NCBI GenBank assembly: GCA_044867425.1 | Contig: JBIOUX010000104.1 | Coordinates: forward strand, 211 to 64,210 | DNA from: Acidimicrobiia bacterium | Lineage (GTDB): Bacteria > Actinomycetota > Acidimicrobiia > IMCC26256 > BP-133 | Length of the DNA stretch: 64,000 bases | Direction of reading: 5' to 3' | Part shown: positions 1-64,000 of the stretch, piece by piece | Layout of the letters: each line of letters begins with the position of its first letter | How positions within the stretch are numbered: the stretch's first letter is position 1 | Made by a program: the position numbers and the translations under genes | Notes under the pieces: generated by a model | Databases searched by the model: none | Told to the model about the DNA's origin: nothing | Seen by the model: the letters and a program-made list of their open reading frames with translations, nothing else

Positions 1-292
1 GCCGGAGGGCCACCACGAGCCCGGCCACGAGCTCGATGACGCCGACGGCGTACATGAGCTGGTGGGTCGTCCAGGGCAGCACGTCGGCGAACTCGGGGGC
101 GAGGTAGCGGTCCCAGTTCACAAGGACGTGGGCGAACTTGTCCAGCCCGAAGAGGATGGGGGCGGCGGTGAATCCGAGTCGGAGCAGCCAGAACGCCTGG
201 ACGGTGGGGTTGTCCAGCCCGGCCTTCCCGCCCCTCGCCGTCACGGCGCCTTCCGTCGTGCCGGTGACGGGAGCTGCTGTCGTGGTTGCCAT
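1..292 (-). CDS. DoxX-like integral membrane protein; only the 5-prime part is in the window (gene runs off the left edge)
   Basis: ATG at 292-290 (minus), 8 nt after AGGAGG. My translation is MATTTAAPVTG...FWLLRLGFTAAPILFGLDKFAHVLVNW...YAVGVIELVAGLVVAL, which is hydrophobic and DoxX-like. It is missing from the ORF track because no stop codon lies inside the window. Confidence 0.55.
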   Translation of the reverse strand, partial: MATTTAAPVTGTTEGAVTARGGKAGLDNPTVQAFWLLRLGFTAAPILFGLDKFAHVLVNWDRYLAPEFADVLPWTTHQLMYAVGVIELVAGLVVALR

Positions 293-330
293 CAGTCTTG
301 CCTCCTGGTCTCTAATATCAGGTAGGCTTG

Positions 331-359
331 ACTTTAGAAGCTCTCCTGGATTTCGTCAA
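331..359 (-). promoter_or_regulatory. Sigma70-like promoter for the DoxX-like gene
   Basis: Read on the minus strand: TTGACG (359-354), 17-nt spacer, TAAAGT (336-331). It sits inside an AT-rich island (about 300-390) upstream of the AGGAGG/ATG at 292. Confidence 0.4.
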
Positions 360-448
360 TAGCAATTTTTTTAGAATCAACTCCCGCGCCGCCCGGCGTC
401 TACGGCCAGGGCATGGCGGAGGCGGCGGATCCTGGACTCTCATCGGAA

Positions 449-468
449 ATGAGTGGCGAAACACTCAT
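449..468. promoter_or_regulatory. Palindrome copy 1: ATGAGTG-GCGAAA-CACTCAT (putative operator)
   Basis: Perfect 7-bp inverted arms with a 6-nt spacer, upstream of the ParB-like regulator gene. The same arms recur at 17048-17067 and 33991-34010. Confidence 0.5.
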
Positions 469-584
469 GCGCTTCCCCCTCGTTGTGCGCCAGACTCGAT
501 CGTCGAGAGCCAGCCACACACGGACGCGGTGACGACCCCGCGTCTCTTCGGCGCGATGAACCGCAAGGGGAGGCCGACTTCGAT

Positions 585-1544
585 GTGTCGACCGACGGAC
601 CTCTCATGACTCCCATGGCAGGGCAGCCAGAGCCCCAGGAAATCCACTCTGTAGCGATCGACACGCTCAGGGAGGCCTTCACTCCCCGGCTCGGCCCTGG
701 CGATGTCGATCACATTCGCGCTCTGGCAGAGTGTTACGGCGATCTCCCACCCGTCGTTGTCCACCGCTCCACCATGACGGTGATCGACGGCGTGCATCGC
801 ATCTCCGCAGCCCGGTCACTCGGCCATTCGACCATCAAGGTGCGCTTCTTCGACGGGTCCGAAGCCGATGCGTATGTCGAAGCGGTGCGGGCCAACATCG
901 CCCACGGCAAGCCACTGGCCCTCTCGGAGCGACGCGAGGCAGCCAGGAACGTCCTTCGGCTGCATCCCGAATGGTCCGACCGGAGAGTGGCGGAGACGTG
1001 CGGACTCTCGCACAAGACGGTTGGTGCGGTACGGAAGCGATCGGCTGGAGAACTTCCCCACTTGAGCGTGCGTGTCGGTCGTGACGCCAGGACCCGGCCC
1101 ACCGACCCGGCCGCCCTCCGGCTTCAGGTCGCCGAGATGGCGCGGGCGACACCGACCGCGTCGCTGCGACGGCTGGCGGACCAGGGCGGCACATCGCAGT
1201 CGACCGTGCTCGACGTCCGCCGGCGGATGGAGCGCGGCGAGAGTCCCGTGCCGCCGCGGCTCTCGGGACCTGACGTTCGTGCCACGTCTTCCAACCGGCG
1301 TCACCGTTCGGAGCCAACCGCCCTGATGGCGGACAGCGCCTGCACCGCCACCCCGGGCAGCAGGGCTTTCGCCGAATGGTTCGAAACCCATCGGATCTCG
1401 GAAAAAGAGGCCCTCCGGCACCTGGACGACGTGCCGCTCAGCCGGGTGTACCTCGTCGCCGATGAGGCCCGTGGGCAGGCCGCCTTATGGGAGCGCGTGG
1501 CCACCGGCTTGGAAGCACGGGCGGCTGCGGCAAAACGACGATGA
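585..1544 (+). CDS. ParB/Srx-type N-domain plus HTH regulator (StrR-like architecture)
   Basis: Track ORF 453..1544. ParB-like segment: VAIDTLREAFTPRL...PPVVVHRSTMTVIDGVHRISAARSLG. HTH-like segment: RRVAETCGLSHKTVGAVRKR. The GTG at 453 lies inside the palindrome, so the start was moved to GTG 585 (GGGGAGG upstream). ATG 606 is an alternative start. Confidence 0.7.
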   Translation: MSTDGPLMTPMAGQPEPQEIHSVAIDTLREAFTPRLGPGDVDHIRALAECYGDLPPVVVHRSTMTVIDGVHRISAARSLGHSTIKVRFFDGSEADAYVEAVRANIAHGKPLALSERREAARNVLRLHPEWSDRRVAETCGLSHKTVGAVRKRSAGELPHLSVRVGRDARTRPTDPAALRLQVAEMARATPTASLRRLADQGGTSQSTVLDVRRRMERGESPVPPRLSGPDVRATSSNRRHRSEPTALMADSACTATPGSRAFAEWFETHRISEKEALRHLDDVPLSRVYLVADEARGQAALWERVATGLEARAAAAKRR

Positions 1545-1611
1545 CATGGATGGAGCCGTGGCCTCATCCGCCATTGAACCACCAGGATTGACCGTCCCAC
1601 CGATCTGAACT

Positions 1612-1701
1612 ATGAGTAGATTGAGCCGCCGGGCGATGCCTGCAAAGAGTGGGTTCCCATCCTCGACGGCTTGTGGGATTTTCTCACCGCTAGTTCCGTA
1701 A
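1612..1701 (+). CDS. smORF-1, 29 aa: MSRLSRRAMPAKSGFPSSTACGIFSPLVP (speculative)
   Basis: My translation of the 385-bp gap. ATG..TAA. No Shine-Dalgarno. Third-position G+C is 17/29, lower than host genes. Ser/Thr/Cys-containing C-terminal half. Confidence 0.2.
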   Translation: MSRLSRRAMPAKSGFPSSTACGIFSPLVP

Positions 1702-1722
1702 ATACTTCCTGGAGGTATTTCC

Positions 1723-1821
1723 GTGCCCTACGACAAGATCGGCATCCGAGCGAAGGTTGTCCGCCGGAGCCGCAAGCAAGGACAGGACAGCAAGAGCAAA
1801 GAGAAAAAGCCGTCGAAGTAG
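1723..1821 (+). CDS. smORF-2, 32 aa basic peptide: MPYDKIGIRAKVVRRSRKQGQDSKSKEKKPSK (candidate precursor or leader peptide)
   Basis: GTG 1723 lies 7 nt after GGAGG (1711-1715). Third-position G+C is 25/31, which is host-like. TAG at 1819-1821. A GC-rich hairpin follows. Too short for the supplied track. Confidence 0.45.
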   Translation: MPYDKIGIRAKVVRRSRKQGQDSKSKEKKPSK

Positions 1822-1842
1822 CCGGCTGGAACACGATGTGAG

Positions 1843-1879
1843 CAGCGCCGCCGTCGGACAGCATCCGGCGGCTGCGCTG
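1843..1879 (+). terminator. GC-rich stem-loop after smORF-2 (attenuator or leaky terminator candidate)
   Basis: CAGCGCCGCCG (1843-1853) pairs with CGGCGG(CTG bulge)CGCTG (1866-1879), giving an 11-bp stem. There is no U-tract. Confidence 0.35.
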
Positions 1880-1929
1880 ACCACCCCAAAGGCACAGGCC
1901 ACTGAGGAGACTCTCGATCGGCGCCGAGG

Positions 1930-3129
1930 ATGAGACGGAACACCTGGGTCGAGCGGGAACTGGCAAACGGGGTGCGGCTCGCCATTGAAACCGATGGCGA
2001 CGGCTGTCCGAGTTATTGCGTTCGGTACGAGGTAGGGAGTAGCCACGAAGCTCCTCATGAGCACGGGCTCGCGCATCTGGTGGAACATCTTGCCTTCTGT
2101 ACTGGACGCGGGTCATTCGATGATCTCGCGGCTGAGGCCGGCGGCTTCTGCAACGCCGTGACCGACTTTGATTCCACGTCCTACTTCGGGACTGTTCCAT
2201 GTGGCGACCTGGCGGGGCTGCTCGTCCTGGAAGCGGCTCGCATGCGAGATCTCTTGGCCAGCCACGACGAATGGGCGCGGGAGGTCGAGGTGATCGCGGA
2301 CGAAGCCGAGATGTTGAGGAACGATCCCGAGCACCTCTGGATCGAGGATCTGGCCCGGATTCTGTTCGCCAAGAGTGATCCCTACCATCACGGAATTCTC
2401 GGACCGGTGGGCGAACTGCCCGACCTCGCCGAGGCACGTCATTTCCATCGCCGCCACTACACCCCCCTTCGGTGCGCGGTGGCCGTAGCCGGGGCGACCG
2501 AAGTGGAACCACTGCTCTGCTCGCTGGAAACGGGCTTGGGCCGTCTGCCCATGAGCGGCAGAGCAGCGGCGGTACGGCGGCCGACCTTGAGGAAAGCGCC
2601 GAGAACAGCTGACCTCGATGCGGTAGACGGAAGCGCTCGGGTCTATTTCGTTTGGCCCGCGCCGCCGTGGGGCACCCCGGGTTCCTGGGCCTTGACGATG
2701 TGGGGAAATCTTCTTGTCGTGGGCGCCGACGCCCACCTGGCCTCGGTCAGGGTCAGCGGCGCACCGCTCTCCGACTACGGATATCAGATCCTGCGCTGGC
2801 GGCGTGCGCCGCTCCTGATCGTCTGGGGTGAAGCTGACGATGAAGATGTGCTGCGGCTCGAGGATGCGCTCCACCGGGCGTTGCTCGAAGCCCCTTCACC
2901 CAGCGGCACTGACATCGAGCGCGCCCGGCATCTCGAAGCCATCGGCGGGGCTCGGGCCGTGGAGGACTCATGCGACCGGGCCGGCCTCAAGGCCGACGCC
3001 CTCGCCTACCAGTTGGCTGAGGGAGATGGTGTTCTTCTGATCGAGCGCGTCACCGATGAAATGGTCAGGGAGGCGGCGAGGGTCACCCGGGGACCCGTGT
3101 CCGCGGTTTTGCGGTACCACGGCCGGTGA
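1930..3129 (+). CDS. M16 family zinc peptidase, catalytic subunit
   Basis: Inverted zincin motif HxxEH in GLAHLVEHLAF. 399 aa. Confidence 0.85.
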   Translation: MRRNTWVERELANGVRLAIETDGDGCPSYCVRYEVGSSHEAPHEHGLAHLVEHLAFCTGRGSFDDLAAEAGGFCNAVTDFDSTSYFGTVPCGDLAGLLVLEAARMRDLLASHDEWAREVEVIADEAEMLRNDPEHLWIEDLARILFAKSDPYHHGILGPVGELPDLAEARHFHRRHYTPLRCAVAVAGATEVEPLLCSLETGLGRLPMSGRAAAVRRPTLRKAPRTADLDAVDGSARVYFVWPAPPWGTPGSWALTMWGNLLVVGADAHLASVRVSGAPLSDYGYQILRWRRAPLLIVWGEADDEDVLRLEDALHRALLEAPSPSGTDIERARHLEAIGGARAVEDSCDRAGLKADALAYQLAEGDGVLLIERVTDEMVREAARVTRGPVSAVLRYHGR

Positions 3130-4265
3130 CGCTTGGATTCCCCCTGGTGTCCACCCGGCACCATCGCCTCGGCGTGGTGTCGGGCCGCGCCCTGTACGAC
3201 GCCGGCGTCTGGCGGGAGGAGGTTCCCGGGGCCGCGCTGTTGCTGCTGTGCTGGCTTCGGGCCGCCTGCCGGGGCAGCCCGGCGCACGCTGCCACCGCCC
3301 CGCTGGCGGCGCTCGGCGTTCCCCACTTCTGGCACGCCAGCTGGGAGTTTCTCGAGTTGGAGTTCGAGTGCCTTGACGAGGACGTCCAGGCGGTCGTGGA
3401 ACGCTTACCGGTGGGAACGCGGTTCGGTTCCCAGTCTGATCCCACCTCGCTCCGGGACGCTGTCGACCGCGCCTTCAGGATGCACCACACCCAGATGAGA
3501 AGCGCCCTCGCCAGCGGGGCCAGCCACGCCGCGCAGGCCCTGGGCCGAGCATGCCTGGATCGCTACGGTCTCGTCGGAGCCGCGCCACCGGCCGGTGCCG
3601 ACGGCTCCGTGATCGTCGGGATGTGGGAACGCCTGGGGCCGCCCAAAGCCATCGTCCTGGCCGGCGACACGGATGTGGCCGAGGCACGGCCGGTTTGGCC
3701 TTCAGCCGCCGCACCGATTCCTCGCCCGCCCAGGCCTGTCGCCGCCCCCGTCTGCCGGGATGAGCGGGTATGCGTGACGGTGGCATTGGAGGCGGTCGAC
3801 TGGCCGATCGCGGCTACCACGGCCATGGTGCTCGAACGTGAGTTGGTGGGCCGGTTCCGCCAGCAGGACGGGCTTGCCTACGAGATCTCGTCGGAACCTC
3901 TCGGTCACTGCGTCCTCGGCCAGATGGTGGGGGGACGGAAACGGCGGGACGCTCTCGTCGTCCAGGCTCGTGCCGTCCTTCGTCATCTCCGCGAATTGTC
4001 ATCGCCGCTCTGGCAACAGGGCGCGCGCATGGCTTTGGCCCAAGCGCTCGCCGTCCGGCAGCGATCCGAAGTCGTTGTCGACCGGATGGTGGAGATCATG
4101 GCGTCCCAAAACTCGTTCCCCGGCCAGGAGATGGAGAGGGAGATCGACCGGTTGAGGTGGATGGCCGAGAACCCGGCGGATCTGTGGCGGCCCGCTCCTG
4201 CGCCTGGCGTTCTCGTCCTCACGCAGCCAGGCCGACCGGCGCAGCAGCACCTCGCCCGTGCTTGA
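3126..4265 (+). CDS. M16-like peptidase partner subunit (no HxxEH)
   Basis: GTGA overlap with the upstream M16 gene and a similar size. It lacks the zinc motif, which fits a non-catalytic partner of an M16B-type pair. The call rests on context and weak family resemblance. Confidence 0.6.
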   Translation: MTLGFPLVSTRHHRLGVVSGRALYDAGVWREEVPGAALLLLCWLRAACRGSPAHAATAPLAALGVPHFWHASWEFLELEFECLDEDVQAVVERLPVGTRFGSQSDPTSLRDAVDRAFRMHHTQMRSALASGASHAAQALGRACLDRYGLVGAAPPAGADGSVIVGMWERLGPPKAIVLAGDTDVAEARPVWPSAAAPIPRPPRPVAAPVCRDERVCVTVALEAVDWPIAATTAMVLERELVGRFRQQDGLAYEISSEPLGHCVLGQMVGGRKRRDALVVQARAVLRHLRELSSPLWQQGARMALAQALAVRQRSEVVVDRMVEIMASQNSFPGQEMEREIDRLRWMAENPADLWRPAPAPGVLVLTQPGRPAQQHLARA

Positions 4266-5523
4266 CGCCGGCCGGGCCCGCAGGTCTGGACCAGGCCTGT
4301 GGGCGGACCCCGACTTCCTCAAGTTCTGGACCGCCCAAACCGTGTCGAGAGTCGGCACCCAGGTCACGTTTCTCGCCCTGCCGCTCACTGCCGTCGTGCT
4401 CCTGGACGCGAGTCCTGCCCAGGTCGGTTGGCTGGCCACCGTGGAGTATCTCCCGTACTTCTTCAGCCTGTGGGCGGGTGTCATAGTGGATCGCCTGCGT
4501 CGGCGCCGTCTGGTGGTGGGCGCGGACATCGGCCTCAGTCTCGTCATGGGCGTCGTCCCCGTAGCGGCGGCTACCCACCACCTCACCTATCCGGCCTTGC
4601 TCGGGGTCGCCTTCGCGGTGGGGTGCCTCACCATGCTCATCGAGATCGCCCAGACGAGCTATCTCCCCACCGTGGTCCGTCGGGTGCACCTGCTCGAGGC
4701 GAACACCAAACTGGAGGTCGGCCGGGTCGCCGCCCAGGTGTCCGGATCGGGACTGGGCGGGCTGCTGATCCAGGCGCTGTCGGCGCCCATCGCCATCGCC
4801 GCCGACAGCGCGTCCTACCTGGTGGCCGGATGCCTCATGGCTCGGATTGCCAAGCCTGAGGCACCGCCACCACGGCAGAGGACCCGCGTCCTGGCGGAAG
4901 TGCAGGAAGGCCTGAGGATGGCCCTGGCCCTGCCGCTGCGGCCCCTGCTCTTCCTGGCCGCGCTGGACAACCTCGTCCTTTCGGCGCAGGGCGCGGTGTT
5001 CGTTCTCTACATGGCTCGGGATCTGAGTTTTCCGCCCGCGTGGATCGGCTTCGTCACGGCCGCGAGCAGTATCGGCGGCGCCCTTCTCGGTCTCGCTGGG
5101 CGGCGCTCCCGTCTCGGCCAGGACCTTCACCGTCGCGTGTCGGGCGCGCAGTCCATGCTCGTCGCCAGCATCGCGATCATGCCCATCGCCACGCTCGTCT
5201 CACCGGTGACTTCGCTCGCACTGATGATCGCCTCCGGTTTCCTCTACGGTGCCGCCACCGTCGTCCTCTTCGTCACCATCGTGACCGCACGACAAGCGCT
5301 GACTCCCGACGCGCTCCTCGGCCGGGTCAGTGCCGCGTGGCGCTTCCTGGCGGTGACGGCGACGCCCGCCGGTGCCTTTCTGGGCGGGACCCTGGGACAG
5401 GCACTGGGACTCCCGACGACGTTCTTCCTGTGCGCCACCGGCTTGTGCGTTCCCCTCGTCCTCATCGCCCGCGCTGAGAGCCGGGCCGGGCTTGCGCTAG
5501 CGGCGGGCCAGAAACACGGATGA
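4258..5523 (+). CDS. MFS transporter (EntS/MFS_3-like exporter)
   Basis: Multi-TM hydrophobic profile. N-terminus WADPDFLKFWTAQTVSRVGTQ and loop DRLRRRRL. Overlaps the upstream stop codon. Confidence 0.85.
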   Translation: MLDAGRARRSGPGLWADPDFLKFWTAQTVSRVGTQVTFLALPLTAVVLLDASPAQVGWLATVEYLPYFFSLWAGVIVDRLRRRRLVVGADIGLSLVMGVVPVAAATHHLTYPALLGVAFAVGCLTMLIEIAQTSYLPTVVRRVHLLEANTKLEVGRVAAQVSGSGLGGLLIQALSAPIAIAADSASYLVAGCLMARIAKPEAPPPRQRTRVLAEVQEGLRMALALPLRPLLFLAALDNLVLSAQGAVFVLYMARDLSFPPAWIGFVTAASSIGGALLGLAGRRSRLGQDLHRRVSGAQSMLVASIAIMPIATLVSPVTSLALMIASGFLYGAATVVLFVTIVTARQALTPDALLGRVSAAWRFLAVTATPAGAFLGGTLGQALGLPTTFFLCATGLCVPLVLIARAESRAGLALAAGQKHG

Positions 5524-6288
5524 CCGCTTGCTGGCCAGGAACGGGCCGTCGAAGTGGGGCAGTCGGGAGGCCAGCTCCGCGCCATCCATTCTCCTGGCCA
5601 GGTGGTCCCGCACCGCCGCCCAGTCGGCAAAGGTGACCTGTCCGTTGGCGTCGAGCCGGTCCACCTCCCGGAAATGGCGCTTCAGCCGGCGCCGGCCGTT
5701 CTCGCGGCTGAAGGCGATGATGATGGCGGGTGTCCCGAACAGCAGCTCCCACAGTTCACTGAGGTTGCGCTCACTGAGTGTCGCGGCGACAAGCAAGCCC
5801 CCGGGTCGCAGGACCCGAGCGGCCTCACGGATCCCGGCCGCGACGTTCTCGAGATAGTGCAACACCCAATTCGCAATAAGACAGTCGACGGTTCCTGAGG
5901 CGAAAGGCAACCGGTTGAGGTCGGCAATTACGGTCCCGAGACCCCGATCGGCTGCCATCTTTGCCATGCGCGGTGAGAGGTCCGCGGCCAGGACTTTTCC
6001 CTTGATTGCGGTTTGCAGCCGAGCGGCGAAGACCGCCGTACCGCAGCCGACGTCCACGATCGTGCCCGGATGAAACTGAGCGACTCTTTCGAACGCAAGC
6101 TCCAAGGCGTCAGTACCCGTTCCCGTGTCGTACAACGCCGACTGCGCCTCGTAGTCGCTCTCCTGTGCGAACGCCTCGAGCACACGTTGGCGATGGCTAA
6201 CAGTCTTCGCGGAATGATCACGGCGACGATCGCAACCTGATTGACCTATCACCGCACAACTATTAACGTCGCTTTCAGCGTACTTCAA
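5497..6288 (-). CDS. Class I SAM-dependent methyltransferase
   Basis: SAM motif I IVDVGCGTAVFAARL. Converges on the MFS gene with a 27-nt overlap. Start codon uncertain. Confidence 0.8.
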   Translation of the reverse strand: MKYAESDVNSCAVIGQSGCDRRRDHSAKTVSHRQRVLEAFAQESDYEAQSALYDTGTGTDALELAFERVAQFHPGTIVDVGCGTAVFAARLQTAIKGKVLAADLSPRMAKMAADRGLGTVIADLNRLPFASGTVDCLIANWVLHYLENVAAGIREAARVLRPGGLLVAATLSERNLSELWELLFGTPAIIIAFSRENGRRRLKRHFREVDRLDANGQVTFADWAAVRDHLARRMDGAELASRLPHFDGPFLASKRSSVFLARR

Positions 6289-6342
6289 GCCTGGCTGTCC
6301 AGAATTTCATCGCGCCGGGAGAGGCGCCGCGGAGGAGAGCCT

Positions 6343-7512
6343 ATGCCGGACAGCACGGAAGCTTTCGTCCCCTATGAGCATGAGCGTGTCGAGCGGGAAT
6401 CGACCAACTGGTGGGATCTGCTCCCCATCTCGATCAACGACACCTACGGCGACCCGTTCATCCCCGAACAGGTCGAGAATACGGTCATGAAGATCACCCG
6501 GCTCATGGACCATCGATTTCCCCTGGCAATCTTCACCAAGGCTGGGTATGACCGTGCCGTCCTACAAAAATTGCGGGCGATTGCTGCCAATGACCGTGTG
6601 GTGGTCTTCTACAGCCTCACCGGCTTGAACGAGGGCGGTATTTCTTTCGGAGAACGCTTGGCGATGATCGATGGGCTCCGTGACATCTGGGACAACGTCG
6701 TCGTCTTCACCCGTCCAATCATCCGGAACCGGAACGACGATCCTGCACTCCTTCAACGCCTCGTGGATGTTGCCGCCGCCGGAACCAAACTCCTCGTGAT
6801 GGGCGGCCTGCACGACCGCTACAAGAACAAGTTGTTGGAATTTGCTATCGAAGACCTGCTCACGGAAATGTGCGACCAACAAGGCGTGAAGTGCTTCCAC
6901 AAGACCGCCTGTTGCGCCGCTTATCTCCATCGCCGGTCCTGCTGGGTACACGACATGACTGGCCCTCACAACCTTGAGGTGGCGCGCCAGCTCGGCTATC
7001 GGTTCGCGATCATCGAGAATCGCGTGGTCCTGGACCGGGCCAGCACGGGTGACCTGAACTTCCTGCGCATGCTGGTACGGGCCGGCGTGTACGCCGCCCG
7101 TCTCATCAGCAACTACAACCTGCTTACGATCCCGAGCGGCGAGCAGAAATACGAAGCCACTTCGAGTTGGTACGCCTGGTCGGAGAACATCGATACCTGC
7201 CTCGATTGTGACTATTGCATCATCAAGCAGATTGAATATCTGAAGAGGATGCGGGTGAAGATCGGCACGCATCCGTCAGAAATGGTCGAGATCGTCCGCG
7301 CCCTGAATCCGGGAGTCGACTTTTCGACGTTCCAGATGACCAAGCTGCGCGAGGAACGGTCGGAGGCGCATACTTACGACGACGTCCGGGTGGTGAAACC
7401 GTGCTTCGTGAGGCGTTATCCACCCCCACCTCTTGCTGCCATCTCGGGGACGGCCCCGGACCGCGTGGTCGCGCCACTTCGGATCGCATGTACTCCGAGC
7501 TCCGCACGCTGA
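6343..7512 (+). CDS. Cys-rich protein with a radical-SAM/SplB-like barrel signature but no N-terminal CxxxCxxC; C-terminal CLDCDYC
   Basis: ATG 6343 follows GGAGGAG. ISINDTYGDPFIPEQ...LAIFTKAGYDRAVL...FTRPIIRNRNDDP resembles the post-cluster part of COG1533-type radical SAM barrels. Cys-rich tail: CDQQGVKCFHKTACCAAYLHRRSC and CLDCDYC. G+C is visibly lower than in neighbouring genes. Confidence 0.6.
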   Translation: MPDSTEAFVPYEHERVERESTNWWDLLPISINDTYGDPFIPEQVENTVMKITRLMDHRFPLAIFTKAGYDRAVLQKLRAIAANDRVVVFYSLTGLNEGGISFGERLAMIDGLRDIWDNVVVFTRPIIRNRNDDPALLQRLVDVAAAGTKLLVMGGLHDRYKNKLLEFAIEDLLTEMCDQQGVKCFHKTACCAAYLHRRSCWVHDMTGPHNLEVARQLGYRFAIIENRVVLDRASTGDLNFLRMLVRAGVYAARLISNYNLLTIPSGEQKYEATSSWYAWSENIDTCLDCDYCIIKQIEYLKRMRVKIGTHPSEMVEIVRALNPGVDFSTFQMTKLREERSEAHTYDDVRVVKPCFVRRYPPPPLAAISGTAPDRVVAPLRIACTPSSAR

Positions 7513-8231
7513 GCGCCGGCACGGCGTCCTTCTACTGCATGGTGGAACGGCCACGAAAGGGAGCGGCGGCTCCCGATGGGGTCTTCCTTCTGCACGGCCT
7601 GGGCGAGGACCGTAGCGGCCACAACTACCTGTGGTCGCAGATGGCCCGGCGTCTGGTGTCGGACGGTTCCACCGTCTACCGGTGCGACCTGGCCGGCATG
7701 GGGGACTCCCTACTGCCTCTCGACCTCGATCTCTGGGCCAGGCAGCTCGACGCCTTGGGAGGTCTTGGACAAGACCATGATCGCATCCACGTCGTGGCCC
7801 GGGGGGCGGCCCGCTGCATCGTGCCCGACAACTGGCGACGGGGGACTGTGGTGGCCCTGCGGCCGTGCGGCCCCCGGGATGTCGACACGGGGCTCGGAAG
7901 CGCACTGGGGCGGGCCGTCTGTGGCCAGGTGAGGCCCGTCCCGGGCGATGTCGGACCGGAGGAGAGCCGGTTCTGGACTGCGCTGGGAACCGAGGTGCGC
8001 GCCATCGGAGGCGCCAGTGTCAGTGCCTTTTTCCTCACTCAGGTCGCCTCCCGCACGACCCCGTGTCCTTCTTGCTGGACGGTCCTCGCCGCCGTTCACG
8101 ATGCCGATCGTGTCCCGGAGGAGGCCATCCTGCTCGACACCCCGAGCTCGCTGTTCCTGCTCGAGGCGGACCGCGGACAGGTCCTGGAGCTGGTCACCCG
8201 AGCGCTGGCCGGGACTGGTCACCGGCGTTGA
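7488..8231 (+). CDS. Alpha/beta-hydrolase-fold protein with a degenerate nucleophile elbow
   Basis: Track ORF 7401..8231. GVFLLHGLGEDRSGH and CDLAGMGDS are alpha/beta-fold-like. The elbow reads VVARGAA instead of GxSxG. Start is uncertain (ATG 7488 or 7539). Confidence 0.5.
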   Translation: MYSELRTLSAGTASFYCMVERPRKGAAAPDGVFLLHGLGEDRSGHNYLWSQMARRLVSDGSTVYRCDLAGMGDSLLPLDLDLWARQLDALGGLGQDHDRIHVVARGAARCIVPDNWRRGTVVALRPCGPRDVDTGLGSALGRAVCGQVRPVPGDVGPEESRFWTALGTEVRAIGGASVSAFFLTQVASRTTPCPSCWTVLAAVHDADRVPEEAILLDTPSSLFLLEADRGQVLELVTRALAGTGHRR

Positions 8232-8866
8232 GTTCGAGGGCGCTGTTCGTCGCCGTGGAAGGCATCGACGGCTCAGGGAAGTCGACGATGGCCGCGGCCC
8301 TCGCCCGGACCCTGGAGACCCGAGGGCGCGCCGTCAGCGTGCTCCGTCCGCTGGCCCCCGAGGGGCGTGTGGTCGACGATGTGCGCTTCGTCCACCAGGC
8401 CCTGGGCGGTCGGAACTCGGAATTGGACCGTCTCAAGGACCGATTCCTCTCCACCTACTTCAGCTATCGACTGGCATTGTCGGCCGTGCGGGAGATCGTT
8501 CCCCGGCTGGAGGCCGGGGTCTCGGTCGTTGCCGACCGGTATCTCGGATCCCATGTGGTGAACCAGGCGGTGTTCGGCGAAGACCTCCAACCCGTCCGGG
8601 GCCTGCTGGAACGCCTCCCTCCTCCGGACGTGACCTTGTTCCTCCAGGTCCCGGTTCCCGTCGCCCTGGAGCGGCTGCAACCTCGACCTCGGCGGGGCGT
8701 GGGCGATCATCGCCGCTTCCTTGAAGCCGCCGACGCCGGCTTCCAGGACCAGGCCATCCTTCATGGTTGGGTCGTGCTGGACGGGACGCGAGCCCCCGAA
8801 GTGGTCGCCGTCGACGCCGCCGACCAGATGGAACGCGCCTTGGGAGCCGCGGAGATGCGGCGGTGA
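8228..8866 (+). CDS. Thymidylate kinase-like P-loop kinase
   Basis: FVAVEGIDGSGKST P-loop and ADRYLGSHVVNQ (DRY..S..YQ-like). A TTG start forms a TTGA overlap with the upstream stop. In frame with track ORF 7865..8866. Confidence 0.7.
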   Translation: MSSRALFVAVEGIDGSGKSTMAAALARTLETRGRAVSVLRPLAPEGRVVDDVRFVHQALGGRNSELDRLKDRFLSTYFSYRLALSAVREIVPRLEAGVSVVADRYLGSHVVNQAVFGEDLQPVRGLLERLPPPDVTLFLQVPVPVALERLQPRPRRGVGDHRRFLEAADAGFQDQAILHGWVVLDGTRAPEVVAVDAADQMERALGAAEMRR

Positions 8867-10566
8867 TCAGTTTCGACGGCCCCAGTGGCGTCGGCAAGAC
8901 AGGCGTGGCGGCCGCGGTGGCATGCCGCCTCGGTCTCCCCTTCGTCAGTGTCGGCGACGTCTACCGCACCCTGGCCATCGCGGTGGCCGATGGGATGGCA
9001 CTCACGGCCGCGACCGAGCGGCTGGTCGTCCGACCGGCCGCACCCGGGCGGCCGCCGGTGGTCACCCTCGACGGCCGGGCCCTGGGCGCGCGGCTGTTGG
9101 TCGACGATGCCATCGAAGGTGCGGCGGCACGTCTCGCCCGACAGCCGGGCGTCTGGGAAGCAGTCAGCCGGATCGTCCGCTCCGCTACCGACGGACAGCA
9201 GGCCGTCGTCGAGGGAAGAACCTCGTACGAGCTGGCTGACGGCAACGGACTCCGGTTCTTCCTGTGGGCCGACCCAGCCGAGAGGGCGCGCCGGCTCCAT
9301 GCCGAGAAGGCACGACACGGTTGGCAGGGCAGCCTCGATGAGATCGGGCGAGGAACCAGGTGGCGTGACGGCGAGGACGCGCGCCGGGTCGACCACCCGT
9401 TGCGCCTGCGGTCCGGCATGATCTTCTGGGATTCGAGCGGGAGCCCGTCCCAAGAGGAGACCGTCGACGGTGTCTGCCGGCTGATCAGGCACCACCAGGG
9501 AACGTCACCGCTCGGGGCGTCGGTCGTCATTCCCGCCGGCCGGCGCCGACACCATGCCGTCCTGGCGCTCGAAGCCCTGTCCAGGCAAGATCTCGACCCC
9601 TCCCGGTACGAGGTCCTGGTGGTCCGGGATAGCGGGGCGGACAACCACATCTGCCTGCCGCCGGGGCTGAACGGGCATGTGCTCGAGACCCGCCGGCGGG
9701 GCGCGGCGGCGGCCCGGAACCTCGGCCTCGCACAGGTGCAGGGCGACGTCGTGATCTTCCTGGATGGCGACATGCTGGTCGGGCCTGACTTCCTGCGCCG
9801 CCACCTCGAGCTGCACGGCCGGCGTCATGACCTGGTGCTGTCCGGCGCCCGCCGCCACCTCCCGCCGGGACCCGAGGTACCCACCTCCGGCTCCCGCCGC
9901 GATTCGCGCGAGGCGATTCTCGACCGGTACTCGTACAACCTCGGCTGCCTGGCCAAGCCCTGGAGCCTCGCCTACAGCTGCAACCTCAGCCTGTGGACGA
10001 GACGCGCCCGGGACGCGGGTGGCTTCGACGAGCACTTCGTGACCTGGGGTCTCGAGGACCTCGAATTCGCCTACCGCTGTCATCAACAGGGAGCCCGCTT
10101 CGGGTACAGCCGGAGGGCGGGGGGGCACCATCTCTGGCACGACCGGTCGCTCACCCCGGAGCGATACAACGATTGGTCCACCAGCCTGCGGTGGTTCGTC
10201 GAACGCCATCCGACGGCCGACGTGAACGACCTCGGCCTGCTGGCGCCGGCATTCGACCCCGCCCGCCGGGGAGATTTTTTTGCCGCCTATGAACGCTTCA
10301 ATGGCGTCCGGCGAAGCCGTGGCCCTCAGCGCGTCATCGAGACCGGCGCGTTCGACGACGCGCTGGAGGTGGCTCAGCGGGCGGTGGCGGAGGACGACGG
10401 CGGGGACGTCATCGTCGTGGACGGCCTCGACGACGAAGAGACCTGCCTCCTCATGGAAGCGGCGACGCCGGGACGACACGTCCAGGCCTACCAACGCTCG
10501 GACTGGGAGCGGCTGACGGCCACGGAGCAGGCCCCCCCGGTGCTCCTCGAGGGCGCCCCCCGGTGA
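8863..10566 (+). CDS. Fusion protein: cytidylate kinase-like N-domain plus family-2 glycosyltransferase
   Basis: N-terminus ISFDGPSGVGKTGVAAAVACRLGLPFVSVGDVYR is Cmk-like. Middle part VVIPAGRRRHH...VLVVRDSGAD...NLGLAQVQGDVVIFLDGDMLV is GT2 with a DxD-type motif. GTGA overlap at 8863. Confidence 0.75.
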   Translation: MISFDGPSGVGKTGVAAAVACRLGLPFVSVGDVYRTLAIAVADGMALTAATERLVVRPAAPGRPPVVTLDGRALGARLLVDDAIEGAAARLARQPGVWEAVSRIVRSATDGQQAVVEGRTSYELADGNGLRFFLWADPAERARRLHAEKARHGWQGSLDEIGRGTRWRDGEDARRVDHPLRLRSGMIFWDSSGSPSQEETVDGVCRLIRHHQGTSPLGASVVIPAGRRRHHAVLALEALSRQDLDPSRYEVLVVRDSGADNHICLPPGLNGHVLETRRRGAAAARNLGLAQVQGDVVIFLDGDMLVGPDFLRRHLELHGRRHDLVLSGARRHLPPGPEVPTSGSRRDSREAILDRYSYNLGCLAKPWSLAYSCNLSLWTRRARDAGGFDEHFVTWGLEDLEFAYRCHQQGARFGYSRRAGGHHLWHDRSLTPERYNDWSTSLRWFVERHPTADVNDLGLLAPAFDPARRGDFFAAYERFNGVRRSRGPQRVIETGAFDDALEVAQRAVAEDDGGDVIVVDGLDDEETCLLMEAATPGRHVQAYQRSDWERLTATEQAPPVLLEGAPR

Positions 10567-11336
10567 CCACTCCGACGCCGGCGAACGATCCGGGGCGTCC
10601 TGTACGCCGCGAGGAACTCGTCGCCGTGGGCGACGGTCACGTCCTCACGGTGACCGACTTTCCCGCCCGTGAGCCAGCCGGCACCGTCGTCCTGTGTCAT
10701 GGCCTCACCGGAGATCGAGTTGGCCCCCAGCGGCTGCTCACCGTACTGGCGGAGGAGATCGCTTTGGGCGGCTTCCTCTGTCTGCGCTTCGATTTTCGCG
10801 GCTCGGGAGACTCCAGCGGGGACTTCTCGGGCTCGACCTTCACGTCGATGCGTGAGGATGTGGAGCTCGTCACCAGCTGGGGACGGGAGCGGTACGGGCG
10901 GCACCCCCTGGGGCTGGTCGGACTGTCGATCGGTGGGGTTCCGCTGGCGGTGGCCGCCCGCCGGTTCGACCACGTGGGCGCCGTCGTCCTGCTCTCGAGC
11001 GACGTGATCGAGGACGTCTACTTCCCCGATATCGGCCCCATGGTCGCCATCCGGGGCGGCGAGTTCCAGCTGCCGGCGAGCTTCTGGCGGGAACGGGAGC
11101 TTCTGCACCCGTTCAGCGACCTGCTGGCGACGGGTAGCCCGGTCAAGCTCTTCTACGGCGCCCAGGACGAGAAGCTGGCTCGAGAAGCACGCCGGTTCAG
11201 AGCGGCCGGATTCTCAGTCGAGCAGATCAGGGGCGTGGGGCACCTCTTCGAAAACATCGAGACCCGACACTATCTCGGCCGTCGTGTCGTCAGGTTCCTG
11301 CGCCGGCACCTGGTGCACCCGGCTCGGCGGCCATGA
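10563..11336 (+). CDS. Alpha/beta hydrolase
   Basis: VVLCHGLTGD, DFRGSGDS, and nucleophile elbow GLSIGG. GTGA overlap at 10563. Confidence 0.75.
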   Translation: MTTPTPANDPGRPVRREELVAVGDGHVLTVTDFPAREPAGTVVLCHGLTGDRVGPQRLLTVLAEEIALGGFLCLRFDFRGSGDSSGDFSGSTFTSMREDVELVTSWGRERYGRHPLGLVGLSIGGVPLAVAARRFDHVGAVVLLSSDVIEDVYFPDIGPMVAIRGGEFQLPASFWRERELLHPFSDLLATGSPVKLFYGAQDEKLAREARRFRAAGFSVEQIRGVGHLFENIETRHYLGRRVVRFLRRHLVHPARRP

Positions 11337-12502
11337 AGCGGACGAGCACCGAGTTCACACTCTGCCTGATCGCCAAGGACGAGGCCGAATACATCGACGA
11401 CTGCCTGCGCAGCCTGGCCGACGAGGCGTCGGCGATCGTCGTCGTCGACACAGGGTCCAGCGACGGAACCGTCGAGATCGCACGTCGGTACACCTCGCAC
11501 GTGTTCCTGCAACCGTTCGACGGCGACTTCAGCCGCGCTCGCAACCTCGCTCTCGGCTTCGTGCGCACGCCCTGGGTGGTCTTTCTCGATGCCGACGAGC
11601 GGTTCGACGGCAGGCAGGCAGCCAAGCTGCATCACCAGCTCATGGCGGTCCCCCCCGAGGTCATCGCCCTGCGGGTCATGCGCTACAACTTCTTCGCCAC
11701 GGGCGGCTGGTATTCAGGCAAGGAGATCAAGGTTTTCCGAAATCATCCCGCCCTCCGGTACCGGTGGGCCATCAACGAGAGCGTCCGTGACTCGGTGGAG
11801 GAGCTCGGAGGCGGTATCGGGGAGCTCCCGGTCGTGCTCAACCATTTCGGCCACTGTCGCCCGCGGCCGGTCCGTGACGCCAAAGCCCATCGGTACATGG
11901 CGTTGATCAGCGCCCGGCTCAAGGCCAATCCCGGTCACGGTCTCCTCGTCGGCTATCTGGCACTGATCCTGCGGACCCTGGGTCGGTTCGACGAGGCCAT
12001 GGTCCACGCCCGGCGAGCGATCTCGCTCGCCCCTGACGTCGCCCGGGTGCACCAGTTCCACGGGCACGTTCTGCGGTCGGTGGGAGCCGACCAGGAGGCG
12101 CGCGATGCCTACGCCCGCGCCGTCGACCTCGATCCCGACGACGCCGCCAACTGGAACATGCTGGGGGTGATGGATCTGACGCTCGGCCGCCGGTCCGACG
12201 CGGGCCACGACTTTGTCAATGCGCGGCGCGTCGACCCCATCGCCCTGCACGTCCTCGTCAATCAGGGTCTCTGCGAACAGGCGGCGGGACGATACGCAGC
12301 GGCGGCTCAGCTGTTCGAGGAGGTCGCCCGGGTCAACCCCGGCTTCCTGCACGATGAATGGCGGGGACGGGTGGAATGTGATCCGTTCCGCGAGTTCTAC
12401 TACGAGACCATCATGCAGTACGCCGGGCTCGGGTACCACCTCGGCTACTGCCGCTACCTGGCCGCCACGGCCACCGGGCCGAGCGTGGCCCTGAGGGCAT
12501 GA
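11333..12502 (+). CDS. GT2 glycosyltransferase with C-terminal TPR-like domain (SunS-type architecture)
   Basis: FTLCLIAKDEAEYIDDCL...VVVDTGSSDGTVEIA...DFSRARN...FLDADE, followed by helical repeats (LRTLGRFDEAMVHARRAISLAPD...). ATGA overlap at 11333. Confidence 0.75.
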   Translation: MKRTSTEFTLCLIAKDEAEYIDDCLRSLADEASAIVVVDTGSSDGTVEIARRYTSHVFLQPFDGDFSRARNLALGFVRTPWVVFLDADERFDGRQAAKLHHQLMAVPPEVIALRVMRYNFFATGGWYSGKEIKVFRNHPALRYRWAINESVRDSVEELGGGIGELPVVLNHFGHCRPRPVRDAKAHRYMALISARLKANPGHGLLVGYLALILRTLGRFDEAMVHARRAISLAPDVARVHQFHGHVLRSVGADQEARDAYARAVDLDPDDAANWNMLGVMDLTLGRRSDAGHDFVNARRVDPIALHVLVNQGLCEQAAGRYAAAAQLFEEVARVNPGFLHDEWRGRVECDPFREFYYETIMQYAGLGYHLGYCRYLAATATGPSVALRA

Positions 12503-13791
12503 GTCCCGATCGAGCGCGGGCCACGACCCTCGCCGCCGCATGGCGACGCCCGGGTCTCCTCTGCGACCTCATCGCCGATCTCGACCACTGGCCGCCGCCA
12601 CCTCGACCGCGGGCACCTCTGCCGGAATTCGACGACGCCGACTCGGAGAAGATCGCCCCCCACGTTCTGAGCCTCTCGAACGGGACGGCACGCGATCCGC
12701 GGCTCGATCGGCAGTGGGCGGCGATCACCAGGAAGCGCAAGGTGCTGGCCGGCGAGGCACTGGCCATTGCCGAAGCGGCCCGAGCTACGGCCAGCCGGAT
12801 CTTGTTCCTCCGAGGCTTCGCGATGGATCCGTACTACCCGGACGGGTACCTGCGACAGTTCAACGATCTCGACGTCGTAGCTGCCACCGAAGCAGACGGC
12901 GATCGGCTGCTGCGGCAGCTGCACCGGCGTGGCTACTTCCACTCCCGGCCCGCCGTCGCCATCCGTAGTCCCGGAGACCGCCGTCAGCCGCTCTGGATGC
13001 TGTTCTCCCTCAAGGCCCTTCACCCTGACCTTCCCGAACCCGTCTTCGTCGACCTGGTTCTCGGCGGGCCCGCCGCCACCTCAGTCTCCAGACTTCCGCT
13101 GCCGATCTCCCTCTTCGAGCATCCCGGCTGGGTCGCGGTCGACGGCGGTCGTCTGCCGGTACCCGACGCCCTGCACTGCCTGCTCGTCCTCATCACCGAG
13201 ATGTACGAACGCCGGCAGGTCACCGTCCGGGACCTTCTCGATTTCGATCGCGTCCTGGGCCGCATCAAGGCGCCGGAACAAGCCGCGACGGAGGTGGCCC
13301 GGCACCGGTTCGAGGCTCAGGTCGAACGGCTGGCGCAGGCAGCGACCCAGTTGGGAGCGCCGGAGTTGGCCCGGCGCCTGCGGCTGCTGGCACCACGTCA
13401 CAGCGGCGGTGCGCCGACCCGGTGGTTCGGCCCCCTCCTCCCCCACGCCATGAGGCACGCTTGGGCGGATTCACCTTCCACCGCCCTGCTGCGCCTTGCC
13501 GTGGCCACCGCCGGGCCCCTGCTGGACCGGGTCGAGGACCGGGTTCCGGGCGCCGCGCTCAACTTCTGGCGACATGTGCCACCCCGTCACGGTTATCGCC
13601 TCGGCCTTCCCATCTACCTCTTTCCACTCCTGACGACCGTGGAGCCCGCCGCCCCGGGAGAGGAACGGTTCCCAGACACGTACCGGCGGGAACGATTCAG
13701 CGCCTGCGGGCGCATGTTCCTCGCCCGGTGCCGGCCGGTGGTGGACGAGACCGAGCTCGGGCTGCTCGAGCCCGCCTTTGATGCGGGTTAG
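12499..13791 (+). CDS. Uncharacterised nucleotidyltransferase family protein (NTP_transf_5-like)
   Basis: LFLRGFAMDPYYPDGYLRQFNDLDVVAATEADGDRLLRQL matches the KG..Y....R...D.D.LV signature of this family. ATGA overlap at 12499. Confidence 0.6.
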   Translation: MSPDRARATTLAAAWRRPGLLCDLIADLDHWPPPPRPRAPLPEFDDADSEKIAPHVLSLSNGTARDPRLDRQWAAITRKRKVLAGEALAIAEAARATASRILFLRGFAMDPYYPDGYLRQFNDLDVVAATEADGDRLLRQLHRRGYFHSRPAVAIRSPGDRRQPLWMLFSLKALHPDLPEPVFVDLVLGGPAATSVSRLPLPISLFEHPGWVAVDGGRLPVPDALHCLLVLITEMYERRQVTVRDLLDFDRVLGRIKAPEQAATEVARHRFEAQVERLAQAATQLGAPELARRLRLLAPRHSGGAPTRWFGPLLPHAMRHAWADSPSTALLRLAVATAGPLLDRVEDRVPGAALNFWRHVPPRHGYRLGLPIYLFPLLTTVEPAAPGEERFPDTYRRERFSACGRMFLARCRPVVDETELGLLEPAFDAG

Positions 13792-14764
13792 GCCGCTCCA
13801 GCCGGGCGACGAGGGCGCCGTCGTCGAGATGGCCCTCGGGCAGCGCCTGGACAGGGTTCACCCACGTGAACAAGACCTGGCGGACGCCGCCTTCGTCCGG
13901 CGCCGCCTCCGCCGCCGGTTCGCTCCCGACGCGATCGGCAACGTCCAGAGCCTCGGCTGCTTCTCCGGCGGCCGCCTAGCGGCGTTCGTCGTCGAGGCAG
14001 ATGGGATTCATCCCCTGACCAGGGAGCGCGAACGGCACCTGGTGGACGCCGGTTGCGGGCCTGGCGATGCGGACGCCCTGGGTGAGCTCGTCGGGCGGGT
14101 CGTGTCAGCCGCCCGAACGGACGGGGTCGACGTCGTGCGGGCCGATGTGGGCGTCGGAGGCAAGCACGCTCACGACATGCTCCGGACGTTCACCAACAAG
14201 GGGTTCGTGGAGGAGTTGATGGTGGTGCGCAGGGCCGTCGGAACGGCGGGATCGACCGGAGGCGAGGTCATGCTCACACCGCCCGAACATCGACGCTACG
14301 CGCTCGACTGCCTCCACCTCGCGATCGCCAACGCACTGAAAGCGGCCGGGCGCCAGGTCGACGACCGGCTCATCAGGCGCTACGTGGGCCGCCGGTTCGG
14401 GAAGCTCACCACCGCCACCCAGTGGTCGTTCCTGGCCCTGGAAAGCGGCCACCCCCGGGCTCACGCGCTCGTGCAGTCGATGCGAGCCGACCTGCGACGC
14501 GCCCATGAGGCGTTCGTCGTCGACATCTTCGTGCCCCGCGTCTGGAGCGGCCGGGGCTGGTCGGCTCGGCTGCTCGGGCACATCGATCACTTCCTCCAGC
14601 AGAGAGGCATCGATCGGATGCAAGGTACTGTCTTGCAGATCAACGATGCTCACAGTGCCGACTTGCTGCGAACCCTGTCGGGCTCGGGATGGTGGGCCGA
14701 GATGCAGTCACTCGTCCTCACGCTGAGCGGACCGGGCCGTGACGGCCAGGGACGCCACAGGTGA
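13781..14764 (+). CDS. Tandem GNAT-like acetyltransferase
   Basis: Two acyl-CoA N-acyltransferase-like halves. The second carries VPRVWSGRGWSARLLGHIDHFL. Start is ATG 13781 or TTG 13778. Confidence 0.45.
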   Translation: MRVRPLQPGDEGAVVEMALGQRLDRVHPREQDLADAAFVRRRLRRRFAPDAIGNVQSLGCFSGGRLAAFVVEADGIHPLTRERERHLVDAGCGPGDADALGELVGRVVSAARTDGVDVVRADVGVGGKHAHDMLRTFTNKGFVEELMVVRRAVGTAGSTGGEVMLTPPEHRRYALDCLHLAIANALKAAGRQVDDRLIRRYVGRRFGKLTTATQWSFLALESGHPRAHALVQSMRADLRRAHEAFVVDIFVPRVWSGRGWSARLLGHIDHFLQQRGIDRMQGTVLQINDAHSADLLRTLSGSGWWAEMQSLVLTLSGPGRDGQGRHR

Positions 14765-15378
14765 CGAGACAACCTGGCCTCGAGGTCTACGAGGAGCACG
14801 GGGACTACCCGCCACTCGTGCGCGCCGCCGTCCGGTTGACGCGAGACCGCGGCTGCTCACAGGCCTGCCTCCCCGAGGTCGGCCGTCTGCTGCAGCTCAT
14901 GGCCGCCACCGTGACGACCGGGAACATCGCCGAGCTCGGCACCGCCTTCGGGGTGGGCACCGCCTGGTTGGCGAGCGGAATGAGCCCGAGCGTCCGGCTG
15001 GTCACGGTCGAGATCGAACCCGACCGGGCTGAGGCCGCGGCGGGGCTCTTCGCGCCGCTCGAGAACGTCGAGGTCCTCTGCGGTGACTGGACCCAGAGCC
15101 ACAAGGCGGCGCCGTACGCGCTGGTCTTCTCCGACGGCGGGCCGAAGAGGGAACCGGACGCCCCCGACCTGGTCGCACCTCTCCTCCAGCCGGGAGGCCT
15201 TGTCGTACTCGACGACTTCACCCCAGAGAGCGCCTGGACGGACGAGGAGCGTCAGCAGTGGTACCAGGACCCGACGCGGCTCATCTGGTCGGAGCATCCC
15301 GGCTATCTGTGCACCGAGGTGCAGCTCAGCCCCCGGTCCTCGGTACTGCTGGCCGTCCGCCGGCCCCGGTCGGGGTGA
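14761..15378 (+). CDS. Class I SAM-dependent O-methyltransferase (family 3-like)
   Basis: IAELGTAFGVGTAWLA is SAM motif I and GGLVVLDDF follows. GTGA overlap at 14761. Confidence 0.75.
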   Translation: MTRQPGLEVYEEHGDYPPLVRAAVRLTRDRGCSQACLPEVGRLLQLMAATVTTGNIAELGTAFGVGTAWLASGMSPSVRLVTVEIEPDRAEAAAGLFAPLENVEVLCGDWTQSHKAAPYALVFSDGGPKREPDAPDLVAPLLQPGGLVVLDDFTPESAWTDEERQQWYQDPTRLIWSEHPGYLCTEVQLSPRSSVLLAVRRPRSG

Positions 15379-16441
15379 CGACTGCGGAGGAAGGGTCTTC
15401 GCCGACGGCCTGGCGCAGCTGGGCCACCAGCTCCCCGGCCCGCTCCGCCTCACCAAGGTGGGGGAAACCGCCCAGGATGAAGAAGTCGACTCCGGCGTCC
15501 CGGTACTCCATGAGCCGCTCGACGACCTGTCCGGGGTGGCCGACGAGCGAGACGGCGACGCCGAATCGCACCGTTCCCACGCCGGCCCACAGGTTGGGGC
15601 CCACGGTGAGATCGGCCCGGCTGGTGGGCTGATGGTGGGCCAGGCGGCTGGGGGAGGACGACCGGCTCCGCTCCGCCACCAGCCGCACGATCTCGGGGTC
15701 GGACCTCGAGATGAGGGCGTCTGCGGCCGTCCACGCCTGCTCCTCGGTGTCCCGCACGATCACGTTCACCCGGAGGCCGATCTCGAGTCGCCTGCCTTCG
15801 GGTACGAGACGGCGCATGTGCTCGATCTCCTGGCGCACATCCTGGAGGGGGCCGCCGAAGACGAGGTAGGCGTCGGCATGGTCGGCCGCGATCTGTCGCG
15901 CCGGCTGGGAGCCACCGGAGAAGAACACGGGAATCCGGCTCTCGAGCTCGGGGTACAGCTCCGTCCCGGTGATGCGGTAGATGGAGCCGTCGTAGCTGGA
16001 CGGGATGTCCCCGTACCAGAGGTCCTCGACGATCGCCAACCACTCTCTCACCCGCTGGAACCGGGTCTCCGGATCGTCGAAGTTGCCGATCCAGGCGTCT
16101 TCGTCCCACCGGCCCGAGGTGACGTTGAGCTCGACCCGCCCGGGGAAAAGGCAGCTCAGGGTATGGGCCATCTTGGCCGCCTGCGCAGGGTGGTACTGAC
16201 TGGGCCGCACGGCGATGAGGGCATGGATCCGCTCGGTCCGGGCCAGCATGGCTGTCGCCGCCAGCCACGCCTCCAGCGAGTACTGGTAAAAGGCCGGCAC
16301 CAGGAGCCCGTCGAAGCCCGAGGCCTCCGCCGCTCGGCCGACCCGGGCCAGGTAGTCCGCGGTGGGCCAGACCCCTTCGGGCTCCGCCAACCCGAGGTAG
16401 GTCTCGTCGACACTGACCGGCAGCAACCAGTACAGCCTCAT
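15326..16441 (-). CDS. Luciferase-like (LLM) flavin-dependent monooxygenase
   Basis: Track ORF 15326..16525. The start was trimmed to MRLYWLLPVSVDETY (ATG 16441), which forms an ATGA overlap with the DUF402 stop. LLM-like ASGFDGLLVPAFY and LNVTSGRW. Confidence 0.75.
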   Translation of the reverse strand: MRLYWLLPVSVDETYLGLAEPEGVWPTADYLARVGRAAEASGFDGLLVPAFYQYSLEAWLAATAMLARTERIHALIAVRPSQYHPAQAAKMAHTLSCLFPGRVELNVTSGRWDEDAWIGNFDDPETRFQRVREWLAIVEDLWYGDIPSSYDGSIYRITGTELYPELESRIPVFFSGGSQPARQIAADHADAYLVFGGPLQDVRQEIEHMRRLVPEGRRLEIGLRVNVIVRDTEEQAWTAADALISRSDPEIVRLVAERSRSSSPSRLAHHQPTSRADLTVGPNLWAGVGTVRFGVAVSLVGHPGQVVERLMEYRDAGVDFFILGGFPHLGEAERAGELVAQLRQAVGEDPSSAVVTPTGAGGRPAVPRTGG

Positions 16442-16980
16442 CGGGTGGCCAGGACCTGTCCGTCCCCGACCTTCGGATAGCGGTGATCGGCAGAGAAGAA
16501 GGGGCAGATTTGCGGCGGGGGCCACGGCCCGTTGCGGTGGAGATAGGTGTCGACGAACGTCTCCGCCCGAGTCAGGACGTCACCTGCTTCTTCGATGGAG
16601 AATGCTCCGGACGACAGCCGCCGGGCGACATCATCCAGGTCGAGCATTCGGTACGTCGGCCCCATGCCTTCGACGATGACGTCAAGGGCCATGTCGCGCA
16701 CGTGGAGCAGGCCGGGCCGTCGCTCGGTGATCGTCACGACGTCGACGACCCATTCGTCTCGCCACTCGAAGGGTTCGAACACGAGCTGGATTCCGAGATC
16801 GACCAGCCAGAAGAAGCGACGTAACCCGTCCGGCCCCAGCCGGACGTCGTGCTCGTCACGGAACAGCACCGTCCCGCTGCGCCAAGCTGAACAGGGACGG
16901 AAGTCGCGATCACGCCACTGAACTCGGCACCGCTCCAGGGGGATCGTCGGCGAAGCCGCACCCCTCACCATCGGGTCCAT
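16438..16980 (-). CDS. DUF402 (FomD-like nucleotide-hydrolase fold) protein
   Basis: FFWLVDLGIQLVFEPFEWRDEWVVDVVTI...ALDVIVEGMGPTYRMLDLDD resembles DUF402. Translationally coupled to the downstream LLM gene. Confidence 0.55.
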   Translation of the reverse strand: MDPMVRGAASPTIPLERCRVQWRDRDFRPCSAWRSGTVLFRDEHDVRLGPDGLRRFFWLVDLGIQLVFEPFEWRDEWVVDVVTITERRPGLLHVRDMALDVIVEGMGPTYRMLDLDDVARRLSSGAFSIEEAGDVLTRAETFVDTYLHRNGPWPPPQICPFFSADHRYPKVGDGQVLATR

Positions 16981-17047
16981 ACCGCCCTCGCATGCGTCTC
17001 ACGGCGGGGTTTCGCCGACCAGTGTGGGGATCGAGCCAGTCCTCGTC

Positions 17048-17067
17048 ATGAGTGGTCGACCACTCAT
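17048..17067. promoter_or_regulatory. Palindrome copy 2: ATGAGTGGTCGACCACTCAT (perfect 20-bp palindrome)
   Basis: Lies 68 nt upstream of the DUF402 start (minus strand) and just downstream of the F420-LLM stop. Confidence 0.5.
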
Positions 17068-17101
17068 TTCGTGTCACGGGCCGGCTTACGTGGTGGTTCC
17101 C

Positions 17102-18064
17102 CTAGGCGAAGGCCTTGGCCAGCGCCTCACCGGCCTGACGGACATGGTCGAGGTCGGCGTAACCAGGCAGGTTGAAGATGAGCCCGTCGAGGCCGGCGTC
17201 GCGGTGGGCGGCGACCTGTTCTCCGATGGCGTCGGCGTCACCGATGATGGCCGAGGCGAGGAAGGCGGCCGACATCTCGCCCCGCGCCGCGCTGGCCGCC
17301 TCCGCCCGGGCCCGGGCCTCCTCGGCCGTGCGTCCGACGACGAGGGAGGCGAGCTTCGTCTTGGTGATCTCGGCCGGGTCCCGGCCGACGTCGGCGCAGT
17401 GCCCTTCGAGCACGTCGAGCTTGTGCCGGACGGTGTCGAGGTCCCCGAAGATGTTGCAGGCGTCGGCGTACTTGGCCACCAGGCGCAGCGTGCGCCGCTC
17501 CCCCGACCCGCCGATGAGGATGGGGATGCGACCCCGGATGGGCTTGGGGTTGTTGAGGGCGCCGGCGATGGAGTGGCGCCGGCCCGAGTAGGTGGGGGCC
17601 GGCTCGGCCGAGAACATGGCCCGGCAGATCCGGAGGGCGTCCTCCAGCCGCTCGAAGCGCTCCGGCACCGGCGGGAAGTCGTAGCCGTAGGCGCGGTGCT
17701 CGCCCTCGTTCCAGGCGGCTCCGATGCCGAGGATGGCGCGGCCGGCGGACACGACGTCGAGCGTGGTCACGACCTTGGCCAGCAGGGCGGGGTTGCGGTA
17801 GGTGACGCCGGTCACCATCGTGCCGAGGCCGACCCGCTGCGTGCGGGCGGCCAGCCCAGCGAGCAGCGTGTAGCCCTCGAGCATGGGGTCGGTCTCGGGG
17901 CCGACCACCCAGATCTGGTGCAGGTGGTCCATGACCCACACGGAGTCGAAGCCGGACTCCTCGGCGGCGACGACGGTGGCGGCGATGCGTTCGAAGAGCT
18001 GGTCGTCCGGGACGTCGGGAAAGACGAAGCTCGGGATCTGCAGTCCGATGCGGGTGACAGTCAT
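17102..18064 (-). CDS. LLM class F420-dependent oxidoreductase
   Basis: Track ORF 17102..18481, trimmed to MTVTRIGLQIPSF (ATG 18064). Motifs ESGFDSVWVMDHL and GIGAAWNEGEHRAYG. Confidence 0.8.
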   Translation of the reverse strand: MTVTRIGLQIPSFVFPDVPDDQLFERIAATVVAAEESGFDSVWVMDHLHQIWVVGPETDPMLEGYTLLAGLAARTQRVGLGTMVTGVTYRNPALLAKVVTTLDVVSAGRAILGIGAAWNEGEHRAYGYDFPPVPERFERLEDALRICRAMFSAEPAPTYSGRRHSIAGALNNPKPIRGRIPILIGGSGERRTLRLVAKYADACNIFGDLDTVRHKLDVLEGHCADVGRDPAEITKTKLASLVVGRTAEEARARAEAASAARGEMSAAFLASAIIGDADAIGEQVAAHRDAGLDGLIFNLPGYADLDHVRQAGEALAKAFA

Positions 18065-18138
18065 GCGCCCTGCATAGCAGGCGCTCCTGCTCGCCCACGA
18101 CAACCACTTCAGGGGGACCGGCCGCCTTAACATATTCC

Positions 18139-18152
18139 CATATCGACATATG
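18139..18152. promoter_or_regulatory. Inverted repeat CATAT-CGAC-ATATG upstream of the ArsR gene
   Basis: 5-bp arms in an AT-rich stretch, 9 nt before ATG 18161. Plausible autoregulatory operator. Confidence 0.3.
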
Positions 18153-18160
18153 ATGGGTCC

Positions 18161-18502
18161 ATGGCCCGCACCCCGACGACGACCGATGCGTTCAATGCCG
18201 TCGCCGAAGCGAGCCGGCGCCGTCTCCTCGATGCCTTGGGCACCGGAGAGGCAACCGTCGGCGAGCTCGTCGACCGGCTCGGCCTCAGCCAGCCGCAGGT
18301 GTCCAAGCACCTCGGTGTCCTGCGGGCCGTCGGCCTCGTGCTCGTGCGCGTGGACGGACGGCGTCGCTGGTACCGCGTCAACGGGCCGGCGCTCCGGCCC
18401 GTCCACGACTGGGTCCGCACGTTCGAGCGCACCTGGAACGCCCGGCTCGACCGACTCGACGACGTGCTCGCCGAGCTCCAAACCAAGGAGAAAGCAACGT
18501 GA
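18161..18502 (+). CDS. ArsR/SmtB family transcriptional regulator
   Basis: RRRLLDALGTGEATVGELVDRLGLSQPQVSKHLGVLRAVGLV is a winged HTH. Confidence 0.85.
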   Translation: MARTPTTTDAFNAVAEASRRRLLDALGTGEATVGELVDRLGLSQPQVSKHLGVLRAVGLVLVRVDGRRRWYRVNGPALRPVHDWVRTFERTWNARLDRLDDVLAELQTKEKAT

Positions 18503-19008
18503 ACAGCAACCAGACCGTCGGCAACCGCCACGGTTCCGCCGTCATCACCCTGCCGTCGGACACCGGGATCCTCATCACCCGCATCTTCGACGCCCCGGCC
18601 GAGCTGGTCTTCAAGGCCATGACGACGCCGGAGCTGGTCAAGCGCTGGTGGGGCTTCGAGACGTCGGAGTGGCTCGTGTGCGACATCGACCTGCGCGTGG
18701 GCGGCCAGTGGCGCTTCGTCGCCCGCGACGGCGGCATGGAGGTCGGCTTCCACGGCGAGTACCGGGAGATCGCCCGCCCGCATCGCCTGGTGTCGACCGA
18801 GGTATACGAGGGCGCCCCCGACCCCTATCCCAACGACGCGGCGCTCAACACGACGACGCTCGACGAGGCTGGCGGCGTCACGACGATGACGCTCCTCGTC
18901 CAGGTCCCGAGCCAGGAGATCCGGGACGCCATCCTGGCCTCGGGCATGGAGAGCGGCCTGCAGGTCTCCTACAACCGTCTTGAGGACCTGGTCCGGCCGG
19001 CGGCGTAG
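18499..19008 (+). CDS. SRPBCC/AHSA1-domain protein
   Basis: ITRIFDAPAELVFKAMTTPELVKRWWG. GTGA overlap with the ArsR gene. Confidence 0.8.
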   Translation: MNSNQTVGNRHGSAVITLPSDTGILITRIFDAPAELVFKAMTTPELVKRWWGFETSEWLVCDIDLRVGGQWRFVARDGGMEVGFHGEYREIARPHRLVSTEVYEGAPDPYPNDAALNTTTLDEAGGVTTMTLLVQVPSQEIRDAILASGMESGLQVSYNRLEDLVRPAA

Positions 19009-19078
19009 CGATGAACTCGAGGGCGATGCCATCGGGGTCCGACCTACGATCTTTGGGCGACGGTCCGGAGGGACACGG

Positions 19079-19612
19079 ATGAAACAACCGACAGCTCGCC
19101 GGCCCCACATGCCCGGTTATGGAATCGTGGGTCCCCAAGAGGGGTCGGGATTGTTGCCATGGTCCTGGGCGGAAGAGCGCCTCATCGCCTCCCATGACTA
19201 CTGGGTGGCCACGGTGTGGCCCGACCGCCGGCCTCATGTCATGCCGGTGTGGGGGGTCTGGCACGACGCCTACGTGTGGTTCAGCAGCAGCGTCAGCTGT
19301 CGGAAGGCTCTGAACCTGGCGGAGAATCCACACTGCACGGTGACAACCGACAACGCTCTCCAGCCCGTCGTCGTCAACGGAGTCACCGAGCGAGTGACCA
19401 GCGCCGACCACCTCGAGCGCTTCGTCGAGCGCATCAACGACAAGTACGGGACGGACTACACCGTCGACCTCATGGACACCGCGGTCAACGCGTGCTTCCG
19501 TCTCTCCCCAAGCTGGGTGTTCGCCTTGGACGAGTCCGATTTCACCGGCTCACCGACGCGCTGGTCGTTCGAGCCGGAGCAACGCAGAGAACGATCGGAG
19601 CAGGGGCTGTGA
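19079..19612 (+). CDS. Pyridoxamine 5-prime-phosphate oxidase family (likely F420/FMN-binding) protein
   Basis: Track ORF 18980..19612, trimmed to ATG 19079 after GGAGGG. Motif YWVATVWPDRRPHVMPVWGVW. Confidence 0.7.
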   Translation: MKQPTARRPHMPGYGIVGPQEGSGLLPWSWAEERLIASHDYWVATVWPDRRPHVMPVWGVWHDAYVWFSSSVSCRKALNLAENPHCTVTTDNALQPVVVNGVTERVTSADHLERFVERINDKYGTDYTVDLMDTAVNACFRLSPSWVFALDESDFTGSPTRWSFEPEQRRERSEQGL

Positions 19613-19977
19613 TACGAGTCTTCGTCATCGACGACACACCCCAGATGCGCACGATGCTCGAGCAGATGCTGACGCTCGACGACTTCGAGGTGGTCGGCTC
19701 AACGGCCAACGGTGCCGCGGCGCTGAAGGAGATGGACGAAGCCGATCCGGACGTCGTGGTCATCGACTACAAGATGCCGGGGTTGGACGGGCTCACCACC
19801 GCTCGTCTGATCCGGGAGGAACGTCCCGACCAGGCCATCATCCTCTACACCGCCTATCTCGATGACATCCTCGAACGGAAGGCGTCCAAGGCCGGCATCG
19901 CCCTCTGCGTGGGGAAGGTCGAGGGGATCCTGACGCTCGAGCGCGACATCCGGCGCCTCGCCGGAGAAGTCACCTAG
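19609..19977 (+). CDS. Single-domain response regulator (CheY-like receiver)
   Basis: VIRVFVIDDTPQMR...DVVVIDYKMPGLDGLT...ILYTAY. The GTG start forms a GTGA overlap at 19609. In frame with track ORF 19216..19977. Confidence 0.85.
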   Translation: MIRVFVIDDTPQMRTMLEQMLTLDDFEVVGSTANGAAALKEMDEADPDVVVIDYKMPGLDGLTTARLIREERPDQAIILYTAYLDDILERKASKAGIALCVGKVEGILTLERDIRRLAGEVT

Positions 19978-21310
19978 ACCAGGCGAGCACCTGGCGCAGG
20001 GCGCCGACGACATCGATCGTGGTGTGCCGGCCGTCGGCCACGACGACGCGACCGCTGATGACGACGTGGCGGATGTCGGCTGCGGTGGCGGCGAAGATGG
20101 CCACGGCGGCGGCATTGTCGGTCCTGGTGCCAGTCGTGCGCACGGAATCGAGCCCGATGGTCGTCAGGTCTGCGTAGCAGCCGGTGCGGATCCGCCCGGC
20201 GTCCGGGTAGCCGAGGCTGGCGTGGCCGTGCTCGGTCGCCATGCGCAGCAGGGCGACGGCGTCGTGGCTGCCGCGGACCCCTCGAGCGAGCCGCTCGTCC
20301 AGCTCGAGGGCGCGCGCTTCCTCCAGCAGGTCGATCACGGCATGGGAGTCGCTGCCCAGCGTCAGCCGGGATCCGGCGTGGCGCAGCGCCCGCGACGGGC
20401 CGATGCCATCGGCCAGGTCCCGTTCGGTGGTCGGGCAGAAGCAGCACCAGCACGAGGCGGCACCGAGACGGCTCACGTCCTCGTCGGTCAGGTGGGTGGC
20501 GTGCACCGCGGTGAAGCCGCCGGTGAGCACGCCGCAATCGGCCAGCAGCTCGGTGGGCGAGCGCCCGTAGGCGGCGCCGCACTGTTCGTTCTCGGCCGGC
20601 TGCTCGGAGACGTGGGCGTGGAGGGGGACGCCCCGGTCGGCGGCCCACGAGGCGACGATGTCCATGGCCGCCGGATCGACGGCGCGCACGGAGTGGATCG
20701 CCGCCCCGATCCGGACGCCCGCCGGGTCGGCCGGCGAATCGGCCAGGGCCGAGGCCCGGGCGGCCCAGGCCAGCGGATCGGGGTCGGCGAAGCGGCGCTG
20801 GGTGTCGTCCAGTCCGACGCCGATCCCACCGTGGAGGTAGCACGTGTCGAGCAGGGTGATCCGGATCCCGGCGTCGGCGGCGGCGGCGATGAGCGCCGCC
20901 CCCATAGCGTTGGGATCGTCGTAGGGGACCCCACCCGACCCGTGGTGGAGGTAGTGGAACTCCCCCACCGCGCTGATTCCGGCCAGCGCCATCTCGGCGA
21001 ACGTGGCTCGGGCCAGCTGCCGGTAGGAGTCGGGGTCGAGCGACCCGGCCAGCGCGTACATCTGTTCCCGCCACGTCCAGAACGAGCCGGGCCCGGTGTG
21101 GGTGCGGCCCCGCAGAGCCCGGTGGAAGGCGTGGCTGTGGGCGTTGGCCAGGCCGGGGATCGTCAGGCCGGGCAGCCGGATTGCCCCCTCCGGTGGTGGG
21201 CTGACCCCGGGCTCGACGGCCGTGATGCGCTCGCCGTCCACCACGACGAGGACGTCCCGCTCGGCCTCCCCGCCCCCGAGCCAGGCGAATTCGCAGTGGA
21301 AGGCCGTCAT
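19970..21310 (-). CDS. Amidohydrolase, formimidoylglutamate deiminase-like
   Basis: LPGLTIPGLANAHSHAFHRALRGRTH is the metal-binding HxH motif with HutF-like N-terminal context. Confidence 0.7.
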   Translation of the reverse strand: MTAFHCEFAWLGGGEAERDVLVVVDGERITAVEPGVSPPPEGAIRLPGLTIPGLANAHSHAFHRALRGRTHTGPGSFWTWREQMYALAGSLDPDSYRQLARATFAEMALAGISAVGEFHYLHHGSGGVPYDDPNAMGAALIAAAADAGIRITLLDTCYLHGGIGVGLDDTQRRFADPDPLAWAARASALADSPADPAGVRIGAAIHSVRAVDPAAMDIVASWAADRGVPLHAHVSEQPAENEQCGAAYGRSPTELLADCGVLTGGFTAVHATHLTDEDVSRLGAASCWCCFCPTTERDLADGIGPSRALRHAGSRLTLGSDSHAVIDLLEEARALELDERLARGVRGSHDAVALLRMATEHGHASLGYPDAGRIRTGCYADLTTIGLDSVRTTGTRTDNAAAVAIFAATAADIRHVVISGRVVVADGRHTTIDVVGALRQVLAWSR

Positions 21311-21314
21311 GGCG

Positions 21315-21890
21315 CTACGAGCCGACGCGCCGGACGAATTCGGTGATGCGGGCGACGAACTCGTCCCGGTGGTGGCGCTCGAACTGCTCCCAGGTCGTCA
21401 AGGTGGTCGTGTCGACGACGCGGTCGAGGAACAGCCGGCCGTCGAGGTGGTCACATTCGTGCTGGAAGGTGCCGGCGGTGAGCCCCCGCTTGATCTCGTC
21501 GTGCTCCTTCCCGTCCCGGTCGAGCCAGCGCGCCCGGATGTTGACGTGGCGCATGACGTTGCCCCGCAGGTTCGGGACCGACAGGCAACCCTCGCTGATC
21601 TCCACCAGTTCGTCGTCGAGCGGTTCGATCACCGGGTTCACCAGGACGGTCAGGGGGATCGGCGGCTTGTAGGGGTACCGCGGGTTGTGGTCGACCTCGA
21701 CCACCGCCACCCGGACCGGCTCGTGGACCTGGTTGGCGGCGATCCCGGCGCCGTGGGCGTCGCGCATCGTGTCGATCAGGTCGTCGATCAGGCGCGGCAG
21801 CTCGGGCGAGGCCAGCTCGGCGGGCGTGACCTCGCGCGCCCGCTGGCGCAGCACGGGATGACCGACGGTGGCGATCTTGCGGATCGTCAT
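21315..21890 (-). CDS. def: Peptide deformylase
   Basis: All three motifs are present: GAGIAANQV, EGCLSVP and HECDHLDG. The start was trimmed to MTIRKIATVGHPVL. Confidence 0.95.
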   Translation of the reverse strand: MTIRKIATVGHPVLRQRAREVTPAELASPELPRLIDDLIDTMRDAHGAGIAANQVHEPVRVAVVEVDHNPRYPYKPPIPLTVLVNPVIEPLDDELVEISEGCLSVPNLRGNVMRHVNIRARWLDRDGKEHDEIKRGLTAGTFQHECDHLDGRLFLDRVVDTTTLTTWEQFERHHRDEFVARITEFVRRVGS

Positions 21891-21946
21891 CGCTTCCTCA
21901 CCGGCCCGATGATGCCAGATGCCATCGAGCACCTGGAGGTAGGGCC

Positions 21947-22384
21947 ATGATGGAACCCGTGGACGAAGAGACCGGTCCGGTTTACCGGGCGACGACCAGA
22001 AACCGCTCTGTCGCCTCGGTGGTGCTCGTCGCCGCCCTCGGAGCCATGGTGTGGGTGATCACAGGCGGAGGGTCCCCGCTCAAGGTGGTCCTGTTGACCG
22101 GCGGCGCCGCACTCGTCGGCTTCCTGGCGTTCGCCGCCATGCGCTTCCAGGTGCGGGCCGAACCGAGCCACCTCGTCGTCTGCGGCGGTGTGCGCGTCCA
22201 GCGGATTCCGTGGTCGCAGATCAAGAGCTTCAACGTCGGCGGCCCCAAGGGACGCGACGTCTACATCGTGCTGGCCGACAAACGGAAGAAGCGCCTGCCC
22301 CTCGTCGAAGTCACCAACCAGCAGACCTCCCCCGACGAGGTCCGCGACGCGCTGCAGCGCTACTGGCGGGCCCATCGCCGCTGA
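21947..22384 (+). CDS. Membrane protein with bacterial PH-like domain
   Basis: Two N-terminal TM segments, then RIPWSQIKSFNVGGPKGRDVYIVLADKRKKRLPL. Confidence 0.45.
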   Translation: MMEPVDEETGPVYRATTRNRSVASVVLVAALGAMVWVITGGGSPLKVVLLTGGAALVGFLAFAAMRFQVRAEPSHLVVCGGVRVQRIPWSQIKSFNVGGPKGRDVYIVLADKRKKRLPLVEVTNQQTSPDEVRDALQRYWRAHRR

Positions 22385-22576
22385 CCACCGGCGGAGAGGC
22401 GGAAGGTAGGTCAGCGGACGATTCGGACGGATGCTCAGGACAGGAAATCCTCAGTAATTTTGCTGAAATAGTACCGGGCACTGCCTGCTATTGTCCGCCG
22501 CCATCGACCACTGGTAAAGGGTCGCTCCCACCCGGGTTGCCGAGGTCTGGGAGCTTGGCATGAAGGGAGCTCGCCC

Positions 22577-23743
22577 ATGTGGAAACGGCTTGCCGTGCTT
22601 GCCGCCGCCGTGATGCTGCTCACGGCAGCGTGCGGGAATGACGACGACGAGTCCGGCGCGACGGACACGACACAACAATCTGGAAATATCGCTCAAACGT
22701 ACAACTTGAAGGTCGATAACCGGACGGATCAGTTCAACGGCGCGTTCCTGGCCTATTTCCCGAACGAGCTCACCGTACATCCCGGTGACACCCTCGATTT
22801 CGGTTCTATCTTTTCCGGTGAGCCGCACAGCGTCACCTTCGGAACTCTGGTGGATACCGGGCTGGCCGCCGCCGAGGCCGCCGGCCCCGACGCCCAGGAG
22901 GAGCCGGCGGACCTGGCCAAGATCCCGCTGATGATCCCCGAGGGTCCGGGCGACGCCAACCAGACCGCGGCCCAGCCGTGCTTCCTGGCTTCCGGCGACC
23001 CGCCGCCCGAGGGCCCCTGCGCCAAGGTGCCCCAGCCCGACTTCGACGGGCGCCACGCGCTCTACAGCAGCGGATTCCTGGCCGAGGGCGACCACTTCAC
23101 GTTCGACCTGGCCGGCGACCTCGCCCCCGGCACCTACCGGTGGTTCTGCGACCTGCACCGGGCGGGCATGACGGGCACGCTCAAGGTGGTGGCCGCCGGC
23201 GAGACGGCCGACACCCCGGCGGCGGTGACGAAGCGGGGCGAGGACCAGCTCGCCGGGATGGTCAGCGCGCTGGCGCCGGTGGCCGCGCAGATGCAGGCGA
23301 TCAGCGATCCCGCCAAGGCGCAGGCCGGTGGCGCCCTGCCCGACAGCCCCGGCCTCGTCGACGAGTTCGGCCCCAAGGAGATCTCCATCCCGGTGGGCGG
23401 CTCGGTGACCTGGGACGTCCAGGGCCCGCACACCATCACCTTCAACGTGCCCGAGGACGCCCGGACGATCATCAGCAAGGCGCCCGACGGCTCGGTGCAC
23501 CTGAACCCGAAGTCGTTCGGTCCCGCCGGCGGCCCGGGGATGCCCGAGGGCCCGCCGTCGGAAGGGCCGGTGGCGATCGACGCCGGCGCCTGGAACGGCA
23601 CCGGCTTCCACAACTCGGGCCTGCTGCCCGGGTTCGGTCCCCCGGGGTCGCTCGGCTACAAGCTGAAGTTCACCAAGGCCGGCACCTACCAGTACGCCTG
23701 CCTCGTCCACCCCGACATGGAGGGGACGGTCAAGGTCGGGTGA
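22577..23743 (+). CDS. Lipoprotein with two cupredoxin (type-1 copper) domains
   Basis: Signal peptide and lipobox MLLTAAC. Two Cys-His-Met ligand sets: WFCDLHRAGMTGTLKV and YACLVHPDMEGTVKV. Confidence 0.8.
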   Translation: MWKRLAVLAAAVMLLTAACGNDDDESGATDTTQQSGNIAQTYNLKVDNRTDQFNGAFLAYFPNELTVHPGDTLDFGSIFSGEPHSVTFGTLVDTGLAAAEAAGPDAQEEPADLAKIPLMIPEGPGDANQTAAQPCFLASGDPPPEGPCAKVPQPDFDGRHALYSSGFLAEGDHFTFDLAGDLAPGTYRWFCDLHRAGMTGTLKVVAAGETADTPAAVTKRGEDQLAGMVSALAPVAAQMQAISDPAKAQAGGALPDSPGLVDEFGPKEISIPVGGSVTWDVQGPHTITFNVPEDARTIISKAPDGSVHLNPKSFGPAGGPGMPEGPPSEGPVAIDAGAWNGTGFHNSGLLPGFGPPGSLGYKLKFTKAGTYQYACLVHPDMEGTVKVG

Positions 23744-23747
23744 CACG

Positions 23748-26700
23748 GTGATCCGTCGAGGAGGAGCGCTCCTCACCGGAGCGCTTCTCCTCTCGCCGGT
23801 GCTGCCCGCGGCGCCGGTGCCCAACCCCGGGCCGACGGCGGCGGCCGCTCCGGCCCCGGCCGCGTTCCCCCCGTCGGGCGGACGGACCGGCCACGACGTC
23901 TCGGGGCACGAGAACGCCGAAGGCCTCAAGCTGGTGGCCGCCACCGGTGAATCGGTGGTGGCCGGATCGGCCTGTGCCCGGACGGCACCCGTGCGCGGCT
24001 ACGACGTGGCCGCCGTCGCCGTCGACATCACCCTCAACCGCTTCGGCGACCACGACCCGGCCGGGCGGATGTACGTGCTCGAGTCGGCGCTGGCGGCGGT
24101 GCGGGACGAGGAGCGGGCCAACGCCGCTGCCCGGGGCGACGCCAGGGGCGGCGAACCGGCGGTCAGCGCCGGCCTCCAGGGGGACGCCATCCAGCCCCTC
24201 ACGCTGCGCACCCGTCCCGGTGAGTGCCTGCGCATCCGCCTCCGCAACGGCCTGGCCGAGGAACCGGTGTCCCTCCACGTCCACGGCAGCGCCCTGCGGG
24301 TGGCGGGCGGCGCCCCGGCGGTGGACGGCAACCCGGCGGCCATGGCGGGGCCGGGCGCCTCGGTGACCTACGAGTGGCAGGTCCCGGCCGACGAAGCCGA
24401 GGCCACGCACTACTTCCACTCCTCGGGGCCGGCCGAGCGGTCCCTGGCCGCCCACGGGCTGTTCGGGGCCGTGGTGGTGGAGCCTCCCGGGGCCCTCTGG
24501 CTCGACCCCCGGGATCCGGCCCGCCCGGCCAGCGGCTGGGACGCCATCGTGGTGGACCCCGGCGGCCCCACCTTCCGGGAGTACGCCCTCTACTACCACG
24601 AGGTCGGCGACGAGACCTACCAGGTGCAGGACCGCACCGGCGCCTTCGTGCCCCTCGTCGACCCCGTCACCCACGCCTACCGTCCCGACGGGCGGGCGCT
24701 CAACTACCGCAGCGAGCCCTTCCTCAACCGGCTCCAGCTCGGACTGGCCGTGACCGGGCGGGCCGACGAGTCCCTGGAGTACAGCTCCTACGCCTTCGGC
24801 GACCCGCCCACCCCGATCCTGCGGGCCTACCTGGGCGATCCCGTCAAGCAGCGGGTCGTCCACGCCGGCCCGGAGGTGTTCCACGTCCACCACGTCCACG
24901 GCGGCAGCGTGCGGTGGCGGCGCCAGCCCGGGGTCGAGCCTTCCGGGGACACCCCGAACCCCGGGCCCAGTGCCCTCGACTCCGGCCTCGACAAGGCGCC
25001 GCCGCTCGTCCCGGCCCACTCGGAGCGGACCGACTCCCAGACCATCGGGCCCTCCGAGACCTTCGACATCACCGACGAGTGCGGCGCCGGCGGCTGCCAG
25101 GCCAGCGTGGGGGACTTCCTGTATCACTGCCATGTGGCCCACCACTACTTCGCCGGCATGTGGGGGCTGTGGCGGGTCTACAACACCCTCCAGGGCGGCG
25201 CCGCCGCCACCGACACCATGCCCGCCCTGGCCGAGCTGCCCGACCGGGCGGGGCGGACCCGGGCGGCGGTGACGTCGGCGGAGCTGGTGCCACCGGCGGG
25301 TACCGACCTGGCTGCCCTGGTCGAGACCCAGCTGCCGCCTCCCGGGCCCCGGTCCCCCACCGACGCCGCCACCTTCGACTGGGTCCGCGACGGCGCCGTG
25401 TACCGCAACGAGCCCGAGACGGCCGCCGTGTGGCCCAACTACCGCTCGCCCGCGCCGGGCGTGCGGCCGCCCCTTCTCTTCGAACCGGTGACGGGCCGCC
25501 TCGCCTACCCCTTCCTCCGACCCCACCTGGCCACCCGGCCGCCGTTCGCCCCCGGCCACGGCCCCGCCCCCTACCTCGACCCCGTCCGCTCGGGCCACGA
25601 CCCACCCCCGCCCGGAGCCAACGGCGACGGATCCCTGTGCCCGTCGGGCACCACGCCGGTGCCCCTGCCTGTCAACGCCATCAGCCAGCCGGTGCCGCTC
25701 AACACCGCCGGCAACATCGTCGATCGCGACGGGCAGCTCTTCGTCCGGCGCGAGCAGGAGGAGGCCGCCCGGACCGACCCGGCCCTGCAGGTGCCCCTGG
25801 TGGTGCGGGCCCGGGCCGGCCAGGACTGCGTCGACGTGCTGTTGCGCAGCGAGCTGTCCGACACCGGCGACGTCCCCTACTCCAAGGTGGGCCTGCACGT
25901 GCACTTCGTGCAGTTCGACGTGCAGGGCAGCGACGGGGTCGACACCGGGTTCAACTACGAACAGACGGTGCGGCCTTTCCGGGCCGAGGGGACCGAGCTG
26001 GTGGCGGCCGCGCCCGCCGGCGCCACCCGCCTGCGGGTGGCCGACGCCGGGCGCTACCGGCCCGGGGTCCTGGTCGGCGTCGGCCTCGACCGGGACCGCG
26101 AGTTCGAGACCGCCGAGGTGGCGGGCACGGACGGCGACGCCATGGTCTTCACCGCGCCGCTGCGCTTCCCCCACCAGCCGGGCGAGGTGGTGGGCACCGA
26201 GTTCGTCCGCTACCGGTGGTTCCCCGACGCCCAGTTCGGCACCTCGTACTTCCACGACCACGTGAACGCCCTGTCGACGTGGCGCCACGGGCTCTTCGGC
26301 GCCCTGGTGGCCGAGCCCCCGGACTCCACGTGGACCGACCCCCACACCGGCGAGCCCCTGGCCAGCGGGGCCATCGCCGACGTCCACGCCAAAGGCCCGG
26401 TGGGCGTGGACGTGGCGGGCAGCTTCCGGGAGCTGGTGCTCCTCACCCAGGACGACCAGCCCCTCACCCACGTCGGGCGGGCCACGGGTTCGTCCTACAA
26501 CCTGCGGGCCGAGCCCCTCGCCGCCCGGGACGGGCCGCCGGCGCGGCGCTTCTCCAGCACCGACCACGGGGACCCCGCCACCCCGCTCCTGGAGGCCAAC
26601 CTCGGCGACCCCCTGGTGGTGCGCAGCCTGGTGGGGGCGGCCAACGAGATCCACACCACCCACATCGAGGGCCACTGGTTCCGGACCGAGCCGTGGAGCG

Positions 26701-28013
26701 AGACGTCGCCGCCGGTGTCGACCGTGCGGGTGGGGATCTCGGAGCGCTTCGACCTCGTCGTCCCCGCCGCCGGCGGGCCCCAGCGGATGCCCGGCGACTA
26801 CCTCTACGCCAACGGCCGACCCTCCAAGCTGGCCGAGGGCAGCTGGGGGCTCGTGCGCGTCTACGGGCCGGGCGAAGGGGGGCTCCGGCCGCTGCCCGGC
26901 CACGAGCGGGTTCCGTCCCCGGCGCCGGCGGTCTGCCCGGCGGGAGCGCCGGAGCGGCGCTTCGACGTGGCCGTCGTCGACGCCCCCCTCCCCATGCTCG
27001 AGCGCGGCACCGGGAAGCTGTACGTCCTCGAGCGCGACCTCGCCGCCGTGCGGTCGGGGGACCGGGCCCCCGAGCCCCTCGTCCTCCACATCTCGGTGGG
27101 CGACTGCCTGGTGGTGAAGCTCCGCAACGCCACCGCCGACGGGGCGGTGAGCTACACCTGCGACCTGCTCGCCTCCGATCCCGCCGCCAACGGCGGCCCG
27201 GGGGCGGGGCGCATGCCCGACCAGGCGACCCCCCCGGGTGCCAGTCGCACCTATCGCTTCTACGCCAGCCCCGAGGTGGGCGAGACGGTGGCCGTCACCC
27301 GGGACTGGGGCGACGTCCTGCGCAACCCGGCCCTCGGCCTCTACGGCGCCGTGGTGGTCGGGCCCCGGGGCGCCCGCTACCGCGACCCCGTGACCGGCGA
27401 GGACCTGTCGGCGGCGGCGTCGTGGCGGGCCGACGTGGTGCCCCCCGAGGGGCCCCCGTGGCGGGACTTCACGCTGCTGTTCCACGACTCCGACGACAGC
27501 ATCGGCACCCACCGGATGCCCTACACCAACCACGTCCGGGGCACGACGGGCGTGAACTACCGGCTGGCTCCCGACATCCCAGTGCTCGATGCCGAGGCCG
27601 GGGACCCCGTGCGCCTCCACCTGGTGGCGCCCTTCAGCGAGCAGGCCCAGGTCTTCAGCCTCGACGGCCACCGCTGGCCCGCCGAGCCCGGCCTTCCGGG
27701 CACGCCGCTGCGGTCGTCGCAGGCCATCGCCGGAGGCGAGGCCCTGACGCTGCGGCTCGACGGCGGTGCGGGCGGTCCCGAGCGGCTGGCCGGCACCTAC
27801 CGGTGGGAGGACCATCGCCTGCCCTACGCCGAGGCGGGCCTGTGGGGTCAGCTGCGCGTGCGCCCCGCCGGCGGGGAAGCGGGCCTGCCCGGGCTGCGGC
27901 CGCTGGCGGCGACCCGCTCCCGGCCGCCGGCGGCCATGGCTGTCGCCCTCGCCGTCCTCGTCGCCGCCATCCTCGCCGGGCTCCGGATGGTGATCACCCG
28001 CCGGCGGGCCTGA
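23748..28013 (+). CDS. Giant multicopper-oxidase-like protein (1421 aa) with RR signal and C-terminal TM anchor
   Basis: MCO motifs LHVHGS, FHVHHVHGG, YHCHVAHHYFAGMWGLW, LHVHFVQF and YFHDHV. N-terminus MIRRGGALLTGALLL. C-terminus AVALAVLVAAILAGL. Starts 4 nt after the cupredoxin stop. Confidence 0.8.
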   Translation: MIRRGGALLTGALLLSPVLPAAPVPNPGPTAAAAPAPAAFPPSGGRTGHDVSGHENAEGLKLVAATGESVVAGSACARTAPVRGYDVAAVAVDITLNRFGDHDPAGRMYVLESALAAVRDEERANAAARGDARGGEPAVSAGLQGDAIQPLTLRTRPGECLRIRLRNGLAEEPVSLHVHGSALRVAGGAPAVDGNPAAMAGPGASVTYEWQVPADEAEATHYFHSSGPAERSLAAHGLFGAVVVEPPGALWLDPRDPARPASGWDAIVVDPGGPTFREYALYYHEVGDETYQVQDRTGAFVPLVDPVTHAYRPDGRALNYRSEPFLNRLQLGLAVTGRADESLEYSSYAFGDPPTPILRAYLGDPVKQRVVHAGPEVFHVHHVHGGSVRWRRQPGVEPSGDTPNPGPSALDSGLDKAPPLVPAHSERTDSQTIGPSETFDITDECGAGGCQASVGDFLYHCHVAHHYFAGMWGLWRVYNTLQGGAAATDTMPALAELPDRAGRTRAAVTSAELVPPAGTDLAALVETQLPPPGPRSPTDAATFDWVRDGAVYRNEPETAAVWPNYRSPAPGVRPPLLFEPVTGRLAYPFLRPHLATRPPFAPGHGPAPYLDPVRSGHDPPPPGANGDGSLCPSGTTPVPLPVNAISQPVPLNTAGNIVDRDGQLFVRREQEEAARTDPALQVPLVVRARAGQDCVDVLLRSELSDTGDVPYSKVGLHVHFVQFDVQGSDGVDTGFNYEQTVRPFRAEGTELVAAAPAGATRLRVADAGRYRPGVLVGVGLDRDREFETAEVAGTDGDAMVFTAPLRFPHQPGEVVGTEFVRYRWFPDAQFGTSYFHDHVNALSTWRHGLFGALVAEPPDSTWTDPHTGEPLASGAIADVHAKGPVGVDVAGSFRELVLLTQDDQPLTHVGRATGSSYNLRAEPLAARDGPPARRFSSTDHGDPATPLLEANLGDPLVVRSLVGAANEIHTTHIEGHWFRTEPWSETSPPVSTVRVGISERFDLVVPAAGGPQRMPGDYLYANGRPSKLAEGSWGLVRVYGPGEGGLRPLPGHERVPSPAPAVCPAGAPERRFDVAVVDAPLPMLERGTGKLYVLERDLAAVRSGDRAPEPLVLHISVGDCLVVKLRNATADGAVSYTCDLLASDPAANGGPGAGRMPDQATPPGASRTYRFYASPEVGETVAVTRDWGDVLRNPALGLYGAVVVGPRGARYRDPVTGEDLSAAASWRADVVPPEGPPWRDFTLLFHDSDDSIGTHRMPYTNHVRGTTGVNYRLAPDIPVLDAEAGDPVRLHLVAPFSEQAQVFSLDGHRWPAEPGLPGTPLRSSQAIAGGEALTLRLDGGAGGPERLAGTYRWEDHRLPYAEAGLWGQLRVRPAGGEAGLPGLRPLAATRSRPPAAMAVALAVLVAAILAGLRMVITRRRA

Positions 28014-28032
28014 CCTGGCACGTCGACCCGAT

Positions 28033-29022
28033 TTACGTGAAGGGCTGACCACCGCGAGGCACGGGCAGCGCGCCCGGCAACTCCAGCACGTGCGCCGGAC
28101 TCCGGGGAAGCGCTTGGGCCAGGCTGGGGAGCAACTCTCCGGTCAGATGCCTGAGGAACATGGCCACGGCCACGTCCGGAGCGCCGTCGCCACGGCCCCG
28201 GACATACCCTGCGAAGGCAAGTGCGCCCGGAAGATCGCCGGCCTTTCCTCCGAATCGCCCGTCCGCTGCGCCGCCGGCCCCGCTCCCGTTCTCCAGCACC
28301 TTCAGCACCACCTCATGGGCGTCGACAGGAAGGTCGCCGCCCCGGGCCAGCCGCGACATCATGTCGCACCACTCCCTCGGGGTGCCTCGGCAGCCCACCT
28401 CGGCGCAGCGCCGCTGGGTCGGATCGTCGACCGGCACGTCGTCCCGGGGCGCCCGTTCACCGTGGGCCAAACGCCAGGCCTCGGCGGCGCGCTCGCCGGG
28501 GCTCATGGCCAGCCAGCGATCGGGCGAGCGATGCCACGCTCTGAACTCCCCCAACACGGGCAATATCGGATCCTGCGCACGCAAGCCCACGCGCCGGGCG
28601 AACGAATGGGCGAGCTCGGGTCCCACCCGGTCCAACAGGTAGTCGGCGGAAGCGTTGTCAGAGAAGCTGATCATCGCCTGCGCCACAGCTTGCAAGGGCA
28701 CGACGTCCTCCGCCGCGCGGCGCTGAAGTTGCCCGGTCGATCCCCACCACTCCCGCGCCCGGTCATGCGCTCCACCGTCCGTTCCGGGCCAGTGCCACCG
28801 TGTGATCTGTCGGGCGGGGACCCCTTCCCGAGGGTCAAGTCCTCCTGACGCCACCGCCAAGGCGTAGCCCCCGAGGGTGACGACCTTTCGCACTGAGGCC
28901 AGCGGGTAGAGCCCATCGGCGTCCACCGCGACACGTTCCACTCCCGCTTCGCAGACCCGCGCCCCGAGTTGCGCCCCACTGACGACGGCGCGTTCAAGCA
29001 GGTCGCTGAGGGAATTCGTCAC
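28033..29022 (-). CDS. Serine hydrolase, class A beta-lactamase-like
   Basis: This is the C-terminal third of the chimeric track ORF 28033..30306. GTG 29022 lies 5 nt after AGGAGG. SxxK motif (ASVRK) and SDN motif (FSDNASADY). Confidence 0.6.
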   Translation of the reverse strand: MTNSLSDLLERAVVSGAQLGARVCEAGVERVAVDADGLYPLASVRKVVTLGGYALAVASGGLDPREGVPARQITRWHWPGTDGGAHDRAREWWGSTGQLQRRAAEDVVPLQAVAQAMISFSDNASADYLLDRVGPELAHSFARRVGLRAQDPILPVLGEFRAWHRSPDRWLAMSPGERAAEAWRLAHGERAPRDDVPVDDPTQRRCAEVGCRGTPREWCDMMSRLARGGDLPVDAHEVVLKVLENGSGAGGAADGRFGGKAGDLPGALAFAGYVRGRGDGAPDVAVAMFLRHLTGELLPSLAQALPRSPAHVLELPGALPVPRGGQPFT

Positions 29023-29151
29023 CCGCACCTCCTGGTGCCGCCGGCACCGACAGCGACGGTACCGGAACAGAAGACGCCCGGGCTCCCGTCCCTCGGCGGG
29101 CGGCACTCGACCAAGGTGGTGCGGGACGTCAACGGGAGGCATTCTGGGCAC

Positions 29152-30519
29152 ATGCGGCACGGGCCGAATCCCCCGCATGAGCACGCCGCGGCAAGTCGCT
29201 TCGCACTGGCCCGGACGCTGGTCGAGTCGCGCCGTGACCCGATCGGCACGCTGTCCAGGTTCGCGACGATGCGGGCTGACGTGGTGGCACCTCGGTTCCC
29301 GCTCCCACTGCGCGTCGTGCTCGATGCCGACTTGGCCCGTGAGGTACTGGTGGCGGACGCGGGCAGCTACACCCGCCCGTGGCTGGTGACCTCGACGATG
29401 CGCGACGGCCTGGGCCCCACGCTCTTCACCTCGACCGGCGACGAGGCCATGGCCAGGCGCAGGCTCTATGCCCCGGTGTTCGCCCACGCCCACTCCGACC
29501 ATCTGGCTGGGGTCATGAGCTCGACGATCATCGACGAACTCGCCGGCTGGAAGGCAGGCCCGGTCCCCGACCTGCAGGCTCCGCTCACCGATCTCACGTT
29601 GCGCGTGGCGGCTCGTGCCCTGCTCGGGGTCGACGTCGTGGCGGATGACCTGGGACACGACCTCCGCTCGAACTTCAACACCGTCATCGCCTGGATCAAC
29701 CGCAGGTTCAATCACCTGATTGCGCCCCCAGCCGTCGTACCCACTCCGAAGAACCGCGCCATGCTTCGGGCACGCTCCAACCTGCAGACGATCCTCCGCG
29801 GCGTGATCTCCGAGCGACGCGTCGCCGGGACGCCTTCGATGGACGTGTTGCAGCTCCTCCTGGACCACCAGGCCACCCACGGGAGCCCGTCCGACGACCA
29901 GATTGTCAGCGAGTGCGTTGGGTTCCTCTTCGCCGGCCACGAGACGACGGCCTCGACGCTGGCGTGGGCGCTGTACTCCATGGCGGTTGCACCGGAGATC
30001 CAGGAGCGCGTGGCCGCCGAGGGCGACGGACTCGCCGAGGGTCGACCGTCGATCCCCGACGTCGACGCGCTGCACGACACCGGACTGGTGGTCGAGGAGA
30101 CCCTCCGCCTCTACCCGGCCGGCGTCGGCATCGCCCGCGTGTGCCGGCGCCCGACCACGCTGGCGGGACAGCGGGTCCGCCGTGGCACGGTCGTCGTCAT
30201 CCCCGTCTACTCGATTCAGCGCGATCCACGGCGGTGGTCCGCTCCCGACACGTTCGACCCGGATCGATTCCGGGCCACAACCGCTGAGCCGGGACGTCAT
30301 GGGCATCTCCCCTTCGGCTGGGGACCACGTGCCTGTCTCGGCGCCCGCTTCGCGACGATGGAAGCTCGCCTGGCGTTGGCCATGATCACGTCCCGATGGA
30401 CCGTCACCTACCGCGGCAAGGAGCCACCCACGCCAGGCATCTCACCTGCGCTCCGCATCGCCAGCGGCCTTCCAGTCCAGCTCGAGGTTCGCCGCCGCAC
30501 GGCAGACACCCGGGCCTGA
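29152..30519 (+). CDS. Cytochrome P450
   Basis: FLFAGHETTAS, ETLRLYP, and heme-binding loop FGWGPRACLGARFA. The start was trimmed to ATG 29152. Confidence 0.9.
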   Translation: MRHGPNPPHEHAAASRFALARTLVESRRDPIGTLSRFATMRADVVAPRFPLPLRVVLDADLAREVLVADAGSYTRPWLVTSTMRDGLGPTLFTSTGDEAMARRRLYAPVFAHAHSDHLAGVMSSTIIDELAGWKAGPVPDLQAPLTDLTLRVAARALLGVDVVADDLGHDLRSNFNTVIAWINRRFNHLIAPPAVVPTPKNRAMLRARSNLQTILRGVISERRVAGTPSMDVLQLLLDHQATHGSPSDDQIVSECVGFLFAGHETTASTLAWALYSMAVAPEIQERVAAEGDGLAEGRPSIPDVDALHDTGLVVEETLRLYPAGVGIARVCRRPTTLAGQRVRRGTVVVIPVYSIQRDPRRWSAPDTFDPDRFRATTAEPGRHGHLPFGWGPRACLGARFATMEARLALAMITSRWTVTYRGKEPPTPGISPALRIASGLPVQLEVRRRTADTRA

Positions 30520-30583
30520 CAACGTGGCCGTCGAGGGGACGAGGCCGGCGGTGGCAAGGTGGCCTGCCGGGTAATAAGGCGGT

Positions 30584-31318
30584 ATGGCCACGACCACCAG
30601 GCGCCGGTCCGACCCGGCGACCCATCGCCCAACCGGCAAGCTCGCGGCATACCAGGCCAAGCGCGATTTCCGCCGCACCCCGGAGCCGTCGGGCCGCAGC
30701 CGGAGCCGGGCCCCGAAGGGCGGCCGCCGCTTCGTGGTGCAGCGCCACCGGGCCCGCCGCCTCCATTACGACCTGCGCCTGGAGATCGGCGGCGTGCTGG
30801 TGAGCTGGGCCATCCCCAAGGGGCCGACGCTGGATCCCCGGGCCCGCCGGTTGGCGGTGCACGTCGAGGACCATCCCCTGGACTACTTCGACTTCGAGGG
30901 GATCATCCCCGAGGGCTACGGCAAAGGCGACGTCATCGTGTGGGACTGGGGGACGTGGAAACCGGCGGACGGCCAGGATCCGGAGGAGGCGCTCAAGGCC
31001 GGGGAGCTCCACTTCGATCTGCACGGCCAGAAGCTGCGGGGTCGGTTCGTGCTCGTCCGGACCAAGACGGGCGGCGACAAGGAGCAGTGGTTGCTCCTGC
31101 ACAAGAACGACGACGCCGCCGTGCCGGGCTGGGATCCGGAGGAACAGCCGGAGTCGGTGAAGACGGGGCGCACCAACGACGACGTGGCCGCGGCGACGGC
31201 GAAGGGAAAAGCGAAGAGCGGCCCTCGCCGGAAGACGGCCCGGCGCCGGCGGCAGGCACCGAACCGGTGGGAGCCGCCCACCGAACTCATCCCGCCGGGA
31301 CGAAACGGCAGGGTGTGA
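30584..31318 (+). CDS. Stand-alone LigD-type 3-prime-phosphoesterase domain protein
   Basis: YQAKRDFRRTPEP...FVVQRHRARRLHYDLRLE...WAIPKGP...HPLDYFDFEG...GDVIVWD. Confidence 0.85.
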   Translation: MATTTRRRSDPATHRPTGKLAAYQAKRDFRRTPEPSGRSRSRAPKGGRRFVVQRHRARRLHYDLRLEIGGVLVSWAIPKGPTLDPRARRLAVHVEDHPLDYFDFEGIIPEGYGKGDVIVWDWGTWKPADGQDPEEALKAGELHFDLHGQKLRGRFVLVRTKTGGDKEQWLLLHKNDDAAVPGWDPEEQPESVKTGRTNDDVAAATAKGKAKSGPRRKTARRRRQAPNRWEPPTELIPPGRNGRV

Positions 31319-31328
31319 GTCTCACGCG

Positions 31329-32021
31329 TCAGAAGTCGACGTAAGAGTCGAACGGCCGCCTGTCGGGCACCGACCCGGTGCGGAGGACGGCCCACTGGTG
31401 CAGCGCGTCCGGTGCCGACACCTCCTCGAGCGCCCAGCCGAGGTTCTTCACGAAGAACGACGCGGCCCGCCCGACGGCGGGCAGCTGGTAGTCGTCGAGG
31501 AACACGATCCCTCCGGCACGCAGCAGGCGACCGAGGTAGACGAGATCGAGGAAGACGCCGTCGAAGCGGTGGTTGCCGTCGACGTACGCCAGGTCGAAGC
31601 TCCGACCTTCGATGACGAACCTCGGCAGTGCGAGCTGCGACTCCTCGGCGTGGTACTCGACCAGCTCAGTGAGTCCGGCCTCCTCGAGGAACTGCAGACC
31701 GCAGTTGGCAAACCTCGTTGCCTGATGCGGGTCCACGACGACGTGGCGCGCCGCGGGATCGCCGTTGGTAAGCAGACCTTCGCACATGAACAGCGCGGAG
31801 ATGCCATAGCCCAGACCGATCTCGATCGTCTGGACGGCGTCTTCTCGCGTCACCCAGTCCCCCACCGTCTCTCCCTCGGCGGCGCCCACGGCGACCGGGA
31901 ACAGGGTGTGGGTGCTCCCGTCAGAACGCGCCACGGCCGAACCGTCTCGGACCAGCCGCTCGATCACCTGGCGTACCCGTCGGGGCGTTGGCCGTCGACC
32001 GGGAGCGTGGGGGGCCTCCAA
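31329..32021 (-). CDS. Class I SAM-dependent methyltransferase
   Basis: IEIGLGYGISALFM is motif I-like, and GGIVFLDDY follows. Confidence 0.7.
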   Translation of the reverse strand: MEAPHAPGRRPTPRRVRQVIERLVRDGSAVARSDGSTHTLFPVAVGAAEGETVGDWVTREDAVQTIEIGLGYGISALFMCEGLLTNGDPAARHVVVDPHQATRFANCGLQFLEEAGLTELVEYHAEESQLALPRFVIEGRSFDLAYVDGNHRFDGVFLDLVYLGRLLRAGGIVFLDDYQLPAVGRAASFFVKNLGWALEEVSAPDALHQWAVLRTGSVPDRRPFDSYVDF

Positions 32022-32024
32022 TGC

Positions 32025-33935
32025 TCAGTGTCTCGAGTTGAGGGGCGCGATGGTCCGGCTGAGCAGGTCGGGCTGGCCGGGATCGCGCCGGAGGTGCGGA
32101 TACCGCTCGCCGCCGTGGTAATCGAGGGCGTGGTTGCGCAGGGTGCCCTCATCGTTGACGAGGAGCTGAATCGGCCCCGGGCGGGTCTTCGCCCCGCTCA
32201 GGGAGTCATGCAGCGCGTCGAGCGAGAACGCCTTGCCGTCGACGGAGACGACGGTGGCGCCGGGCCCGAGTCCGGCGTCCGCCGCCGGCGTCCCGGGAAT
32301 GACGTCGGTGACGACACCGTCGGTGCCCAGCCGCAGACCGAGGGAGTAGCCCATCTCGATCTGCTCGCGGGCCGACTGCAGGTCAGCGAGGCGCTGTCCC
32401 GGCTCGTCGTCGTAGGCGAGCCGCCAGCCGGATCGTTCGATCCCGCCGAGGGGGGCGTGGAAGTCGGTCGACCAGAGGCGCTGGTCGAAGAACGTGCGCC
32501 AGTCGTAGGACACAACCTCGTCGAGGGTCGACACGACGTCCTCAAAGGTATACGTCTCGAGCGACGGCGGGCCCGTCTGCCCTCCATGGAAGCGGCGGCA
32601 GAAGTCGTCGAGGGCACGTTCTCCGGACGTGAGCTGACGGATGAGCGTGTCCACTTCGAGCCAGATGAGCCAGCCCTCGTTGTAGAAATCGGTTCCCCGC
32701 CGCTCGGCGCTCCACTCCGGCGGGGCCCGGTAGAGGATCTGGGCGGCGACGGCCGTGTCGATCAACGGACGCCAGCCGCGACCGGGGATGTGGTCGAGCC
32801 TGGCCGCGGCTGAGGCCAGGGCATCGGCATACTGCTCTTGCGTCCACAGCCCGCTGCGGGCCGCCAGCACGTTGCCGTAGTACTGCGTCAGCCCCTCGTA
32901 GACCCACAGCAGCTCGCCCTGCATCGGAGACTGGAAGTCGGACGTGGCCAGCCCGGCGGGGCGGCGGTACTTGCCGTTCCAGGAGTGGACGTACTCGTGC
33001 GGCAGCAGACCGAGGGCCAGGCGCCCCTGCGTCTCGTCCACCAGCGCCCGCTCCGCCACACGGTTGTCGCTCGACTGGTGGTGTTCGAGCCCCCCGGGCG
33101 CCACCCCGTCGCTCAGCGTCAGGAGGAAGGTGTAGTGCTCGAAGTGCTCGGCGTCGAAGAGCGCCCTGGCCTCGTCGACGAGGTTGCGCATGTCCTCGGC
33201 GAAAGCGGGACTCGCTTCCAGGGCGGCGGGGCTGTCGGCGGCCATGGCGATCCTCACCGCCGGCTTCGCCGTCGAGAGCGGGACGGACCGGAAGTACTCC
33301 CCGGCCAGCACCGGTGAATCCACCAGGGTCGTCAAGCTGGCCGGTTGGAAGTCCACCTCGCCCTCCGACTCCCGCTCCACCGCCAGCCCCGTACCGAATT
33401 TCCAGCCCGGCGGCAGCCGCAGGGAGGCGTCGAACACGAGGTCGTCGGTGTGTCCCACCGCCGGGTAGAGGAGTACCCGGTTCCAGACCAGGAGGGCCAG
33501 GTGCGACGTCGTCGACGCGCCGGCGGCGAACGGACCCTCCGAGGTCGGGGCCAGGAACTCGAGGTCCACCTCCACCGCGGTCGCCCCCGGCGGCACGTCC
33601 AGGTGGAAGGCGTACATGTCGATGGGATCACGCCGCCACCGGAGCGTTTCCCCGCCGGCCCGGAACTTCAGTCCCGCCAAGTTGACGATCGGCCCCGTCG
33701 GGCCGTGCTCACCGGGAATCCACTTCGGGTAGTAGAGCGTGAGGGGGCCGGGACCGGCCGGTATCACCTCGTGGGCGCGGACGAGCCGGCGCGGCGCCTC
33801 GGTGGCGTCGACCGTGAGCGTGACCGTCGCCGCCGCGTGGGCGACGCCCGTCCGGCTGAGTCCTCCGGCGCCGGGTCCCGGCAGCGAGACGAGGATCCAG
33901 AGCGCGGACAACAGCAGGGCAGCTCTTCGCTTCAT
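32025..33935 (-). CDS. Secreted M61 glycyl-aminopeptidase-like metalloprotease with PDZ domain
   Basis: HEYVHSW (HExxH). PDZ-like GLRLGTDGVVTDVIPGTPAADAGLGPGATVVSVDG. The start was trimmed to MKRRAALLLSALWIL (ATG 33935, GGAGG upstream). Confidence 0.85.
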   Translation of the reverse strand: MKRRAALLLSALWILVSLPGPGAGGLSRTGVAHAAATVTLTVDATEAPRRLVRAHEVIPAGPGPLTLYYPKWIPGEHGPTGPIVNLAGLKFRAGGETLRWRRDPIDMYAFHLDVPPGATAVEVDLEFLAPTSEGPFAAGASTTSHLALLVWNRVLLYPAVGHTDDLVFDASLRLPPGWKFGTGLAVERESEGEVDFQPASLTTLVDSPVLAGEYFRSVPLSTAKPAVRIAMAADSPAALEASPAFAEDMRNLVDEARALFDAEHFEHYTFLLTLSDGVAPGGLEHHQSSDNRVAERALVDETQGRLALGLLPHEYVHSWNGKYRRPAGLATSDFQSPMQGELLWVYEGLTQYYGNVLAARSGLWTQEQYADALASAAARLDHIPGRGWRPLIDTAVAAQILYRAPPEWSAERRGTDFYNEGWLIWLEVDTLIRQLTSGERALDDFCRRFHGGQTGPPSLETYTFEDVVSTLDEVVSYDWRTFFDQRLWSTDFHAPLGGIERSGWRLAYDDEPGQRLADLQSAREQIEMGYSLGLRLGTDGVVTDVIPGTPAADAGLGPGATVVSVDGKAFSLDALHDSLSGAKTRPGPIQLLVNDEGTLRNHALDYHGGERYPHLRRDPGQPDLLSRTIAPLNSRH

Positions 33936-33990
33936 GGCACCTCCGGGTCCCGCCTTTGACCCGAGGGTCGCGCCTCGTTGACCGCCGGTC

Positions 33991-34010
33991 ATGAGTGGTC
34001 CGGCACTCAT
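33991..34010. promoter_or_regulatory. Palindrome copy 3: ATGAGTG-GTCCGG-CACTCAT
   Basis: Sits in the 94-bp divergent region between the M61 peptidase (minus) and the nucleoside hydrolase pseudogene (plus). The flanks GTC...TTT match copy 2. Confidence 0.5.
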
Positions 34011-34029
34011 TTGCGGGGTGTGATAGGAG

Positions 34030-34845
34030 GTGGGCATGGCCCCGCTGGCCGTGCTCATGGATCACGACGGCGGGGTCGACGACTACCTCGCCACGGTCCT
34101 GCTCATGACCATGGAGCACGTCGATCCGCTGGCTGTGGTCGTCACCCCGGCGGACTGCTACCCGAGGGCTGCGGTCAGCGCCACCCGCAAGATCCTGGAT
34201 CTGATGGAGCGCTGGACGGTCCCGGTGGGCGAGAGCACGGTCCGCGGCGTCAACCCCTTTCCCCGCCTCTTTCGCCGCGACTCGTTCACGGTCGACGCGC
34301 TGCCGATCCTGAACGACCGGGAGACGGTCCGGGCCCCCGTGGTACCGGAGCCTGGTCAGGAGTTCATGGCTCGTCTGGATGGGCGGCGCGCTGGAAGTCG
34401 CCGGCAACATCGACCCCATCCTCGAGGGCGGACAGGACATGACCGCCGAGTGGAACGCCTACTGGGATCCGTTCGCGGTGGCTCGCGTGTGGAGGACGAG
34501 CATCCCGGTCACCATCTGCCCGTTGGATCTGACCAACCAGGTGCCGGTGACGCCTGAGTTTCTCCGGCGCCTGAGCCGGGGACGTCAGTACCCTCTCTAC
34601 GATTTCGCCGGCCAGTGTTACGCCCTGGTCACCCACCAGTCGTACTTCTTCTGGGACGTGCTCACGACCGCCTACCTGGGTCGCCCCGACCTCTTCGAAC
34701 GGCGATCCCGGGAAACGTGGTCATCACGGAGGGCGCCAGCCAGGGACGCATCAAGATCGAGGCCGGGGGACGGACGATCCACGCCCTGAACCAGGTGGAC
34801 ACCGAGCAGTTCTACGAGTACGTCCTGCAACAATGGGCACGGTGA
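34030..34845 (+). pseudogene. Inosine-uridine-type nucleoside hydrolase, disrupted (internal deletion plus frameshift)
   Basis: Homology is split over three track ORFs: 34030 (VLMDHDGGVDDYLA, the DxDxxxDD motif), 34379 (MGGALEVAGN...AEWNAYWDPFA...CPLDLTN) and 34615 (VVITEGASQGRIKIE...). The junction near 34375 lacks the expected GPLTN segment. The second frame shift lies near 34695. Confidence 0.7.
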
Positions 34846-36272
34846 GCGAGAGCGCGGTTGCCCCCGACGACAACCGGTTCCGGGGGCCGTACGCGGATGG
34901 ACCGCCACCCGAGGCCCTGGCGGTGGATGCGCCGCCCCTGCGGGTTTTCGGCGTGGCCGAGGTGCGGAGGGCGCTCACCGTCGTGGCCGTCGTGGTGGCC
35001 CGAGTCGCCCGGGCGCTGGCGCGCTGGGCCGTCCACCGCCGGCGCCAGTCGTGGCCGGCGGCGGCATCCGCCGGGGTCGTCGACGCCTGCTGCGCCCTCG
35101 GGCCCATGTTCGTCAAGCTCGGCCAGCTCATGGCCTCGTCCCCCAGCGTCTTCCCCGCCCCGCTGGCCGACGCCGCCCTGCGCTGCATCCGGGAGGTGGG
35201 ACCCCTCGACCCGGCCACGGTCCGGGCCGTGGTCGAGCGCGATCTCGGCTCCCCGGTGAGCCAGATCTTCGCCCGCTTCGATGACCGACCGCTCTCGGCC
35301 GCCTCCGTCGCCCAGGTCCACGGGTGCGTGCTGCCCGACGGACGGCAGGCGGTGGTCAAGGTGCAGCGGCCGGAGATCCGCGCCACCGTGGCCTCCGACC
35401 TGCGCCTCCAGTGGAGGCTGGCGAGGCTCCTGCAACGGTGGTCGGGCTTCGCCCGGGACGCCAACCTGACCGGCGCCATCGAGGAGCTGCACACCGTCAC
35501 CTTCAACGAGTTGAACTTCACCCTCGAAGCCCACCGCCAGAGCCGCTTCCGCGACGCCATCGGCCACTTCGGCGACAACCTCAGCGTCACCGCCCCCGAG
35601 GTCTACTGGGAGTTCTGCGGCCCCAACGTGATCTGCATGGAGCGTCTCTTCGGCGTGCCGCTCGACGATTTCGCCGCCGTGCGGGCCCGCCACGGCGACG
35701 GCGAGCTCCAGATGCGCCGGGGCGTGAAGGTGTGGGTCGAAGCGTGCCTGGTGCACGGGCCGTTCCACGGCGACGTGCACGCCGGCAACATCTGGGTCCT
35801 CGACGACGGGCGGGTCGCCTTCCTCGACTTCGGGATCATGGGGGAGCTGAGCGACGACTGGAAGCAGGTCATGCGGGACCTCTTCGAGACCTCTGCCATC
35901 GACAACGACTTCACCCGCGTGGCCCGGGCCTACAAGCGGGTGGGGGCCTTCCCCGAGGACGCCGGCTCCGACGACGAGATCGGCGTCCGCCTCCAGATGC
36001 TCTTCGCGCCCATGTTCGACGCCGGCCTCGGTGAGGTGCCCATGGGCGCCCTGCTGGCGTCGATCATCCGCACCATGGGTTCCTACTCCGGCGGAGCGGG
36101 GACTCCGAAAGAGCTCCAGCTGATCGTCAAGCAGCTCCTCTACTTCGAGCGGTACTCGAAGGAGCTGGCTCCCGCCTGGCCGATGTTCCGGGATCTCTAC
36201 CTCGTCCGCAACGTCTTCCCCGACGCCGTCGCCGCCCGTGCCGCCCATCTCCAGATGGAACTCCCCGACTGA
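34833..36272 (+). CDS. ABC1/UbiB-family atypical kinase
   Basis: LGPMFVKLGQLMASSP, SAASVAQVH, AVVKVQRP, and FHGDVHAGNIWVLDDGRVAFLDFG. Confidence 0.9.
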   Translation: MGTVSESAVAPDDNRFRGPYADGPPPEALAVDAPPLRVFGVAEVRRALTVVAVVVARVARALARWAVHRRRQSWPAAASAGVVDACCALGPMFVKLGQLMASSPSVFPAPLADAALRCIREVGPLDPATVRAVVERDLGSPVSQIFARFDDRPLSAASVAQVHGCVLPDGRQAVVKVQRPEIRATVASDLRLQWRLARLLQRWSGFARDANLTGAIEELHTVTFNELNFTLEAHRQSRFRDAIGHFGDNLSVTAPEVYWEFCGPNVICMERLFGVPLDDFAAVRARHGDGELQMRRGVKVWVEACLVHGPFHGDVHAGNIWVLDDGRVAFLDFGIMGELSDDWKQVMRDLFETSAIDNDFTRVARAYKRVGAFPEDAGSDDEIGVRLQMLFAPMFDAGLGEVPMGALLASIIRTMGSYSGGAGTPKELQLIVKQLLYFERYSKELAPAWPMFRDLYLVRNVFPDAVAARAAHLQMELPD

Positions 36273-37303
36273 CGGTCAGAGGAGGGGCTGGACGGCGGGC
36301 TGCTTCCGGGCGTGGGGTCCGAGCCAGGGCACGAAGTCGCCGGGGTCAGTCGGTGACTCGGCGTGGATCGGGGAGCGGACCGTGGCCACCCACGTCGAAC
36401 ACATCTTGGCCAAACTCGATGCCCGGTCCCGTTCCCTGGCGGCCTCCCGGGCACCGGGCCCAGTCGCCCCGTCAGGACATGCCACGCCATCATCCGTTCG
36501 ATGGCGAGGCGCCGTCCACAGAGCCGCTCGTAGGCGCTCAAGACCTCCAGCGCCAGCTTCGTCGTTCGAGCGCTGCCCGGGAGGTAACGCAGGTCAAAGT
36601 GAGGGTCGGCGATCCCGCTCTCCTCGAAATCGACGACAGCCAGCAGCGTAAACGACGCCTGATCCCACACCTGGTTGTCACCGTGCAGGTCACCATGCAC
36701 GACGACCGAGGGGAGCCCAACCGGCCCACAGAGAACCTCATCGACCCACTCACACCACCGCAGCACCAAGGCGCGTCGACGTTCGTCCACAAGTCGGGGG
36801 AAGCGCTCCCGGAGGCGTTCGGTGTCTGCTTGAGGCGTAGGGAGGACCACCGGCAGATCACCGACCAGGTCGGCGGCTGGGATGTTGTGCAATCGCACCA
36901 GGAAGGCTGCGAGGCGTTGCCCGACCTGATCGATCCCGGAACGAGTCAGGCTGCTGGCCCACTCCCAGCTGAGCGGTGCTCCAGCCACCAACCGGGTCAC
37001 GACGAGTGCTGGCTCTGCGCTCACCGCGACGAGTTCGGGGATCGCCAGCGAGGGATCATGCGTACACAGCCGTTGCAGCAGCACGCCCTCCCGCCACAGG
37101 CGCATCGCCCGTAGCCGCGACCATGCGTACTTCACGACGAAGCATTCATCGATCACCGCGCTGGCCGACCACCACAGCTGGTTTGAGGACGGGTGCCGGG
37201 GTTTGATTCTGAGCGGCCGGGCGGCAAGTTCGGGAACAACGAGTGCCAGCGCCGACCGAAGCGACTCCTCACTCCCATCCCGAAGCCACCCGACGGACGG
37301 CAT
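36197..37303 (-). CDS. Aminoglycoside/choline-kinase-type phosphotransferase (APH family) with an aberrant C-terminal tail
   Basis: Brenner and activation motifs VVHGDLHGDNQVW and VVDFEESGIADPHFDL. The start was trimmed to MPSVGW (ATG 37303). The last 87 codons or so (36197-36460) are Pro/Ser/Arg-rich, overlap the LuxR fragment and the ABC1 3-prime end, and look non-homologous. Confidence 0.7.
   Translation of the reverse strand: MPSVGWLRDGSEESLRSALALVVPELAARPLRIKPRHPSSNQLWWSASAVIDECFVVKYAWSRLRAMRLWREGVLLQRLCTHDPSLAIPELVAVSAEPALVVTRLVAGAPLSWEWASSLTRSGIDQVGQRLAAFLVRLHNIPAADLVGDLPVVLPTPQADTERLRERFPRLVDERRRALVLRWCEWVDEVLCGPVGLPSVVVHGDLHGDNQVWDQASFTLLAVVDFEESGIADPHFDLRYLPGSARTTKLALEVLSAYERLCGRRLAIERMMAWHVLTGRLGPVPGRPPGNGTGHRVWPRCVRRGWPRSAPRSTPSHRLTPATSCPGSDPTPGSSPPSSPSSDRQSGSSIWRWAARAATASGKTLRTR
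36352..36444 (+). pseudogene. Orphan fragment of a LuxR-type HTH (C-terminal about 25 aa only)
   Basis: In the frame of track ORF 36238, GERTVATHVEHILAKLDARSRSLAA matches the recognition helix and C-terminus of LuxR/FixJ HTH domains. No receiver or upstream part is present. Confidence 0.4.
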
Positions 37304-37334
37304 CCGTCCAGCTTCGCGTTTCCGTGCAGGTCCG

Positions 37335-37562
37335 CTAGCCGGGAGGGGCGCCGAGCTCGCCCCGGACGCCCCGCAGGGTTCCGTAGGGCACTGTGGCCGC
37401 CGGTGGCTCCTTGCCGTCATCTCGTTCGACGACGCCTGACAGCACCGTGACGGTGGTCGTCGTCGGAGACCTGGTCCCGGACCCGGTTCGCTCGTCAACG
37501 TTGGCGGTGTCGCAGCCGGCGACGAGCAGACCGGCGAGGACCATCGTTGCTAGGAAGCGCAT
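37335..37562 (-). CDS. Small putative lipoprotein (75 aa)
   Basis: MRFLATMVLAGLLVAGC is a signal peptide plus lipobox. No clear Shine-Dalgarno. Confidence 0.4.
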   Translation of the reverse strand: MRFLATMVLAGLLVAGCDTANVDERTGSGTRSPTTTTVTVLSGVVERDDGKEPPAATVPYGTLRGVRGELGAPPG

Positions 37563-37649
37563 CGGGCCAAGACTCGTTCACCATCCTGAAGATCCAGCTA
37601 TGGCCCCCTGAAGATCCACCCAAGCTGCCGGCTCGGACCGTCCGCCGAT

Positions 37650-38429
37650 TTACGCGGTCCGCTTGCGGGCGAGGAAGGCGTAGCCGTACACGTCGAAGGC
37701 GCGGGCCTTGTCCTCGCCTTTGGCGCCTCCGAAGGTGTCGACGGGTGGTCCGATCTCCACGTCACCGAAGCCGGAGTCCTCGAGCATCTTCTGCCAGCCC
37801 GCACGGGGCAGCCCACCGGCGATTCAGCCGGTCCACAGGTCGATGTCGCGCAGCGCCTCGGGCGGGACGGGGCGGCCGTTGGCGATGTCGGCGAACTGCA
37901 GCACCCCGCCGGGACGCAGCACCCGGCGGATCTCGGCGAACACGGCCTGCTTGTCGGCGCAGAGGTTGATGACCCCGTTGGAGATCACCGCGTCGGCCCA
38001 CCCGTCCTCGACCGGGATCGCCTCGGCGAGGCCGTCGCGGAAGCTGACGTGCGCGAACCCGAGCTCCTCGGCGGTCCGGCGGGACTTGGTGAGCATCTCG
38101 GCGGTCATGTCGATGCCGACGACCTCGCCGGTGACGCCGACCTGGCCGGCGGCGATGAAGGAGTCGAAGCCGGCGCCGGAACCCACGTCGACCACCCGCT
38201 CGCCGGGCGCCAAGCGCCGCAGCGAGAAGGGATTGCCGACCCCGGCGAACGACTCGACGGCCTGGTCGGGGAAGGCGTCGACGACGGTCTGGTCGTAGCC
38301 GAGACGGCGGGCGAGGGGTCGGCCGGTGTGGAAGTGGTGCTCGGCGTGGGGAGCCAGCGCGACGTCGCGGTACTTGTCCCGCACCTGCTCGCGCAGCGTC
38401 AGGGGATCGACCAGCAGGTCCTCGGCCAT
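37650..38429 (-). CDS. ArsM-like SAM-dependent methyltransferase with an in-frame TGA at codon 202 (candidate selenocysteine), 259 aa if read through
   Basis: The track ends this frame at TGA 37826-37824 (...RDIDLWTG*). Reading on in the same frame gives IAGGLPRAGWQKMLEDSGFGDVEIGPPVDTFGGAKGEDKARAFDVYGYAFLARKRTA, ending at TAA 37652-37650, with third-position G+C of 50/57. The TGA falls where ArsM/AS3MT-type enzymes have the conserved Cys of (Y/W)xGC(I/V)xGA. SAM motif VVDVGSGAGFDS. Start ATG 38429. Confidence 0.7.
37793..37812 (-). promoter_or_regulatory. SECIS-like hairpin downstream of the in-frame UGA
   Basis: mRNA numbered from the U of UGA as +1. G18-C21 pairs with G27-C30, and C16-G32 and G15-C34 also pair. 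U17 is unpaired. The apical loop is C22-G23-U24-G25-C26. Confidence 0.5.
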
Positions 38430-38433
38430 CGGT

Positions 38434-39114
38434 TCAGCCTCCGTCCCCGGCTGCGACAGGCAGACCGGCTCGTTTCCATTCGGGGAACCCGTCCTCGAGG
38501 CGCCGGGCGCGGTAGCCGCGGCGGCGCAGCAACCGCACGGCGTCGTCGGCGTACACGCAGTAGGGGCCGCGGCAGTAGGCGACCACCTCGGCGTCCTTGG
38601 GCAGGGCCCGAAGGTGGCGGCGCAGCTCCCCGACAGGCACGGAGCGGGCTCCGGGGATGTGCCCGGCGAAGAACTCGGGTGTCGGCCGCACGTCGAGCAC
38701 CACCACGTCACCCGCCTCGAGGCGGGCGGCCAGCTCCCGGCGCCCGACGGCCTCCAACCGGGACCGGTCACCGAGATAGTCCTCGGCCAACCGCTCGATC
38801 CCTGCCACATGCTCGGCGGCCACGCCCCGCAACGCCGCCCACAGCTCGGCCACCCGATCGCTGGCCAGCATGTAGACGATCCGGGTTCCCTCCCGTCGGG
38901 TACGCAACACACCAGCGCGGGCCATGGCCCGCAAGTGGTGTGAGGTGTTGGCCACGCTCTGGTCGATCTCGCCGGCGATCTCGTCGACCGAGCGCTCCCC
39001 CTGGACGAGGAGGTCGACGATCTCGGCCCGCCGTCCGCTGGCCAGGGCCTTGGCCACCTCGGCGAAGGCGTCGAACAATGCGTCCTTGGCCGCCCGGTCA
39101 CCCATGGTGGCCAT
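38434..39114 (-). CDS. ArsR-family HTH regulator fused to a rhodanese domain
   Basis: HTH: ERSVDEIAGEIDQSVANTSHHLRAMARAGVL. Rhodanese: VVLDVRPTPEFFAGHIPGARSVP...AYCRGPYC. The start was trimmed to MATMGDR (ATG 39114). The stop lies 4 nt before the methyltransferase start. Confidence 0.8.
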   Translation of the reverse strand: MATMGDRAAKDALFDAFAEVAKALASGRRAEIVDLLVQGERSVDEIAGEIDQSVANTSHHLRAMARAGVLRTRREGTRIVYMLASDRVAELWAALRGVAAEHVAGIERLAEDYLGDRSRLEAVGRRELAARLEAGDVVVLDVRPTPEFFAGHIPGARSVPVGELRRHLRALPKDAEVVAYCRGPYCVYADDAVRLLRRRGYRARRLEDGFPEWKRAGLPVAAGDGG

Positions 39115-39127
39115 GGTCCGGCCCGAG

Positions 39128-39202
39128 CTTGACTTTGTCAAGTGTTCAAATGATCTCTTGACAAGAAGCGACCCAGAGATACTATTCAAGTCATTACTTG
39201 AA
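39128..39202. promoter_or_regulatory. Three related palindromes in the divergent intergenic region (putative ArsR-type operators)
   Basis: CTTGAC-TTT-GTCAAG (39128-39142), CTTG-A-CAAG (39157-39165) and TTCAAGT-CATT-ACTTGAA (39185-39202). All are built from CTTGA/TCAAG half-sites and lie in an AT-rich 104-bp gap. Confidence 0.5.
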
Positions 39203-39218
39203 GATCACGGGAGCAACG

Positions 39219-40574
39219 ATGGCCAGCCCGGCGGTGGTGGCGCTCGTCGACGAGGGTCTCGGCAACGCATCGTACCTGGTCGACCTGGGCGACGGGCGCG
39301 CCTTGGTGGTCGACCCGCCTCGCGACCCGACCCGTCACCTCGCTCTCGCCGCGAAGTGGGGGGTCACGATCAGCCACACCTTCGAGACGCACTTGCACGC
39401 CGACTTCGTGACCGGAAGTCGCGAGCTGGCCTCCTTCGGCGCCACCGTCCTCGCGCCCGCCTCGGCGGGGATCGAGTGGCCTCACCGGGGGCTCGGCGAC
39501 GGCGACGAGATCGACCTGGGCGGGCTGCGTCTACGGGCCCTCGCCACTCCCGGCCACACCCCCGAGCATCTCGCCTACCTGCTCTGCGACGGCGAACAAC
39601 CCGCCGCCCTGTTCTCAGGGGGGTCGCTGCTGGTCGGCGCGGTGGCCCGCACCGACCTCATCGCCCCCGATCAGACCGAGACCCTGGCCCGCGCCCTGTG
39701 GCGCTCCATCGTCGAACGGCTCCTCACGCTGCCCGACGACCTGGCCGTCTACCCCACTCACGGCGCCGGGTCGTTCTGCTCCGCACCGGCGGGCGGCGAA
39801 CGCACCACCACCATCGGACGGGAACGGGCCGCCAACCCGCTGTTGGCTGCGCCCGACGAGGGCACCTTCGTCACCGGCCTCCTCGCCGGCCTGGGGACCT
39901 ACCCGCCGTATTTCGCCGAGCTCCGGGAGGTGAACCGCCGCGGCCCCCGCGTCTACGGCACCTTCCCCACCCTCGCTCGCCTCGACGTCGCCACCACCCG
40001 GCGGTTCGCCGCCAACGGCGCCGTCCTTGTCGACGTCCGTCCCGTCGAGCGTTTCGCCGCCGGCCACATCCCTGGCTCACTGGCGATCCCGCTGCGACCG
40101 CAGTTCGCCTCGTGGCTGGGCTGGCTCGTGAGACGGGACCAACCGATCGTGTTCGTCGTTGACGACGACCAGGACCGGGTTGACCTCGTCCGCCAATGCC
40201 TCACCATCGGCTACGAGCACCTCGCCGGCGAGCTGGCGGACGGCGTCGCCGCCTGGACCGCCGAATGCCAACCCGCGGGCGTGATCCCTCTTGTCAGCCC
40301 GGCGGCGCTGGATCGCCGGCGGGTGCTCGACGTCCGCCAGACCGCCGAATACACCGCCGGCCACGTGCCCGGCGCCGTCCACCTCGAACTCGGCTCGCTC
40401 CGCGCCCGGCTCGCCGCCGTACCCGCCGGTCCGATCACCCTGATGTGCGGCCACGGGGAGCGGGCCATGACCGGCGCCAGCATCCTCGCCGCCGCCGGCC
40501 GCGACGACGTGTCCGTGATGGTCGGTGGTCCCGACGACTGGGCCCGCGTGACCGCAGCACCGCTCGCCTCATGA
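39219..40574 (+). CDS. MBL-fold persulfide-dioxygenase-like domain fused to two rhodanese domains (CstB/PDO-Rhod type)
   Basis: THLHADFVTGS (HxHxDH-type). C-terminal rhodanese repeats: VLVDVRPVERFAAGHIPGS and VLDVRQTAEYTAGHVPGAVH...MCGHGERA. ATG 39219 after GGGAG. Confidence 0.85.
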   Translation: MASPAVVALVDEGLGNASYLVDLGDGRALVVDPPRDPTRHLALAAKWGVTISHTFETHLHADFVTGSRELASFGATVLAPASAGIEWPHRGLGDGDEIDLGGLRLRALATPGHTPEHLAYLLCDGEQPAALFSGGSLLVGAVARTDLIAPDQTETLARALWRSIVERLLTLPDDLAVYPTHGAGSFCSAPAGGERTTTIGRERAANPLLAAPDEGTFVTGLLAGLGTYPPYFAELREVNRRGPRVYGTFPTLARLDVATTRRFAANGAVLVDVRPVERFAAGHIPGSLAIPLRPQFASWLGWLVRRDQPIVFVVDDDQDRVDLVRQCLTIGYEHLAGELADGVAAWTAECQPAGVIPLVSPAALDRRRVLDVRQTAEYTAGHVPGAVHLELGSLRARLAAVPAGPITLMCGHGERAMTGASILAAAGRDDVSVMVGGPDDWARVTAAPLAS

Positions 40575-41851
40575 CCACCACCAGCGAGCCGGTGACGGCG
40601 AAGACCGCACCCCGGTTGGGGCTCCGTCAGAACCTCGCCCAGTTCAGCCTCCTGGTGGGCATCAACGCCCTCGTCGGCGGCATGATCGGCCAGGAACGCA
40701 CCGTCCTGCCCCTGCTGGCCACCCGCACCTTCGGGCTGGCCGCCTTCACCGCCACGACGACGTTCATCGTCGCCTTCGGGGCCACCAAGGCGCTCACCAA
40801 CCTGGCCACCGGCGCCCTCACCGACCGCGTCGGCCGCAAACCCGTCCTCGTCGCCGGCTGGCTCATCGGCCTCCCCGTCCCCTTCCTCCTGATCTGGGCG
40901 CCGAGCTGGGGGTGGGTGATCGCCGCCAACGTCCTGCTGGGCGTCAACCAGGGCATGACCTGGTCCACCACCGTCATCATGAAGATCGACCTGGTCGGCC
41001 CCGCCCGCCGCGGCTTCGCCCTCGGCCTCAACGAAGCGTCCGGCTACGGCGCCGTGGCGCTCACCGCCCTGGCCACCGGCGCCATCGCCGCCCGCCACGG
41101 GCTGCGCCCCGAACCCTTCTACCTCGGCATCGCCTTCGCCGGGCTCGGCCTCGGCCTCTCCACCCTGTTCGTGCGCGAGACCCAAGGCCATGCCCGCCAC
41201 GAAGCCACCACCACCAGATCCCAAACCGACGCCGACGACCGGTTCGGGGTGGTGTTCGCCCGCGCCACCTGGCGAGACCCGACCCTCAGCGCCGTCAGCC
41301 AGGCCGGGCTCGTCAACAACGCCGTCGACGGCCTGGCCTGGGGCATCCTCCCGCTGCTGTTCGCCGCCGGTGGGCAGTCGGTGCAGGCCATCGGGGTGCT
41401 CGCCGCCCTCTATCCCGGGGTGTGGTGCGTCGGTCAGCTGTTCACCGGTGCGTGGTCGGATCGGGTGGGCCGCAAGCCGCTCATCACCGCCGGCATGATC
41501 CTCCAAGGCGTCGCCCTCGCCCTCATGGCCACCACCACCGGCTTCGGGCCGTGGGCGGCAGGCGCCGTGCTCATCGGCGTCGGTACCGCCCTCGTCTACC
41601 CGACCCTGATCGCCGCCGTCGGCGACCGGGCCCACCCCAGCTGGCGGGCCACCGCCGTCGGTGTCTACCGGCTGTGGCGCGACACCGGCTACGTCGCCGG
41701 CGCCCTCCTCGGCGGCATCGTCGCCGACGCCTTCGACCTGCGGGCCGCCGTCTGGGTCGTCGCCGCCCTCAGCATCGCCTCGGGACTCGTCGTCGCCACC
41801 CGCATGACCGAAACCCACACGACCAGCGCGTCAGCCATGCTTCCGGCATGA
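40571..41851 (+). CDS. MFS transporter
   Basis: Track ORF 40196..41851, trimmed to MTTTSEP (ATGA overlap at 40571). TDRVGRKPVL and SDRVGRKPLI are MFS loop motifs. 12-TM profile. Confidence 0.85.
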   Translation: MTTTSEPVTAKTAPRLGLRQNLAQFSLLVGINALVGGMIGQERTVLPLLATRTFGLAAFTATTTFIVAFGATKALTNLATGALTDRVGRKPVLVAGWLIGLPVPFLLIWAPSWGWVIAANVLLGVNQGMTWSTTVIMKIDLVGPARRGFALGLNEASGYGAVALTALATGAIAARHGLRPEPFYLGIAFAGLGLGLSTLFVRETQGHARHEATTTRSQTDADDRFGVVFARATWRDPTLSAVSQAGLVNNAVDGLAWGILPLLFAAGGQSVQAIGVLAALYPGVWCVGQLFTGAWSDRVGRKPLITAGMILQGVALALMATTTGFGPWAAGAVLIGVGTALVYPTLIAAVGDRAHPSWRATAVGVYRLWRDTGYVAGALLGGIVADAFDLRAAVWVVAALSIASGLVVATRMTETHTTSASAMLPA

Positions 41852-42222
41852 CCACCTTCGGCCTTGTCCTCGACTGCGCAGATCCCGAGACCCTCGCTGA
41901 CTTCTGGGCCGCCGCCCTCGGTTACGTGACCCTCGGCGCCGCGGGCAGGTACATGCTCCTCGTCGCCGGCGACGGCAACCAACCCAAGCTGTTGTTACAA
42001 CGGGTGCCCGAGCCCAAGGCGGTCAAGAACCGGATGCACCTCGACATCGTGACCCCCGACATCCACGGCGAAGCCGCCCGCCTCGAAGCCCTCGGTGCCC
42101 GACGGGTGGCGTCCGAAGCGATGAGCGAGCACGGCAGCACGTGGGTGCTCATGGAAGACCCGGAAGGCAACGAGTTCTGCGTCTGCGACGGGGGTGCCGG
42201 CGGGCACAAGACCTCGGCCTGA
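41848..42222 (+). CDS. VOC/glyoxalase-like domain protein
   Basis: MTTFGLVLDCADPETLADFWAAALGY...RMHLDI...DPEGNEFCV. ATGA overlap at 41848. Confidence 0.75.
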   Translation: MTTFGLVLDCADPETLADFWAAALGYVTLGAAGRYMLLVAGDGNQPKLLLQRVPEPKAVKNRMHLDIVTPDIHGEAARLEALGARRVASEAMSEHGSTWVLMEDPEGNEFCVCDGGAGGHKTSA

Positions 42223-42259
42223 CGACGGAAATAAGCCTCGAGGCTGGCCCGGGCGCCCG

Positions 42260-44188
42260 TCAGCCCGCCAGGCGCTTCTGGAAGAACTGGAGGAGGTGGC
42301 CCCGCTCGAGCACCCGGTTGTCGCGCTTCTGCGAGCCGTGGCCCTCGTCCGGAAAGACGATGAGGAGCGAGCCGATCTTCTTGGCGGCGAGCGCCTCGTG
42401 GATCTGGGTCGCCTCGCTCACCGGCACGCGGGGGTCGTTCGCCCCCTGGACGACGAGCAGCGGAGCCTTGACCCGGTCGACGTAGGTGATGGGCGACAGC
42501 TTCACCAGGGCGTCGCGGTCCTTCTCAGGGTCGCCGTACTCCGTGATCCGCAGCGGCCGGCGGTAGGGCGCGGTGTTCTCCAGGAAGGTGAGGAGGTTGG
42601 CGATCCCGACGTTGGAGGCGCCGGCGTCGTAGGCCCCGGCGAACATCGTCATCCCGATGAGGGCCGAGTAGCCGCCGTAGCTGCCGCCGGAGATGCCGAT
42701 CCTGGGCGGCCGGCCGCCGTCCCCCCAGTGGGCGCGGATGAACCGGGCGCAGTCCTCGATGTCGGTGATGACATCGAGCCGCTTCGGCCCGTCGTCGGCG
42801 TGCAGCCACGCCTTCCCGTAGCCGTCGCTGCCCCGCACGTTCGGCTCGACGTAGACGAAGCCGGCGTCGACGAAGAGCTGGGCGCCGGAGTGGAATCCGG
42901 GGTATGCCTGGCCTTCGGGACCCCCGTGGAAGTTGACGACCACCGGGCAGGGCTTGGTGGGACACGACTCCGGACGCCGCACGAACATGGGGATGCGGGT
43001 CCCGTCCCGGGCCGGGTACGACTCCAGGCTGGCCACGGCAAAGCGGCTCGTGTCCAGCTCCGGGGCGCTCGGGGTGTGCCACTGCGTCAGCCCGCCGGTC
43101 GTCCAGTCCATCACGTAGCTGCTCACCGGCGCCCGGCCGGTGTCGACCGACAGTGTCGTGTAGCGACCGTCGGAGGTGGTGGCCCCGAAGCGGACGTGGT
43201 CGGCCGCCGGCAGCGCCGGGAGGGGAAGCTCGGTGAAGGTGCGGGCGTCCATGGCCCTTAGGCGGCTGTAGCCGCCGTCGTTGACGATGTAGAGGATCCG
43301 CCGTCTCGGCTCGTCGATGGAGAAGGCCGAGACGTCGTGGGGCATCTCGGGTGTGACGGGAACGAGCTTGCCCTGGCGGAAACGGTAGAGCCGGCGGAAG
43401 TCACCGATCTTGGGGGTGAGCACGAGCAGCTCGCCGCTCTCCGCTCCGAAGGCGGCCTGGTAATCCTCGGCCTCGCCCTGCCCGAGGACGGGAGTGAGGG
43501 CCTTGGTGGCCAGGTCGAACTCGTAGAACTCGCGGGACGCGCTCCCGGTCTCCTTCACCAGCAGCAGCCCCCCGTCGGGCCGGTGGTCGGCCACGTCCCA
43601 GAGCCCGTCCTGATCGAAAACGAGCTCCGAGCCCTTGGTGGCGACGTCGTAGCGGTAGATGGCGTAGGCGTCGGCCTTGCGGTCGTTGGCCCGGTAGTAG
43701 ATCGACTTGCCGTCGTTGGGGATGAAGGACAGGAAGGCCCGCACCTGGTCCTTGTGGGCGATGACCTCAAGCGACCCTCCCCCGGCCGGCTGGAGGTACA
43801 GCCCGGGGTTCTCCGCTCCGCCGCGGTCCCTCGACACCACCACGTGGCGGCCGTCGGGCATGACGCCGGCCACGGCGGTGACGTCCTCGCCCCCGGTGAG
43901 CTGGACGGGGAAGCGCTGGGGCCCGTCCAGGCGCCACACCTGGGACGTACCGGTCACCGACCAGGTGAAGAACATGGTCCGGCCGTCGAGGCTGACCTCG
44001 CCGGCGTCGGGCGAGCGGACGTCGAGCATGGACTGGACACGCGCCCGCACCTCGGGCGGGACGGGCGGCGGGGCGTACTGGGCCAGGACGTCCGGTCCGC
44101 TCGCCGTCGCCTTCGTCTCCTGACGGGCGGAGGTGTTGCAGGCGCCGGCAACCACGGCAACGACCAGGACGAGGGGCCATCGAGTCAC
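42260..44188 (-). CDS. S9 family serine peptidase (prolyl oligopeptidase/acylaminoacyl peptidase type), lipoprotein signal
   Basis: Nucleophile elbow GISGGSYGGY. N-terminal beta-propeller-like half. Signal and lipobox VVAGAC. Confidence 0.85.
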   Translation of the reverse strand: MTRWPLVLVVAVVAGACNTSARQETKATASGPDVLAQYAPPPVPPEVRARVQSMLDVRSPDAGEVSLDGRTMFFTWSVTGTSQVWRLDGPQRFPVQLTGGEDVTAVAGVMPDGRHVVVSRDRGGAENPGLYLQPAGGGSLEVIAHKDQVRAFLSFIPNDGKSIYYRANDRKADAYAIYRYDVATKGSELVFDQDGLWDVADHRPDGGLLLVKETGSASREFYEFDLATKALTPVLGQGEAEDYQAAFGAESGELLVLTPKIGDFRRLYRFRQGKLVPVTPEMPHDVSAFSIDEPRRRILYIVNDGGYSRLRAMDARTFTELPLPALPAADHVRFGATTSDGRYTTLSVDTGRAPVSSYVMDWTTGGLTQWHTPSAPELDTSRFAVASLESYPARDGTRIPMFVRRPESCPTKPCPVVVNFHGGPEGQAYPGFHSGAQLFVDAGFVYVEPNVRGSDGYGKAWLHADDGPKRLDVITDIEDCARFIRAHWGDGGRPPRIGISGGSYGGYSALIGMTMFAGAYDAGASNVGIANLLTFLENTAPYRRPLRITEYGDPEKDRDALVKLSPITYVDRVKAPLLVVQGANDPRVPVSEATQIHEALAAKKIGSLLIVFPDEGHGSQKRDNRVLERGHLLQFFQKRLAG

Positions 44189-44230
44189 GGCGGTGGACTG
44201 TACCGGCGGCGGCGGAACCGCCCCCGCGAA

Positions 44231-44884
44231 TTATTTCGAGGGGTGGACGGGAAGCCAGACGGGTACGGGAGTCACTTCGCGGACCGCGAGGGCGAGGTAG
44301 CGGTCCGGGCCGTCGTCGAACGACTCAGCCCGCCACCCGGTGGCGGTCAGTACTGGAGAGAGCACCGCGGGGTCGAGCGGATCGTCCGGGTCGACCTCAC
44401 GGCCGTGGCGGGCAGCCAGCGCGGCGCGGCTGACGGGGTGGAAGACGGCGAGGCGACCGTTCCCCCTCGTGACGCGGGCGAGCTCGAGCAGCCCAGCGCC
44501 CGCGTCGGGGATGTGGGGGAGGTAGCCGGCGGCGAAGACGGCGTCGACCGAGGCGGCGGGCAGCGGGAGGTGCAGGGCATCGCCCAGCACCAGCCCGGCG
44601 ACGCGGTCACGGCCTTTGGCCCGGGCGGCATCAAGCATCTCCGGGGTGACGTCGACGGCGAGCACCCGGCCGGCCGAGCCGACGGCGGAGCGAAGGAGGG
44701 GCAGCGAACGCCCGGTCCCGCAGGCGACGTCGAGCACCGTGCCCCCCGCCGGCGGACGCAGGTCGGCGACGGCAGCCCGGTACACTGGGCCGTCGTCGGG
44801 GAACCGCTCATCCCACCCCGCCGCCCGAGCCGCGAAGAAGGAGCGGGTGGCACCCAGGTCCTGGTCGCCAGGTCGGCCCGCCAC
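44231..44884 (-). CDS. Class I SAM-dependent methyltransferase
   Basis: VLDVACGTGRS is motif I, and VDAVFAAGYLPH follows. This is the C-terminal part of chimeric track ORF 44231..45898. The GTG 44884 start is uncertain. Confidence 0.7.
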   Translation of the reverse strand: MAGRPGDQDLGATRSFFAARAAGWDERFPDDGPVYRAAVADLRPPAGGTVLDVACGTGRSLPLLRSAVGSAGRVLAVDVTPEMLDAARAKGRDRVAGLVLGDALHLPLPAASVDAVFAAGYLPHIPDAGAGLLELARVTRGNGRLAVFHPVSRAALAARHGREVDPDDPLDPAVLSPVLTATGWRAESFDDGPDRYLALAVREVTPVPVWLPVHPSK

Positions 44885-45001
44885 GAGCGCAAACCTATCG
44901 ATCCTTCCCGCTCGACGGCTCCTTCGCGGTCCCCCGCAGGCATGCTCTGGTGGCTGAACCGTCGCGGTGGAGCGACGCTGTCGAGCCCCTCTTGCGTGCC
45001 C

Positions 45002-45832
45002 ATGCCGCAGATTCCACCGATCCAGGCGCTGGAACGCGATTCTTGGGGCATGCGGAGCCGGAGTGGGTTCTTCGACGGGGAGACGGGCGGGCCCGTGCAG
45101 GTGGTGCTCGAGCTGCAGGAGGGCGGGGACTTCAAGCTGCCCTGCCGGATCGGCTACCGGGACCCGAAGCACGGGCCGCCGTTCCTCGTCCCGAAGGACC
45201 CCGAGAAGTTCCGCACCGATCTGACGTCGGTGCCGTGGCCCTTCGCCTGGCTCGTGCCCAGCCTGGGAACTCACCTGCTGGCCGCCCTCCTCCACGACGG
45301 CCTCGTCGTCCCCGAGGGCGCCGAGCCCACCCATGAGGGCGACCCGGTGTCGCGGGAGGAAGCCGACCGTATCTTCCGCGACGCCATGGCCGGCCTGGGC
45401 GTACCCCGGCTGCGGCGCTGGCTGATCTGGACGGCGGTCATGCTGGCCACCGCTTGGCAGGCGCTCGCTCCCCGGTGGTGGTGGCGGACACTGGTCGTGG
45501 TGACCTTCGGGGGCATCGGGGTGCTCGGGACCCTGGCCACCCTCGACCTGTTGGATCTCTGGGACGTGCTGCCGTGGATGGGCGACCAGCCATGGTGGGC
45601 CGAGCTCCTCTGGGGAGCAGCGTTCGCCCTGGTGATCCCGCTCGGGCTGTCGCTGCTGTGGGGGCGCCGGTGTCCGGTGGCGGCGGTGGGCGGAGTGGCG
45701 GCCGCCTTCCTGTTCCACGTGACGGTGGCCGTGGTGATCGTGTTCTCCATCTACTGGTTGGCCGAGCAGCTCGTGTCGCGGCCGGAGGGGACCGGCCCCA
45801 GCATCGAGCGGAACCTCACCCGTCGACGGTGA
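45002..45832 (+). CDS. DUF1353-like domain protein with C-terminal TM segments
   Basis: This is the last part of chimeric track ORF 43337..45832. TDLTSVPWPFAWL...LLHDGL, then four hydrophobic helices. Start is ATG 45002 or 45050. Confidence 0.5.
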   Translation: MPQIPPIQALERDSWGMRSRSGFFDGETGGPVQVVLELQEGGDFKLPCRIGYRDPKHGPPFLVPKDPEKFRTDLTSVPWPFAWLVPSLGTHLLAALLHDGLVVPEGAEPTHEGDPVSREEADRIFRDAMAGLGVPRLRRWLIWTAVMLATAWQALAPRWWWRTLVVVTFGGIGVLGTLATLDLLDLWDVLPWMGDQPWWAELLWGAAFALVIPLGLSLLWGRRCPVAAVGGVAAAFLFHVTVAVVIVFSIYWLAEQLVSRPEGTGPSIERNLTRRR

Positions 45833-45901
45833 ATAAGGAACCCCTCGCCCTTCGGGTTCATGAGCGTGCGTCCACGCCATGCCGGCCGACCCTTGCACGC
45901 T

Positions 45902-48802
45902 TTACCCGGCGGCGTCCCCGGACAGCCAGGCCAGGGCGCTCAGGGCGGCGTCATCCAGCGTGAGAGCAGCACCGGCGTCGAGACAGCGCCGGGCCTCGTC
46001 AGGGCCGAGCGCCTCGAACGCCCCCCGGCGGACGGCGGCCAGGCGGGCGGCATCCTCGCCGAAGGTGGGGGCCACCGTGTCGTTCCCCACCGCCCCCAGC
46101 AGTTCCGTGGCCTGGCGGACCGACCCGATGCGGGCGAGCAGCACCACGAGGTTGCGCAACGTCGTCAGCTGGTGCATCCGGGCGCCCTCACGGCGCCAGT
46201 GGTCGATGACGGCGGCGAAGGCGCCGATCGCCTCGCCGGGGTCGCCCACCCGGGCCCGCAGGGAACAGGCGGAAACCCGGGCCACGCCACCCAGGTACCG
46301 GTTGCCGACGGAGTCGGCCAGGGCCACGGCCCGATCCAGGAGGGGCAGGGCGCGACCGGGGTCACGGTCGAGCACGACTTCGCCTTCGACATACGCCAGC
46401 CAGCCCTCATCGGAGGGCGCCAGCGGCGCCGCCCATGACCGGCGCAGCGCCCCTTCCGCCTCCTCGAACCGCCCGGCATAGGCCGCGGCGGCCGCGATGT
46501 TGGCGATGGCGGCCACGACGAGGTGGCTGTCTTCGCCCTCGTCCGCCGCCGCCAGCATCCGCCGCCCCACCTCGCTCGAGTCGTCCAGCCGCCCGGCGAA
46601 GACGTGCACATCGGCCAGAACCTCGAGGGCGTGGAGGGCTTCGCCGGCGGACTCGGCGACGGATGCGCCCCGCTCGGCCAGCGCCCGAGCTCGGGGAAGA
46701 TCGCCGGCGATAACCGACCGCTGCGCGGCGGAGGCCAGCACCACGCTGCTCCCCGGCTCGCCGCCGAGATCGTCCACCAGGGCGACGGCCCAGGCCAGCG
46801 GCTCGTCCCGCAGCCGGGACTGGGCGAAGAGGTGGAGCGCCGCCGACAGACCGACGGCGAGCGGCAGGTCCGCGGACCGGGCCCAGCGGTGGGCGGCGCG
46901 CAGCTCGTCGGTCAGCCCGTCGAGGCGGGCGGCGGCGTCCGCTTCGGCGGTGGTGCGCAGGCCCCGGTCGGCGGCGGTGGCGGCCATGACGACGTGCTCG
47001 GCGTGGCGACGGGCCAGCACCTCGGCCCGACCCGAGGCGGCCAGGCGCCGGAGGGCGTGGTCGCGGATGGTGGCCAGCATCCCGAAGCGGGCCCGCGCTC
47101 CCGAGGTGTCGGCCACCAGCAGCGACCGGTCCGCCAGCCGGCACAAGGCATCCAGAGGCGACGCCCGTCCGGTCACCGCCGCCACGTCGGCTTCGTCGAC
47201 GGCGCCGGCGAAGACCGAGAGTTCGGCGAGCAGGTCCCGGTCGTCGTGGTCGAGCAGTGCCTCCGACCACTCCACCACCCCCGCCAGGGTCCGGTGACGG
47301 GCCTCCCCGCCCCGGCGGGGGGACGCCAACCGATCGAGGTCGTCGAGGCGCTCGGCCAGCTCGGGCAGCGGGAGGGTGGCGGCGGGGGCCGCCGCCATCT
47401 CGATGGCGAGTGGCAGCCCGTCCAGGCGGCGGACGATCCGGTCGACCACCGCCAGGTTCGCCTCGCCGGCGTCGAGGCCGGGGCGGACGGCCCGGGCCCG
47501 CTCGAGGAACAGGCGCCGGGCGGCGGGGTCCTCCCCGGCCAGGGCCAGGGGCGCCACCGTCCAGACGTGCTCGCCGCCGATCCCGAGGCGTTCCCGGCTG
47601 GTGGCCAGGACGCGGGCCCGGCCACCGCCGGTCAGGATGGCCTCCGCCAGCCGGGCGGCCTCGGCGATGAGGTGCTCGCAGTTGTCCAGCACCACCAGCA
47701 GGTCGAGGGCCCCCACCTGGGCCAGAGCCGCCTCGGGCGACCCGCCTTCGACCGACAGGCCCAGGGCATCGACGACCGCCCCGGGCACGGCCGCCGGATC
47801 CTCCACGGAGGCCAGGGGCAGGAGACGGGCTCCCCAGCGGTGGCGGCCGGCGATCCGGTCGGCCACCGCCAGGGCGAGCCGGGTCTTGCCCACGCCGCCG
47901 GGCCCGCACAGGGTCACCAGCCGGGCGGTGCCGAGCATCCGCTCCAGCGTTTCGAGGTCGGCGTCCCGGCCGACGAGCGACGAGGCGGGAACGGGGAAGG
48001 GTCGGGGAGCCAGCACCGGCGGGGCCGGGCCGGCCAGGGCGGCCATCTCGGCCTGGCGGAGGCGCGCCGAGGGCACCAGCCCGGCGTCGGCCAGCGCCGC
48101 CGCGGCCCGCTGGTAGGCCCGAAGCGCCTCGGGGGCGCGGTCGGCGGCCGCTAGCGACTCCACCAGGACGGCCCACGCCCCCTCCCGCAGGGGGTGGGAG
48201 GAGACGAGCGCCTCGGCGGCCGCCGCCGCCCGCGCCGCCTGACCGTCGCGCAGGAGGGCGCCGGCGTGATCCTCCTCGGCGGACAGGCGGAGCTCCTCCA
48301 GGCGCCGGGCGACGCCCCGCAGCGGCTCGACGTCGGCGAGGTCCCCGAAGGCGGTTCCCCGCCAGAGGGCGAGCGCCTCCTCCAGGAGGGCCACGGCCAC
48401 CTCGGGACGAGCGGCGCCCGCCTCGCCCACCAGAGCCTCGAAACGGCCGGCGTCAACCTCGACCGGGGAGAGAGCCAGGGCGTAGCCGCCGGGACGGATG
48501 GCCACGGCCTCGCCGAGAACGCCCCGCAACCGGGACACGTAGGTGCGCAGCGTCTGGGCCGCCGTGCGGGGCGGCGAGTCACCCCACAGGGCGTCGACGA
48601 GCACATCGGCGCTGACGGTCTCACCGACACGGGCGGCGAGCACGGCCAGGACGAGCCGCTGGCTGCGGCTGCCGAGCACCGGCGCGGCGGCCTCCGGGCT
48701 CTCGGCGCCGCCGGGGCCGACCGCCACCGGACCGAGGACCCGCAGCCGCACGAGCTGATAGTAGGAACTCAACGTTGCCGCCGTCCGTCCGGGCTGCGAC
48801 AC
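45902..48802 (-). CDS. SARP/AfsR-type regulator: OmpR-like winged helix, BTAD, P-loop NTPase, then TPR
   Basis: LRVLGPVAV...RLVLAVLAARVGETVSADVLVDALWG is the DNA-binding part. ALWRGTAFGDL is BTAD. LCGPGGVGKTRLA is the Walker A motif. Long helical C-terminus. Confidence 0.85.
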   Translation of the reverse strand: MSQPGRTAATLSSYYQLVRLRVLGPVAVGPGGAESPEAAAPVLGSRSQRLVLAVLAARVGETVSADVLVDALWGDSPPRTAAQTLRTYVSRLRGVLGEAVAIRPGGYALALSPVEVDAGRFEALVGEAGAARPEVAVALLEEALALWRGTAFGDLADVEPLRGVARRLEELRLSAEEDHAGALLRDGQAARAAAAAEALVSSHPLREGAWAVLVESLAAADRAPEALRAYQRAAAALADAGLVPSARLRQAEMAALAGPAPPVLAPRPFPVPASSLVGRDADLETLERMLGTARLVTLCGPGGVGKTRLALAVADRIAGRHRWGARLLPLASVEDPAAVPGAVVDALGLSVEGGSPEAALAQVGALDLLVVLDNCEHLIAEAARLAEAILTGGGRARVLATSRERLGIGGEHVWTVAPLALAGEDPAARRLFLERARAVRPGLDAGEANLAVVDRIVRRLDGLPLAIEMAAAPAATLPLPELAERLDDLDRLASPRRGGEARHRTLAGVVEWSEALLDHDDRDLLAELSVFAGAVDEADVAAVTGRASPLDALCRLADRSLLVADTSGARARFGMLATIRDHALRRLAASGRAEVLARRHAEHVVMAATAADRGLRTTAEADAAARLDGLTDELRAAHRWARSADLPLAVGLSAALHLFAQSRLRDEPLAWAVALVDDLGGEPGSSVVLASAAQRSVIAGDLPRARALAERGASVAESAGEALHALEVLADVHVFAGRLDDSSEVGRRMLAAADEGEDSHLVVAAIANIAAAAAYAGRFEEAEGALRRSWAAPLAPSDEGWLAYVEGEVVLDRDPGRALPLLDRAVALADSVGNRYLGGVARVSACSLRARVGDPGEAIGAFAAVIDHWRREGARMHQLTTLRNLVVLLARIGSVRQATELLGAVGNDTVAPTFGEDAARLAAVRRGAFEALGPDEARRCLDAGAALTLDDAALSALAWLSGDAAG

Positions 48803-48843
48803 GGCTGCAACGGCGGGTCGACAGCCGTCCCGAGACTGTGGCC

Positions 48844-49701
48844 ATGACCTCCACCACTGACACCGGTCCGCTCCTCACCACCGGCTGGGAATCCGACGCC
48901 CCCGTCGACGACTCCCTCCTCCGCCGCTTCCTGTCCTGCTGGGCGTCCGCCTGTGAGACCTTCGCCGGCGCCGGCGGCGGCCGGGCCCTGCGCACCCCCG
49001 ACTTCGCCGCCGCCGACTACGGCCGTCCCAGCGGCTGGTTCAACTCGGCCACCCTGCTGGCGCCACCCGACCCGGCTCGCTTCGACGCCGTCCTCGACGA
49101 CATCGAGGCGTTCTTCGGGTCCGGCACCGGTGAGGCGGTGCTGTTGAGCGCCTGGCCCCTCCCCGACCTGCGGGCCCGGGGCTGGCGCCTGGAGGGCCAC
49201 CCGCCGCTCCTGGCCCGACCGCCCGCCGGCCTCGTCCCTCCTCCCGCCTGCCCACCGGTGGACATCGTCGATGTCACCGACGCCGCCGAGCTGGCGGAAT
49301 GGGAGCGGGTGGCGGCCGAGGGCTACCCACTGCCCGAGCTGCTGCCCGTCCGGCCGGGTGCGATCGCCGACCCCAGCCTCCTCGACGACCCCCGCCTGCG
49401 GTTCACGCTGGGCCGGGAGGCCGGCGAGGCGGTGAGCCTCGGAGCCCTCTTCGTCGAGGCCGGCATCGGCTGCTTCACCCTCGGCGTGACCCAGCCGCCG
49501 GCCCGGGGCCGGGGCCACTGGCGGGCCCACGCCATCCGCCGTCTCCTCGCCGCCCCCGACCTGTGGATGACCGGCATCTTCAGCGACTCCAGCCGCCCGC
49601 CGGCCGAGCGGCTCGGCTTCCTCCCCCTGTTCCGCTTCACCCTCTGGGTCCGGCCCCGTCCCGGTGCCGAGCCCGTCCAGACCAAAAGGAGCCCACGATG
49701 A
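48844..49701 (+). CDS. GNAT-family acetyltransferase-like protein
   Basis: The start was trimmed to MTSTTDTG (ATG 48844). C-terminal half FTLGVTQPPARGRGHWRAHAIRRLL is a (Q/R)xxGxG/A-like motif. Confidence 0.5.
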   Translation: MTSTTDTGPLLTTGWESDAPVDDSLLRRFLSCWASACETFAGAGGGRALRTPDFAAADYGRPSGWFNSATLLAPPDPARFDAVLDDIEAFFGSGTGEAVLLSAWPLPDLRARGWRLEGHPPLLARPPAGLVPPPACPPVDIVDVTDAAELAEWERVAAEGYPLPELLPVRPGAIADPSLLDDPRLRFTLGREAGEAVSLGALFVEAGIGCFTLGVTQPPARGRGHWRAHAIRRLLAAPDLWMTGIFSDSSRPPAERLGFLPLFRFTLWVRPRPGAEPVQTKRSPR

Positions 49702-51131
49702 TCACCACTCCCTTCACCATTGCCGACAACCTTCCCGTGACCGGCGCCAGTTCCCAAGCGCAGGAGCGCTACGACATCGCCGTGGAAGCGCAGTTGCGCC
49801 TCGCCGACGACGTCGCCGAAGCCTGGGAGGCCACCGTCGAAGACGACCCCGGCTTCGTCCTCGGTCAGATCGGGCGGGCGTACCTGCGCTGCCTGTCGAC
49901 GGAGGCGCCCGACGCCGCCGACGCCCGCCGGATCCTCGACGACCTGGGCGAGCCGGGAGGGCTCAATGACCGCGAGCGTCGCCACCTGGCCGCCGCCCGG
50001 GCCTACGCCCACCGCGACCTGCACGGCGCCAGCGAGCGGTTGGCTTCGCTGTCGGTCGCCTACCCCCGCGACGTCCTCGCCCTGGCCATCGGCCACCAGC
50101 TGGACTTCTTCTGCGGCGACTCCGTCACCCTGCGGGACCGCGTCGGCCGGGCTCTCATGTCCTGGCGTCCGGCGGAGCCGAACTTCGGCTTCCTCCTGGG
50201 GATGCACGCCTTCGGCCTCGAAGAGTGCGGGCTCTACCCCCAGGCGGAGGCCACGGGGATGCGGGCGCTGGCACACGACGCCCGCGACGTGTGGGCCCTC
50301 CACGCCGTTGTCCACACCCACGAGATGCAAGGCCGCACCCGCGATGGCCTGCGGACCCTGGAGGAGCGGCGGGCGGACTGGACGGAGGGCAACTTCCTGG
50401 CCGTGCACAACAGCTGGCACGAAGCGCTCCTCCTGCTCGACGCCGGTCACACCGAACGTGCCCTGGGGATCTATGACACGGCGGTGCGCCACCCCGAGTC
50501 GGCCGACGTGGCCTTCACCCTGGTCGACGCCGCCGCCTTGCTGTGGCGGCTCCACCTCGACGGCGCCGACGTGGGGGGTCGCTGGTCCGCCCTGGCCGAG
50601 GCGTGGCACGGCCTGCTCGACGAACCCTGGTACGTCTTCAACGACATGCACGCCGCCATGTCCTTCGTGGGAGCAGGCCGGCTGGAGGACGCCCGGGCCC
50701 TCGTCGCCCGCCTCGAGGCCCATGTGGCCTCCGGTCCCCGCCCGTCGGTTTCCAACGTGGCGATGACCGCCGAGGTGGGCCTCCCGGTGTGCTCCGCCAT
50801 CCTGGCCTTCGGCGAGGGGCGCTACGGCGAGGTCGTGGACCTGCTCCACCCGATCCGCAAGATCGTGTACCGCTTCGGCGGCAGCCACGCCCAGCGGGAC
50901 GCCGTCGCCCGGACCCTCTTCGAAGCCGCCATCCGGGCCGGCGACACCGATCTGGCCCAGGCGCTGGCCTCCGAGCGACTCGCCGTCAAGGAGGCCAACC
51001 CCTACACCTGGCGCCAGCTCGCCCGGATCCGGGCGGCCACCGGCGACCATGTCGCGGCCACGATGGCCACTGCTCCCCGCAGCCCGATCAGGTCAGCGGT
51101 GACGCCGGCGATGAGCGCTTCGAGGGCGTAG
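49698..51131 (+). CDS. TTC38-family tetratricopeptide repeat protein
   Basis: ATGA overlap at 49698. DPGFVLGQIGRAYL...HRDLHGASERL...YPRDVLAL...WALHAVVHTHEMQG is typical of this family. Confidence 0.6.
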   Translation: MITTPFTIADNLPVTGASSQAQERYDIAVEAQLRLADDVAEAWEATVEDDPGFVLGQIGRAYLRCLSTEAPDAADARRILDDLGEPGGLNDRERRHLAAARAYAHRDLHGASERLASLSVAYPRDVLALAIGHQLDFFCGDSVTLRDRVGRALMSWRPAEPNFGFLLGMHAFGLEECGLYPQAEATGMRALAHDARDVWALHAVVHTHEMQGRTRDGLRTLEERRADWTEGNFLAVHNSWHEALLLLDAGHTERALGIYDTAVRHPESADVAFTLVDAAALLWRLHLDGADVGGRWSALAEAWHGLLDEPWYVFNDMHAAMSFVGAGRLEDARALVARLEAHVASGPRPSVSNVAMTAEVGLPVCSAILAFGEGRYGEVVDLLHPIRKIVYRFGGSHAQRDAVARTLFEAAIRAGDTDLAQALASERLAVKEANPYTWRQLARIRAATGDHVAATMATAPRSPIRSAVTPAMSASRA

Positions 51132-51265
51132 CCGCCCGACCGAGCGGCGTGAGCCGACCGTCACGGTGCACTGAGCCCCCCTGGTTCGAGCGTGGTTCCG
51201 AGACAGCTCCACACTCGCCCCGGGGGGCTCACTCAGTCACGAACCGAAATCAACAAGGTCCGTGG

Positions 51266-53887
51266 TCAGTACAGATAAGCGGCGGCTCCGACTGCCACCG
51301 GTGCCGCCGTGGCGGTGATGCCCGTGCGGAGGATCTCCTCGAGCACGTCGGCATCCACGGGGCGGGCCAGGTAGTAGCCCTGGGCCAAGTCGCACCCCAG
51401 CTGGCCGAGCACGTCCACCTGGGTGCCGGTCTCGACGCCTTCCGCCACCGCCTGCAGTTGCAGGGTCCGGGCCAGGGACACAATCGCTCCGACGAGAGAC
51501 GAATTGCTGTCGTCGGAGTCAATCCCTGCGATGAACGTCCGGTCGATCTTGAGGATGTCGATGGGAAAGCGCTGCAGGTAGCTGAGCGACGAGTACCCCG
51601 TTCCGAAGTCGTCGACGGCGAGTTTCACACCCAGCGCCTTGAGCGCTTCGAGCTTGGCGATGATGTTCTCGGTGTCGTGCATCATGGCGCCCTCGGTGAT
51701 CTCGAGCACGAGCGTCGACGGGGCCAGTCCCGAGAGCTCCAGGGCTTCGGCGATGTGCGAGATGAGCTCGTCGCCTTGCAACTGCCGGGGGGAGAGGTTG
51801 ACGCTGACCGTCAGCGGCGGCTCGTCGGGATGCTGGAGCTGCCAGCAACGGGTCCGGGTGCAGGCCTCGACCAGCACCTGCCGGCCCAGCTCGCAGATGA
51901 GGCCCGTCTCTTCGGCGATCGGGATGAAGGCGTTGGGCGGAAGCAGCCCTCGCTCGGGGTGGGACCAGCGGACGAGCGCTTCCACGCCGGAAATCCGCCC
52001 GGTGTCCAGGGTGACGATGGGCTGGTACTGGAGCGTGAGCTCGCCCCGGTCGAGGGCCCGCCGGAGGTCGGCCCGGATCTCGAGCCGTTCCATCGCCGCC
52101 GCGTGCATCTGCGGCTCGAAGATCTCGTAGCGTCGTTTGCCCCCACGCTTGGCCGTGTACATGGCGATGTCGGCGTTGCGGAGCAGCTGGCCGGTGGTGC
52201 TGTCGGGGTCGTGGAAGGCGATCCCGATGCTCGCTCCGACGACGATCTCCCTGCCGGCGACGGTGAAGGGCTGGTGCAGCACGTCGATCAGCCGGTCGGC
52301 CAAGCCGGTGGCGTCACTGTCGGACCCAAGGTCCTCGACGAGCAGGGCAAACTCGTCGCCGCCCAGCCGGGCAGCCGTGTCGGTGGCCCGCAGGGAGCCC
52401 CGGAGACGTTCCGCCACCGCGACCAGCAGCGCATCGCCGGCGGTGTGGCCCAAGCTGTCGTTGACCGTCTTGAAGTCGTCCAGGTCGACGAAGAGCACAG
52501 CCAGCTGGCGCTGGCGTCGGGCCGCCCGGCTCAGGGCGTGGGTCACCCGGTCCCGGAAGAGCGCCTGATTGGCGAGGCCGGTGAGCGAGTCATGGAACGC
52601 CTGGTGGGCCAGTTCCTGCTCCAGCCGCGTCCGCTCGGTGATGTCCCGGAAGCTCCACACCCGGCCCACGGGGAACCCATCCACCCGCTGCGGCTGCGAG
52701 TAGCGCTCGACGGTGCGCCCGTCGCGGAACTCGATCAGGTCGTGGCTGTTGGCCTCAGGCTGGGCGTAGAGCTCGCGGACCTTGGCCAGGAACGCCTCGG
52801 GGTCCTGGACCTGGGACAGCACGAAGGCGAGAGCCTCGTCGTCATCGCCGGTGCTGAGCAGCGACTCGGGAAGGCCCCACATCTCGACGAACTTGTGGTT
52901 GAAGCTCCGGATGCGGCCGTCTCGGTCGACGACGAGGATTCCGTCGGCGGTGGAGTCGAGCGTGGCGTTGAGGAGGGACAGCGTCTCGTGGATCTCCGCC
53001 TCGGCCCGTTTCCGCTCGGTGATGTCCTGAACGGTGCCCGATACGACCGCCGGTGCCCCACCCACCCGGGCGGTCACCGCGCCCCGGCCGTGGAGCCAGC
53101 GCACGGTCCCGTCGGGAAGGAGGATGCGGAAGTCAAGGGCATGGTCGGCCCCGGACTCGACGGCCTGGCGCAGTCCGGCCAGCGCGTCCTGGTCATCGGG
53201 GTGGACCCGGGAAAGGAGGGTCCTGGGCGAGGGGTTGACCTCGCCGGCGTCGACCCCGAACAGCCGGTACAGCTCGTCCGACCACACCAGGCGGCCGCTG
53301 ACGAGATCCAGTTCCCAGCTTCCGAGCCGGGCCACCGCCTGGGCTTCGGCGAGCCGTTCCTGCCGGTCGGCGGTGGCTCGCAGCAGCGTCTCGTTGAGTC
53401 GCCAGGAGACGAGGCCCGTGGCGCTCATCCCCAGGATGAAAGCGCCGTGCACTCCTGCCCACTGCCAGGGGTGGTTGATGGCGGGCTGGTGGTTGTAAAC
53501 GGTCGTCGGGTCGATGGCGCCGGCCATCCCGTGCTGGAGCACGACGTAAGCGATGGCGATGAGGAACGGCCGCCAGTCCTGGTAGAGGGTGACGACTCCG
53601 ACCATCACGAAATAGTGGAAGTGCATCTCGATGACGCCGCCAGAGAGGTGGACGAGCACCGCCGAGCTGGTGAGCAGGCCGAGGGAGGCCACAACGGTGC
53701 TCGGTCGCCGTCCGGACCGCAGGGCCGTCGCCACGGCGGCGAAGTTCGCCACCACGCCGGCCTCGAACAGGCTGTGCCCGACGCCTTGACCTTGGGCCAG
53801 GGCGTAGAGGAACAACCCCGGGACGTGCAGCCAGAGGACGACGAGAATCCCGCGATGCCGCTGGGCCCAGACGTTGTCGGGGAGCAT
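51266..53887 (-). CDS. Membrane sensor, two PAS domains, GGDEF and EAL (c-di-GMP turnover protein)
   Basis: RLGGDEFALL, GVEALVRW and DDFGTGYSSL. Two PAS-like segments. N-terminal multi-TM domain. Start is ATG 53887 (MLPDNVW) or the upstream ATG 54079. Confidence 0.9.
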   Translation of the reverse strand: MLPDNVWAQRHRGILVVLWLHVPGLFLYALAQGQGVGHSLFEAGVVANFAAVATALRSGRRPSTVVASLGLLTSSAVLVHLSGGVIEMHFHYFVMVGVVTLYQDWRPFLIAIAYVVLQHGMAGAIDPTTVYNHQPAINHPWQWAGVHGAFILGMSATGLVSWRLNETLLRATADRQERLAEAQAVARLGSWELDLVSGRLVWSDELYRLFGVDAGEVNPSPRTLLSRVHPDDQDALAGLRQAVESGADHALDFRILLPDGTVRWLHGRGAVTARVGGAPAVVSGTVQDITERKRAEAEIHETLSLLNATLDSTADGILVVDRDGRIRSFNHKFVEMWGLPESLLSTGDDDEALAFVLSQVQDPEAFLAKVRELYAQPEANSHDLIEFRDGRTVERYSQPQRVDGFPVGRVWSFRDITERTRLEQELAHQAFHDSLTGLANQALFRDRVTHALSRAARRQRQLAVLFVDLDDFKTVNDSLGHTAGDALLVAVAERLRGSLRATDTAARLGGDEFALLVEDLGSDSDATGLADRLIDVLHQPFTVAGREIVVGASIGIAFHDPDSTTGQLLRNADIAMYTAKRGGKRRYEIFEPQMHAAAMERLEIRADLRRALDRGELTLQYQPIVTLDTGRISGVEALVRWSHPERGLLPPNAFIPIAEETGLICELGRQVLVEACTRTRCWQLQHPDEPPLTVSVNLSPRQLQGDELISHIAEALELSGLAPSTLVLEITEGAMMHDTENIIAKLEALKALGVKLAVDDFGTGYSSLSYLQRFPIDILKIDRTFIAGIDSDDSNSSLVGAIVSLARTLQLQAVAEGVETGTQVDVLGQLGCDLAQGYYLARPVDADVLEEILRTGITATAAPVAVGAAAYLY

Positions 53888-54279
53888 GCTCCCCTTCGGC
53901 AGCCAGTTCCGGAGCCGACTGAGCCCTCGAGCGCCTGCCGGGCCGTGGTCGGGCGTGCTGCCGGCGTCCGTCAGGCCGTCCGGCGGGATGTGGATCGGTC
54001 GGGTCACGTTGCGCACTTCTCCACTTCGGTAGCCCGGCTGGCCCGGAGGGCCCCGTGGCTTTGCGTCCCCGCCTCGCAACGGGTTTGCCCTTTTCTTGTC
54101 ATCGGGGTATCGGTTCGCAACAAAAATTCCTTGACTGGTAATTGCTGGGCTGGTCGCGATGCTCAGAAGTCGCTCACCTGCGACATCGCCCGTCCACTGA
54201 TCGCCAGCTCGTGTGGCCTGTCACATGACCGCCGCCGACATGTCGCACCGGCTAGAACCGCGATGAGCCGGAGGAAGGG

Positions 54280-57200
54280 GTGGGAGTGGAGGTAGGGCAG
54301 CCGGGCGCGGCTCCGGAGCGGGCGGAGGGTCGACCGGCCAAGCTGCGCATCCGCGTCCTCGGTGGTCTCGATGTCGACGGGGTCGCCGAGCGGGATCTCG
54401 GGAGTCGCAAGGCCCGGACACTGGTGAAGCTGCTGGCCCTGGCCCGCGGGGTGCCGGTCGCCACCGACCGGATCGCCAACGTGCTCTGGGGGGAGAGGCT
54501 GCCGGCTCAACCGGCCGATCAGGTGGGGGTCCTCGTGTCGCGCCTGCGGGGCGTGCTCGGGCCCGAGCGGATCCCCCGCTCGGGCGCGGGGTACGCCCTG
54601 GTGGCCGACTGGCTGGACACCGATGAGCTCGGGATGCGGGCGGAGGAGTCGGCCGCCCGCCTCGCGGCCGGCCAGTTCGCCGCCGCCCGGGCGGCCGCCG
54701 AAGCGGCCCTGACGTTGGCCCGGGGGCCGCTGCTCCCCGACGAGGACGGGGAGTGGGTGCAAGCCGACAGGGCAGCCGTGGCTCGGGCCGTGGCGGGCGT
54801 CCGCCGGACGCTGGCGGAGGCGGCCGCGGCCCTCGGAGACCACGGGACGGCGGCGGCGGCCGCCGAGGCCACCCTCGACCACGATCCCTACGACGAGGCG
54901 GCTCTCGGCCTCCTCATGCGGGCCCACGTGGCCGCCGGGCGGCCGGCTTCGGCGCTCGCCGCCTACGCCCGGCTCCGGGAACGGCTCGCCGAGGACCTCG
55001 GTGTCTCCCCCACCCCGGCCACCGAGGCGCTGCACACCTCGATCCTGCGGGGGGAGGAAGTTGTTCCCCGCCGCCCCGCCCGGCCGGCCACGGTCGCGCC
55101 GGAGCTGGTTGGGCGGAAGCCCGAGATGAGCAGGCTCGAGGACCTGCTGGCCCGGGCGGCATCCGGAGCCGCGGTGAGCGTCGTGGTCGAAGGTGAGGCC
55201 GGCATCGGCAAATCGGCCCTGGTCGGTGCTTTCGCCGCCCGGGCCGCGGCCGGCGGGTCCGTCGTTCTCACCGGTCGCTGCGACGAGCTCGGGCGGGAGC
55301 TGCCCCTCCAGCCCGTCCTCGACGCCCTCGACGCCTATTTGGCTCCCCTCGGCGACGCCGCCGCAGGTGTGCTCGGCGATGAGACCACGGTGCTACGGCC
55401 CTTGCTGGCCGGTCACCTCCCGGGCGTGGCCGGCCCCACCCTGATGGGCGACGCCACCTCCGGGCAGGCCACGCTGTTCGCCGCCCTGCGCAGCGTCCTC
55501 AACCGCCTGGCGGAAGGCGGGCCCGGTCCGGTGGTCCTCGCCGTGGAGGATGTGCACCTGGCGTCCGCCACCACACTGGAATGGCTGGCCGCCGCCGCCC
55601 GCCGGGGGCGCCGCCTACTGGTGATCGCCACCCGCCGGCCCGAGGGACCGACGTTGCCCGACGCCGAGGTCGTCACCCTGGGGCCGCTGGATCTCGACGC
55701 CGCCGCCACCCTCGTCGGCCCCGACCGGGCGCCCGCCCTCCATGCCCGCAGCGGCGGCCATCCGCTGTTCCTCGTCGAGCTGGCCCACGCCGCCGCCGGC
55801 GAGCTGCCCCACAGCATCCGCCAGGCGGTGGCCGAACGGGCCGACCGGCTGGGGCCGGCGGGGGCGACCCTGCGGGCGGCGGCCGCCCTCGGGCCCGAAC
55901 TGGACCTCGACCTGCTCGGCTCCGTGCTCGGCCTGGCCCTGGGGGACCTGCTGTCCCAGCTCGAGACCGGTCTCACCGCCCGGCTGCTGGCCGAGCGCGG
56001 CGGGTCTCTGGCCTTCTCCCACGAGCTGGTGCGCGAAGCCCTGGCCGGAGCCACCACCGCACCGCGCCGGGCCTGGCTGCACCGGGAGGCCGCCGCCGTG
56101 CTCGCCGCCCGTCCCCGTTCCGACCCCCTGGCCGTCGCCTGGCACGCCCGCCAGGGGGGCGACGCGCCGGCGGCGGCCGCCGCTCTCGGGGCCGGCGCCC
56201 GGATCGCCGGAGCACGCTTCGAGCTGGGCGAGGCCGAGCGCCTCCTCGACGACGGCATCCGGCTCGAGGACACCATCCCCCTCCGCCTGGCCCGGGCCCG
56301 GGTGCGTCTCGCCCGCTTCGATCTGGTGGGCGCCCGGGCCGACGCCGAGGCCGCCCTGGCCGCCGGCGCCGGGGTGGAGGCCCTGGAGGTGGCGGGGTGG
56401 GTCGCCTACTACGGGCGGGACCACGACGCCGCCCGCCGCTATGCCGACGAGGGTGTGGCCCGAGCTGACGACCCGGCTCTGCGCGCCAGCTGCCTGGCCC
56501 TCGCCGGTCGCCACCGGCACTCCCGAGGAGAGCTGGCCGACGCCGAGTCGTGTCTGGTGGAGGCCACCGCCGCCCCCACGCCGGTGCGGGCCGTGGCCCA
56601 GATCTGGCTGGGGGCGCTGCGCGCCCACCAGGGCCGGCCCGACGAAGCCGCCGACCTGGTGGGACGGGGACTCGTCGACCCCGGCGCCATCGGCCATCCC
56701 TTCGCCCCGTTGCACGCGCTGTTCGTCCGCTGCCACGCCGCCGGGATCGCCGGACGCCTCGACCTGGCCTTCCGCTCGGCGTCCGACCTCGCCGCCGAGG
56801 TGGCCCGCCAGGGCCAGCAAGCGGCCCGTTTCCGGCCCGTCCTCCAGAACCTGCGGGCCTGGCTGCTGCGGGCCACCGGCCAGTGGCCGGCCGCCGACGA
56901 CGCCAGCGCCGAGGCCCTTGAGCTGGGGGCGGCGGTCGGCTTCGGCGAGCCGGGAGCGCACGCCGTCCTCGACCTGGCCGACGGTCGCCTGCGAGCAGGC
57001 GATGACGACGGCACCGCCCGGTGGCTCGCTCAGGCGAGCGACATGACCGCCGACGACGGGGCCACGATGGCGTGGCACCAGCGCCAGCGCCTCGCCTGGC
57101 TGCGCGGCCGGTTGGCCCTGGCCACCGGCGATCCGGCCGCCGCCGCCGCCGAGGCCGCGGCGTTGGTGGCCGACGCCCGCACCCGAGGCACCCGGCGCTA

Positions 57201-57480
57201 CCAGCTGCTGGGCCGGGCGCTGGCCGCCCTGGCCGGCGACGGGACCGACCACGAGGCGATCGAGGCGCTGCTGGGCGAGCTGGACCGGGTGGCGGCTCCC
57301 GAGGCCTGGTGGGTGACGGCCGAGCTGGCCGCCGCCCAGGATATCGACCGGTGGCGCTCGGCGGCGGAACGCCGGGCGGCGGTCCTGGTGGCGGCGGCGA
57401 CGGGGATTCCCGGGGTCGACGCCGACACCGTCGGCCGGGCCTTGCGGGCCGAGCTCGACCGGGCCGTCCGCCCTCGCTGA
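54280..57480 (+). CDS. SARP/AfsR-type regulator with BTAD, AAA ATPase and TPR (paralogue type of 45902-48802)
   Basis: LRIRVLGGLDV...RTLVKLLALARGVPVATDRIANVLWG. BTAD: DPYDEAALGLLMRAHVAAGRPASALAAYARLRERLAEDLGVSP. Walker A: VEGEAGIGKSALV. Confidence 0.85.
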   Translation: MGVEVGQPGAAPERAEGRPAKLRIRVLGGLDVDGVAERDLGSRKARTLVKLLALARGVPVATDRIANVLWGERLPAQPADQVGVLVSRLRGVLGPERIPRSGAGYALVADWLDTDELGMRAEESAARLAAGQFAAARAAAEAALTLARGPLLPDEDGEWVQADRAAVARAVAGVRRTLAEAAAALGDHGTAAAAAEATLDHDPYDEAALGLLMRAHVAAGRPASALAAYARLRERLAEDLGVSPTPATEALHTSILRGEEVVPRRPARPATVAPELVGRKPEMSRLEDLLARAASGAAVSVVVEGEAGIGKSALVGAFAARAAAGGSVVLTGRCDELGRELPLQPVLDALDAYLAPLGDAAAGVLGDETTVLRPLLAGHLPGVAGPTLMGDATSGQATLFAALRSVLNRLAEGGPGPVVLAVEDVHLASATTLEWLAAAARRGRRLLVIATRRPEGPTLPDAEVVTLGPLDLDAAATLVGPDRAPALHARSGGHPLFLVELAHAAAGELPHSIRQAVAERADRLGPAGATLRAAAALGPELDLDLLGSVLGLALGDLLSQLETGLTARLLAERGGSLAFSHELVREALAGATTAPRRAWLHREAAAVLAARPRSDPLAVAWHARQGGDAPAAAAALGAGARIAGARFELGEAERLLDDGIRLEDTIPLRLARARVRLARFDLVGARADAEAALAAGAGVEALEVAGWVAYYGRDHDAARRYADEGVARADDPALRASCLALAGRHRHSRGELADAESCLVEATAAPTPVRAVAQIWLGALRAHQGRPDEAADLVGRGLVDPGAIGHPFAPLHALFVRCHAAGIAGRLDLAFRSASDLAAEVARQGQQAARFRPVLQNLRAWLLRATGQWPAADDASAEALELGAAVGFGEPGAHAVLDLADGRLRAGDDDGTARWLAQASDMTADDGATMAWHQRQRLAWLRGRLALATGDPAAAAAEAAALVADARTRGTRRYQLLGRALAALAGDGTDHEAIEALLGELDRVAAPEAWWVTAELAAAQDIDRWRSAAERRAAVLVAAATGIPGVDADTVGRALRAELDRAVRPR

Positions 57481-57493
57481 GGGCCCCACCCCG

Positions 57494-57880
57494 TCAGCCC
57501 GCCGGCACCGCCGCTCCCATCTCCGCCAGCAGGGCGGCGCTCCAGCGCCCGCCGCACCAGACGCGGTCGCGGGCGATGGTGCCGTCGGGGGCCAGGGACA
57601 GCAGGTGGCAGTGGTGGGCGGCGTAGGGGACGCCGTCCTCTTCCCACACCAGGAAGTAGCTCACCGCCTCGCCTCCCGCCGTGGGCCGGCGGTCGAGCTC
57701 CTCGAAGCGGGCGGGGTGGCGGAACCAGCCGTCGTACACGGCGACGATGGCCGCCGCCCCCGACGCCCCGAAGCGCCAGTTGGGAACGGTGGCGTCGAGC
57801 GTGGCGCCCTCGGCGTAGCAGGCGGGAGGGATCCCGGTGCCGGCCTCGACGGCGTGGAGGAACGTATCGATCGCAGCCAT
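57494..57880 (-). CDS. Small NTF2/SnoaL-like fold protein
   Basis: 128 aa with host-like codon bias. N-terminus MAAIDTFLHAVEAG and overall pattern resemble SnoaL-like proteins. Weak call. Confidence 0.4.
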   Translation of the reverse strand: MAAIDTFLHAVEAGTGIPPACYAEGATLDATVPNWRFGASGAAAIVAVYDGWFRHPARFEELDRRPTAGGEAVSYFLVWEEDGVPYAAHHCHLLSLAPDGTIARDRVWCGGRWSAALLAEMGAAVPAG

Positions 57881-57990
57881 GCCGGGAGCGTCGCGCCGGG
57901 GCCCTGCAGCAACCCTGCAACGGCGGTGCAGGCTCCGTGCAGGGCACGGAGCGGATGGTGGGCGACACCACCGATCACAGGAGGAGCACG

Positions 57991-58267
57991 ATGACCACCA
58001 CGACCGTCGACCCGTCCGCCATCGAGGCTTTCGTCCACCGCTTCGCCGCCGACCGGGCCGCCGTCGCCCATGCCGCCACCGTCGTCATCGGCGTCCACGC
58101 TGGTGTGCACTCCCGCATCCCGGGCCGAGGGCGGACCGACGGCGGCGTGCCTGGGTGCCCAGGCCGGAGAGGCCCGCCTGGCCGAGGTGTGCCGGAACGC
58201 CGGCTTCACCCGCTTCCGCCGGGCCACGGAGACCCCGTTCAACATCGTCCTCGAAGCCCGGCCGTGA
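57991..58267 (+). pseudogene. Internally deleted methyltransferase remnant (N-terminal about 35 aa joined out of frame to the C-terminal about 60 aa)
   Basis: ATG 57991 after AGGAGGAG gives MTTTTVDPSAIEAFVHRFAADRAAVAHAATVVIG. A different frame (track ORF 58070..58267) ends STLVCTPASRAEGGP...LGAQAGEARLAEVCRNAGFTRFRRATETPFNIVLEARP, which is a typical C-terminus of a class I methyltransferase family. The SAM-binding core is absent. Confidence 0.5.
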
Positions 58268-58310
58268 GCACCTGACGTTGCTCGGGGCAGGCGAGGGCGC
58301 AGCCGACGCC

Positions 58311-58338
58311 GAAGGCCGGTTCCGCGGAGCCGGCCTTC
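58311..58338. terminator. Near-perfect 28-nt palindromic hairpin (bidirectional terminator candidate)
   Basis: GAAGGCCGG (58311-58319) pairs with CCGGCCTTC (58330-58338). The inner TCCGCGGA is itself self-complementary. It lies between the methyltransferase remnant and the tRNA-like fragment. Confidence 0.5.
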
Positions 58339-58348
58339 GCTGATTCGA

Positions 58349-58423
58349 TGGTGGCGGGGGCGGGAGTTGAACCCGCGACCTTCGGGTTCTGAGCCCCAAG
58401 TTCCTCGTGTGCTCTTGACCGCC
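58349..58423 (-). pseudogene. tRNA-derived fragment: intact 3-prime half (anticodon arm, T-arm, acceptor 3-prime strand, ACCA) with a degenerate 5-prime half
   Basis: The reverse complement ends ...TGGGG-CTCAGAA-CCCGA-AGGTC-GCGGG-TTCAACT-CCCGC-CCCCGCC-A-CCA. The T-arm is perfect. The anticodon stem has one G-G mismatch. The expected 5-prime acceptor GGCGGGG reads GGCGGTC, and no D-arm can be folded. Confidence 0.5.
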
Positions 58424-58437
58424 GTCGTTCACGCGGC

Positions 58438-58448
58438 TGGTGGCGGGG
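58438..58448. repeat. 11-nt direct repeat of the tRNA 3-prime end (TGGTGGCGGGG; first copy at 58349-58359)
   Basis: Exact 11-nt match, 89 nt apart, in the same orientation. Confidence 0.6.
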
Positions 58449-58620
58449 TCCACGCGGGCGTTCTGCGAAGAGCATCTTGCCCCTCGCGGCGTGGTCACAT
58501 CACGCCCCGATGCGCCCAAAAGGGATAAAGGGTTTACCGGAAGGGAGGTCCGGGTCGTTCCCGGGGTAACTGTCTGGCAACGCCGCTTCCCGGCCCGAGG
58601 CCGAAGGAACAAGGAGTCGG

Positions 58621-60318
58621 ATGGCAACTCGGCGGGCAAGGAGCCAGACCGAACAAGACGGTTTCACGATCGTCGAGTCGATGGTCGCCCTGGGGCTCGT
58701 CTTCGGCGTGCTGATCAGTCTGCTCTCCGCCCTCGGCACCGGCGTGCGGGGGGTGGTGACCGGCCGGCAGCGCAGCGTCGCGACCTCCATCGCCAACGAG
58801 GTGATGGAGACCGCCAGGAGCCGGTCCTACTCCGAAGTCGGCCACGACCTCGACTCCGATCCCACCCTGGCGTCCGACCCCGCCATTCAGGGATCGGTTC
58901 CCAACCTTGTGTTCACCGGCCTCAGCCCGATACCAGGCGAGCCGCTGGCCGGCTCCATCGTCGACGCCGGGGCCGCCGCCGGGAGCACCACCAACCCGCT
59001 GTTCCCGTTCAGTCCCCACCGCTGGCAGACGGTCCGGGAGGGCACCACCTACACGGCCTCCGTCTATGTCACCCGGGTCACTCCCTCCTCGGGTGATCCC
59101 TATCGGCGGCTCACGGTGTCGGTCATCTGGCAGCGGAGCCCGGACGCCACCTCGGCCACGCTCGGCGAGGTCCGGCTGTCGTCCTATCTCTTCAACGCCA
59201 TCCAGCCTCCCGATCCGCTCTTCGCCGGTCTGGCCGAGGCTGACGCCGGAACCGTCACCGTCACCGGCACGCTCGCCGGGATCGACCTGTCCGATGCGCG
59301 CCTGTGGTTCCCCTTCGCCCATGGGGAGGTCGACTCCCGATTCATCCGCCGGGTCACGGGCTTCGCCGGCACCGCCCGCGCGCTCATGAACCTGCATTCG
59401 GGCTCGGTATCGGGCTGCACGGCGAGCAACGGCGGGCTGACCGGGGAGTGCACGGGGACGAAGGCGGAGACCGGCTCCGACAACGATGCGGCTACCGCTC
59501 CCGCCGACCACGACAGCGCCGGGCCGGCCAGCGACCCCGGGGGCGCTCTGGGCGCCGGGGGAAAGCTGACCTTCGCCCTGGGCGCCGGGAGCGCCCGTTC
59601 CCTCAGCACGGCCCGCTCGTGCTGGTCCTGTTATGGCACCGGGATCGACGACGACGACCGGCTTCCCTACCAGTGGGGGCAGGCCACCGGCCCGGACAGC
59701 CTCTCTCTGGGGTTCACGGCCGGGCCGGTGGCGGGATCGTTGCTCACCTCGGCGACGGCGTGCTCGACCTGCTCCACCGTCACCCTCGACCGGGACGACG
59801 TGAGCGGCGCCACCCGCCTGCTCAGCACCGCCGCCGTCGCCCACCCCTCCATCGACCTCGCCCCCCTCGACGGCGGGCCAGCCGGGTACGCCGGGATGGT
59901 CCGGGTCGGCGCCACCAGCGTCGGCACCACGGCCACCTCCGGGCCCGGCGCGCTGGCGCCGTCGTTCACCGCCAGCCCGGTCGGCGTGCAGATCTACGAC
60001 ACGACCATGCCGACCCCGGGATACCGGGCGCTGCTGATCACACCGGGCACGCCGTCAGAGGCGACCGGCCACGCCGAGATGCTGGTGAGCGGGGCCCAGG
60101 TGGTCATGGACACCACCGTCCGCTCAGGGCCGGCGGTGACCCTGTCGACGGTCGGCGGCGGGGCGCTCACCGAGGCCCAGGCCAGCCTGAGCAACTGGCT
60201 CTCGGTCGATGTCCACCTCGTCGTCACCGACCCCACCGGCACGCTCGCCGACCTCACGGTCTCGCTCGACTACGGCCGGGTGACCACCCGGGCCACCTAC
60301 CAGCCGGCACCGGCATGA
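58621..60318 (+). CDS. Large (565 aa) pilin-like protein with a type IV prepilin signal
   Basis: AAGGAG then ATG. N-terminus ...TEQDG/FTIVESMVALGLVFGVLISLL has G-1, F+1 and E+5. The first 170 aa or so are PilV/minor-pilin-like (YRRLTVSVIW). The rest has no motif I recognise. Confidence 0.75.
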   Translation: MATRRARSQTEQDGFTIVESMVALGLVFGVLISLLSALGTGVRGVVTGRQRSVATSIANEVMETARSRSYSEVGHDLDSDPTLASDPAIQGSVPNLVFTGLSPIPGEPLAGSIVDAGAAAGSTTNPLFPFSPHRWQTVREGTTYTASVYVTRVTPSSGDPYRRLTVSVIWQRSPDATSATLGEVRLSSYLFNAIQPPDPLFAGLAEADAGTVTVTGTLAGIDLSDARLWFPFAHGEVDSRFIRRVTGFAGTARALMNLHSGSVSGCTASNGGLTGECTGTKAETGSDNDAATAPADHDSAGPASDPGGALGAGGKLTFALGAGSARSLSTARSCWSCYGTGIDDDDRLPYQWGQATGPDSLSLGFTAGPVAGSLLTSATACSTCSTVTLDRDDVSGATRLLSTAAVAHPSIDLAPLDGGPAGYAGMVRVGATSVGTTATSGPGALAPSFTASPVGVQIYDTTMPTPGYRALLITPGTPSEATGHAEMLVSGAQVVMDTTVRSGPAVTLSTVGGGALTEAQASLSNWLSVDVHLVVTDPTGTLADLTVSLDYGRVTTRATYQPAPA

Positions 60319-60845
60319 CGGGCGGCCGACAGCAAAGGGGCGAGGCCGGAATGTCACTGGTCGAGATCCTGGTGGCCATGGCCCTCATGGCGGCCATCGT
60401 GCCGGTCTTCGCTCCGCTGCTCGTGTCGGCCACGAGGAACGCCCAGTCGCTGAGCGCCCAGTCGCAGGCCCTCGACGAGCTGCGGGCGGCGGTGGCCACC
60501 ATCGGGCGGGAGCTGCGCTCAGCCGAATGCATCCCGGAGCCAGCTCCCAACGGGCCGGCCGGGCCGACGCTGCGCTTCCTGACCAACGCCTTCCTGACCG
60601 ACGCCAGCACCACCGCCTACGAGGTCACCTATTCGGTGGCCGGCGACGAGCTCCGGCGCCAGGTCACCGGAGGCGGGACCACCATCGCGGCGAGCGGCCT
60701 GGTCGACGCCTCCAACACCTTCCAGCAGGTGGTCACCCCCCGACGCAGTGTGAAGGTCGCCCTCCGGATCCAAGCCGGGCCCGAGGAGCCGGTGCGGGAT
60801 GTCACCACCACGATCGCCGGGAGGAACGCATGGCGGGACTGCTGA
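60315..60845 (+). CDS. Pilin/pseudopilin-like protein
   Basis: ATGA overlap at 60315. MTGGRQQRGEAG/MSLVEILVAMALMAAIV has G-1 and E+5. In frame with track ORF 59304..60845. Confidence 0.7.
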   Translation: MTGGRQQRGEAGMSLVEILVAMALMAAIVPVFAPLLVSATRNAQSLSAQSQALDELRAAVATIGRELRSAECIPEPAPNGPAGPTLRFLTNAFLTDASTTAYEVTYSVAGDELRRQVTGGGTTIAASGLVDASNTFQQVVTPRRSVKVALRIQAGPEEPVRDVTTTIAGRNAWRDC

Positions 60846-62161
60846 AGCCCATCCCGCCGTGGCTGGCCGAGGAACGGGGCGTCAGCCTGATCACCGCCCT
60901 CGTCATCACCCTGGCGGTGTTCGCCCTCGGAGGGGTGTGGACCGGGCTCGCCACCCACCAGGTCGGCCAGTCGGCCCGCGAGCGGCTGCGGGACCAGGCC
61001 CGCAACACCGCCGAGGCGGGTCTCAACGTGGCCATGAGCGGGCTCTCGGCCGACGCGGGCTACACGGGCTCGGCACTGACCGCCCTTCCCGGGGGAACAG
61101 GCGAATACGAGGTGACGGTGACCCCGCTCTCCTCGGACCCCAACGACAACCGGCGTTACATCCTCTCCACCGGATACGCACCGGCCAAGACGGCCCCCCG
61201 GCGGGTGACCCGGCGCCTGGAGCAGCAGATCGACCTGATCCCCACCAGCGGTTTCCGCTACGCCCTGCTCACCTCCCCGGGCGGGATCGCCGGGGCCAAC
61301 CGTATGACGGTCAATGGCGACGTCTACTCCGACGGCGATCTGACCCTGGCCAACAACGCCGCCATCTCCGGCAGTGTCACCTCGCTGGGAAGCGTCACCA
61401 CTTCGAACAACTCCACCATCGCCGGGGACATCCGGGCGGCGGGCAACGTGACGGTCAACAACGCCAGCACGACCGTGCTCGGCGATGTCTACTCGGGCGG
61501 GAATGTCTCCCTCACCGGCCGGGTCCGGGGCAACGTCCAGGCCGCCGGCACCATCACCGGCGGCACGGTGGACGGCAGCCGGGCCCAGTTCTCTCCTCCG
61601 CGCCCGCCCCAGCCCCAGCCCCTGCCCACCTTCACCTGGAACCCGGCCAACTACCCCTCCTCCCACGAGTGGAGCTCCCCGGGCGCCTTCCAGAGCCACT
61701 GGTCGGCCAACCAGGCGGCGTTCGGCGGCCACCACCGCATCCTCTGCCCGGCCCCCTGCACGGGCAGCGTCAACCTCGACGCCAAGTGGACCATGACCGG
61801 CGACGTGACCATCGCCTCGGACGCCCCGGTGACCCTGTCCCGGGAGGTGGCCAACGGCACCGCCGGAGCCCTCACGCTCACGGTCGTCTCCTTCTCCAGC
61901 GCCTCGCCGGCCATCCTCATGTCGAACAACATCAGCCTGCCCGACAGCATCCGGATCGCCCTTTTCGCCCCCAACGGGGCGGTCAGGTTCAGCAACCTGA
62001 AGAACTTCTCGGGCGCCGTCTACGCATCTTCGATGGTCCTCGACCAGCAGTTCACCCTGACCTTCGTCCCGGTCACCGTCCCCGGGTTCAGCTGGGACCT
62101 GGTCTCGTCCACCCAGTTCGTCATCCAGGCCCGCACCTTCCGGGAAGTGCCGGCGCCCTAG
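60830..62161 (+). CDS. PilX/TadG-like pilus protein with a beta-helix (bactofilin-like) repeat region
   Basis: ERGVSLITALVITLAVFALGGVW is an N-terminal anchor. Repeats: GDVYSDGDLTLANNAAISGSVTSLGSVTTSNNSTIAGDIRAAGNVTVNNAST... The start was trimmed to ATG 60830. Confidence 0.6.
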   Translation: MAGLLKPIPPWLAEERGVSLITALVITLAVFALGGVWTGLATHQVGQSARERLRDQARNTAEAGLNVAMSGLSADAGYTGSALTALPGGTGEYEVTVTPLSSDPNDNRRYILSTGYAPAKTAPRRVTRRLEQQIDLIPTSGFRYALLTSPGGIAGANRMTVNGDVYSDGDLTLANNAAISGSVTSLGSVTTSNNSTIAGDIRAAGNVTVNNASTTVLGDVYSGGNVSLTGRVRGNVQAAGTITGGTVDGSRAQFSPPRPPQPQPLPTFTWNPANYPSSHEWSSPGAFQSHWSANQAAFGGHHRILCPAPCTGSVNLDAKWTMTGDVTIASDAPVTLSREVANGTAGALTLTVVSFSSASPAILMSNNISLPDSIRIALFAPNGAVRFSNLKNFSGAVYASSMVLDQQFTLTFVPVTVPGFSWDLVSSTQFVIQARTFREVPAP

Positions 62162-62177
62162 CCAGAGAGGAATCAAC

Positions 62178-63854
62178 GTGCCTGTCCGTCCCCCCCTCGG
62201 CGCCGTGCTGGTCGCTGAGGGACTCGTCACCCAGGACCAGCTCGACGCCGCCCTCGCCGAGCAGGCCACCATCGGCAAGCCCCTCGGTGGGGTGCTGGTG
62301 GAGCGGGGCCAGCTCTCCGAGGTCGACCTGGCCCGAGCCCTGGCTCGTCAGCATTCGCTCGAGTTCGTCGACCTGGCGGACTACCCGGTCGACCGGGCCG
62401 CCATCGGGCTCGTCTCCGAGCCGGTGGCCCGCCGCTACCGGGCCCTCCCCATCGGATGGGCCGAGGGGCGCCTGGTAGTGGCCATGGCCGACCCCACCAA
62501 CGTCTTCGCCCTCGATGACATCCACACCCTGACCGGAGCGGAGGTCCAGGCCGCCGTGGTGGCCAAGGACCAGCTCCTGGAGGCCCTCGACCGCTTCCAC
62601 CGCCTCGAGGGCGAGGCCGGCGAGGTGGCCCAGATCGCCGCCGACGAGCTGACCGCGGCGGACGAGCTGGCCCAGACCCGGGACGTGGTGGAAGACGCCC
62701 CCATCGTCCGCCTGGTCAACCTCCTCATCACGCAGGCGGTGGCGGACCGGGCCTCGGACATCCATGTCGAGCCCGCCGAGACCGACCTGCGCATCCGCTT
62801 CCGGGTCGACGGGGTGCTCCACGAGGTCATGCGCTCCCCCCGGTCCATCCAGGCCGGAGTCATCAGCCGCCTGAAGATCATGTCCGAGATCAACATCGCC
62901 GAGCGCCGGGTGCCCCAGGACGGGCGGATGTCGCTCACCGTGGGGGGCAAGACGATCGACCTGCGGGTCGCCACCCTCCCCACCGTCCATGGCGAGAAGG
63001 TGGTCATGCGGATCCTCGACAAATCGCAGGCCCGCCTCGACCTGACCGACCTCGGCTTCCGACCCGAAGCTCTCCGCCGCTACGACGCCTGCTTCCGCAA
63101 GCCCTACGGCACCATCCTCGTGACCGGCCCGACCGGCTCCGGCAAGTCGACCACCCTCTACGCCACCCTCAACGTTCTGAACGAGGCGGACCGCAACATC
63201 ATCACGGTGGAGGACCCCGTCGAGTACCGCCTGCCCGGGGTCAACCAGGTCCAGGTGAATCCCCGGGCCGGGCTCACCTTCGCGGCCGCCCTGCGCGCCA
63301 TTCTCCGGGCCGACCCCGATGTGATCCTGGTGGGCGAGATCCGCGACCGGGAGACGGCGATCATCGCCATCGAGGCGGCCCTGACCGGCCACCTGGTGCT
63401 CTCCACCCTTCACACCAACGACGCCGCCTCCACTCCCATGCGGCTCATCGAGATGGGGGTGGAGCCGTTCCTCGTCACGAGCGCCCTCGACTGCGTCCTG
63501 GCCCAGCGCCTGGCCCGCCGCCTGTGCGACCGTTGCAAGGAGTCGTACCACCCGTCACCGGCTGAACTCCTGCAGGCGGACTGGCCGGCCGCCGAATTGG
63601 GGGAGCGGCCGGTGCTCTACCGGGCCGTGGGCTGTCCAGCCTGCTCTCGCACCGGGTACCGGGGCCGCCTGGCCATCCAGGAGGTCATGGTCCTCTCCGA
63701 GGAGATCGAGCGCATGATCGTCGAGCGCTATGCGTCCGACGACGTCAAGAAGACGGCCGTCAGCCAGGGCATGGCGACCCTGCGGGAGGACGGCCTGCGC
63801 AAGGTCGCCCAGGGCCTCACCAGCTTGGAGGAGGTGTTCCGTGTCGTGGCTTGA
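62178..63854 (+). CDS. pilB: Type II/IV secretion ATPase (PilB/GspE family) with tandem MshEN-type N-terminal motifs
   Basis: Walker A GPTGSGKSTT, Asp box, Walker B ILVGEIRD, His box LSTLHTND, and tetracysteine CDRC...CPAC. N-terminus LGAVLVAEGLVTQDQLDAALAEQ and LGGVLVERGQLSEVDLARALARQ. Confidence 0.9.
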   Translation: MPVRPPLGAVLVAEGLVTQDQLDAALAEQATIGKPLGGVLVERGQLSEVDLARALARQHSLEFVDLADYPVDRAAIGLVSEPVARRYRALPIGWAEGRLVVAMADPTNVFALDDIHTLTGAEVQAAVVAKDQLLEALDRFHRLEGEAGEVAQIAADELTAADELAQTRDVVEDAPIVRLVNLLITQAVADRASDIHVEPAETDLRIRFRVDGVLHEVMRSPRSIQAGVISRLKIMSEINIAERRVPQDGRMSLTVGGKTIDLRVATLPTVHGEKVVMRILDKSQARLDLTDLGFRPEALRRYDACFRKPYGTILVTGPTGSGKSTTLYATLNVLNEADRNIITVEDPVEYRLPGVNQVQVNPRAGLTFAAALRAILRADPDVILVGEIRDRETAIIAIEAALTGHLVLSTLHTNDAASTPMRLIEMGVEPFLVTSALDCVLAQRLARRLCDRCKESYHPSPAELLQADWPAAELGERPVLYRAVGCPACSRTGYRGRLAIQEVMVLSEEIERMIVERYASDDVKKTAVSQGMATLREDGLRKVAQGLTSLEEVFRVVA

Positions 63855-63897
63855 TGCGGGGCACGATCCGCACCCACCCACGATGGGAGACCGTCCA

Positions 63898-64000
63898 TGA
63901 GCCGAACGCTGCTGAACCACTCCCGCCGCCTCGGGGACTTCCTCGTCGAACGCCACGTGCTTTCCCGCGACGCCCTGGAAGAGGCGCTGGAGGAAGAGGC
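63898..64000 (+). CDS. Second protein beginning with a T2SSE_N/MshEN-type motif (5-prime part only; runs off the right edge)
   Basis: ATG 63898 lies 7 nt after GGGAGA. My translation: MSRTLLNHSRRLGDFLVERHVLSRDALEEALEEE. Confidence 0.55.

What the first reader, a model, noticed from the sequence alone, without database searches (positions are those of the whole stretch)
6241..7512. Compositionally foreign, Cys-rich gene with a radical-SAM-like barrel but without the N-terminal CxxxCxxC; CxxCxxC sits near the C-terminus
Hand counts of 60-nt lines inside the gene give 31/60 (6841-6900) and 26/60 (7201-7260) G+C, against 47/60 in the next operon gene (8281-8340). The protein begins only about 28 residues before ISINDTYGDPFIPEQ. 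From memory, that segment resembles the region of SplB/COG1533-type radical SAM enzymes that follows the Fe-S triad. The canonical triad is therefore missing. Cysteines instead cluster in the C-terminal half (CDQQGVKCFHKTACCAAYLHRRSC and CLDCDYC). This could be a non-canonical cluster placement, or a non-radical relative acquired horizontally into the island.
Basis: partly seen in the sequence, partly recalled or inferred. Interest (0 to 1): 0.6.

Follow-up and report, generated by a model that had tools for sequence, protein, structure and literature searches.

The report
Circularly permuted radical SAM enzyme gene
This gene encodes a radical SAM-type enzyme whose iron-sulfur-binding segment, normally at the start of the protein, has moved to the far end, a rearrangement I could not find described for this very large enzyme superfamily.

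Summary
The gene (most likely 6343-7512, 389 aa) is the lowest-GC stretch of the window. It has no N-terminal CxxxCxxC in any frame and carries C286-x2-C289-x2-C292 near its C-terminus.

It belongs to a conserved, unnamed family. All 76 aligned full-length members start at the strand that normally follows the cluster loop. Further relatives carry a canonical CX3CX2C exactly where this protein has CX2CX2C. Relatives in the normal gene order carry the same 'SW/SF...C..C.YC' element at the N-terminus.

Moving the C-terminal 58 residues to the front restores a continuous match. Against Pfam Radical_SAM the score rises from 14.4 to 23.7 bits. By hhalign against normal-order relatives the E-value improves from 1.3e-30 to 1.5e-37, with the cysteines in register.

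AlphaFold models of two members are confident, and their best PDB matches are radical SAM enzymes.

So this is a circular permutation of a SplB/COG1533-like radical SAM core, probably still active. The GC dip is a family trait caused by amino-acid composition, not evidence of recent import.

The gene sits in a cross-phylum conserved cluster (glycosyltransferases, nucleotide-kinase-like proteins, hydrolases, a nucleotidyltransferase). Its product and the enzyme's substrate are unknown.

The parts
6343..7512 (+). Gene for the permuted radical SAM-like protein (389 aa). 6241-6342 is only the upstream extension of the maximal ORF.
   Evidence: ORF list. ATG at 6343 with ggaggag upstream. 100% match to an NCBI-called 389-aa protein. 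Homologues start about 20-25 residues before the first conserved strand.
6421..6897 (+). Barrel core, residues 27-185: six beta/alpha units corresponding to strands 2 onward of a radical SAM core.
   Evidence: AlphaFold model, mean pLDDT 88, strands at 29-31, 61-65, 86-91, 119-122, 150-152 and 183-185. Pfam Radical_SAM profile 49-158 aligns here. hhalign to normal-order relatives.
6445..6456 (+). YGDP (residues 35-38), invariant. It corresponds to 'TDPF' of normal-order relatives, and I infer it is the equivalent of the GGE-type SAM-binding motif.
   Evidence: Invariant in 76 sequences. Aligned to TDPF. The role is inferred from general radical SAM knowledge.
6610..6633 (+). YSLTGLNE (residues 90-97), with Y90, S91, L92, T93 and E97 invariant; L95 is invariant in the 31-sequence alignment and over 90% conserved in the 76-sequence one. 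Putative SAM ribose-contact motif.
   Evidence: Aligned with 'SYSxLPxxIEP' of normal-order relatives. The role is inferred.
6712..6738 (+). RPIIRNRND (residues 124-132): P125, I126, I127, N131 and D132 are invariant and R124 is over 90% conserved. Shared as 'RPIIxGxND' with normal-order relatives.
6871..6951 (+). Cys/His-rich stretch, residues 177-203. C190, C200 and H203 are invariant and C177 nearly so. Probable auxiliary metal or Fe-S site.
   Evidence: 'KTSCAxxY' is shared with normal-order relatives. Not conserved in every distant permuted member.
6952..7158 (+). Alpha/beta insert domain (residues 204-272) with the invariant G236-D237-x-N239 'TGDLNF' motif. It precedes the relocated strand.
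   Evidence: Model strands 221-256. Aligned to the C-terminal domain of normal-order relatives, which end shortly after the equivalent 'TxGDxxxIKWLTG'.
7159..7242 (+). Relocated strand-loop-helix element (residues 273-300): TSSWYAWS strand, Cys loop, IIKQIEYL helix.
   Evidence: Model strand 277-281 and helix 293-296. The C-terminal 58 residues alone align to positions 4-52 of normal-order relatives, prob 89.9%, E=1.7e-6. Reversed control: E=0.42.
7198..7218 (+). C286-L-D-C289-D-Y291-C292: proposed three-Cys ligands of the SAM-binding [4Fe-4S] cluster.
   Evidence: C289, Y291 and C292 invariant; C286 over 90% conserved. Aligned on CX3CX2C of distant members and on GCxxGCxYC of normal-order relatives. 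No fourth Cys at +4.
7402..7404 (+). C354 in the 'VRVxKPC' motif, conserved only in the close family. Possible fourth ligand of the auxiliary site.
   Evidence: Over 90% conserved. Absent from the roughly 310-aa distant members, which end earlier. The role is inferred.
7423..7512 (+). Non-conserved, low-confidence tail (residues 361-389) plus the stop codon. It overlaps the next gene's start at 7488.
   Evidence: pLDDT below 50 for residues 368-380. No conservation. Gene calls in L001.
5497..6183 (-). Divergent class I (UbiE-like) methyltransferase, a recurrent neighbour.
   Evidence: Pfam. Found near the gene in 10 other loci by tblastn and directly upstream of a distant member in L033.
7488..12502 (+). 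Conserved operon partners: alpha/beta-hydrolase-like protein (7488-8231), thymidylate-kinase-like protein (8288-8866), cytidylate-kinase-like/GT2 fusion (8863-10566), alpha/beta hydrolase (10626-11336) and GT2-TPR (11333-12502).
   Evidence: Pfam and NCBIfam. Most or all of these genes are found in 17 of the 23 fetched loci, including Bacillus and Paenibacillus; three of those loci are copies of the same two places.
12499..16980 (.). Frequent accessory genes: NTP_transf_5 nucleotidyltransferase, a 327-aa unknown protein, a Methyltransf_24 protein, an SsuD-like flavin monooxygenase (-) and a DUF402-like protein (-).
   Evidence: The DUF402 hit is weak in my own scan (17.6 bits).

Best explanation
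The gene encodes a circularly permuted member of the SplB/COG1533-like branch of the radical SAM superfamily. In ordinary members the first strand, the CX3CX2C loop and the first helix open the protein. Here that roughly 50-residue element follows the rest of the barrel and an alpha/beta insert domain. The protein therefore starts at the second strand (YGDP motif) and ends with 'TSSWYAWSENIDTCLDCDYC + helix'. I infer that C286, C289 and C292 bind a [4Fe-4S] cluster with one open iron, and that Y291 stacks on the adenine of SAM. I also infer that the reduced cluster cleaves SAM to a 5'-deoxyadenosyl radical, which abstracts a hydrogen from the substrate. C177, C190, C200, H203 and perhaps C354 would form a second, auxiliary metal or Fe-S site. 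Homology, permuted order, conservation and fold are shown here. Cluster binding, SAM cleavage and the substrate are inferred. The enzyme works in a conserved, patchily distributed cluster rich in glycosyltransferases, nucleotide-kinase-like proteins, nucleotidyltransferases and NUDIX/DUF402-type hydrolases. My best guess for the substrate, at low confidence (about 0.3), is a nucleotide-linked or sugar-phosphate intermediate rather than a peptide.
For: (1) 81 clusters of close homologues were found. All 76 aligned full-length members lack an N-terminal Cys motif. C289, Y291 and C292 are invariant and C286 is over 90% conserved. (2) A profile search of 1.84 billion representatives gave 184 hits. 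Distant full-length members of about 310 aa carry CX3CX2C at residues 270-290, aligned exactly on TCLDCDYC. (3) Relatives in normal order carry 'KSWLSxNxxxGCxxGCxYC' or 'KSFxxxGxSLxxCFDCxYC' at the N-terminus, then 'SINxxxTDPF', 'RPIIxGxND' and 'KTSCAxSY'. They end soon after the 'GDxxxxxWLTG' motif that in the target precedes the relocated segment. (4) De-permuted sequences match Pfam Radical_SAM in one continuous stretch from profile position 7-9. The target rises from 14.4 to 23.7 bits and P0017 from 28.6 to 35.3 bits, above the 29.5 cut-off. (5) hhalign of the de-permuted profile against normal-order relatives gives prob 99.95, E=1.5e-37, 285 columns, cysteines in register. The native order gives E=1.3e-30 and 230 columns, and lacks template positions 1-58. 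(6) The moved segment alone aligns with E=1.7e-6; the reversed control gives 0.42. (7) The target model has pLDDT 88 with alternating strand/helix units and a strand-loop-helix at 277-296. Its best PDB matches are SkfB, Cfr and TM_1862. (8) A second member's model (pLDDT 82) has radical SAM enzymes as all of its top 8 PDB matches: SuiB and PFL-AE. RlmN, LipA and viperin follow further down, among TIM-barrel proteins. (9) The protein is 59% identical between this actinobacterial window and Bacillus cereus, while its operon neighbours are 24-43% identical. That indicates strong purifying selection.
Against: There is no biochemical evidence. The spacing in this subfamily is CX2CX2C, not CX3CX2C. 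The native protein is below Pfam's cut-off (14.4 vs 29.5 bits) and far below the NCBIfam COG1533 cut-offs (20.9 vs 430). Profile searches against PDB sequences found no radical SAM enzyme in either order. Foldseek TM-scores are low (0.27-0.41), and TIM-barrel aldolases score nearly as well for the target model. I had no model coordinates, so I could not check that the three cysteines converge over the barrel next to the YGDP motif. The de-permutation gain was not seen for one member (P0100). The substrate guess rests on gene neighbourhood only. A PqqD gene and a CPBP-type gene in the Bacillus locus point instead to a peptide.
Confidence: 0.7

Rival explanations
1. It is a non-radical relative. 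The permuted protein keeps the barrel but no longer cleaves SAM. The C-terminal cysteines bind a structural zinc or a purely redox or structural Fe-S cluster, and the protein acts as a scaffold, a binding subunit or a non-radical Fe-S enzyme in the cluster.
For: CX2CX2C spacing rather than the canonical spacing. Sub-threshold Pfam score. In two loci a second, canonical radical SAM gene lies next to a family member, and in P0107/P0114 one is fused to it. That gene could supply the radical chemistry.
Against: The motif keeps the radical SAM hallmarks: exactly three cysteines, an invariant aromatic residue before the third, and no fourth Cys at +4. The putative SAM-contact motifs YGDP, YSLTGLxE and RPIIxxxND are largely invariant. 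Distant members keep CX3CX2C. CX2CX2C also occurs at the N-terminus of normal-order relatives, so it is a clade trait rather than decay. Most loci, including this window's cluster as annotated here, show no second radical SAM gene.
Confidence: 0.17
2. It is convergent recruitment, not permutation. The N-terminal cluster element was simply lost, and an unrelated C-terminal Cys motif was recruited later to hold a cluster, as in ThiC, where a C-terminal CX2CX4C supplies the cluster.
For: There is precedent for non-canonical, C-terminal cluster motifs in SAM-radical enzymes (ThiC; from established knowledge). The spacing differs from canonical.
Against: The C-terminal segment is homologous to the canonical N-terminal element over 49 columns, including the flanking 'SW' strand and the following helix, at E=1.7e-6 against 0.42 for the reversed control. 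De-permutation gives one continuous alignment to Pfam and to normal-order relatives. Normal-order relatives end where the permuted ones continue into this element.
Confidence: 0.06
3. It is an annotation or assembly artefact, or a pseudogene: a truncated radical SAM gene whose real N-terminus was lost through a frameshift, a wrong start or a rearrangement in this genome.
For: The maximal ORF begins at a TTG 102 nt upstream of the likely start, and the gene's GC content is atypical.
Against: No Cys motif in any upstream frame. The upstream DNA encodes a divergent methyltransferase. The same architecture is found in 76 aligned full-length homologues from Actinomycetota, Bacillota, Rhizobium and metagenomes. 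Identity to Bacillus is 59%.
Confidence: 0.01
4. The low GC marks a recently imported foreign gene inserted on its own into a native operon.
For: It is the lowest-GC segment of the 64-kb window. The whole cluster has a patchy, cross-phylum distribution.
Against: The same 3-11 point deficit is seen for this gene in all 13 high-GC actinobacterial loci, and there is none in the Bacillus and Paenibacillus loci. The deficit lies at codon positions 1 and 2, while GC3 is 0.75-0.90. The gene is syntenic with the same partners across phyla. Transfer of the whole cluster is likely; solo import of this gene is not.
Confidence: 0.08

Closest known systems
SplB / COG1533-type radical SAM proteins (spore photoproduct lyase; NCBIfam PA0069 NF033668 and Rv2578c NF038135 families)
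   Same: These are the best, though weak, family hits for the target and its relatives. They share the 'DPF/DPY' motif after the second strand and an 'RPIIxGxND'-type motif. The normal-order relatives that bridge to the target hit these models with E of 1e-5 to 1e-8.
   Different: Scores are far below the family cut-offs (20.9 vs 430 bits). The order of elements is permuted. The spacing is CX2CX2C. There is an extra Cys/His site and an alpha/beta insert. The genomic context is glycosyltransferase/kinase rather than DNA repair.
ThiC (HMP-P synthase), a SAM-radical enzyme with a C-terminal CX2CX4C cluster motif
   Same: A [4Fe-4S]/SAM site supplied by cysteines near the C-terminus rather than after the first strand (from established knowledge).
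   Different: ThiC's cluster domain is a separate C-terminal domain, not homologous to the canonical loop. Here the C-terminal element is homologous to the canonical N-terminal element. There is no sequence similarity to ThiC in the Pfam scan.
Circularly permuted SAM-dependent DNA/RNA methyltransferases
   Same: A natural circular permutation of a SAM-using catalytic domain that keeps the fold and cofactor binding (PMC1282579).
   Different: They have a different fold (Rossmann-like) and different chemistry. They are a precedent for permutation only.
Viperin with its adjacent nucleotide kinase (CMPK2 in vertebrates; kinases next to prokaryotic viperins)
   Same: A radical SAM gene next to thymidylate/cytidylate-kinase-family genes. 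Viperin appears among the Foldseek matches of the second model. This is an analogy for a nucleotide substrate.
   Different: No specific sequence relationship. No PADLOC defence-family hit for the target. Here the cluster also encodes several glycosyltransferases, hydrolases and exporters.

Membership tests
Radical SAM superfamily (Pfam PF04055) | Three-Cys motif CX3CX2C in the loop after the first strand, near the start of the domain | tested here: not met
   No such motif at the N-terminus in any frame. A three-Cys motif exists but is CX2CX2C at residues 286-292. Distant family members have CX3CX2C at that same C-terminal place.
Radical SAM superfamily (Pfam PF04055) | Aromatic residue before the third Cys and no fourth Cys ligand, giving an open iron for SAM | tested here: met
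   Y291 is invariant in 76 sequences. Position 296 is Q, and there is no Cys at +3 to +5.
Radical SAM superfamily (Pfam PF04055) | Partial (beta/alpha)6 barrel fold | tested here: met
   Models with pLDDT 88 and 82 show alternating strand/helix units. The top Foldseek PDB matches are SkfB, Cfr, SuiB, PFL-AE and RlmN. TM-scores are low (0.27-0.41), as expected for a sequence-order-dependent aligner on a permuted protein.
Radical SAM superfamily (Pfam PF04055) | Score above Pfam's gathering threshold (29.5 bits) | tested here: not met
   Native target 14.4 bits; de-permuted target 23.7 bits. Homologue P0017 scores 28.6 bits native and 35.3 bits de-permuted.
Radical SAM superfamily (Pfam PF04055) | SAM-contact motifs (GGE-like, ribose motif, GxIxGxxE-like) | tested here: inconclusive
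   Conserved YGDP, YSLTGLxE and RPIIxxxND align with the matching motifs of normal-order relatives and with Pfam positions 49-158. No coordinates or ligand modelling were available.
Radical SAM superfamily (Pfam PF04055) | [4Fe-4S]-dependent reductive cleavage of SAM | not testable with these tools
   Needs anaerobic biochemistry.
COG1533 equivalogs (Rv2578c NF038135, PA0069 NF033668) | Full-length match above the curated cut-off | tested here: not met
   20.9 bits against a cut-off of 430, covering residues 85-194 only.
SPASM/twitch-type radical SAM enzymes (C-terminal auxiliary-cluster domain) | A canonical N-terminal radical SAM motif plus a C-terminal Cys-rich SPASM/twitch domain detectable by Pfam | tested here: not met
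   No SPASM or Fer4 family appears in the Pfam scan at E up to 10, and no N-terminal motif. The C-terminal motif aligns with the canonical SAM-cluster loop instead.
Circular permutant of a normal-order homologue | The two segments A-B of the normal-order protein are found as B-A, each homologous in register | tested here: met
   B: E=1.3e-30 over template 59-345. A: E=1.7e-6 over template 4-52. A+B re-joined: E=1.5e-37 over template 4-345. Normal-order proteins end where the permuted ones go on.

The most novel reading that the evidence does not exclude
This is a natural, catalytically active circular permutation of the radical SAM core. The [4Fe-4S]/SAM site is built from a C-terminal CX2CX2C element. 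The family is invisible to standard radical SAM annotation, and it acts on a nucleotide- or sugar-phosphate-linked intermediate in an uncharacterised, horizontally mobile glycosylation/phosphorylation cluster shared by actinomycetes, bacilli, rhizobia and gut Bacillota.
Probability: 0.45. Interest if true: 0.78.

Novelty: new variant of a known kind. Interest (0 to 1): 0.68.

Why it matters
Radical SAM is one of the largest enzyme superfamilies. Its members are recognised, by people and by profile models alike, from the Cys motif that follows the first strand near the N-terminus.

A family in which that element has moved to the other end shows the core tolerates circular permutation. It also gives a natural test of how the cluster loop is positioned relative to the barrel.

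The permutation explains why these proteins are annotated as 'hypothetical': the native order scores below the Pfam threshold. Mining pipelines that require an N-terminal CX3CX2C will miss them.

The family also marks a conserved gene cluster, found across phyla, whose product is unknown.

Tried and rejected
- **Upstream start or frameshift.** All three forward frames from 5901 to 6520 were translated. No Cys motif was found.
- **PDB sequence searches.** A single-sequence search and profile searches with the native (A2, A3) and de-permuted (A4) alignments found no radical SAM hit. hmmsearch is not sensitive enough at this distance.
- **Model coordinates.** These are not exposed, so Cys-Cys distances and the position of the loop over the barrel could not be measured.
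- **Precursor peptide.** An all-against-all comparison of 3215 ORFs of 25-130 aa from 21 loci recovered only out-of-frame shadows of the conserved genes. Small genes near the Rhizobium and gut-Bacillota loci look unrelated; one resembles an AgrD peptide.
- **Defence system.** The PADLOC scan of the target and nine neighbours gave only a weak kinase hit.
- **Phage association.** Two IMG/VR scans found no relatives. Only one phage-like contig (L031) carries a distant member.
- **Literature.** Searches combining 'radical SAM' with circular permutation, circularly permuted, permuted+CX3CX2C and CX2CX2C, and with the cluster's gene names, gave nothing relevant. Subscription-only papers are not covered.
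- **Diverse alignment as a locus query.** It was rejected for lack of a conserved stretch, so the closer alignment was used instead.
Full report
**1. The observation**

The ORF list shows 6241-7512 (+), 423 aa from a TTG. The likely start is the ATG at 6343, preceded by ggaggag. It gives a 389-aa protein identical to an NCBI-called protein on another assembly of the same locus. All residue numbers below refer to this 389-aa protein.

The gene has GC 0.587, against a window mean of 0.708. It is the only region of the 64-kb window below 0.62.

Translating all three forward frames from 5901 to 6520 shows no CxxxCxxC. The upstream DNA encodes a divergent class I methyltransferase.

The protein has ten cysteines, at 177, 184, 190, 191, 200, 286, 289, 292, 354 and 383.

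Single-sequence family scans give only a weak, partial radical SAM signal. Pfam Radical_SAM scores E=0.055 and covers profile positions 49-158 of 166, so everything except the Cys-motif end of the profile. NCBIfam Rv2578c (a COG1533 family) scores E=1.5e-4.

**2. A conserved family that never has the N-terminal motif**

The homology search returned 81 clusters, from actinomycetes, Bacillus, Sutcliffiella, Rhizobium and metagenomes. Most are unnamed or 'hypothetical'; a few are labelled 'radical SAM protein' or 'DNA repair photolyase'.

In alignments of 31 and 76 full-length members, every protein starts about 20-25 residues before 'P-x-S-x-N-D-T-Y-G-D-P'. Invariant residues include:
- N32, Y35, G36, D37 and P38
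- Y90, S91, L92, T93 and E97
- P125, I126, I127, N131 and D132
- C190, C200 and H203
- G236, D237 and N239
- C289, Y291 and C292

C177, C286 and C354 are over 90% conserved.

**3. The key result: the Cys element is the canonical one, relocated**

A profile search of 1.84 billion representative proteins found only 184 hits at E ≤ 0.001. A motif scan of these and the alignments show three kinds of relative.

- **Distant permuted members** (about 310 aa). They also start at the 'INxxxGDP' strand. They carry a textbook CX3CX2C (for example CEINCWYC or CKIDCWYC) at residues 270-290, aligned exactly on the target's TCLDCDYC. One member of the close family (P0080) has CAIACNYC there.
- **A second permuted group** (about 390 aa). 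Its C-terminus reads 'NTWxxWxRxLxxCFxCxYC', and it has an internal CPSCCTxC motif.
- **Normal-order relatives.** They open with 'KSWLSxNxxxGCxxGCxYC' or 'KSFxxxGxSLxxCFDCxYC'. About 25-35 residues later comes 'IPVAVNxxYGDP', then 'RPIIxGxND', 'GGL' and 'KTSCAxSY'. They end shortly after the 'TxGDxxxIKWLTG' motif. In the target, the equivalent motif (TGDLNFLRML, residues 235-244) comes before the relocated element.

So the CX2CX2C spacing is a trait of this clade in both gene orders, not a sign of decay.

The normal-order relatives give weak hits to the PA0069, Rv2578c and 'mobile pair protein B' radical SAM models. This places the clade next to COG1533/SplB.

**4. Tests of the permutation**

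I built de-permuted sequences: the C-terminal segment, from 20 residues before the first Cys to 30 residues after the third, placed in front of the N-terminal part.

| Test | Native order | De-permuted |
|---|---|---|
| Pfam Radical_SAM, target | 14.4 bits, profile 49-158 | 23.7 bits, profile 9-158, one stretch |
| Pfam Radical_SAM, P0017 (B. cereus) | 28.6 bits | 35.3 bits (cut-off 29.5) |
| hhalign vs normal-order relatives | E=1.3e-30, 230 columns, template 59-345 | prob 99.95, E=1.5e-37, 285 columns, template 4-345, cysteines in register |

Two other members gained slightly in the Pfam test and one did not.

The moved 58-residue segment alone aligns to template positions 4-52 at prob 89.9%, E=1.7e-6. 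The reversed segment, as a control, gives E=0.42 over 6 columns.

Together these results meet the definition of a circular permutation: A-B has become B-A, and both parts are homologous in register.

**5. Fold**

The AlphaFold model of the target, built from a 76-sequence alignment, has mean pLDDT 88.4 and pTM 0.88.
- It shows six strand/helix units between residues 29 and 185.
- An alpha/beta insert follows, at 186-276.
- Then come strand 277-281, the Cys loop and a helix from 293. This is the order strand 1, loop, helix 1 of a radical SAM core.

Foldseek against the PDB ranks SkfB first (E=5.6e-4, prob 1.00). Cfr and TM_1862 are also among the hits, mixed with TIM-barrel aldolases.

A second model, for the distant member P0103 (pLDDT 81.8), has only radical SAM enzymes among its top eight hits: SuiB and PFL-AE, at E=3e-5 to 7e-4. 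RlmN, LipA, viperin and GDGT-MAS follow, mixed with TIM-barrel proteins.

TM-scores are low (0.27-0.41). That is expected when a sequence-order-dependent aligner meets a permuted chain.

**6. Mechanism proposed**

*Shown here:* homology to radical SAM enzymes, the permuted order, conservation of a three-Cys motif with an invariant aromatic residue and no fourth Cys, and conservation of the motifs that align with SAM-contact motifs.

*Inferred:*
- C286, C289 and C292 hold a [4Fe-4S] cluster whose free iron binds SAM.
- One-electron reduction yields the 5'-deoxyadenosyl radical, which abstracts a substrate hydrogen.
- C177, C190, C200, H203 and perhaps C354 form an auxiliary site. The 'TSCA' cysteine is shared with normal-order relatives, but it is missing in some distant permuted members.

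I put 0.7 on an active permuted radical SAM enzyme and about 0.17 on a non-radical derivative.

**7. Composition**

In all 13 high-GC actinobacterial loci fetched, the gene lies 3-11 GC points below its flanks. GC1 is about 0.55-0.63 and GC2 about 0.40-0.46, while GC3 is 0.76-0.90. Nocardia, at intermediate GC, shows the same offset with GC3 of 0.63. In the Bacillus and Paenibacillus loci there is essentially no offset, although two other low-GC loci (Lachnospiraceae and Prevotella) show about 7 points.

In this window the three values are 0.60, 0.42 and 0.75, against about 0.72, 0.52 and 0.82 for neighbouring genes.

The protein is also much better conserved than its neighbours: 59% identity to Bacillus, against 24-43% for them.

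The dip therefore reflects a constrained amino-acid composition rich in residues with AT-rich codons. The cluster as a whole is patchily distributed and probably mobile, but the evidence does not single this gene out as foreign.

**8. Genomic context and function**

tblastn of the window's proteins against the 23 fetched loci shows a recurring module. Three of those loci are copies of the same two places. The module consists of:
- the target
- a 247-aa alpha/beta-hydrolase-like protein
- a thymidylate-kinase-like protein
- a cytidylate-kinase-like/GT2 fusion
- an alpha/beta hydrolase
- a GT2-TPR protein

Most or all of these are found in 17 of the 23 loci (Actinomycetota, Bacillus, Paenibacillus and a Bacillota MAG). 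They often come with an NTP_transf_5 nucleotidyltransferase, an SsuD-like monooxygenase, a DUF402-like protein and methyltransferases.

More divergent members keep subsets of the same theme.

| Locus | Neighbours of the family member |
|---|---|
| L024 (gut conjugative element) | GT2-TPR overlapping the start codon; NUDIX-GT2 |
| L026 (Rhizobium) | PEP-utilizers_C, Tmk-like, GT2, NUDIX |
| L025 | NRPS cluster with PEP-utilizers_C, NTP_transf_5, Tmk-like and a second radical SAM gene |
| L030 | CoaE-like kinase and NUDIX |
| L028 | PEP-utilizers_C |
| L032 | canonical radical SAM, NAGPA phosphodiester glycosidase, GT2 |
| L033 | UbiE-like methyltransferase |
| L031 (phage-like contig) | PolB, DNA ligase, ThyX, dUTPase |

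The recurring partners handle nucleotides, phosphate and sugars, and the nearest characterised clade (SplB) acts on pyrimidines in DNA. I therefore favour a nucleotide-linked or sugar-phosphate substrate, at about 0.3.

A peptide substrate is suggested by PqqD and a CPBP-type gene in the Bacillus locus, and by M16 peptidases and an exporter in this window. I put that at about 0.2. No conserved precursor peptide was found.

No known defence family matched.

**9. Comparison with what is known, and novelty**

The protein works like a radical SAM enzyme. By homology it belongs to the superfamily, next to COG1533. It fails the literal defining feature (CX3CX2C after the first strand near the N-terminus) and the curated score thresholds.

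It is not a ThiC-like case. ThiC's C-terminal cluster domain is not homologous to the canonical loop, whereas here the C-terminal element is the canonical element.

Circular permutation is well known for Rossmann-fold methyltransferases (PMC1282579). My full-text searches found no report of it for the radical SAM core. The library lacks most subscription-journal papers, so a prior report cannot be excluded.

I rate this a new variant of a known kind.

**10. Verdict**

The finding is real, and its main interpretation is right and can be sharpened. The 'foreign composition' part is explained otherwise.

Interest is 0.68. This is a topological variant of a textbook enzyme core that current annotation misses, sitting in an uncharacterised conserved cluster. 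All evidence so far is computational.

Noticed in passing
window 453-1544 (+): A 363-aa protein with an HTH_23 hit. By eye, its N-terminal half looks like a ParB/sulfiredoxin-type domain ('VIDGVHRISAAR'), as in StrR-type pathway regulators. It may be the regulator of this cluster.
   Followed up: partly
window 1930-5523 (+): An M16 peptidase, an M16-like partner with no Pfam hit, and an MFS_3 exporter lie directly upstream of the operon. This is compatible with processing and export of a peptide-like or other secreted product.
   Followed up: partly
L031 7411-8349 (logan SRR13227005_3354): A distant permuted family member (P0103, CX3CX2C type) sits among DNA polymerase B, a DNA methylase, an NAD-dependent ligase, ThyX, dUTPase and an Acb3-like gene. 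The contig looks phage-like. Two IMG/VR scans found no further viral relatives.
   Followed up: partly
proteins P0107 (727 aa) and P0114 (493 aa); loci L032 8001-10281 and L025 8407-11119: Some family members are fused to, or sit next to, a second radical SAM domain or gene. In the fusions it carries a further CX3CX2C motif; in the loci it has a Pfam Radical_SAM hit. This suggests a two-enzyme radical SAM pair in part of the family.
   Followed up: no
proteins P0142, P0170, P0175, P0200, P0206, P0213, P0216: A normal-order group related to the family carries CX2CX2C ('CFDCxYC') instead of CX3CX2C at the N-terminus. This non-canonical spacing appears to be unannotated as well.
   Followed up: partly
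L002 8656-9713 (-), Bacillus cereus: A PqqD-like gene is coupled to a 269-aa protein with a Pol-beta-type nucleotidyltransferase signature (GS...SDIDVFV). The pair runs divergently from the family member, with a CPBP (Rce1-like) gene and an MFS gene beside them. This looks like bacteriocin/RiPP-type organisation.
   Followed up: partly
window 23730-28052: ORFs of more than 1400 aa are open on both strands. The minus-strand one has no Pfam hit. The adjacent 28033-30306 (-) ORF has a Beta-lactamase2 domain.
   Followed up: no
L024 7994-8251 (+): An 85-aa gene next to AgrB, a histidine kinase and a LytTR regulator ends in '...SRCMYCLHQPKQP'. It looks like an AgrD-type autoinducing-peptide precursor, so the GT2-TPR/radical SAM pair on this gut conjugative element may be under quorum-sensing control.
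   Followed up: no

Follow-up and report, generated by a model that had tools for sequence, protein, structure and literature searches.

An ArsM-like methyltransferase gene of an Acidimicrobiia bacterium almost certainly encodes selenocysteine by an in-frame TGA

Introduction

A 64 kb stretch of DNA from an Acidimicrobiia bacterium (64,000 nucleotides; hereafter the window) carries a methyltransferase gene whose reading frame is split by a TGA. The question raised by this locus is whether the TGA terminates the protein after 201 residues or is decoded as selenocysteine (Sec). A selenoprotein family 'methyltransferase UbiE/COQ5' reportedly appears in Fomenko et al. 2007 (Science), with WP_011987699.1 as an example. 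Today, arsenite methyltransferase / UbiE-COQ5 methyltransferase has a firm place among the selenoprotein families of prokaryotes (PMC13188914, PMC9312934, PMC5029168), and Peng et al. 2016 counted 39 organisms for it. The family is thus already known; the branch described here stands truncated to 201 residues in the databases.

Results

Reading frame and tail of the methyltransferase gene

Translation of the minus strand yielded 201 codons ending in RDIDLWTG, the TGA, 57 sense codons (IAGGLPRAGW...FLARKRTA) and a TAA, with no second in-frame TGA in the gene (Table 1), in agreement with the split described in an earlier sequence-only reading of this DNA. The third-position G+C given there was likewise reproduced, with 50 of the 57 codons 3' of the TGA ending in G or C, alongside 194/201 on the 5' side. 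The tryptic peptide across residue 202 would be DIDLWTGUIAGGLPR, which begins two residues (DI) earlier than the peptide named in that reading. The TGA stop of the upstream gene (38436..38434) falls between the GGAGG and the ATG of the methyltransferase gene. TGA also ends 20 of the 30 crude ORFs of the window, among them the gene lying 4 nt upstream, and so is the most frequent ordinary stop; the genetic code is therefore not reassigned. A search of the whole window for other high-GC3 ORFs split by TGA returned nothing beyond this gene except off-frame noise.

The tail following the TGA had a median dN/dS of 0.20, compared with 0.15 for the part preceding it, and relative to the closest species-level relative (locus L001) the tail gave 0.12, equal to the upstream part. 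Judged by these ratios, purifying selection acts on the tail as it does on the remainder of the gene. Alignments to relatives obtained by tblastn span residues 1-256, and DSSP applied to the AlphaFold model assigns to the tail a helix (209-218), a strand (221-226), a second helix (239-244) and a second strand (248-256). The objection that close homologues might end at the TGA, which the sequence-only reading had raised against itself, therefore falls: the downstream frame is conserved and selected.

Table 1 Features of the methyltransferase locus, with positions in the window.
Feature	Position	Strand	Basis or detail
Full gene of the putative selenoprotein	37650..38429	-	ATG 38429, Sec codon 202, TAA 37652..37650; 259 aa
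In-frame UGA, almost certainly read as selenocysteine, residue 202	37824..37826	-	Stop column in relatives, Cys homologues, PDB alignment
C-terminal 57 codons, lost by gene callers	37653..37823	-	dN/dS, DSSP on AlphaFold model, homology to Cys-form C-termini
SECIS-like element (GGGCUGCCCCGUGCGGGCUGGC)	37793..37814	-	nt +13..+34 from U of UGA; synonymous entropy, pair counts, MFE structure
Apical loop C22 G23 U24 G25 C26	37801..37805	-	Pair counts in class 1, fdhF comparison
GGAGG ribosome-binding site, 8 nt 5' of ATG	38438..38442	-	Sequence reading
ArsR/SmtB-family HTH fused to rhodanese (active-site loop CRGPYC)	38434..39117	-	Pfam HTH_5/HTH_20 + Rhodanese; NCBIfam HTH_metalloreg
14-2-14 inverted repeat (TTGTCAAGTGTTCA / TGATCTCTTGACAA), divergent promoter region	39135..39164	.	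Repeat search
Persulfide-dioxygenase-like (PDO) metallo-beta-lactamase + two rhodanese domains (CstB/BpPRF-like)	39198..40574	+	Pfam Lactamase_B + 2x Rhodanese
MFS transporter; ATG overlaps PDO stop (ATGA)	40571..41851	+	ORF list

The TGA column among relatives

The 160 closest related loci that we retrieved all have a stop at this position, TGA in 158 cases and TAG in two, and TGC or TGT occurs in none of them. Eighty of these loci derive from GTDB species genomes and 80 from metagenomes, each set contributing 79 TGA and 1 TAG. The sequence-only reading had considered a TGA private to this strain as a sign of decay; its presence in 158 of the related loci, with TAG in the other two, speaks against this. 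That reading had also proposed looking for Cys in the column, and Cys was indeed found in more distant, full-length homologues (P0029, P0033, P0044, P0050, P0072, P0079, P0080 and P0111). These Cys forms show 65 to 70% identity, and the Cys codon is TGC in the DNA of loci L165-L169. A Trp in the column of the JGI protein P0015 was rejected as an artefact, since the underlying DNA has TGA and the Trp results from applying a code with TGA=Trp. In P0008, for which we had the protein sequence only, the residue is Leu.

The two TAG carriers are Modestobacter sp. DSM 44400 (L080) and a similar contig (L155), and in both of them the same SECIS sequence follows the TAG. Modestobacter is a member of the Geodermatophilaceae, for which PMC5330540, referring to Mukai et al. 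2016, describes tRNASec-CUA and TAG Sec codons. Both loci resemble the UAG-Sec genes of this family, with TAG in the Sec column, and the window itself has UGA. The UAG selenoproteins named in PMC5330540 are FDH, UGSC and AhpC, and the present methyltransferase is not among them.

A conserved SECIS-like hairpin

The sequence-only reading had described a hairpin downstream of the TGA with an unpaired U17 and with G23-U24 in a 5-nt apical loop, and had likened it to the E. coli fdhF SECIS. Counted from the U of the UGA, RNAfold predicted a stem formed by G15-C34, C16-G33, U17.G32, G18-C30, C19-G29, C20-G28 and C21-G27, with U31 bulged. The hairpin and its loop were thereby recovered; the unpaired U17 turned out to be one of two equivalent drawings, because RNAfold pairs it with G32, and its two 5' neighbours with G33 and C34, bulging U31 instead. 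The likeness to fdhF held up: both hairpins lie within the coding region shortly downstream of the UGA, and both have apical loops that contain G23 and U24, equally far from its U; fdhF has a U17/U18 bulge. Unlike fdhF, the element of the window has another stem sequence, a bulge drawn on the 3' side (U31) or as a U17xU31 mismatch, and a 5-nt loop CGUGC where the RNAfold drawing of fdhF shows GGUC.

Synonymous entropy dropped to between 0 and 0.33 at codons +4..+10 (GGG CTG CCC CGT GCG GGC TGG; nt +13..+33), as opposed to about 1.1 to 1.3 gene-wide, the synonymous positions of these codons, CGT included, showing 95 to 100% fixation. The same stretch varies in both protein and DNA of the Cys forms, in which the SECIS element is absent. 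Among the 56 sequences of class 1, to which the L070 variant belongs, C22, G23, U24 and G25 are invariant and C26 varies freely, and the sequence of the window is identical to the class consensus. We did not count folding energy as evidence for the window hairpin, as it did not separate the hairpin from dinucleotide shuffles (z = +0.15 to +0.30, no more stable than shuffled). By comparison of the sequences, the hairpin thus goes beyond chance through its conservation and not by folding energy alone.

The sister SECIS classes (2-4; 58 sequences) share with class 1 the loop CGUGY, closed by C-G, but have it 2 nt nearer to the UGA. Their hairpin is 96.3% paired, a value matched by 0/500 shuffles and compared to 19 to 48% in slid controls, and folding gave z-scores of -3.0 and -3.3. 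At pair 18-26, 36 sequences have G-C and 22 have U-A, and the pair is broken in none. The covariation suggested as a check by the sequence-only reading is therefore present as a compensatory G-C/U-A swap in the sister classes, next to the conserved synonymous sites, albeit this single swap may represent one evolutionary event. Class-1 sequences are nearly invariant and thus show no compensatory changes of their own. The pairing of the sister classes rests on explicit pair counts and not on an RNAalifold consensus; on alignment A3, RNAalifold did not recover the hairpin and returned another weak consensus of -5.2 kcal/mol lacking compensatory pairs. One register for all SECIS classes (pairs 13-31..19-25) was also tried and rejected for class 1, because the change of C26 to A in five sequences would break G18-C26; the register of the sequence-only reading fits this class. 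An Rfam scan of the whole window at gathering thresholds found only a c-di-GMP riboswitch elsewhere, and a scan by E-value of 37700-37900 gave a single chance match (E = 7) and none for the hairpin.

Sec machinery

Neither selA, selB, selD nor tRNA-Sec was detected within the 64 kb window, using tblastn with E. coli SelA, SelB and SelD for the proteins. In two of the related loci, L044 and L075, tRNA-Sec(UCA) lies 150 to 500 nt from the methyltransferase gene and, in the latter, is followed by SelD (TIGR00476, 395 bits). A lone 'SelB' match in L045 is actually CysN. According to the supplement of PMC5029168, species of Ilumatobacter, which are close to many of the carrier genomes, are positive for SelA/B/D and have between 10 and 15 selenoproteins.

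Methyltransferase family, fold and cysteines

The protein best matches Pfam Methyltransf_31/11/25 and the ArsM-type models of NCBIfam, with 58 bits for Pfam Ubie_methyltran. Its AlphaFold model (pLDDT 87, pTM 0.89) has a class I methyltransferase fold that is ArsM-like, the top Foldseek matches being the ArsM/AS3MT structures 4FR0, 6CX6, 5EVJ and 8XT7, and ArsM emerged as the closest solved relative from sequence comparison (E 2e-22) as well as from fold comparison (E 3e-18). Similarity to CmArsM, CrArsM and human AS3MT amounts to ~30% identity over ~237 columns, and the protein is shorter than the eukaryotic enzymes, lacking their C-terminal domain. As the sequence-only reading had claimed, the TGA column coincides with a metalloid-binding Cys, namely the As-binding Cys224 of CmArsM (ilygeC-lggal/dlwtgU-iaggl; phmmer, PDB 4FR0/4FS8/5EG5).

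The other cysteines differ from CmArsM. Cys72 (GCG) is replaced by Val64 (AGVGNP) and Cys174 (SNC) by Gly152 (SNG), which is invariant in the family, and the N-terminal Cys pair is absent as well. The sole Cys of the protein, Cys157, is invariant in the family and aligns with CmArsM Ser179, five residues after Cys174. The term 'ArsM-like' of the sequence-only reading is thus borne out by the fold and the Cys224 equivalent, but not by the three of four canonical ArsM cysteines that are absent, nor by the NCBIfam model for ArsM, NF008823, where the score of 210.8 bits is below the cut-off of 263. The label 'ArsM' is weaker than the label 'selenoprotein'.

The protein has the traits of the known ArsM/UbiE-COQ5 selenoproteins: a SAM methyltransferase with Sec at the catalytic or substrate-binding Cys, within a UxxG motif (here U-I-A-G; tabulated in PMC13188914). 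Compared by description and profile, this clade differs from the known ArsM selenoprotein family in not reaching the NF008823 cut-off, in carrying Cys157 and an HFHTG motif while equivalents of Cys72 and Cys174 are missing, and in being found in a sulfur-trafficking and not an ars neighbourhood. The best NCBIfam matches (E 7e-64 to 6e-56, residues 10-227) are the fusion selenoproteins NF041537 (ArsM/AhpD), NF041536 (ArsM/DUF2284) and NF047649 (methyltransferase/UXPK-star), with which the protein shares the UxxG Sec site. The scores of 216, 190 and 196 bits against cut-offs of 510, 575 and 460, respectively, cover model positions ~11-227 only, and our protein, unlike these fusions, has a single domain and a single Sec. 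The fusion families are said to stem from Haft & Tolstoy 2025.

Gene neighbourhood

The surroundings named in the sequence-only reading, with an ArsR-rhodanese gene directly upstream and a divergent PDO-rhodanese gene, were confirmed at the domain level (Table 1). The ArsR-rhodanese protein is probably a regulator and probably co-transcribed with the methyltransferase; in 66 related loci, a homologue is found no farther than 4 kb from the methyltransferase gene, and 41 of these fall into one neighbour cluster. The inverted repeat between the divergent genes is overlapped by a promoter-like TTGACA-16-TACTAT (39158..39185; promoter scan) and is a candidate operator. For the PDO-rhodanese gene, the true start is probably ATG 39220, and its product matches 3TP9 (272 bits), CstB (3R2U), BpPRF (5VE3) and ETHE1 (4CHL) in the PDB. 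The MFS gene recurs as a neighbour in 28 loci, and in Blastococcus deserti a homologous gene (Pfam MFS_1) follows the PDO gene. Recurrent neighbours across the related loci are ArsR-rhodanese, MFS, DsrE-like, PDO-rhodanese and glyoxalase-like genes, and no ars gene cluster was seen among the 14 largest neighbour clusters, most of them annotated and the rest read from sequence.

The combination of an ArsR-family regulator, a rhodanese and a PDO-rhodanese fusion is reminiscent of S. aureus cst (CstB), BigR-Blh and E. coli YgaV-YgaP; unlike in these systems, regulator and rhodanese are fused into one protein here. UbiE/UbiG-type SAM enzymes detoxifying both H2S and MeSH, i.e. the S-methyltransferases MddH, MddM1 and MddM2, occur in Actinomycetota (PMC12904073), whereas the present protein is an ArsM-type methyltransferase with a Cys/Sec pair. 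Analogy and gene context would link the methyltransferase to sulfide/persulfide response clusters and Mdd enzymes.

Discussion

Our analysis revealed a conserved recoding signal, a Sec/Cys pairing, selection on the tail, an ArsM-like fold and a recurrent gene context. The conserved stop, the Cys homologues, the selected tail, the conserved hairpin and the tRNA-Sec and selD genes adjacent in relatives support the selenoprotein reading put forward from the sequence only, and the in-frame TGA is almost certainly a Sec codon in an ArsM-like methyltransferase. We infer that selenium is actually incorporated at this position.

If the TGA were a real terminator, the product would have 201 residues and the tail would be translated separately, e.g. 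from ATG 37787, or be reached by SECIS-independent near-cognate read-through with Trp, Cys or Arg. All public annotations give the 201-aa protein, a 45-aa ORF begins at this ATG and Blastococcus deserti has TGG (Trp) in the column of an otherwise intact gene, yet residue conservation sets in right after the TGA (IAGGLP), 12 codons ahead of the ATG, and the alternative residue in relatives is Cys and not Trp. The 201-aa product would also be incomplete, since the methyltransferase fold is predicted to take its last two beta-strands from the tail. With RNA-level constraint located at the SECIS position, tRNA-Sec adjoining the gene in two loci (and selD also in one), and the switch to TAG exactly in the family reported to read UAG as Sec (PMC5330540), we regard termination as very improbable.

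The gene could also be a relic in this particular genome, i.e. an inherited selenoprotein gene that decays, with its TGA terminating, after the Sec machinery was lost. Loss of Sec is common among bacterial lineages, and the window is devoid of detectable Sec genes. Gains and losses of Sec are discussed in PMC5029168. Decay is hard to reconcile with a SECIS that matches the class consensus exactly, with an intact tail whose dN/dS relative to L001 equals that of the upstream part, and with the identical 201-aa N-terminal product on three independent contigs, which leaves a slim chance for a relic. A nonsense pseudogene, or a Cys codon corrupted during sequencing or assembly, is already refuted: TGA is one substitution away from TGC and TGT, but the same TGA recurs in 158 independent genome and metagenome loci, with TGC/TGT in 0/160 of the closest.

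The explanation that we favour as a whole, and consider highly probable, is SECIS-driven insertion of Sec at UGA-202 of a 259-residue selenoprotein of the ArsM branch. The hairpin 13 to 34 nt downstream (loop CGUGC, G23-U24) would recruit SelB.GTP.Sec-tRNASec to UGA-202, Sec insertion would replace termination, and the last 57 codons would then complete the methyltransferase fold. Among class I SAM methyltransferases, the enzyme would fall into the ArsM/AS3MT branch, and its Sec202 would take the place of Cys224, which binds the substrate in CmArsM. Sec202 and the invariant Cys157 should form a dyad that holds a soft metalloid or chalcogen substrate beside the methyl group of SAM. The gene would be co-transcribed with that of the ArsR-rhodanese regulator, the PDO-rhodanese and MFS genes being divergent.

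With respect to the substrate, the branch may act on sulfur or selenium rather than arsenic, because the other cysteines of ArsM are missing from it and rhodanese, persulfide dioxygenase and DsrE genes surround it. From this context, we give sulfane sulfur or a selenium species a nearly even chance; As(III)/methyl-As(III), suggested by homology, is possible at a lower probability, and what is left falls to something else. A bolder proposal, which we rate as rather unlikely, is that the clade does not consist of arsenite methyltransferases at all and represents a Sec-dependent methyltransferase for persulfide, H2S/MeSH or selenide within a persulfide-stress regulon. Such a regulon would comprise the ArsR-rhodanese as sensor, the PDO-rhodanese, a DsrE-like carrier and the MFS protein as exporter, and the Cys157-Sec202 dyad would capture the chalcogen ahead of methyl transfer.

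As the sequence-only reading had anticipated, gene callers truncate the product: dozens of database homologues, including the window's own P0121, are exactly 201 aa long. All public copies that we examined are cut to 201 residues, NCBI-annotated MAG proteins included, or mistranslated. This affects at least 160 loci in Acidimicrobiia, in other Actinomycetota and in some contigs from Proteobacteria bins, and no NCBIfam model exists for the family that would rescue the annotation. The automatic label 'arsenite methyltransferase' is questioned too, because the Sec site is all that the clade retains of the metalloid-binding set of ArsM, and because its neighbours are sulfur-trafficking genes. The swap of TAG for TGA exactly in the Geodermatophilaceae is a natural control for Sec decoding, and the methyltransferase would extend the short list of UAG-encoded selenoproteins. 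The locus suggests that the use of selenium may be connected to how reactive sulfur or selenium is handled, a connection that can be tested. If the proposed chalcogen methyltransferase were real, Sec would have a new catalytic use, and Acidimicrobiia and other Actinomycetota would have a new route by which sulfur or selenium is volatilised.

An in-frame TGA is conserved in the ArsM-like methyltransferase gene

The reading frame of the methyltransferase comprises 201 codons up to an in-frame TGA and continues, as translation and codon counting confirmed for the proposal of the sequence-only reading, for 57 further sense codons. The third position is G or C in 50 of these 57 codons and in 194 of the 201 before the TGA. 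The stop codon of the upstream gene, also TGA, lies between the GGAGG and the start codon. Since TGA is the commonest ordinary stop in the window (20 of 30 crude high-GC3 ORFs), the standard genetic code applies. A scan of the 64 kb window revealed no other TGA-interrupted high-GC3 frame.

Coordinates of features in the window.
Feature	Position	Strand	Remark
Start codon ATG of methyltransferase	38429	-	GGAGG 8 nt upstream, read from sequence
In-frame TGA	37826..37824	-	
Terminal TAA	37652..37650	-	
GGATCTTCAGG motif	37600-37650	-	twice within ~30 nt just past TAA; no intrinsic terminator detected here
14-2-14 inverted repeat	39135-39164		divergent promoter region arsR-rhodanese/PDO-rhodanese (39135-39202); candidate operator
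TTGACA-16-TACTAT promoter-like site	39158-39185		overlapped by the inverted repeat
Second palindrome, 7-4-7, TTCAAGTcattACTTGAA	within 39135-39202		seen by eye; candidate operator
c-di-GMP-I-GGC riboswitch aptamer	54024-54098	-	Rfam RF03167, 67.8 bits vs gathering score 59, E 6.6e-14

Dozens of database homologues with 83 to 98% identity were each called at exactly 201 residues, which is the truncation by gene callers that had been foreseen. The protein search also recovered full-length homologues (256 to 260 residues, 65 to 70% identity), which extend past the stop and carry Cys in the TGA column. At the DNA level, we compared 160 loci, 80 from metagenomes and 80 from species-representative genomes, the latter mainly Acidimicrobiia/Ilumatobacteraceae MAGs along with Sporichthyaceae, Egibacteraceae, Geodermatophilaceae and a small number of contigs binned to Proteobacteria. 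A stop codon occupies this column at every one of the 160 loci (158 TGA, 2 TAG), and the frame after it is conserved in all of them; the TGA is thus not private to this strain, a possibility the sequence-only reading had raised as a sign of a nonsense pseudogene. The median dN/dS was 0.20 for codons +12 to +52 compared to 0.15 over the 190 codons that precede the TGA, and 0.11 and 0.12, respectively, against the closest species-level relative. It follows that the tail is translated and under selection at the protein level. This selection excludes both a pseudogene and a genuine C-terminus at the TGA and, together with the stop in 160/160 loci, a sequencing error. The conserved stop column, its pairing of Sec with Cys, the selected tail and the frozen codons at the SECIS position (see below) support the earlier interpretation, and we consider it very probable that the TGA is the Sec codon of an ArsM-like selenoprotein.

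The TGA-containing gene occurs twice in several MAGs (locus pairs L003/L004, L011/L053, L045/L068 and L064/L071), in one case with both copies ~70 kb apart on a single 1.88 Mb contig. One database protein, P0015 (L084 121-900, JGI Ga0533585_0510706), has Trp in the Sec column where the DNA reads TGA; evidently, the gene caller applied a TGA=Trp code, hiding the selenoprotein behind a full-length call.

A conserved RNA element follows the recoding site

Synonymous-codon entropy, determined on 79 genes, is ~1.0 to 1.4 along the gene and collapses at codons +4 to +10 (nucleotides +13 to +33 from the U of UGA), which are GGG (96% of sequences), CTG (99%), CCC (95%), CGT (100%), GCG (96%), GGC (96%) and TGG (100%). 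The hairpin of the window has the core pairs G18-C30, C19-G29, C20-G28 and C21-G27 and the loop C22-G23-U24-G25-C26. The predicted placement of G23-U24 in a 5-nt apical loop was correct, whereas the predicted unpaired U17 is just one possible drawing: with U31 bulged, the stem gains U17.G32, C16-G33 and G15-C34. Among 56 distinct sequences of this type (class 1), the four core pairs are kept at 96 to 100%, the core-stem changes (C21 to U, C30 to U) each give a wobble pair, and C26 of the loop is the only freely varying position; in one variant (L070), the 3' arm is moved by one base with the extended stem preserved. For class 1, the geometry is like that of E. coli fdhF, as the sequence-only reading had stated; in fdhF, we confirmed an apical loop that contains G23 and U24 and sits on a U17/U18 bulge. 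The energy of the window hairpin is unexceptional for a 70% G+C sequence (z +0.15 to +0.30 versus shuffles); its support is conservation, not stability.

The metagenome set contained three more classes, GGCCUUC[CGUGC]GAAGGCU, GGCCUGC[CGUGC]GCAGGCU and GGUCUGC[CGUGU]GCAGCCU, two of which are folded much more stably than shuffled sequences (z -3.0 and -3.3). Their 7-pair stem (13-31 to 19-25) is 96.3% paired in 58 distinct sequences, a value matched by 0/500 shuffles and compared to 19 to 48% in slid controls. Pair 18-26 is G-C in 36 and U-A in 22 of these sequences and broken in none, a swap which may have arisen just once. The two architectures, offset by 2 nt, share the C-G closed apical loop CGUGY. 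Cys-form (TGC) homologues have unrelated DNA in this stretch, e.g. GGG CTG CCC ACC GAT GAC, and their proteins differ there (LPTDDW, QPVDGW, LSLADW).

TAG and TGG variants

The two TAG loci, Modestobacter sp. DSM 44400 (L080 position 10595) and a similar metagenome contig (L155), keep the class 1 SECIS sequence. Modestobacter belongs to the Geodermatophilaceae, members of which have a tRNASec whose anticodon is CUA and selenoprotein genes in which TAG stands at the position of Sec (PMC5330540, which reports Mukai et al. 2016); that article names no ArsM-like methyltransferase among its UAG selenoproteins. In this gene, the codon thus tracks the one that the lineage uses for Sec, which makes the variants a natural control. 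The variants would fit UAG-encoded Sec, and such a switch appears hard to explain for a non-Sec position. The Blastococcus deserti homologue (L083 10001-10783, JBJJTM010000009.1) has TGG (Trp), one transition from the Modestobacter TAG, with the class 1 SECIS fully intact, which could mean that Sec was recently lost to Trp or, speculatively, that a sense codon encodes Sec here.

Protein family and fold

Pfam assigns domains of class I methyltransferases, Ubie_methyltran among them. None of the best NCBIfam matches reaches its cut-off: NF041537 (ArsM/AhpD selenoprotein, 216 vs 510 bits), NF008823 (Arsenite methyltransferase, 211 vs 263 bits) and NF047649 (Methyltransferase/UXPK-star, 196 vs 460 bits). 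CmArsM, CrArsM and human AS3MT are the nearest solved proteins both by sequence (E 2e-22) and by fold (Foldseek E 3e-18; AlphaFold model with pLDDT 87, pTM 0.89). Sec202 aligns with CmArsM Cys224, in line with the proposal that the stop falls on the metalloid-binding Cys of ArsM/AS3MT, whereas CmArsM Cys72 and Cys174 are replaced by Val64 and Gly152. The sole cysteine, Cys157, is invariant and lies five residues past the Cys174 position. In the model, the tail folds as helix-strand-helix-strand, with the strands at 221-226 and 248-256; judging by class I topology, we take the strands to be the final two of the sheet, and the 201-residue product would therefore be incomplete.

Gene neighbourhood and Sec machinery

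The methyltransferase gene lies in a sulfur-trafficking neighbourhood, and domain and structure matches agree with the arrangement read from the sequence. Upstream, in the same direction, is an ArsR/SmtB HTH-rhodanese fusion (HTH domain without Cys, rhodanese loop CRGPYC). Divergent from it is a persulfide-dioxygenase-like metallo-beta-lactamase with two rhodanese domains (PDO-rhodanese; matches to 3TP9 with 272 bits, S. aureus 3R2U, the PDO-rhodanese fusion BpPRF and ETHE1), followed by an MFS transporter gene whose ATG overlaps the PDO-rhodanese stop codon. B. deserti has the four genes in a single co-directional row. Recurrent neighbours at 154 loci were ArsR-rhodanese (41 loci), MFS transporter (28), DsrE-like protein (PF02635; 28), PDO-rhodanese (24) and a glyoxalase-like protein (9); no arsenic-resistance cluster recurred among the 14 largest neighbour clusters. 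The DsrE/DsrF-like protein (~122 aa, motif FFACPVC, e.g. L041 6339-6707) is mostly encoded just downstream on the same strand and is absent from the window. Cys-form methyltransferase genes have the ArsR-rhodanese partner too.

The 64 kb window contains no tRNA gene and no SelA, SelB or SelD homologues. At two related loci (L044, L075), ARAGORN detected tRNA-Sec(UCA) directly 3' of the methyltransferase gene, followed in L075 by SelD (TIGR00476, 395 bits vs cut-off 125). Peng et al. 2016 (PMC5029168, supplement) list Ilumatobacter coccineus and I. nonamiensis as SelA/B/D-positive, with 15 and 10 selenoproteins, and Modestobacter marinus and Blastococcus saxobsidens as Sec-positive as well.

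Proposed function and relation to known selenoproteins

We propose that Sec would be inserted at UGA-202 in a SelB-dependent manner, that Cys157 and Sec202 would form a two-ligand site facing SAM, and that the gene would be induced via the rhodanese-coupled repressor. Homology points to As(III) or methyl-As(III) as substrate; the absence of ArsM cysteines and the gene neighbourhood point to a sulfane sulfur or selenium species, and arsenite is doubtful. Actinomycetota are already known to have UbiE/UbiG-type H2S/MeSH S-methyltransferases (PMC12904073).

The prokaryotic selenoproteins currently tabulated (PMC13188914, PMC9312934) include 'Arsenite methyltransferase' (UxxG motif, NF008823, example WP_011987699.1; Fomenko et al. 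2007), for which Peng et al. 2016 give 39 organisms, and three related fusion families are present in NCBIfam. The present gene is therefore a rediscovery of a known selenoprotein kind, of which this branch is perhaps a distinct sub-clade. Less ordinary are how widely the gene is mis-annotated, how its cysteines depart from those of ArsM, the sulfur context and the TAG variants.
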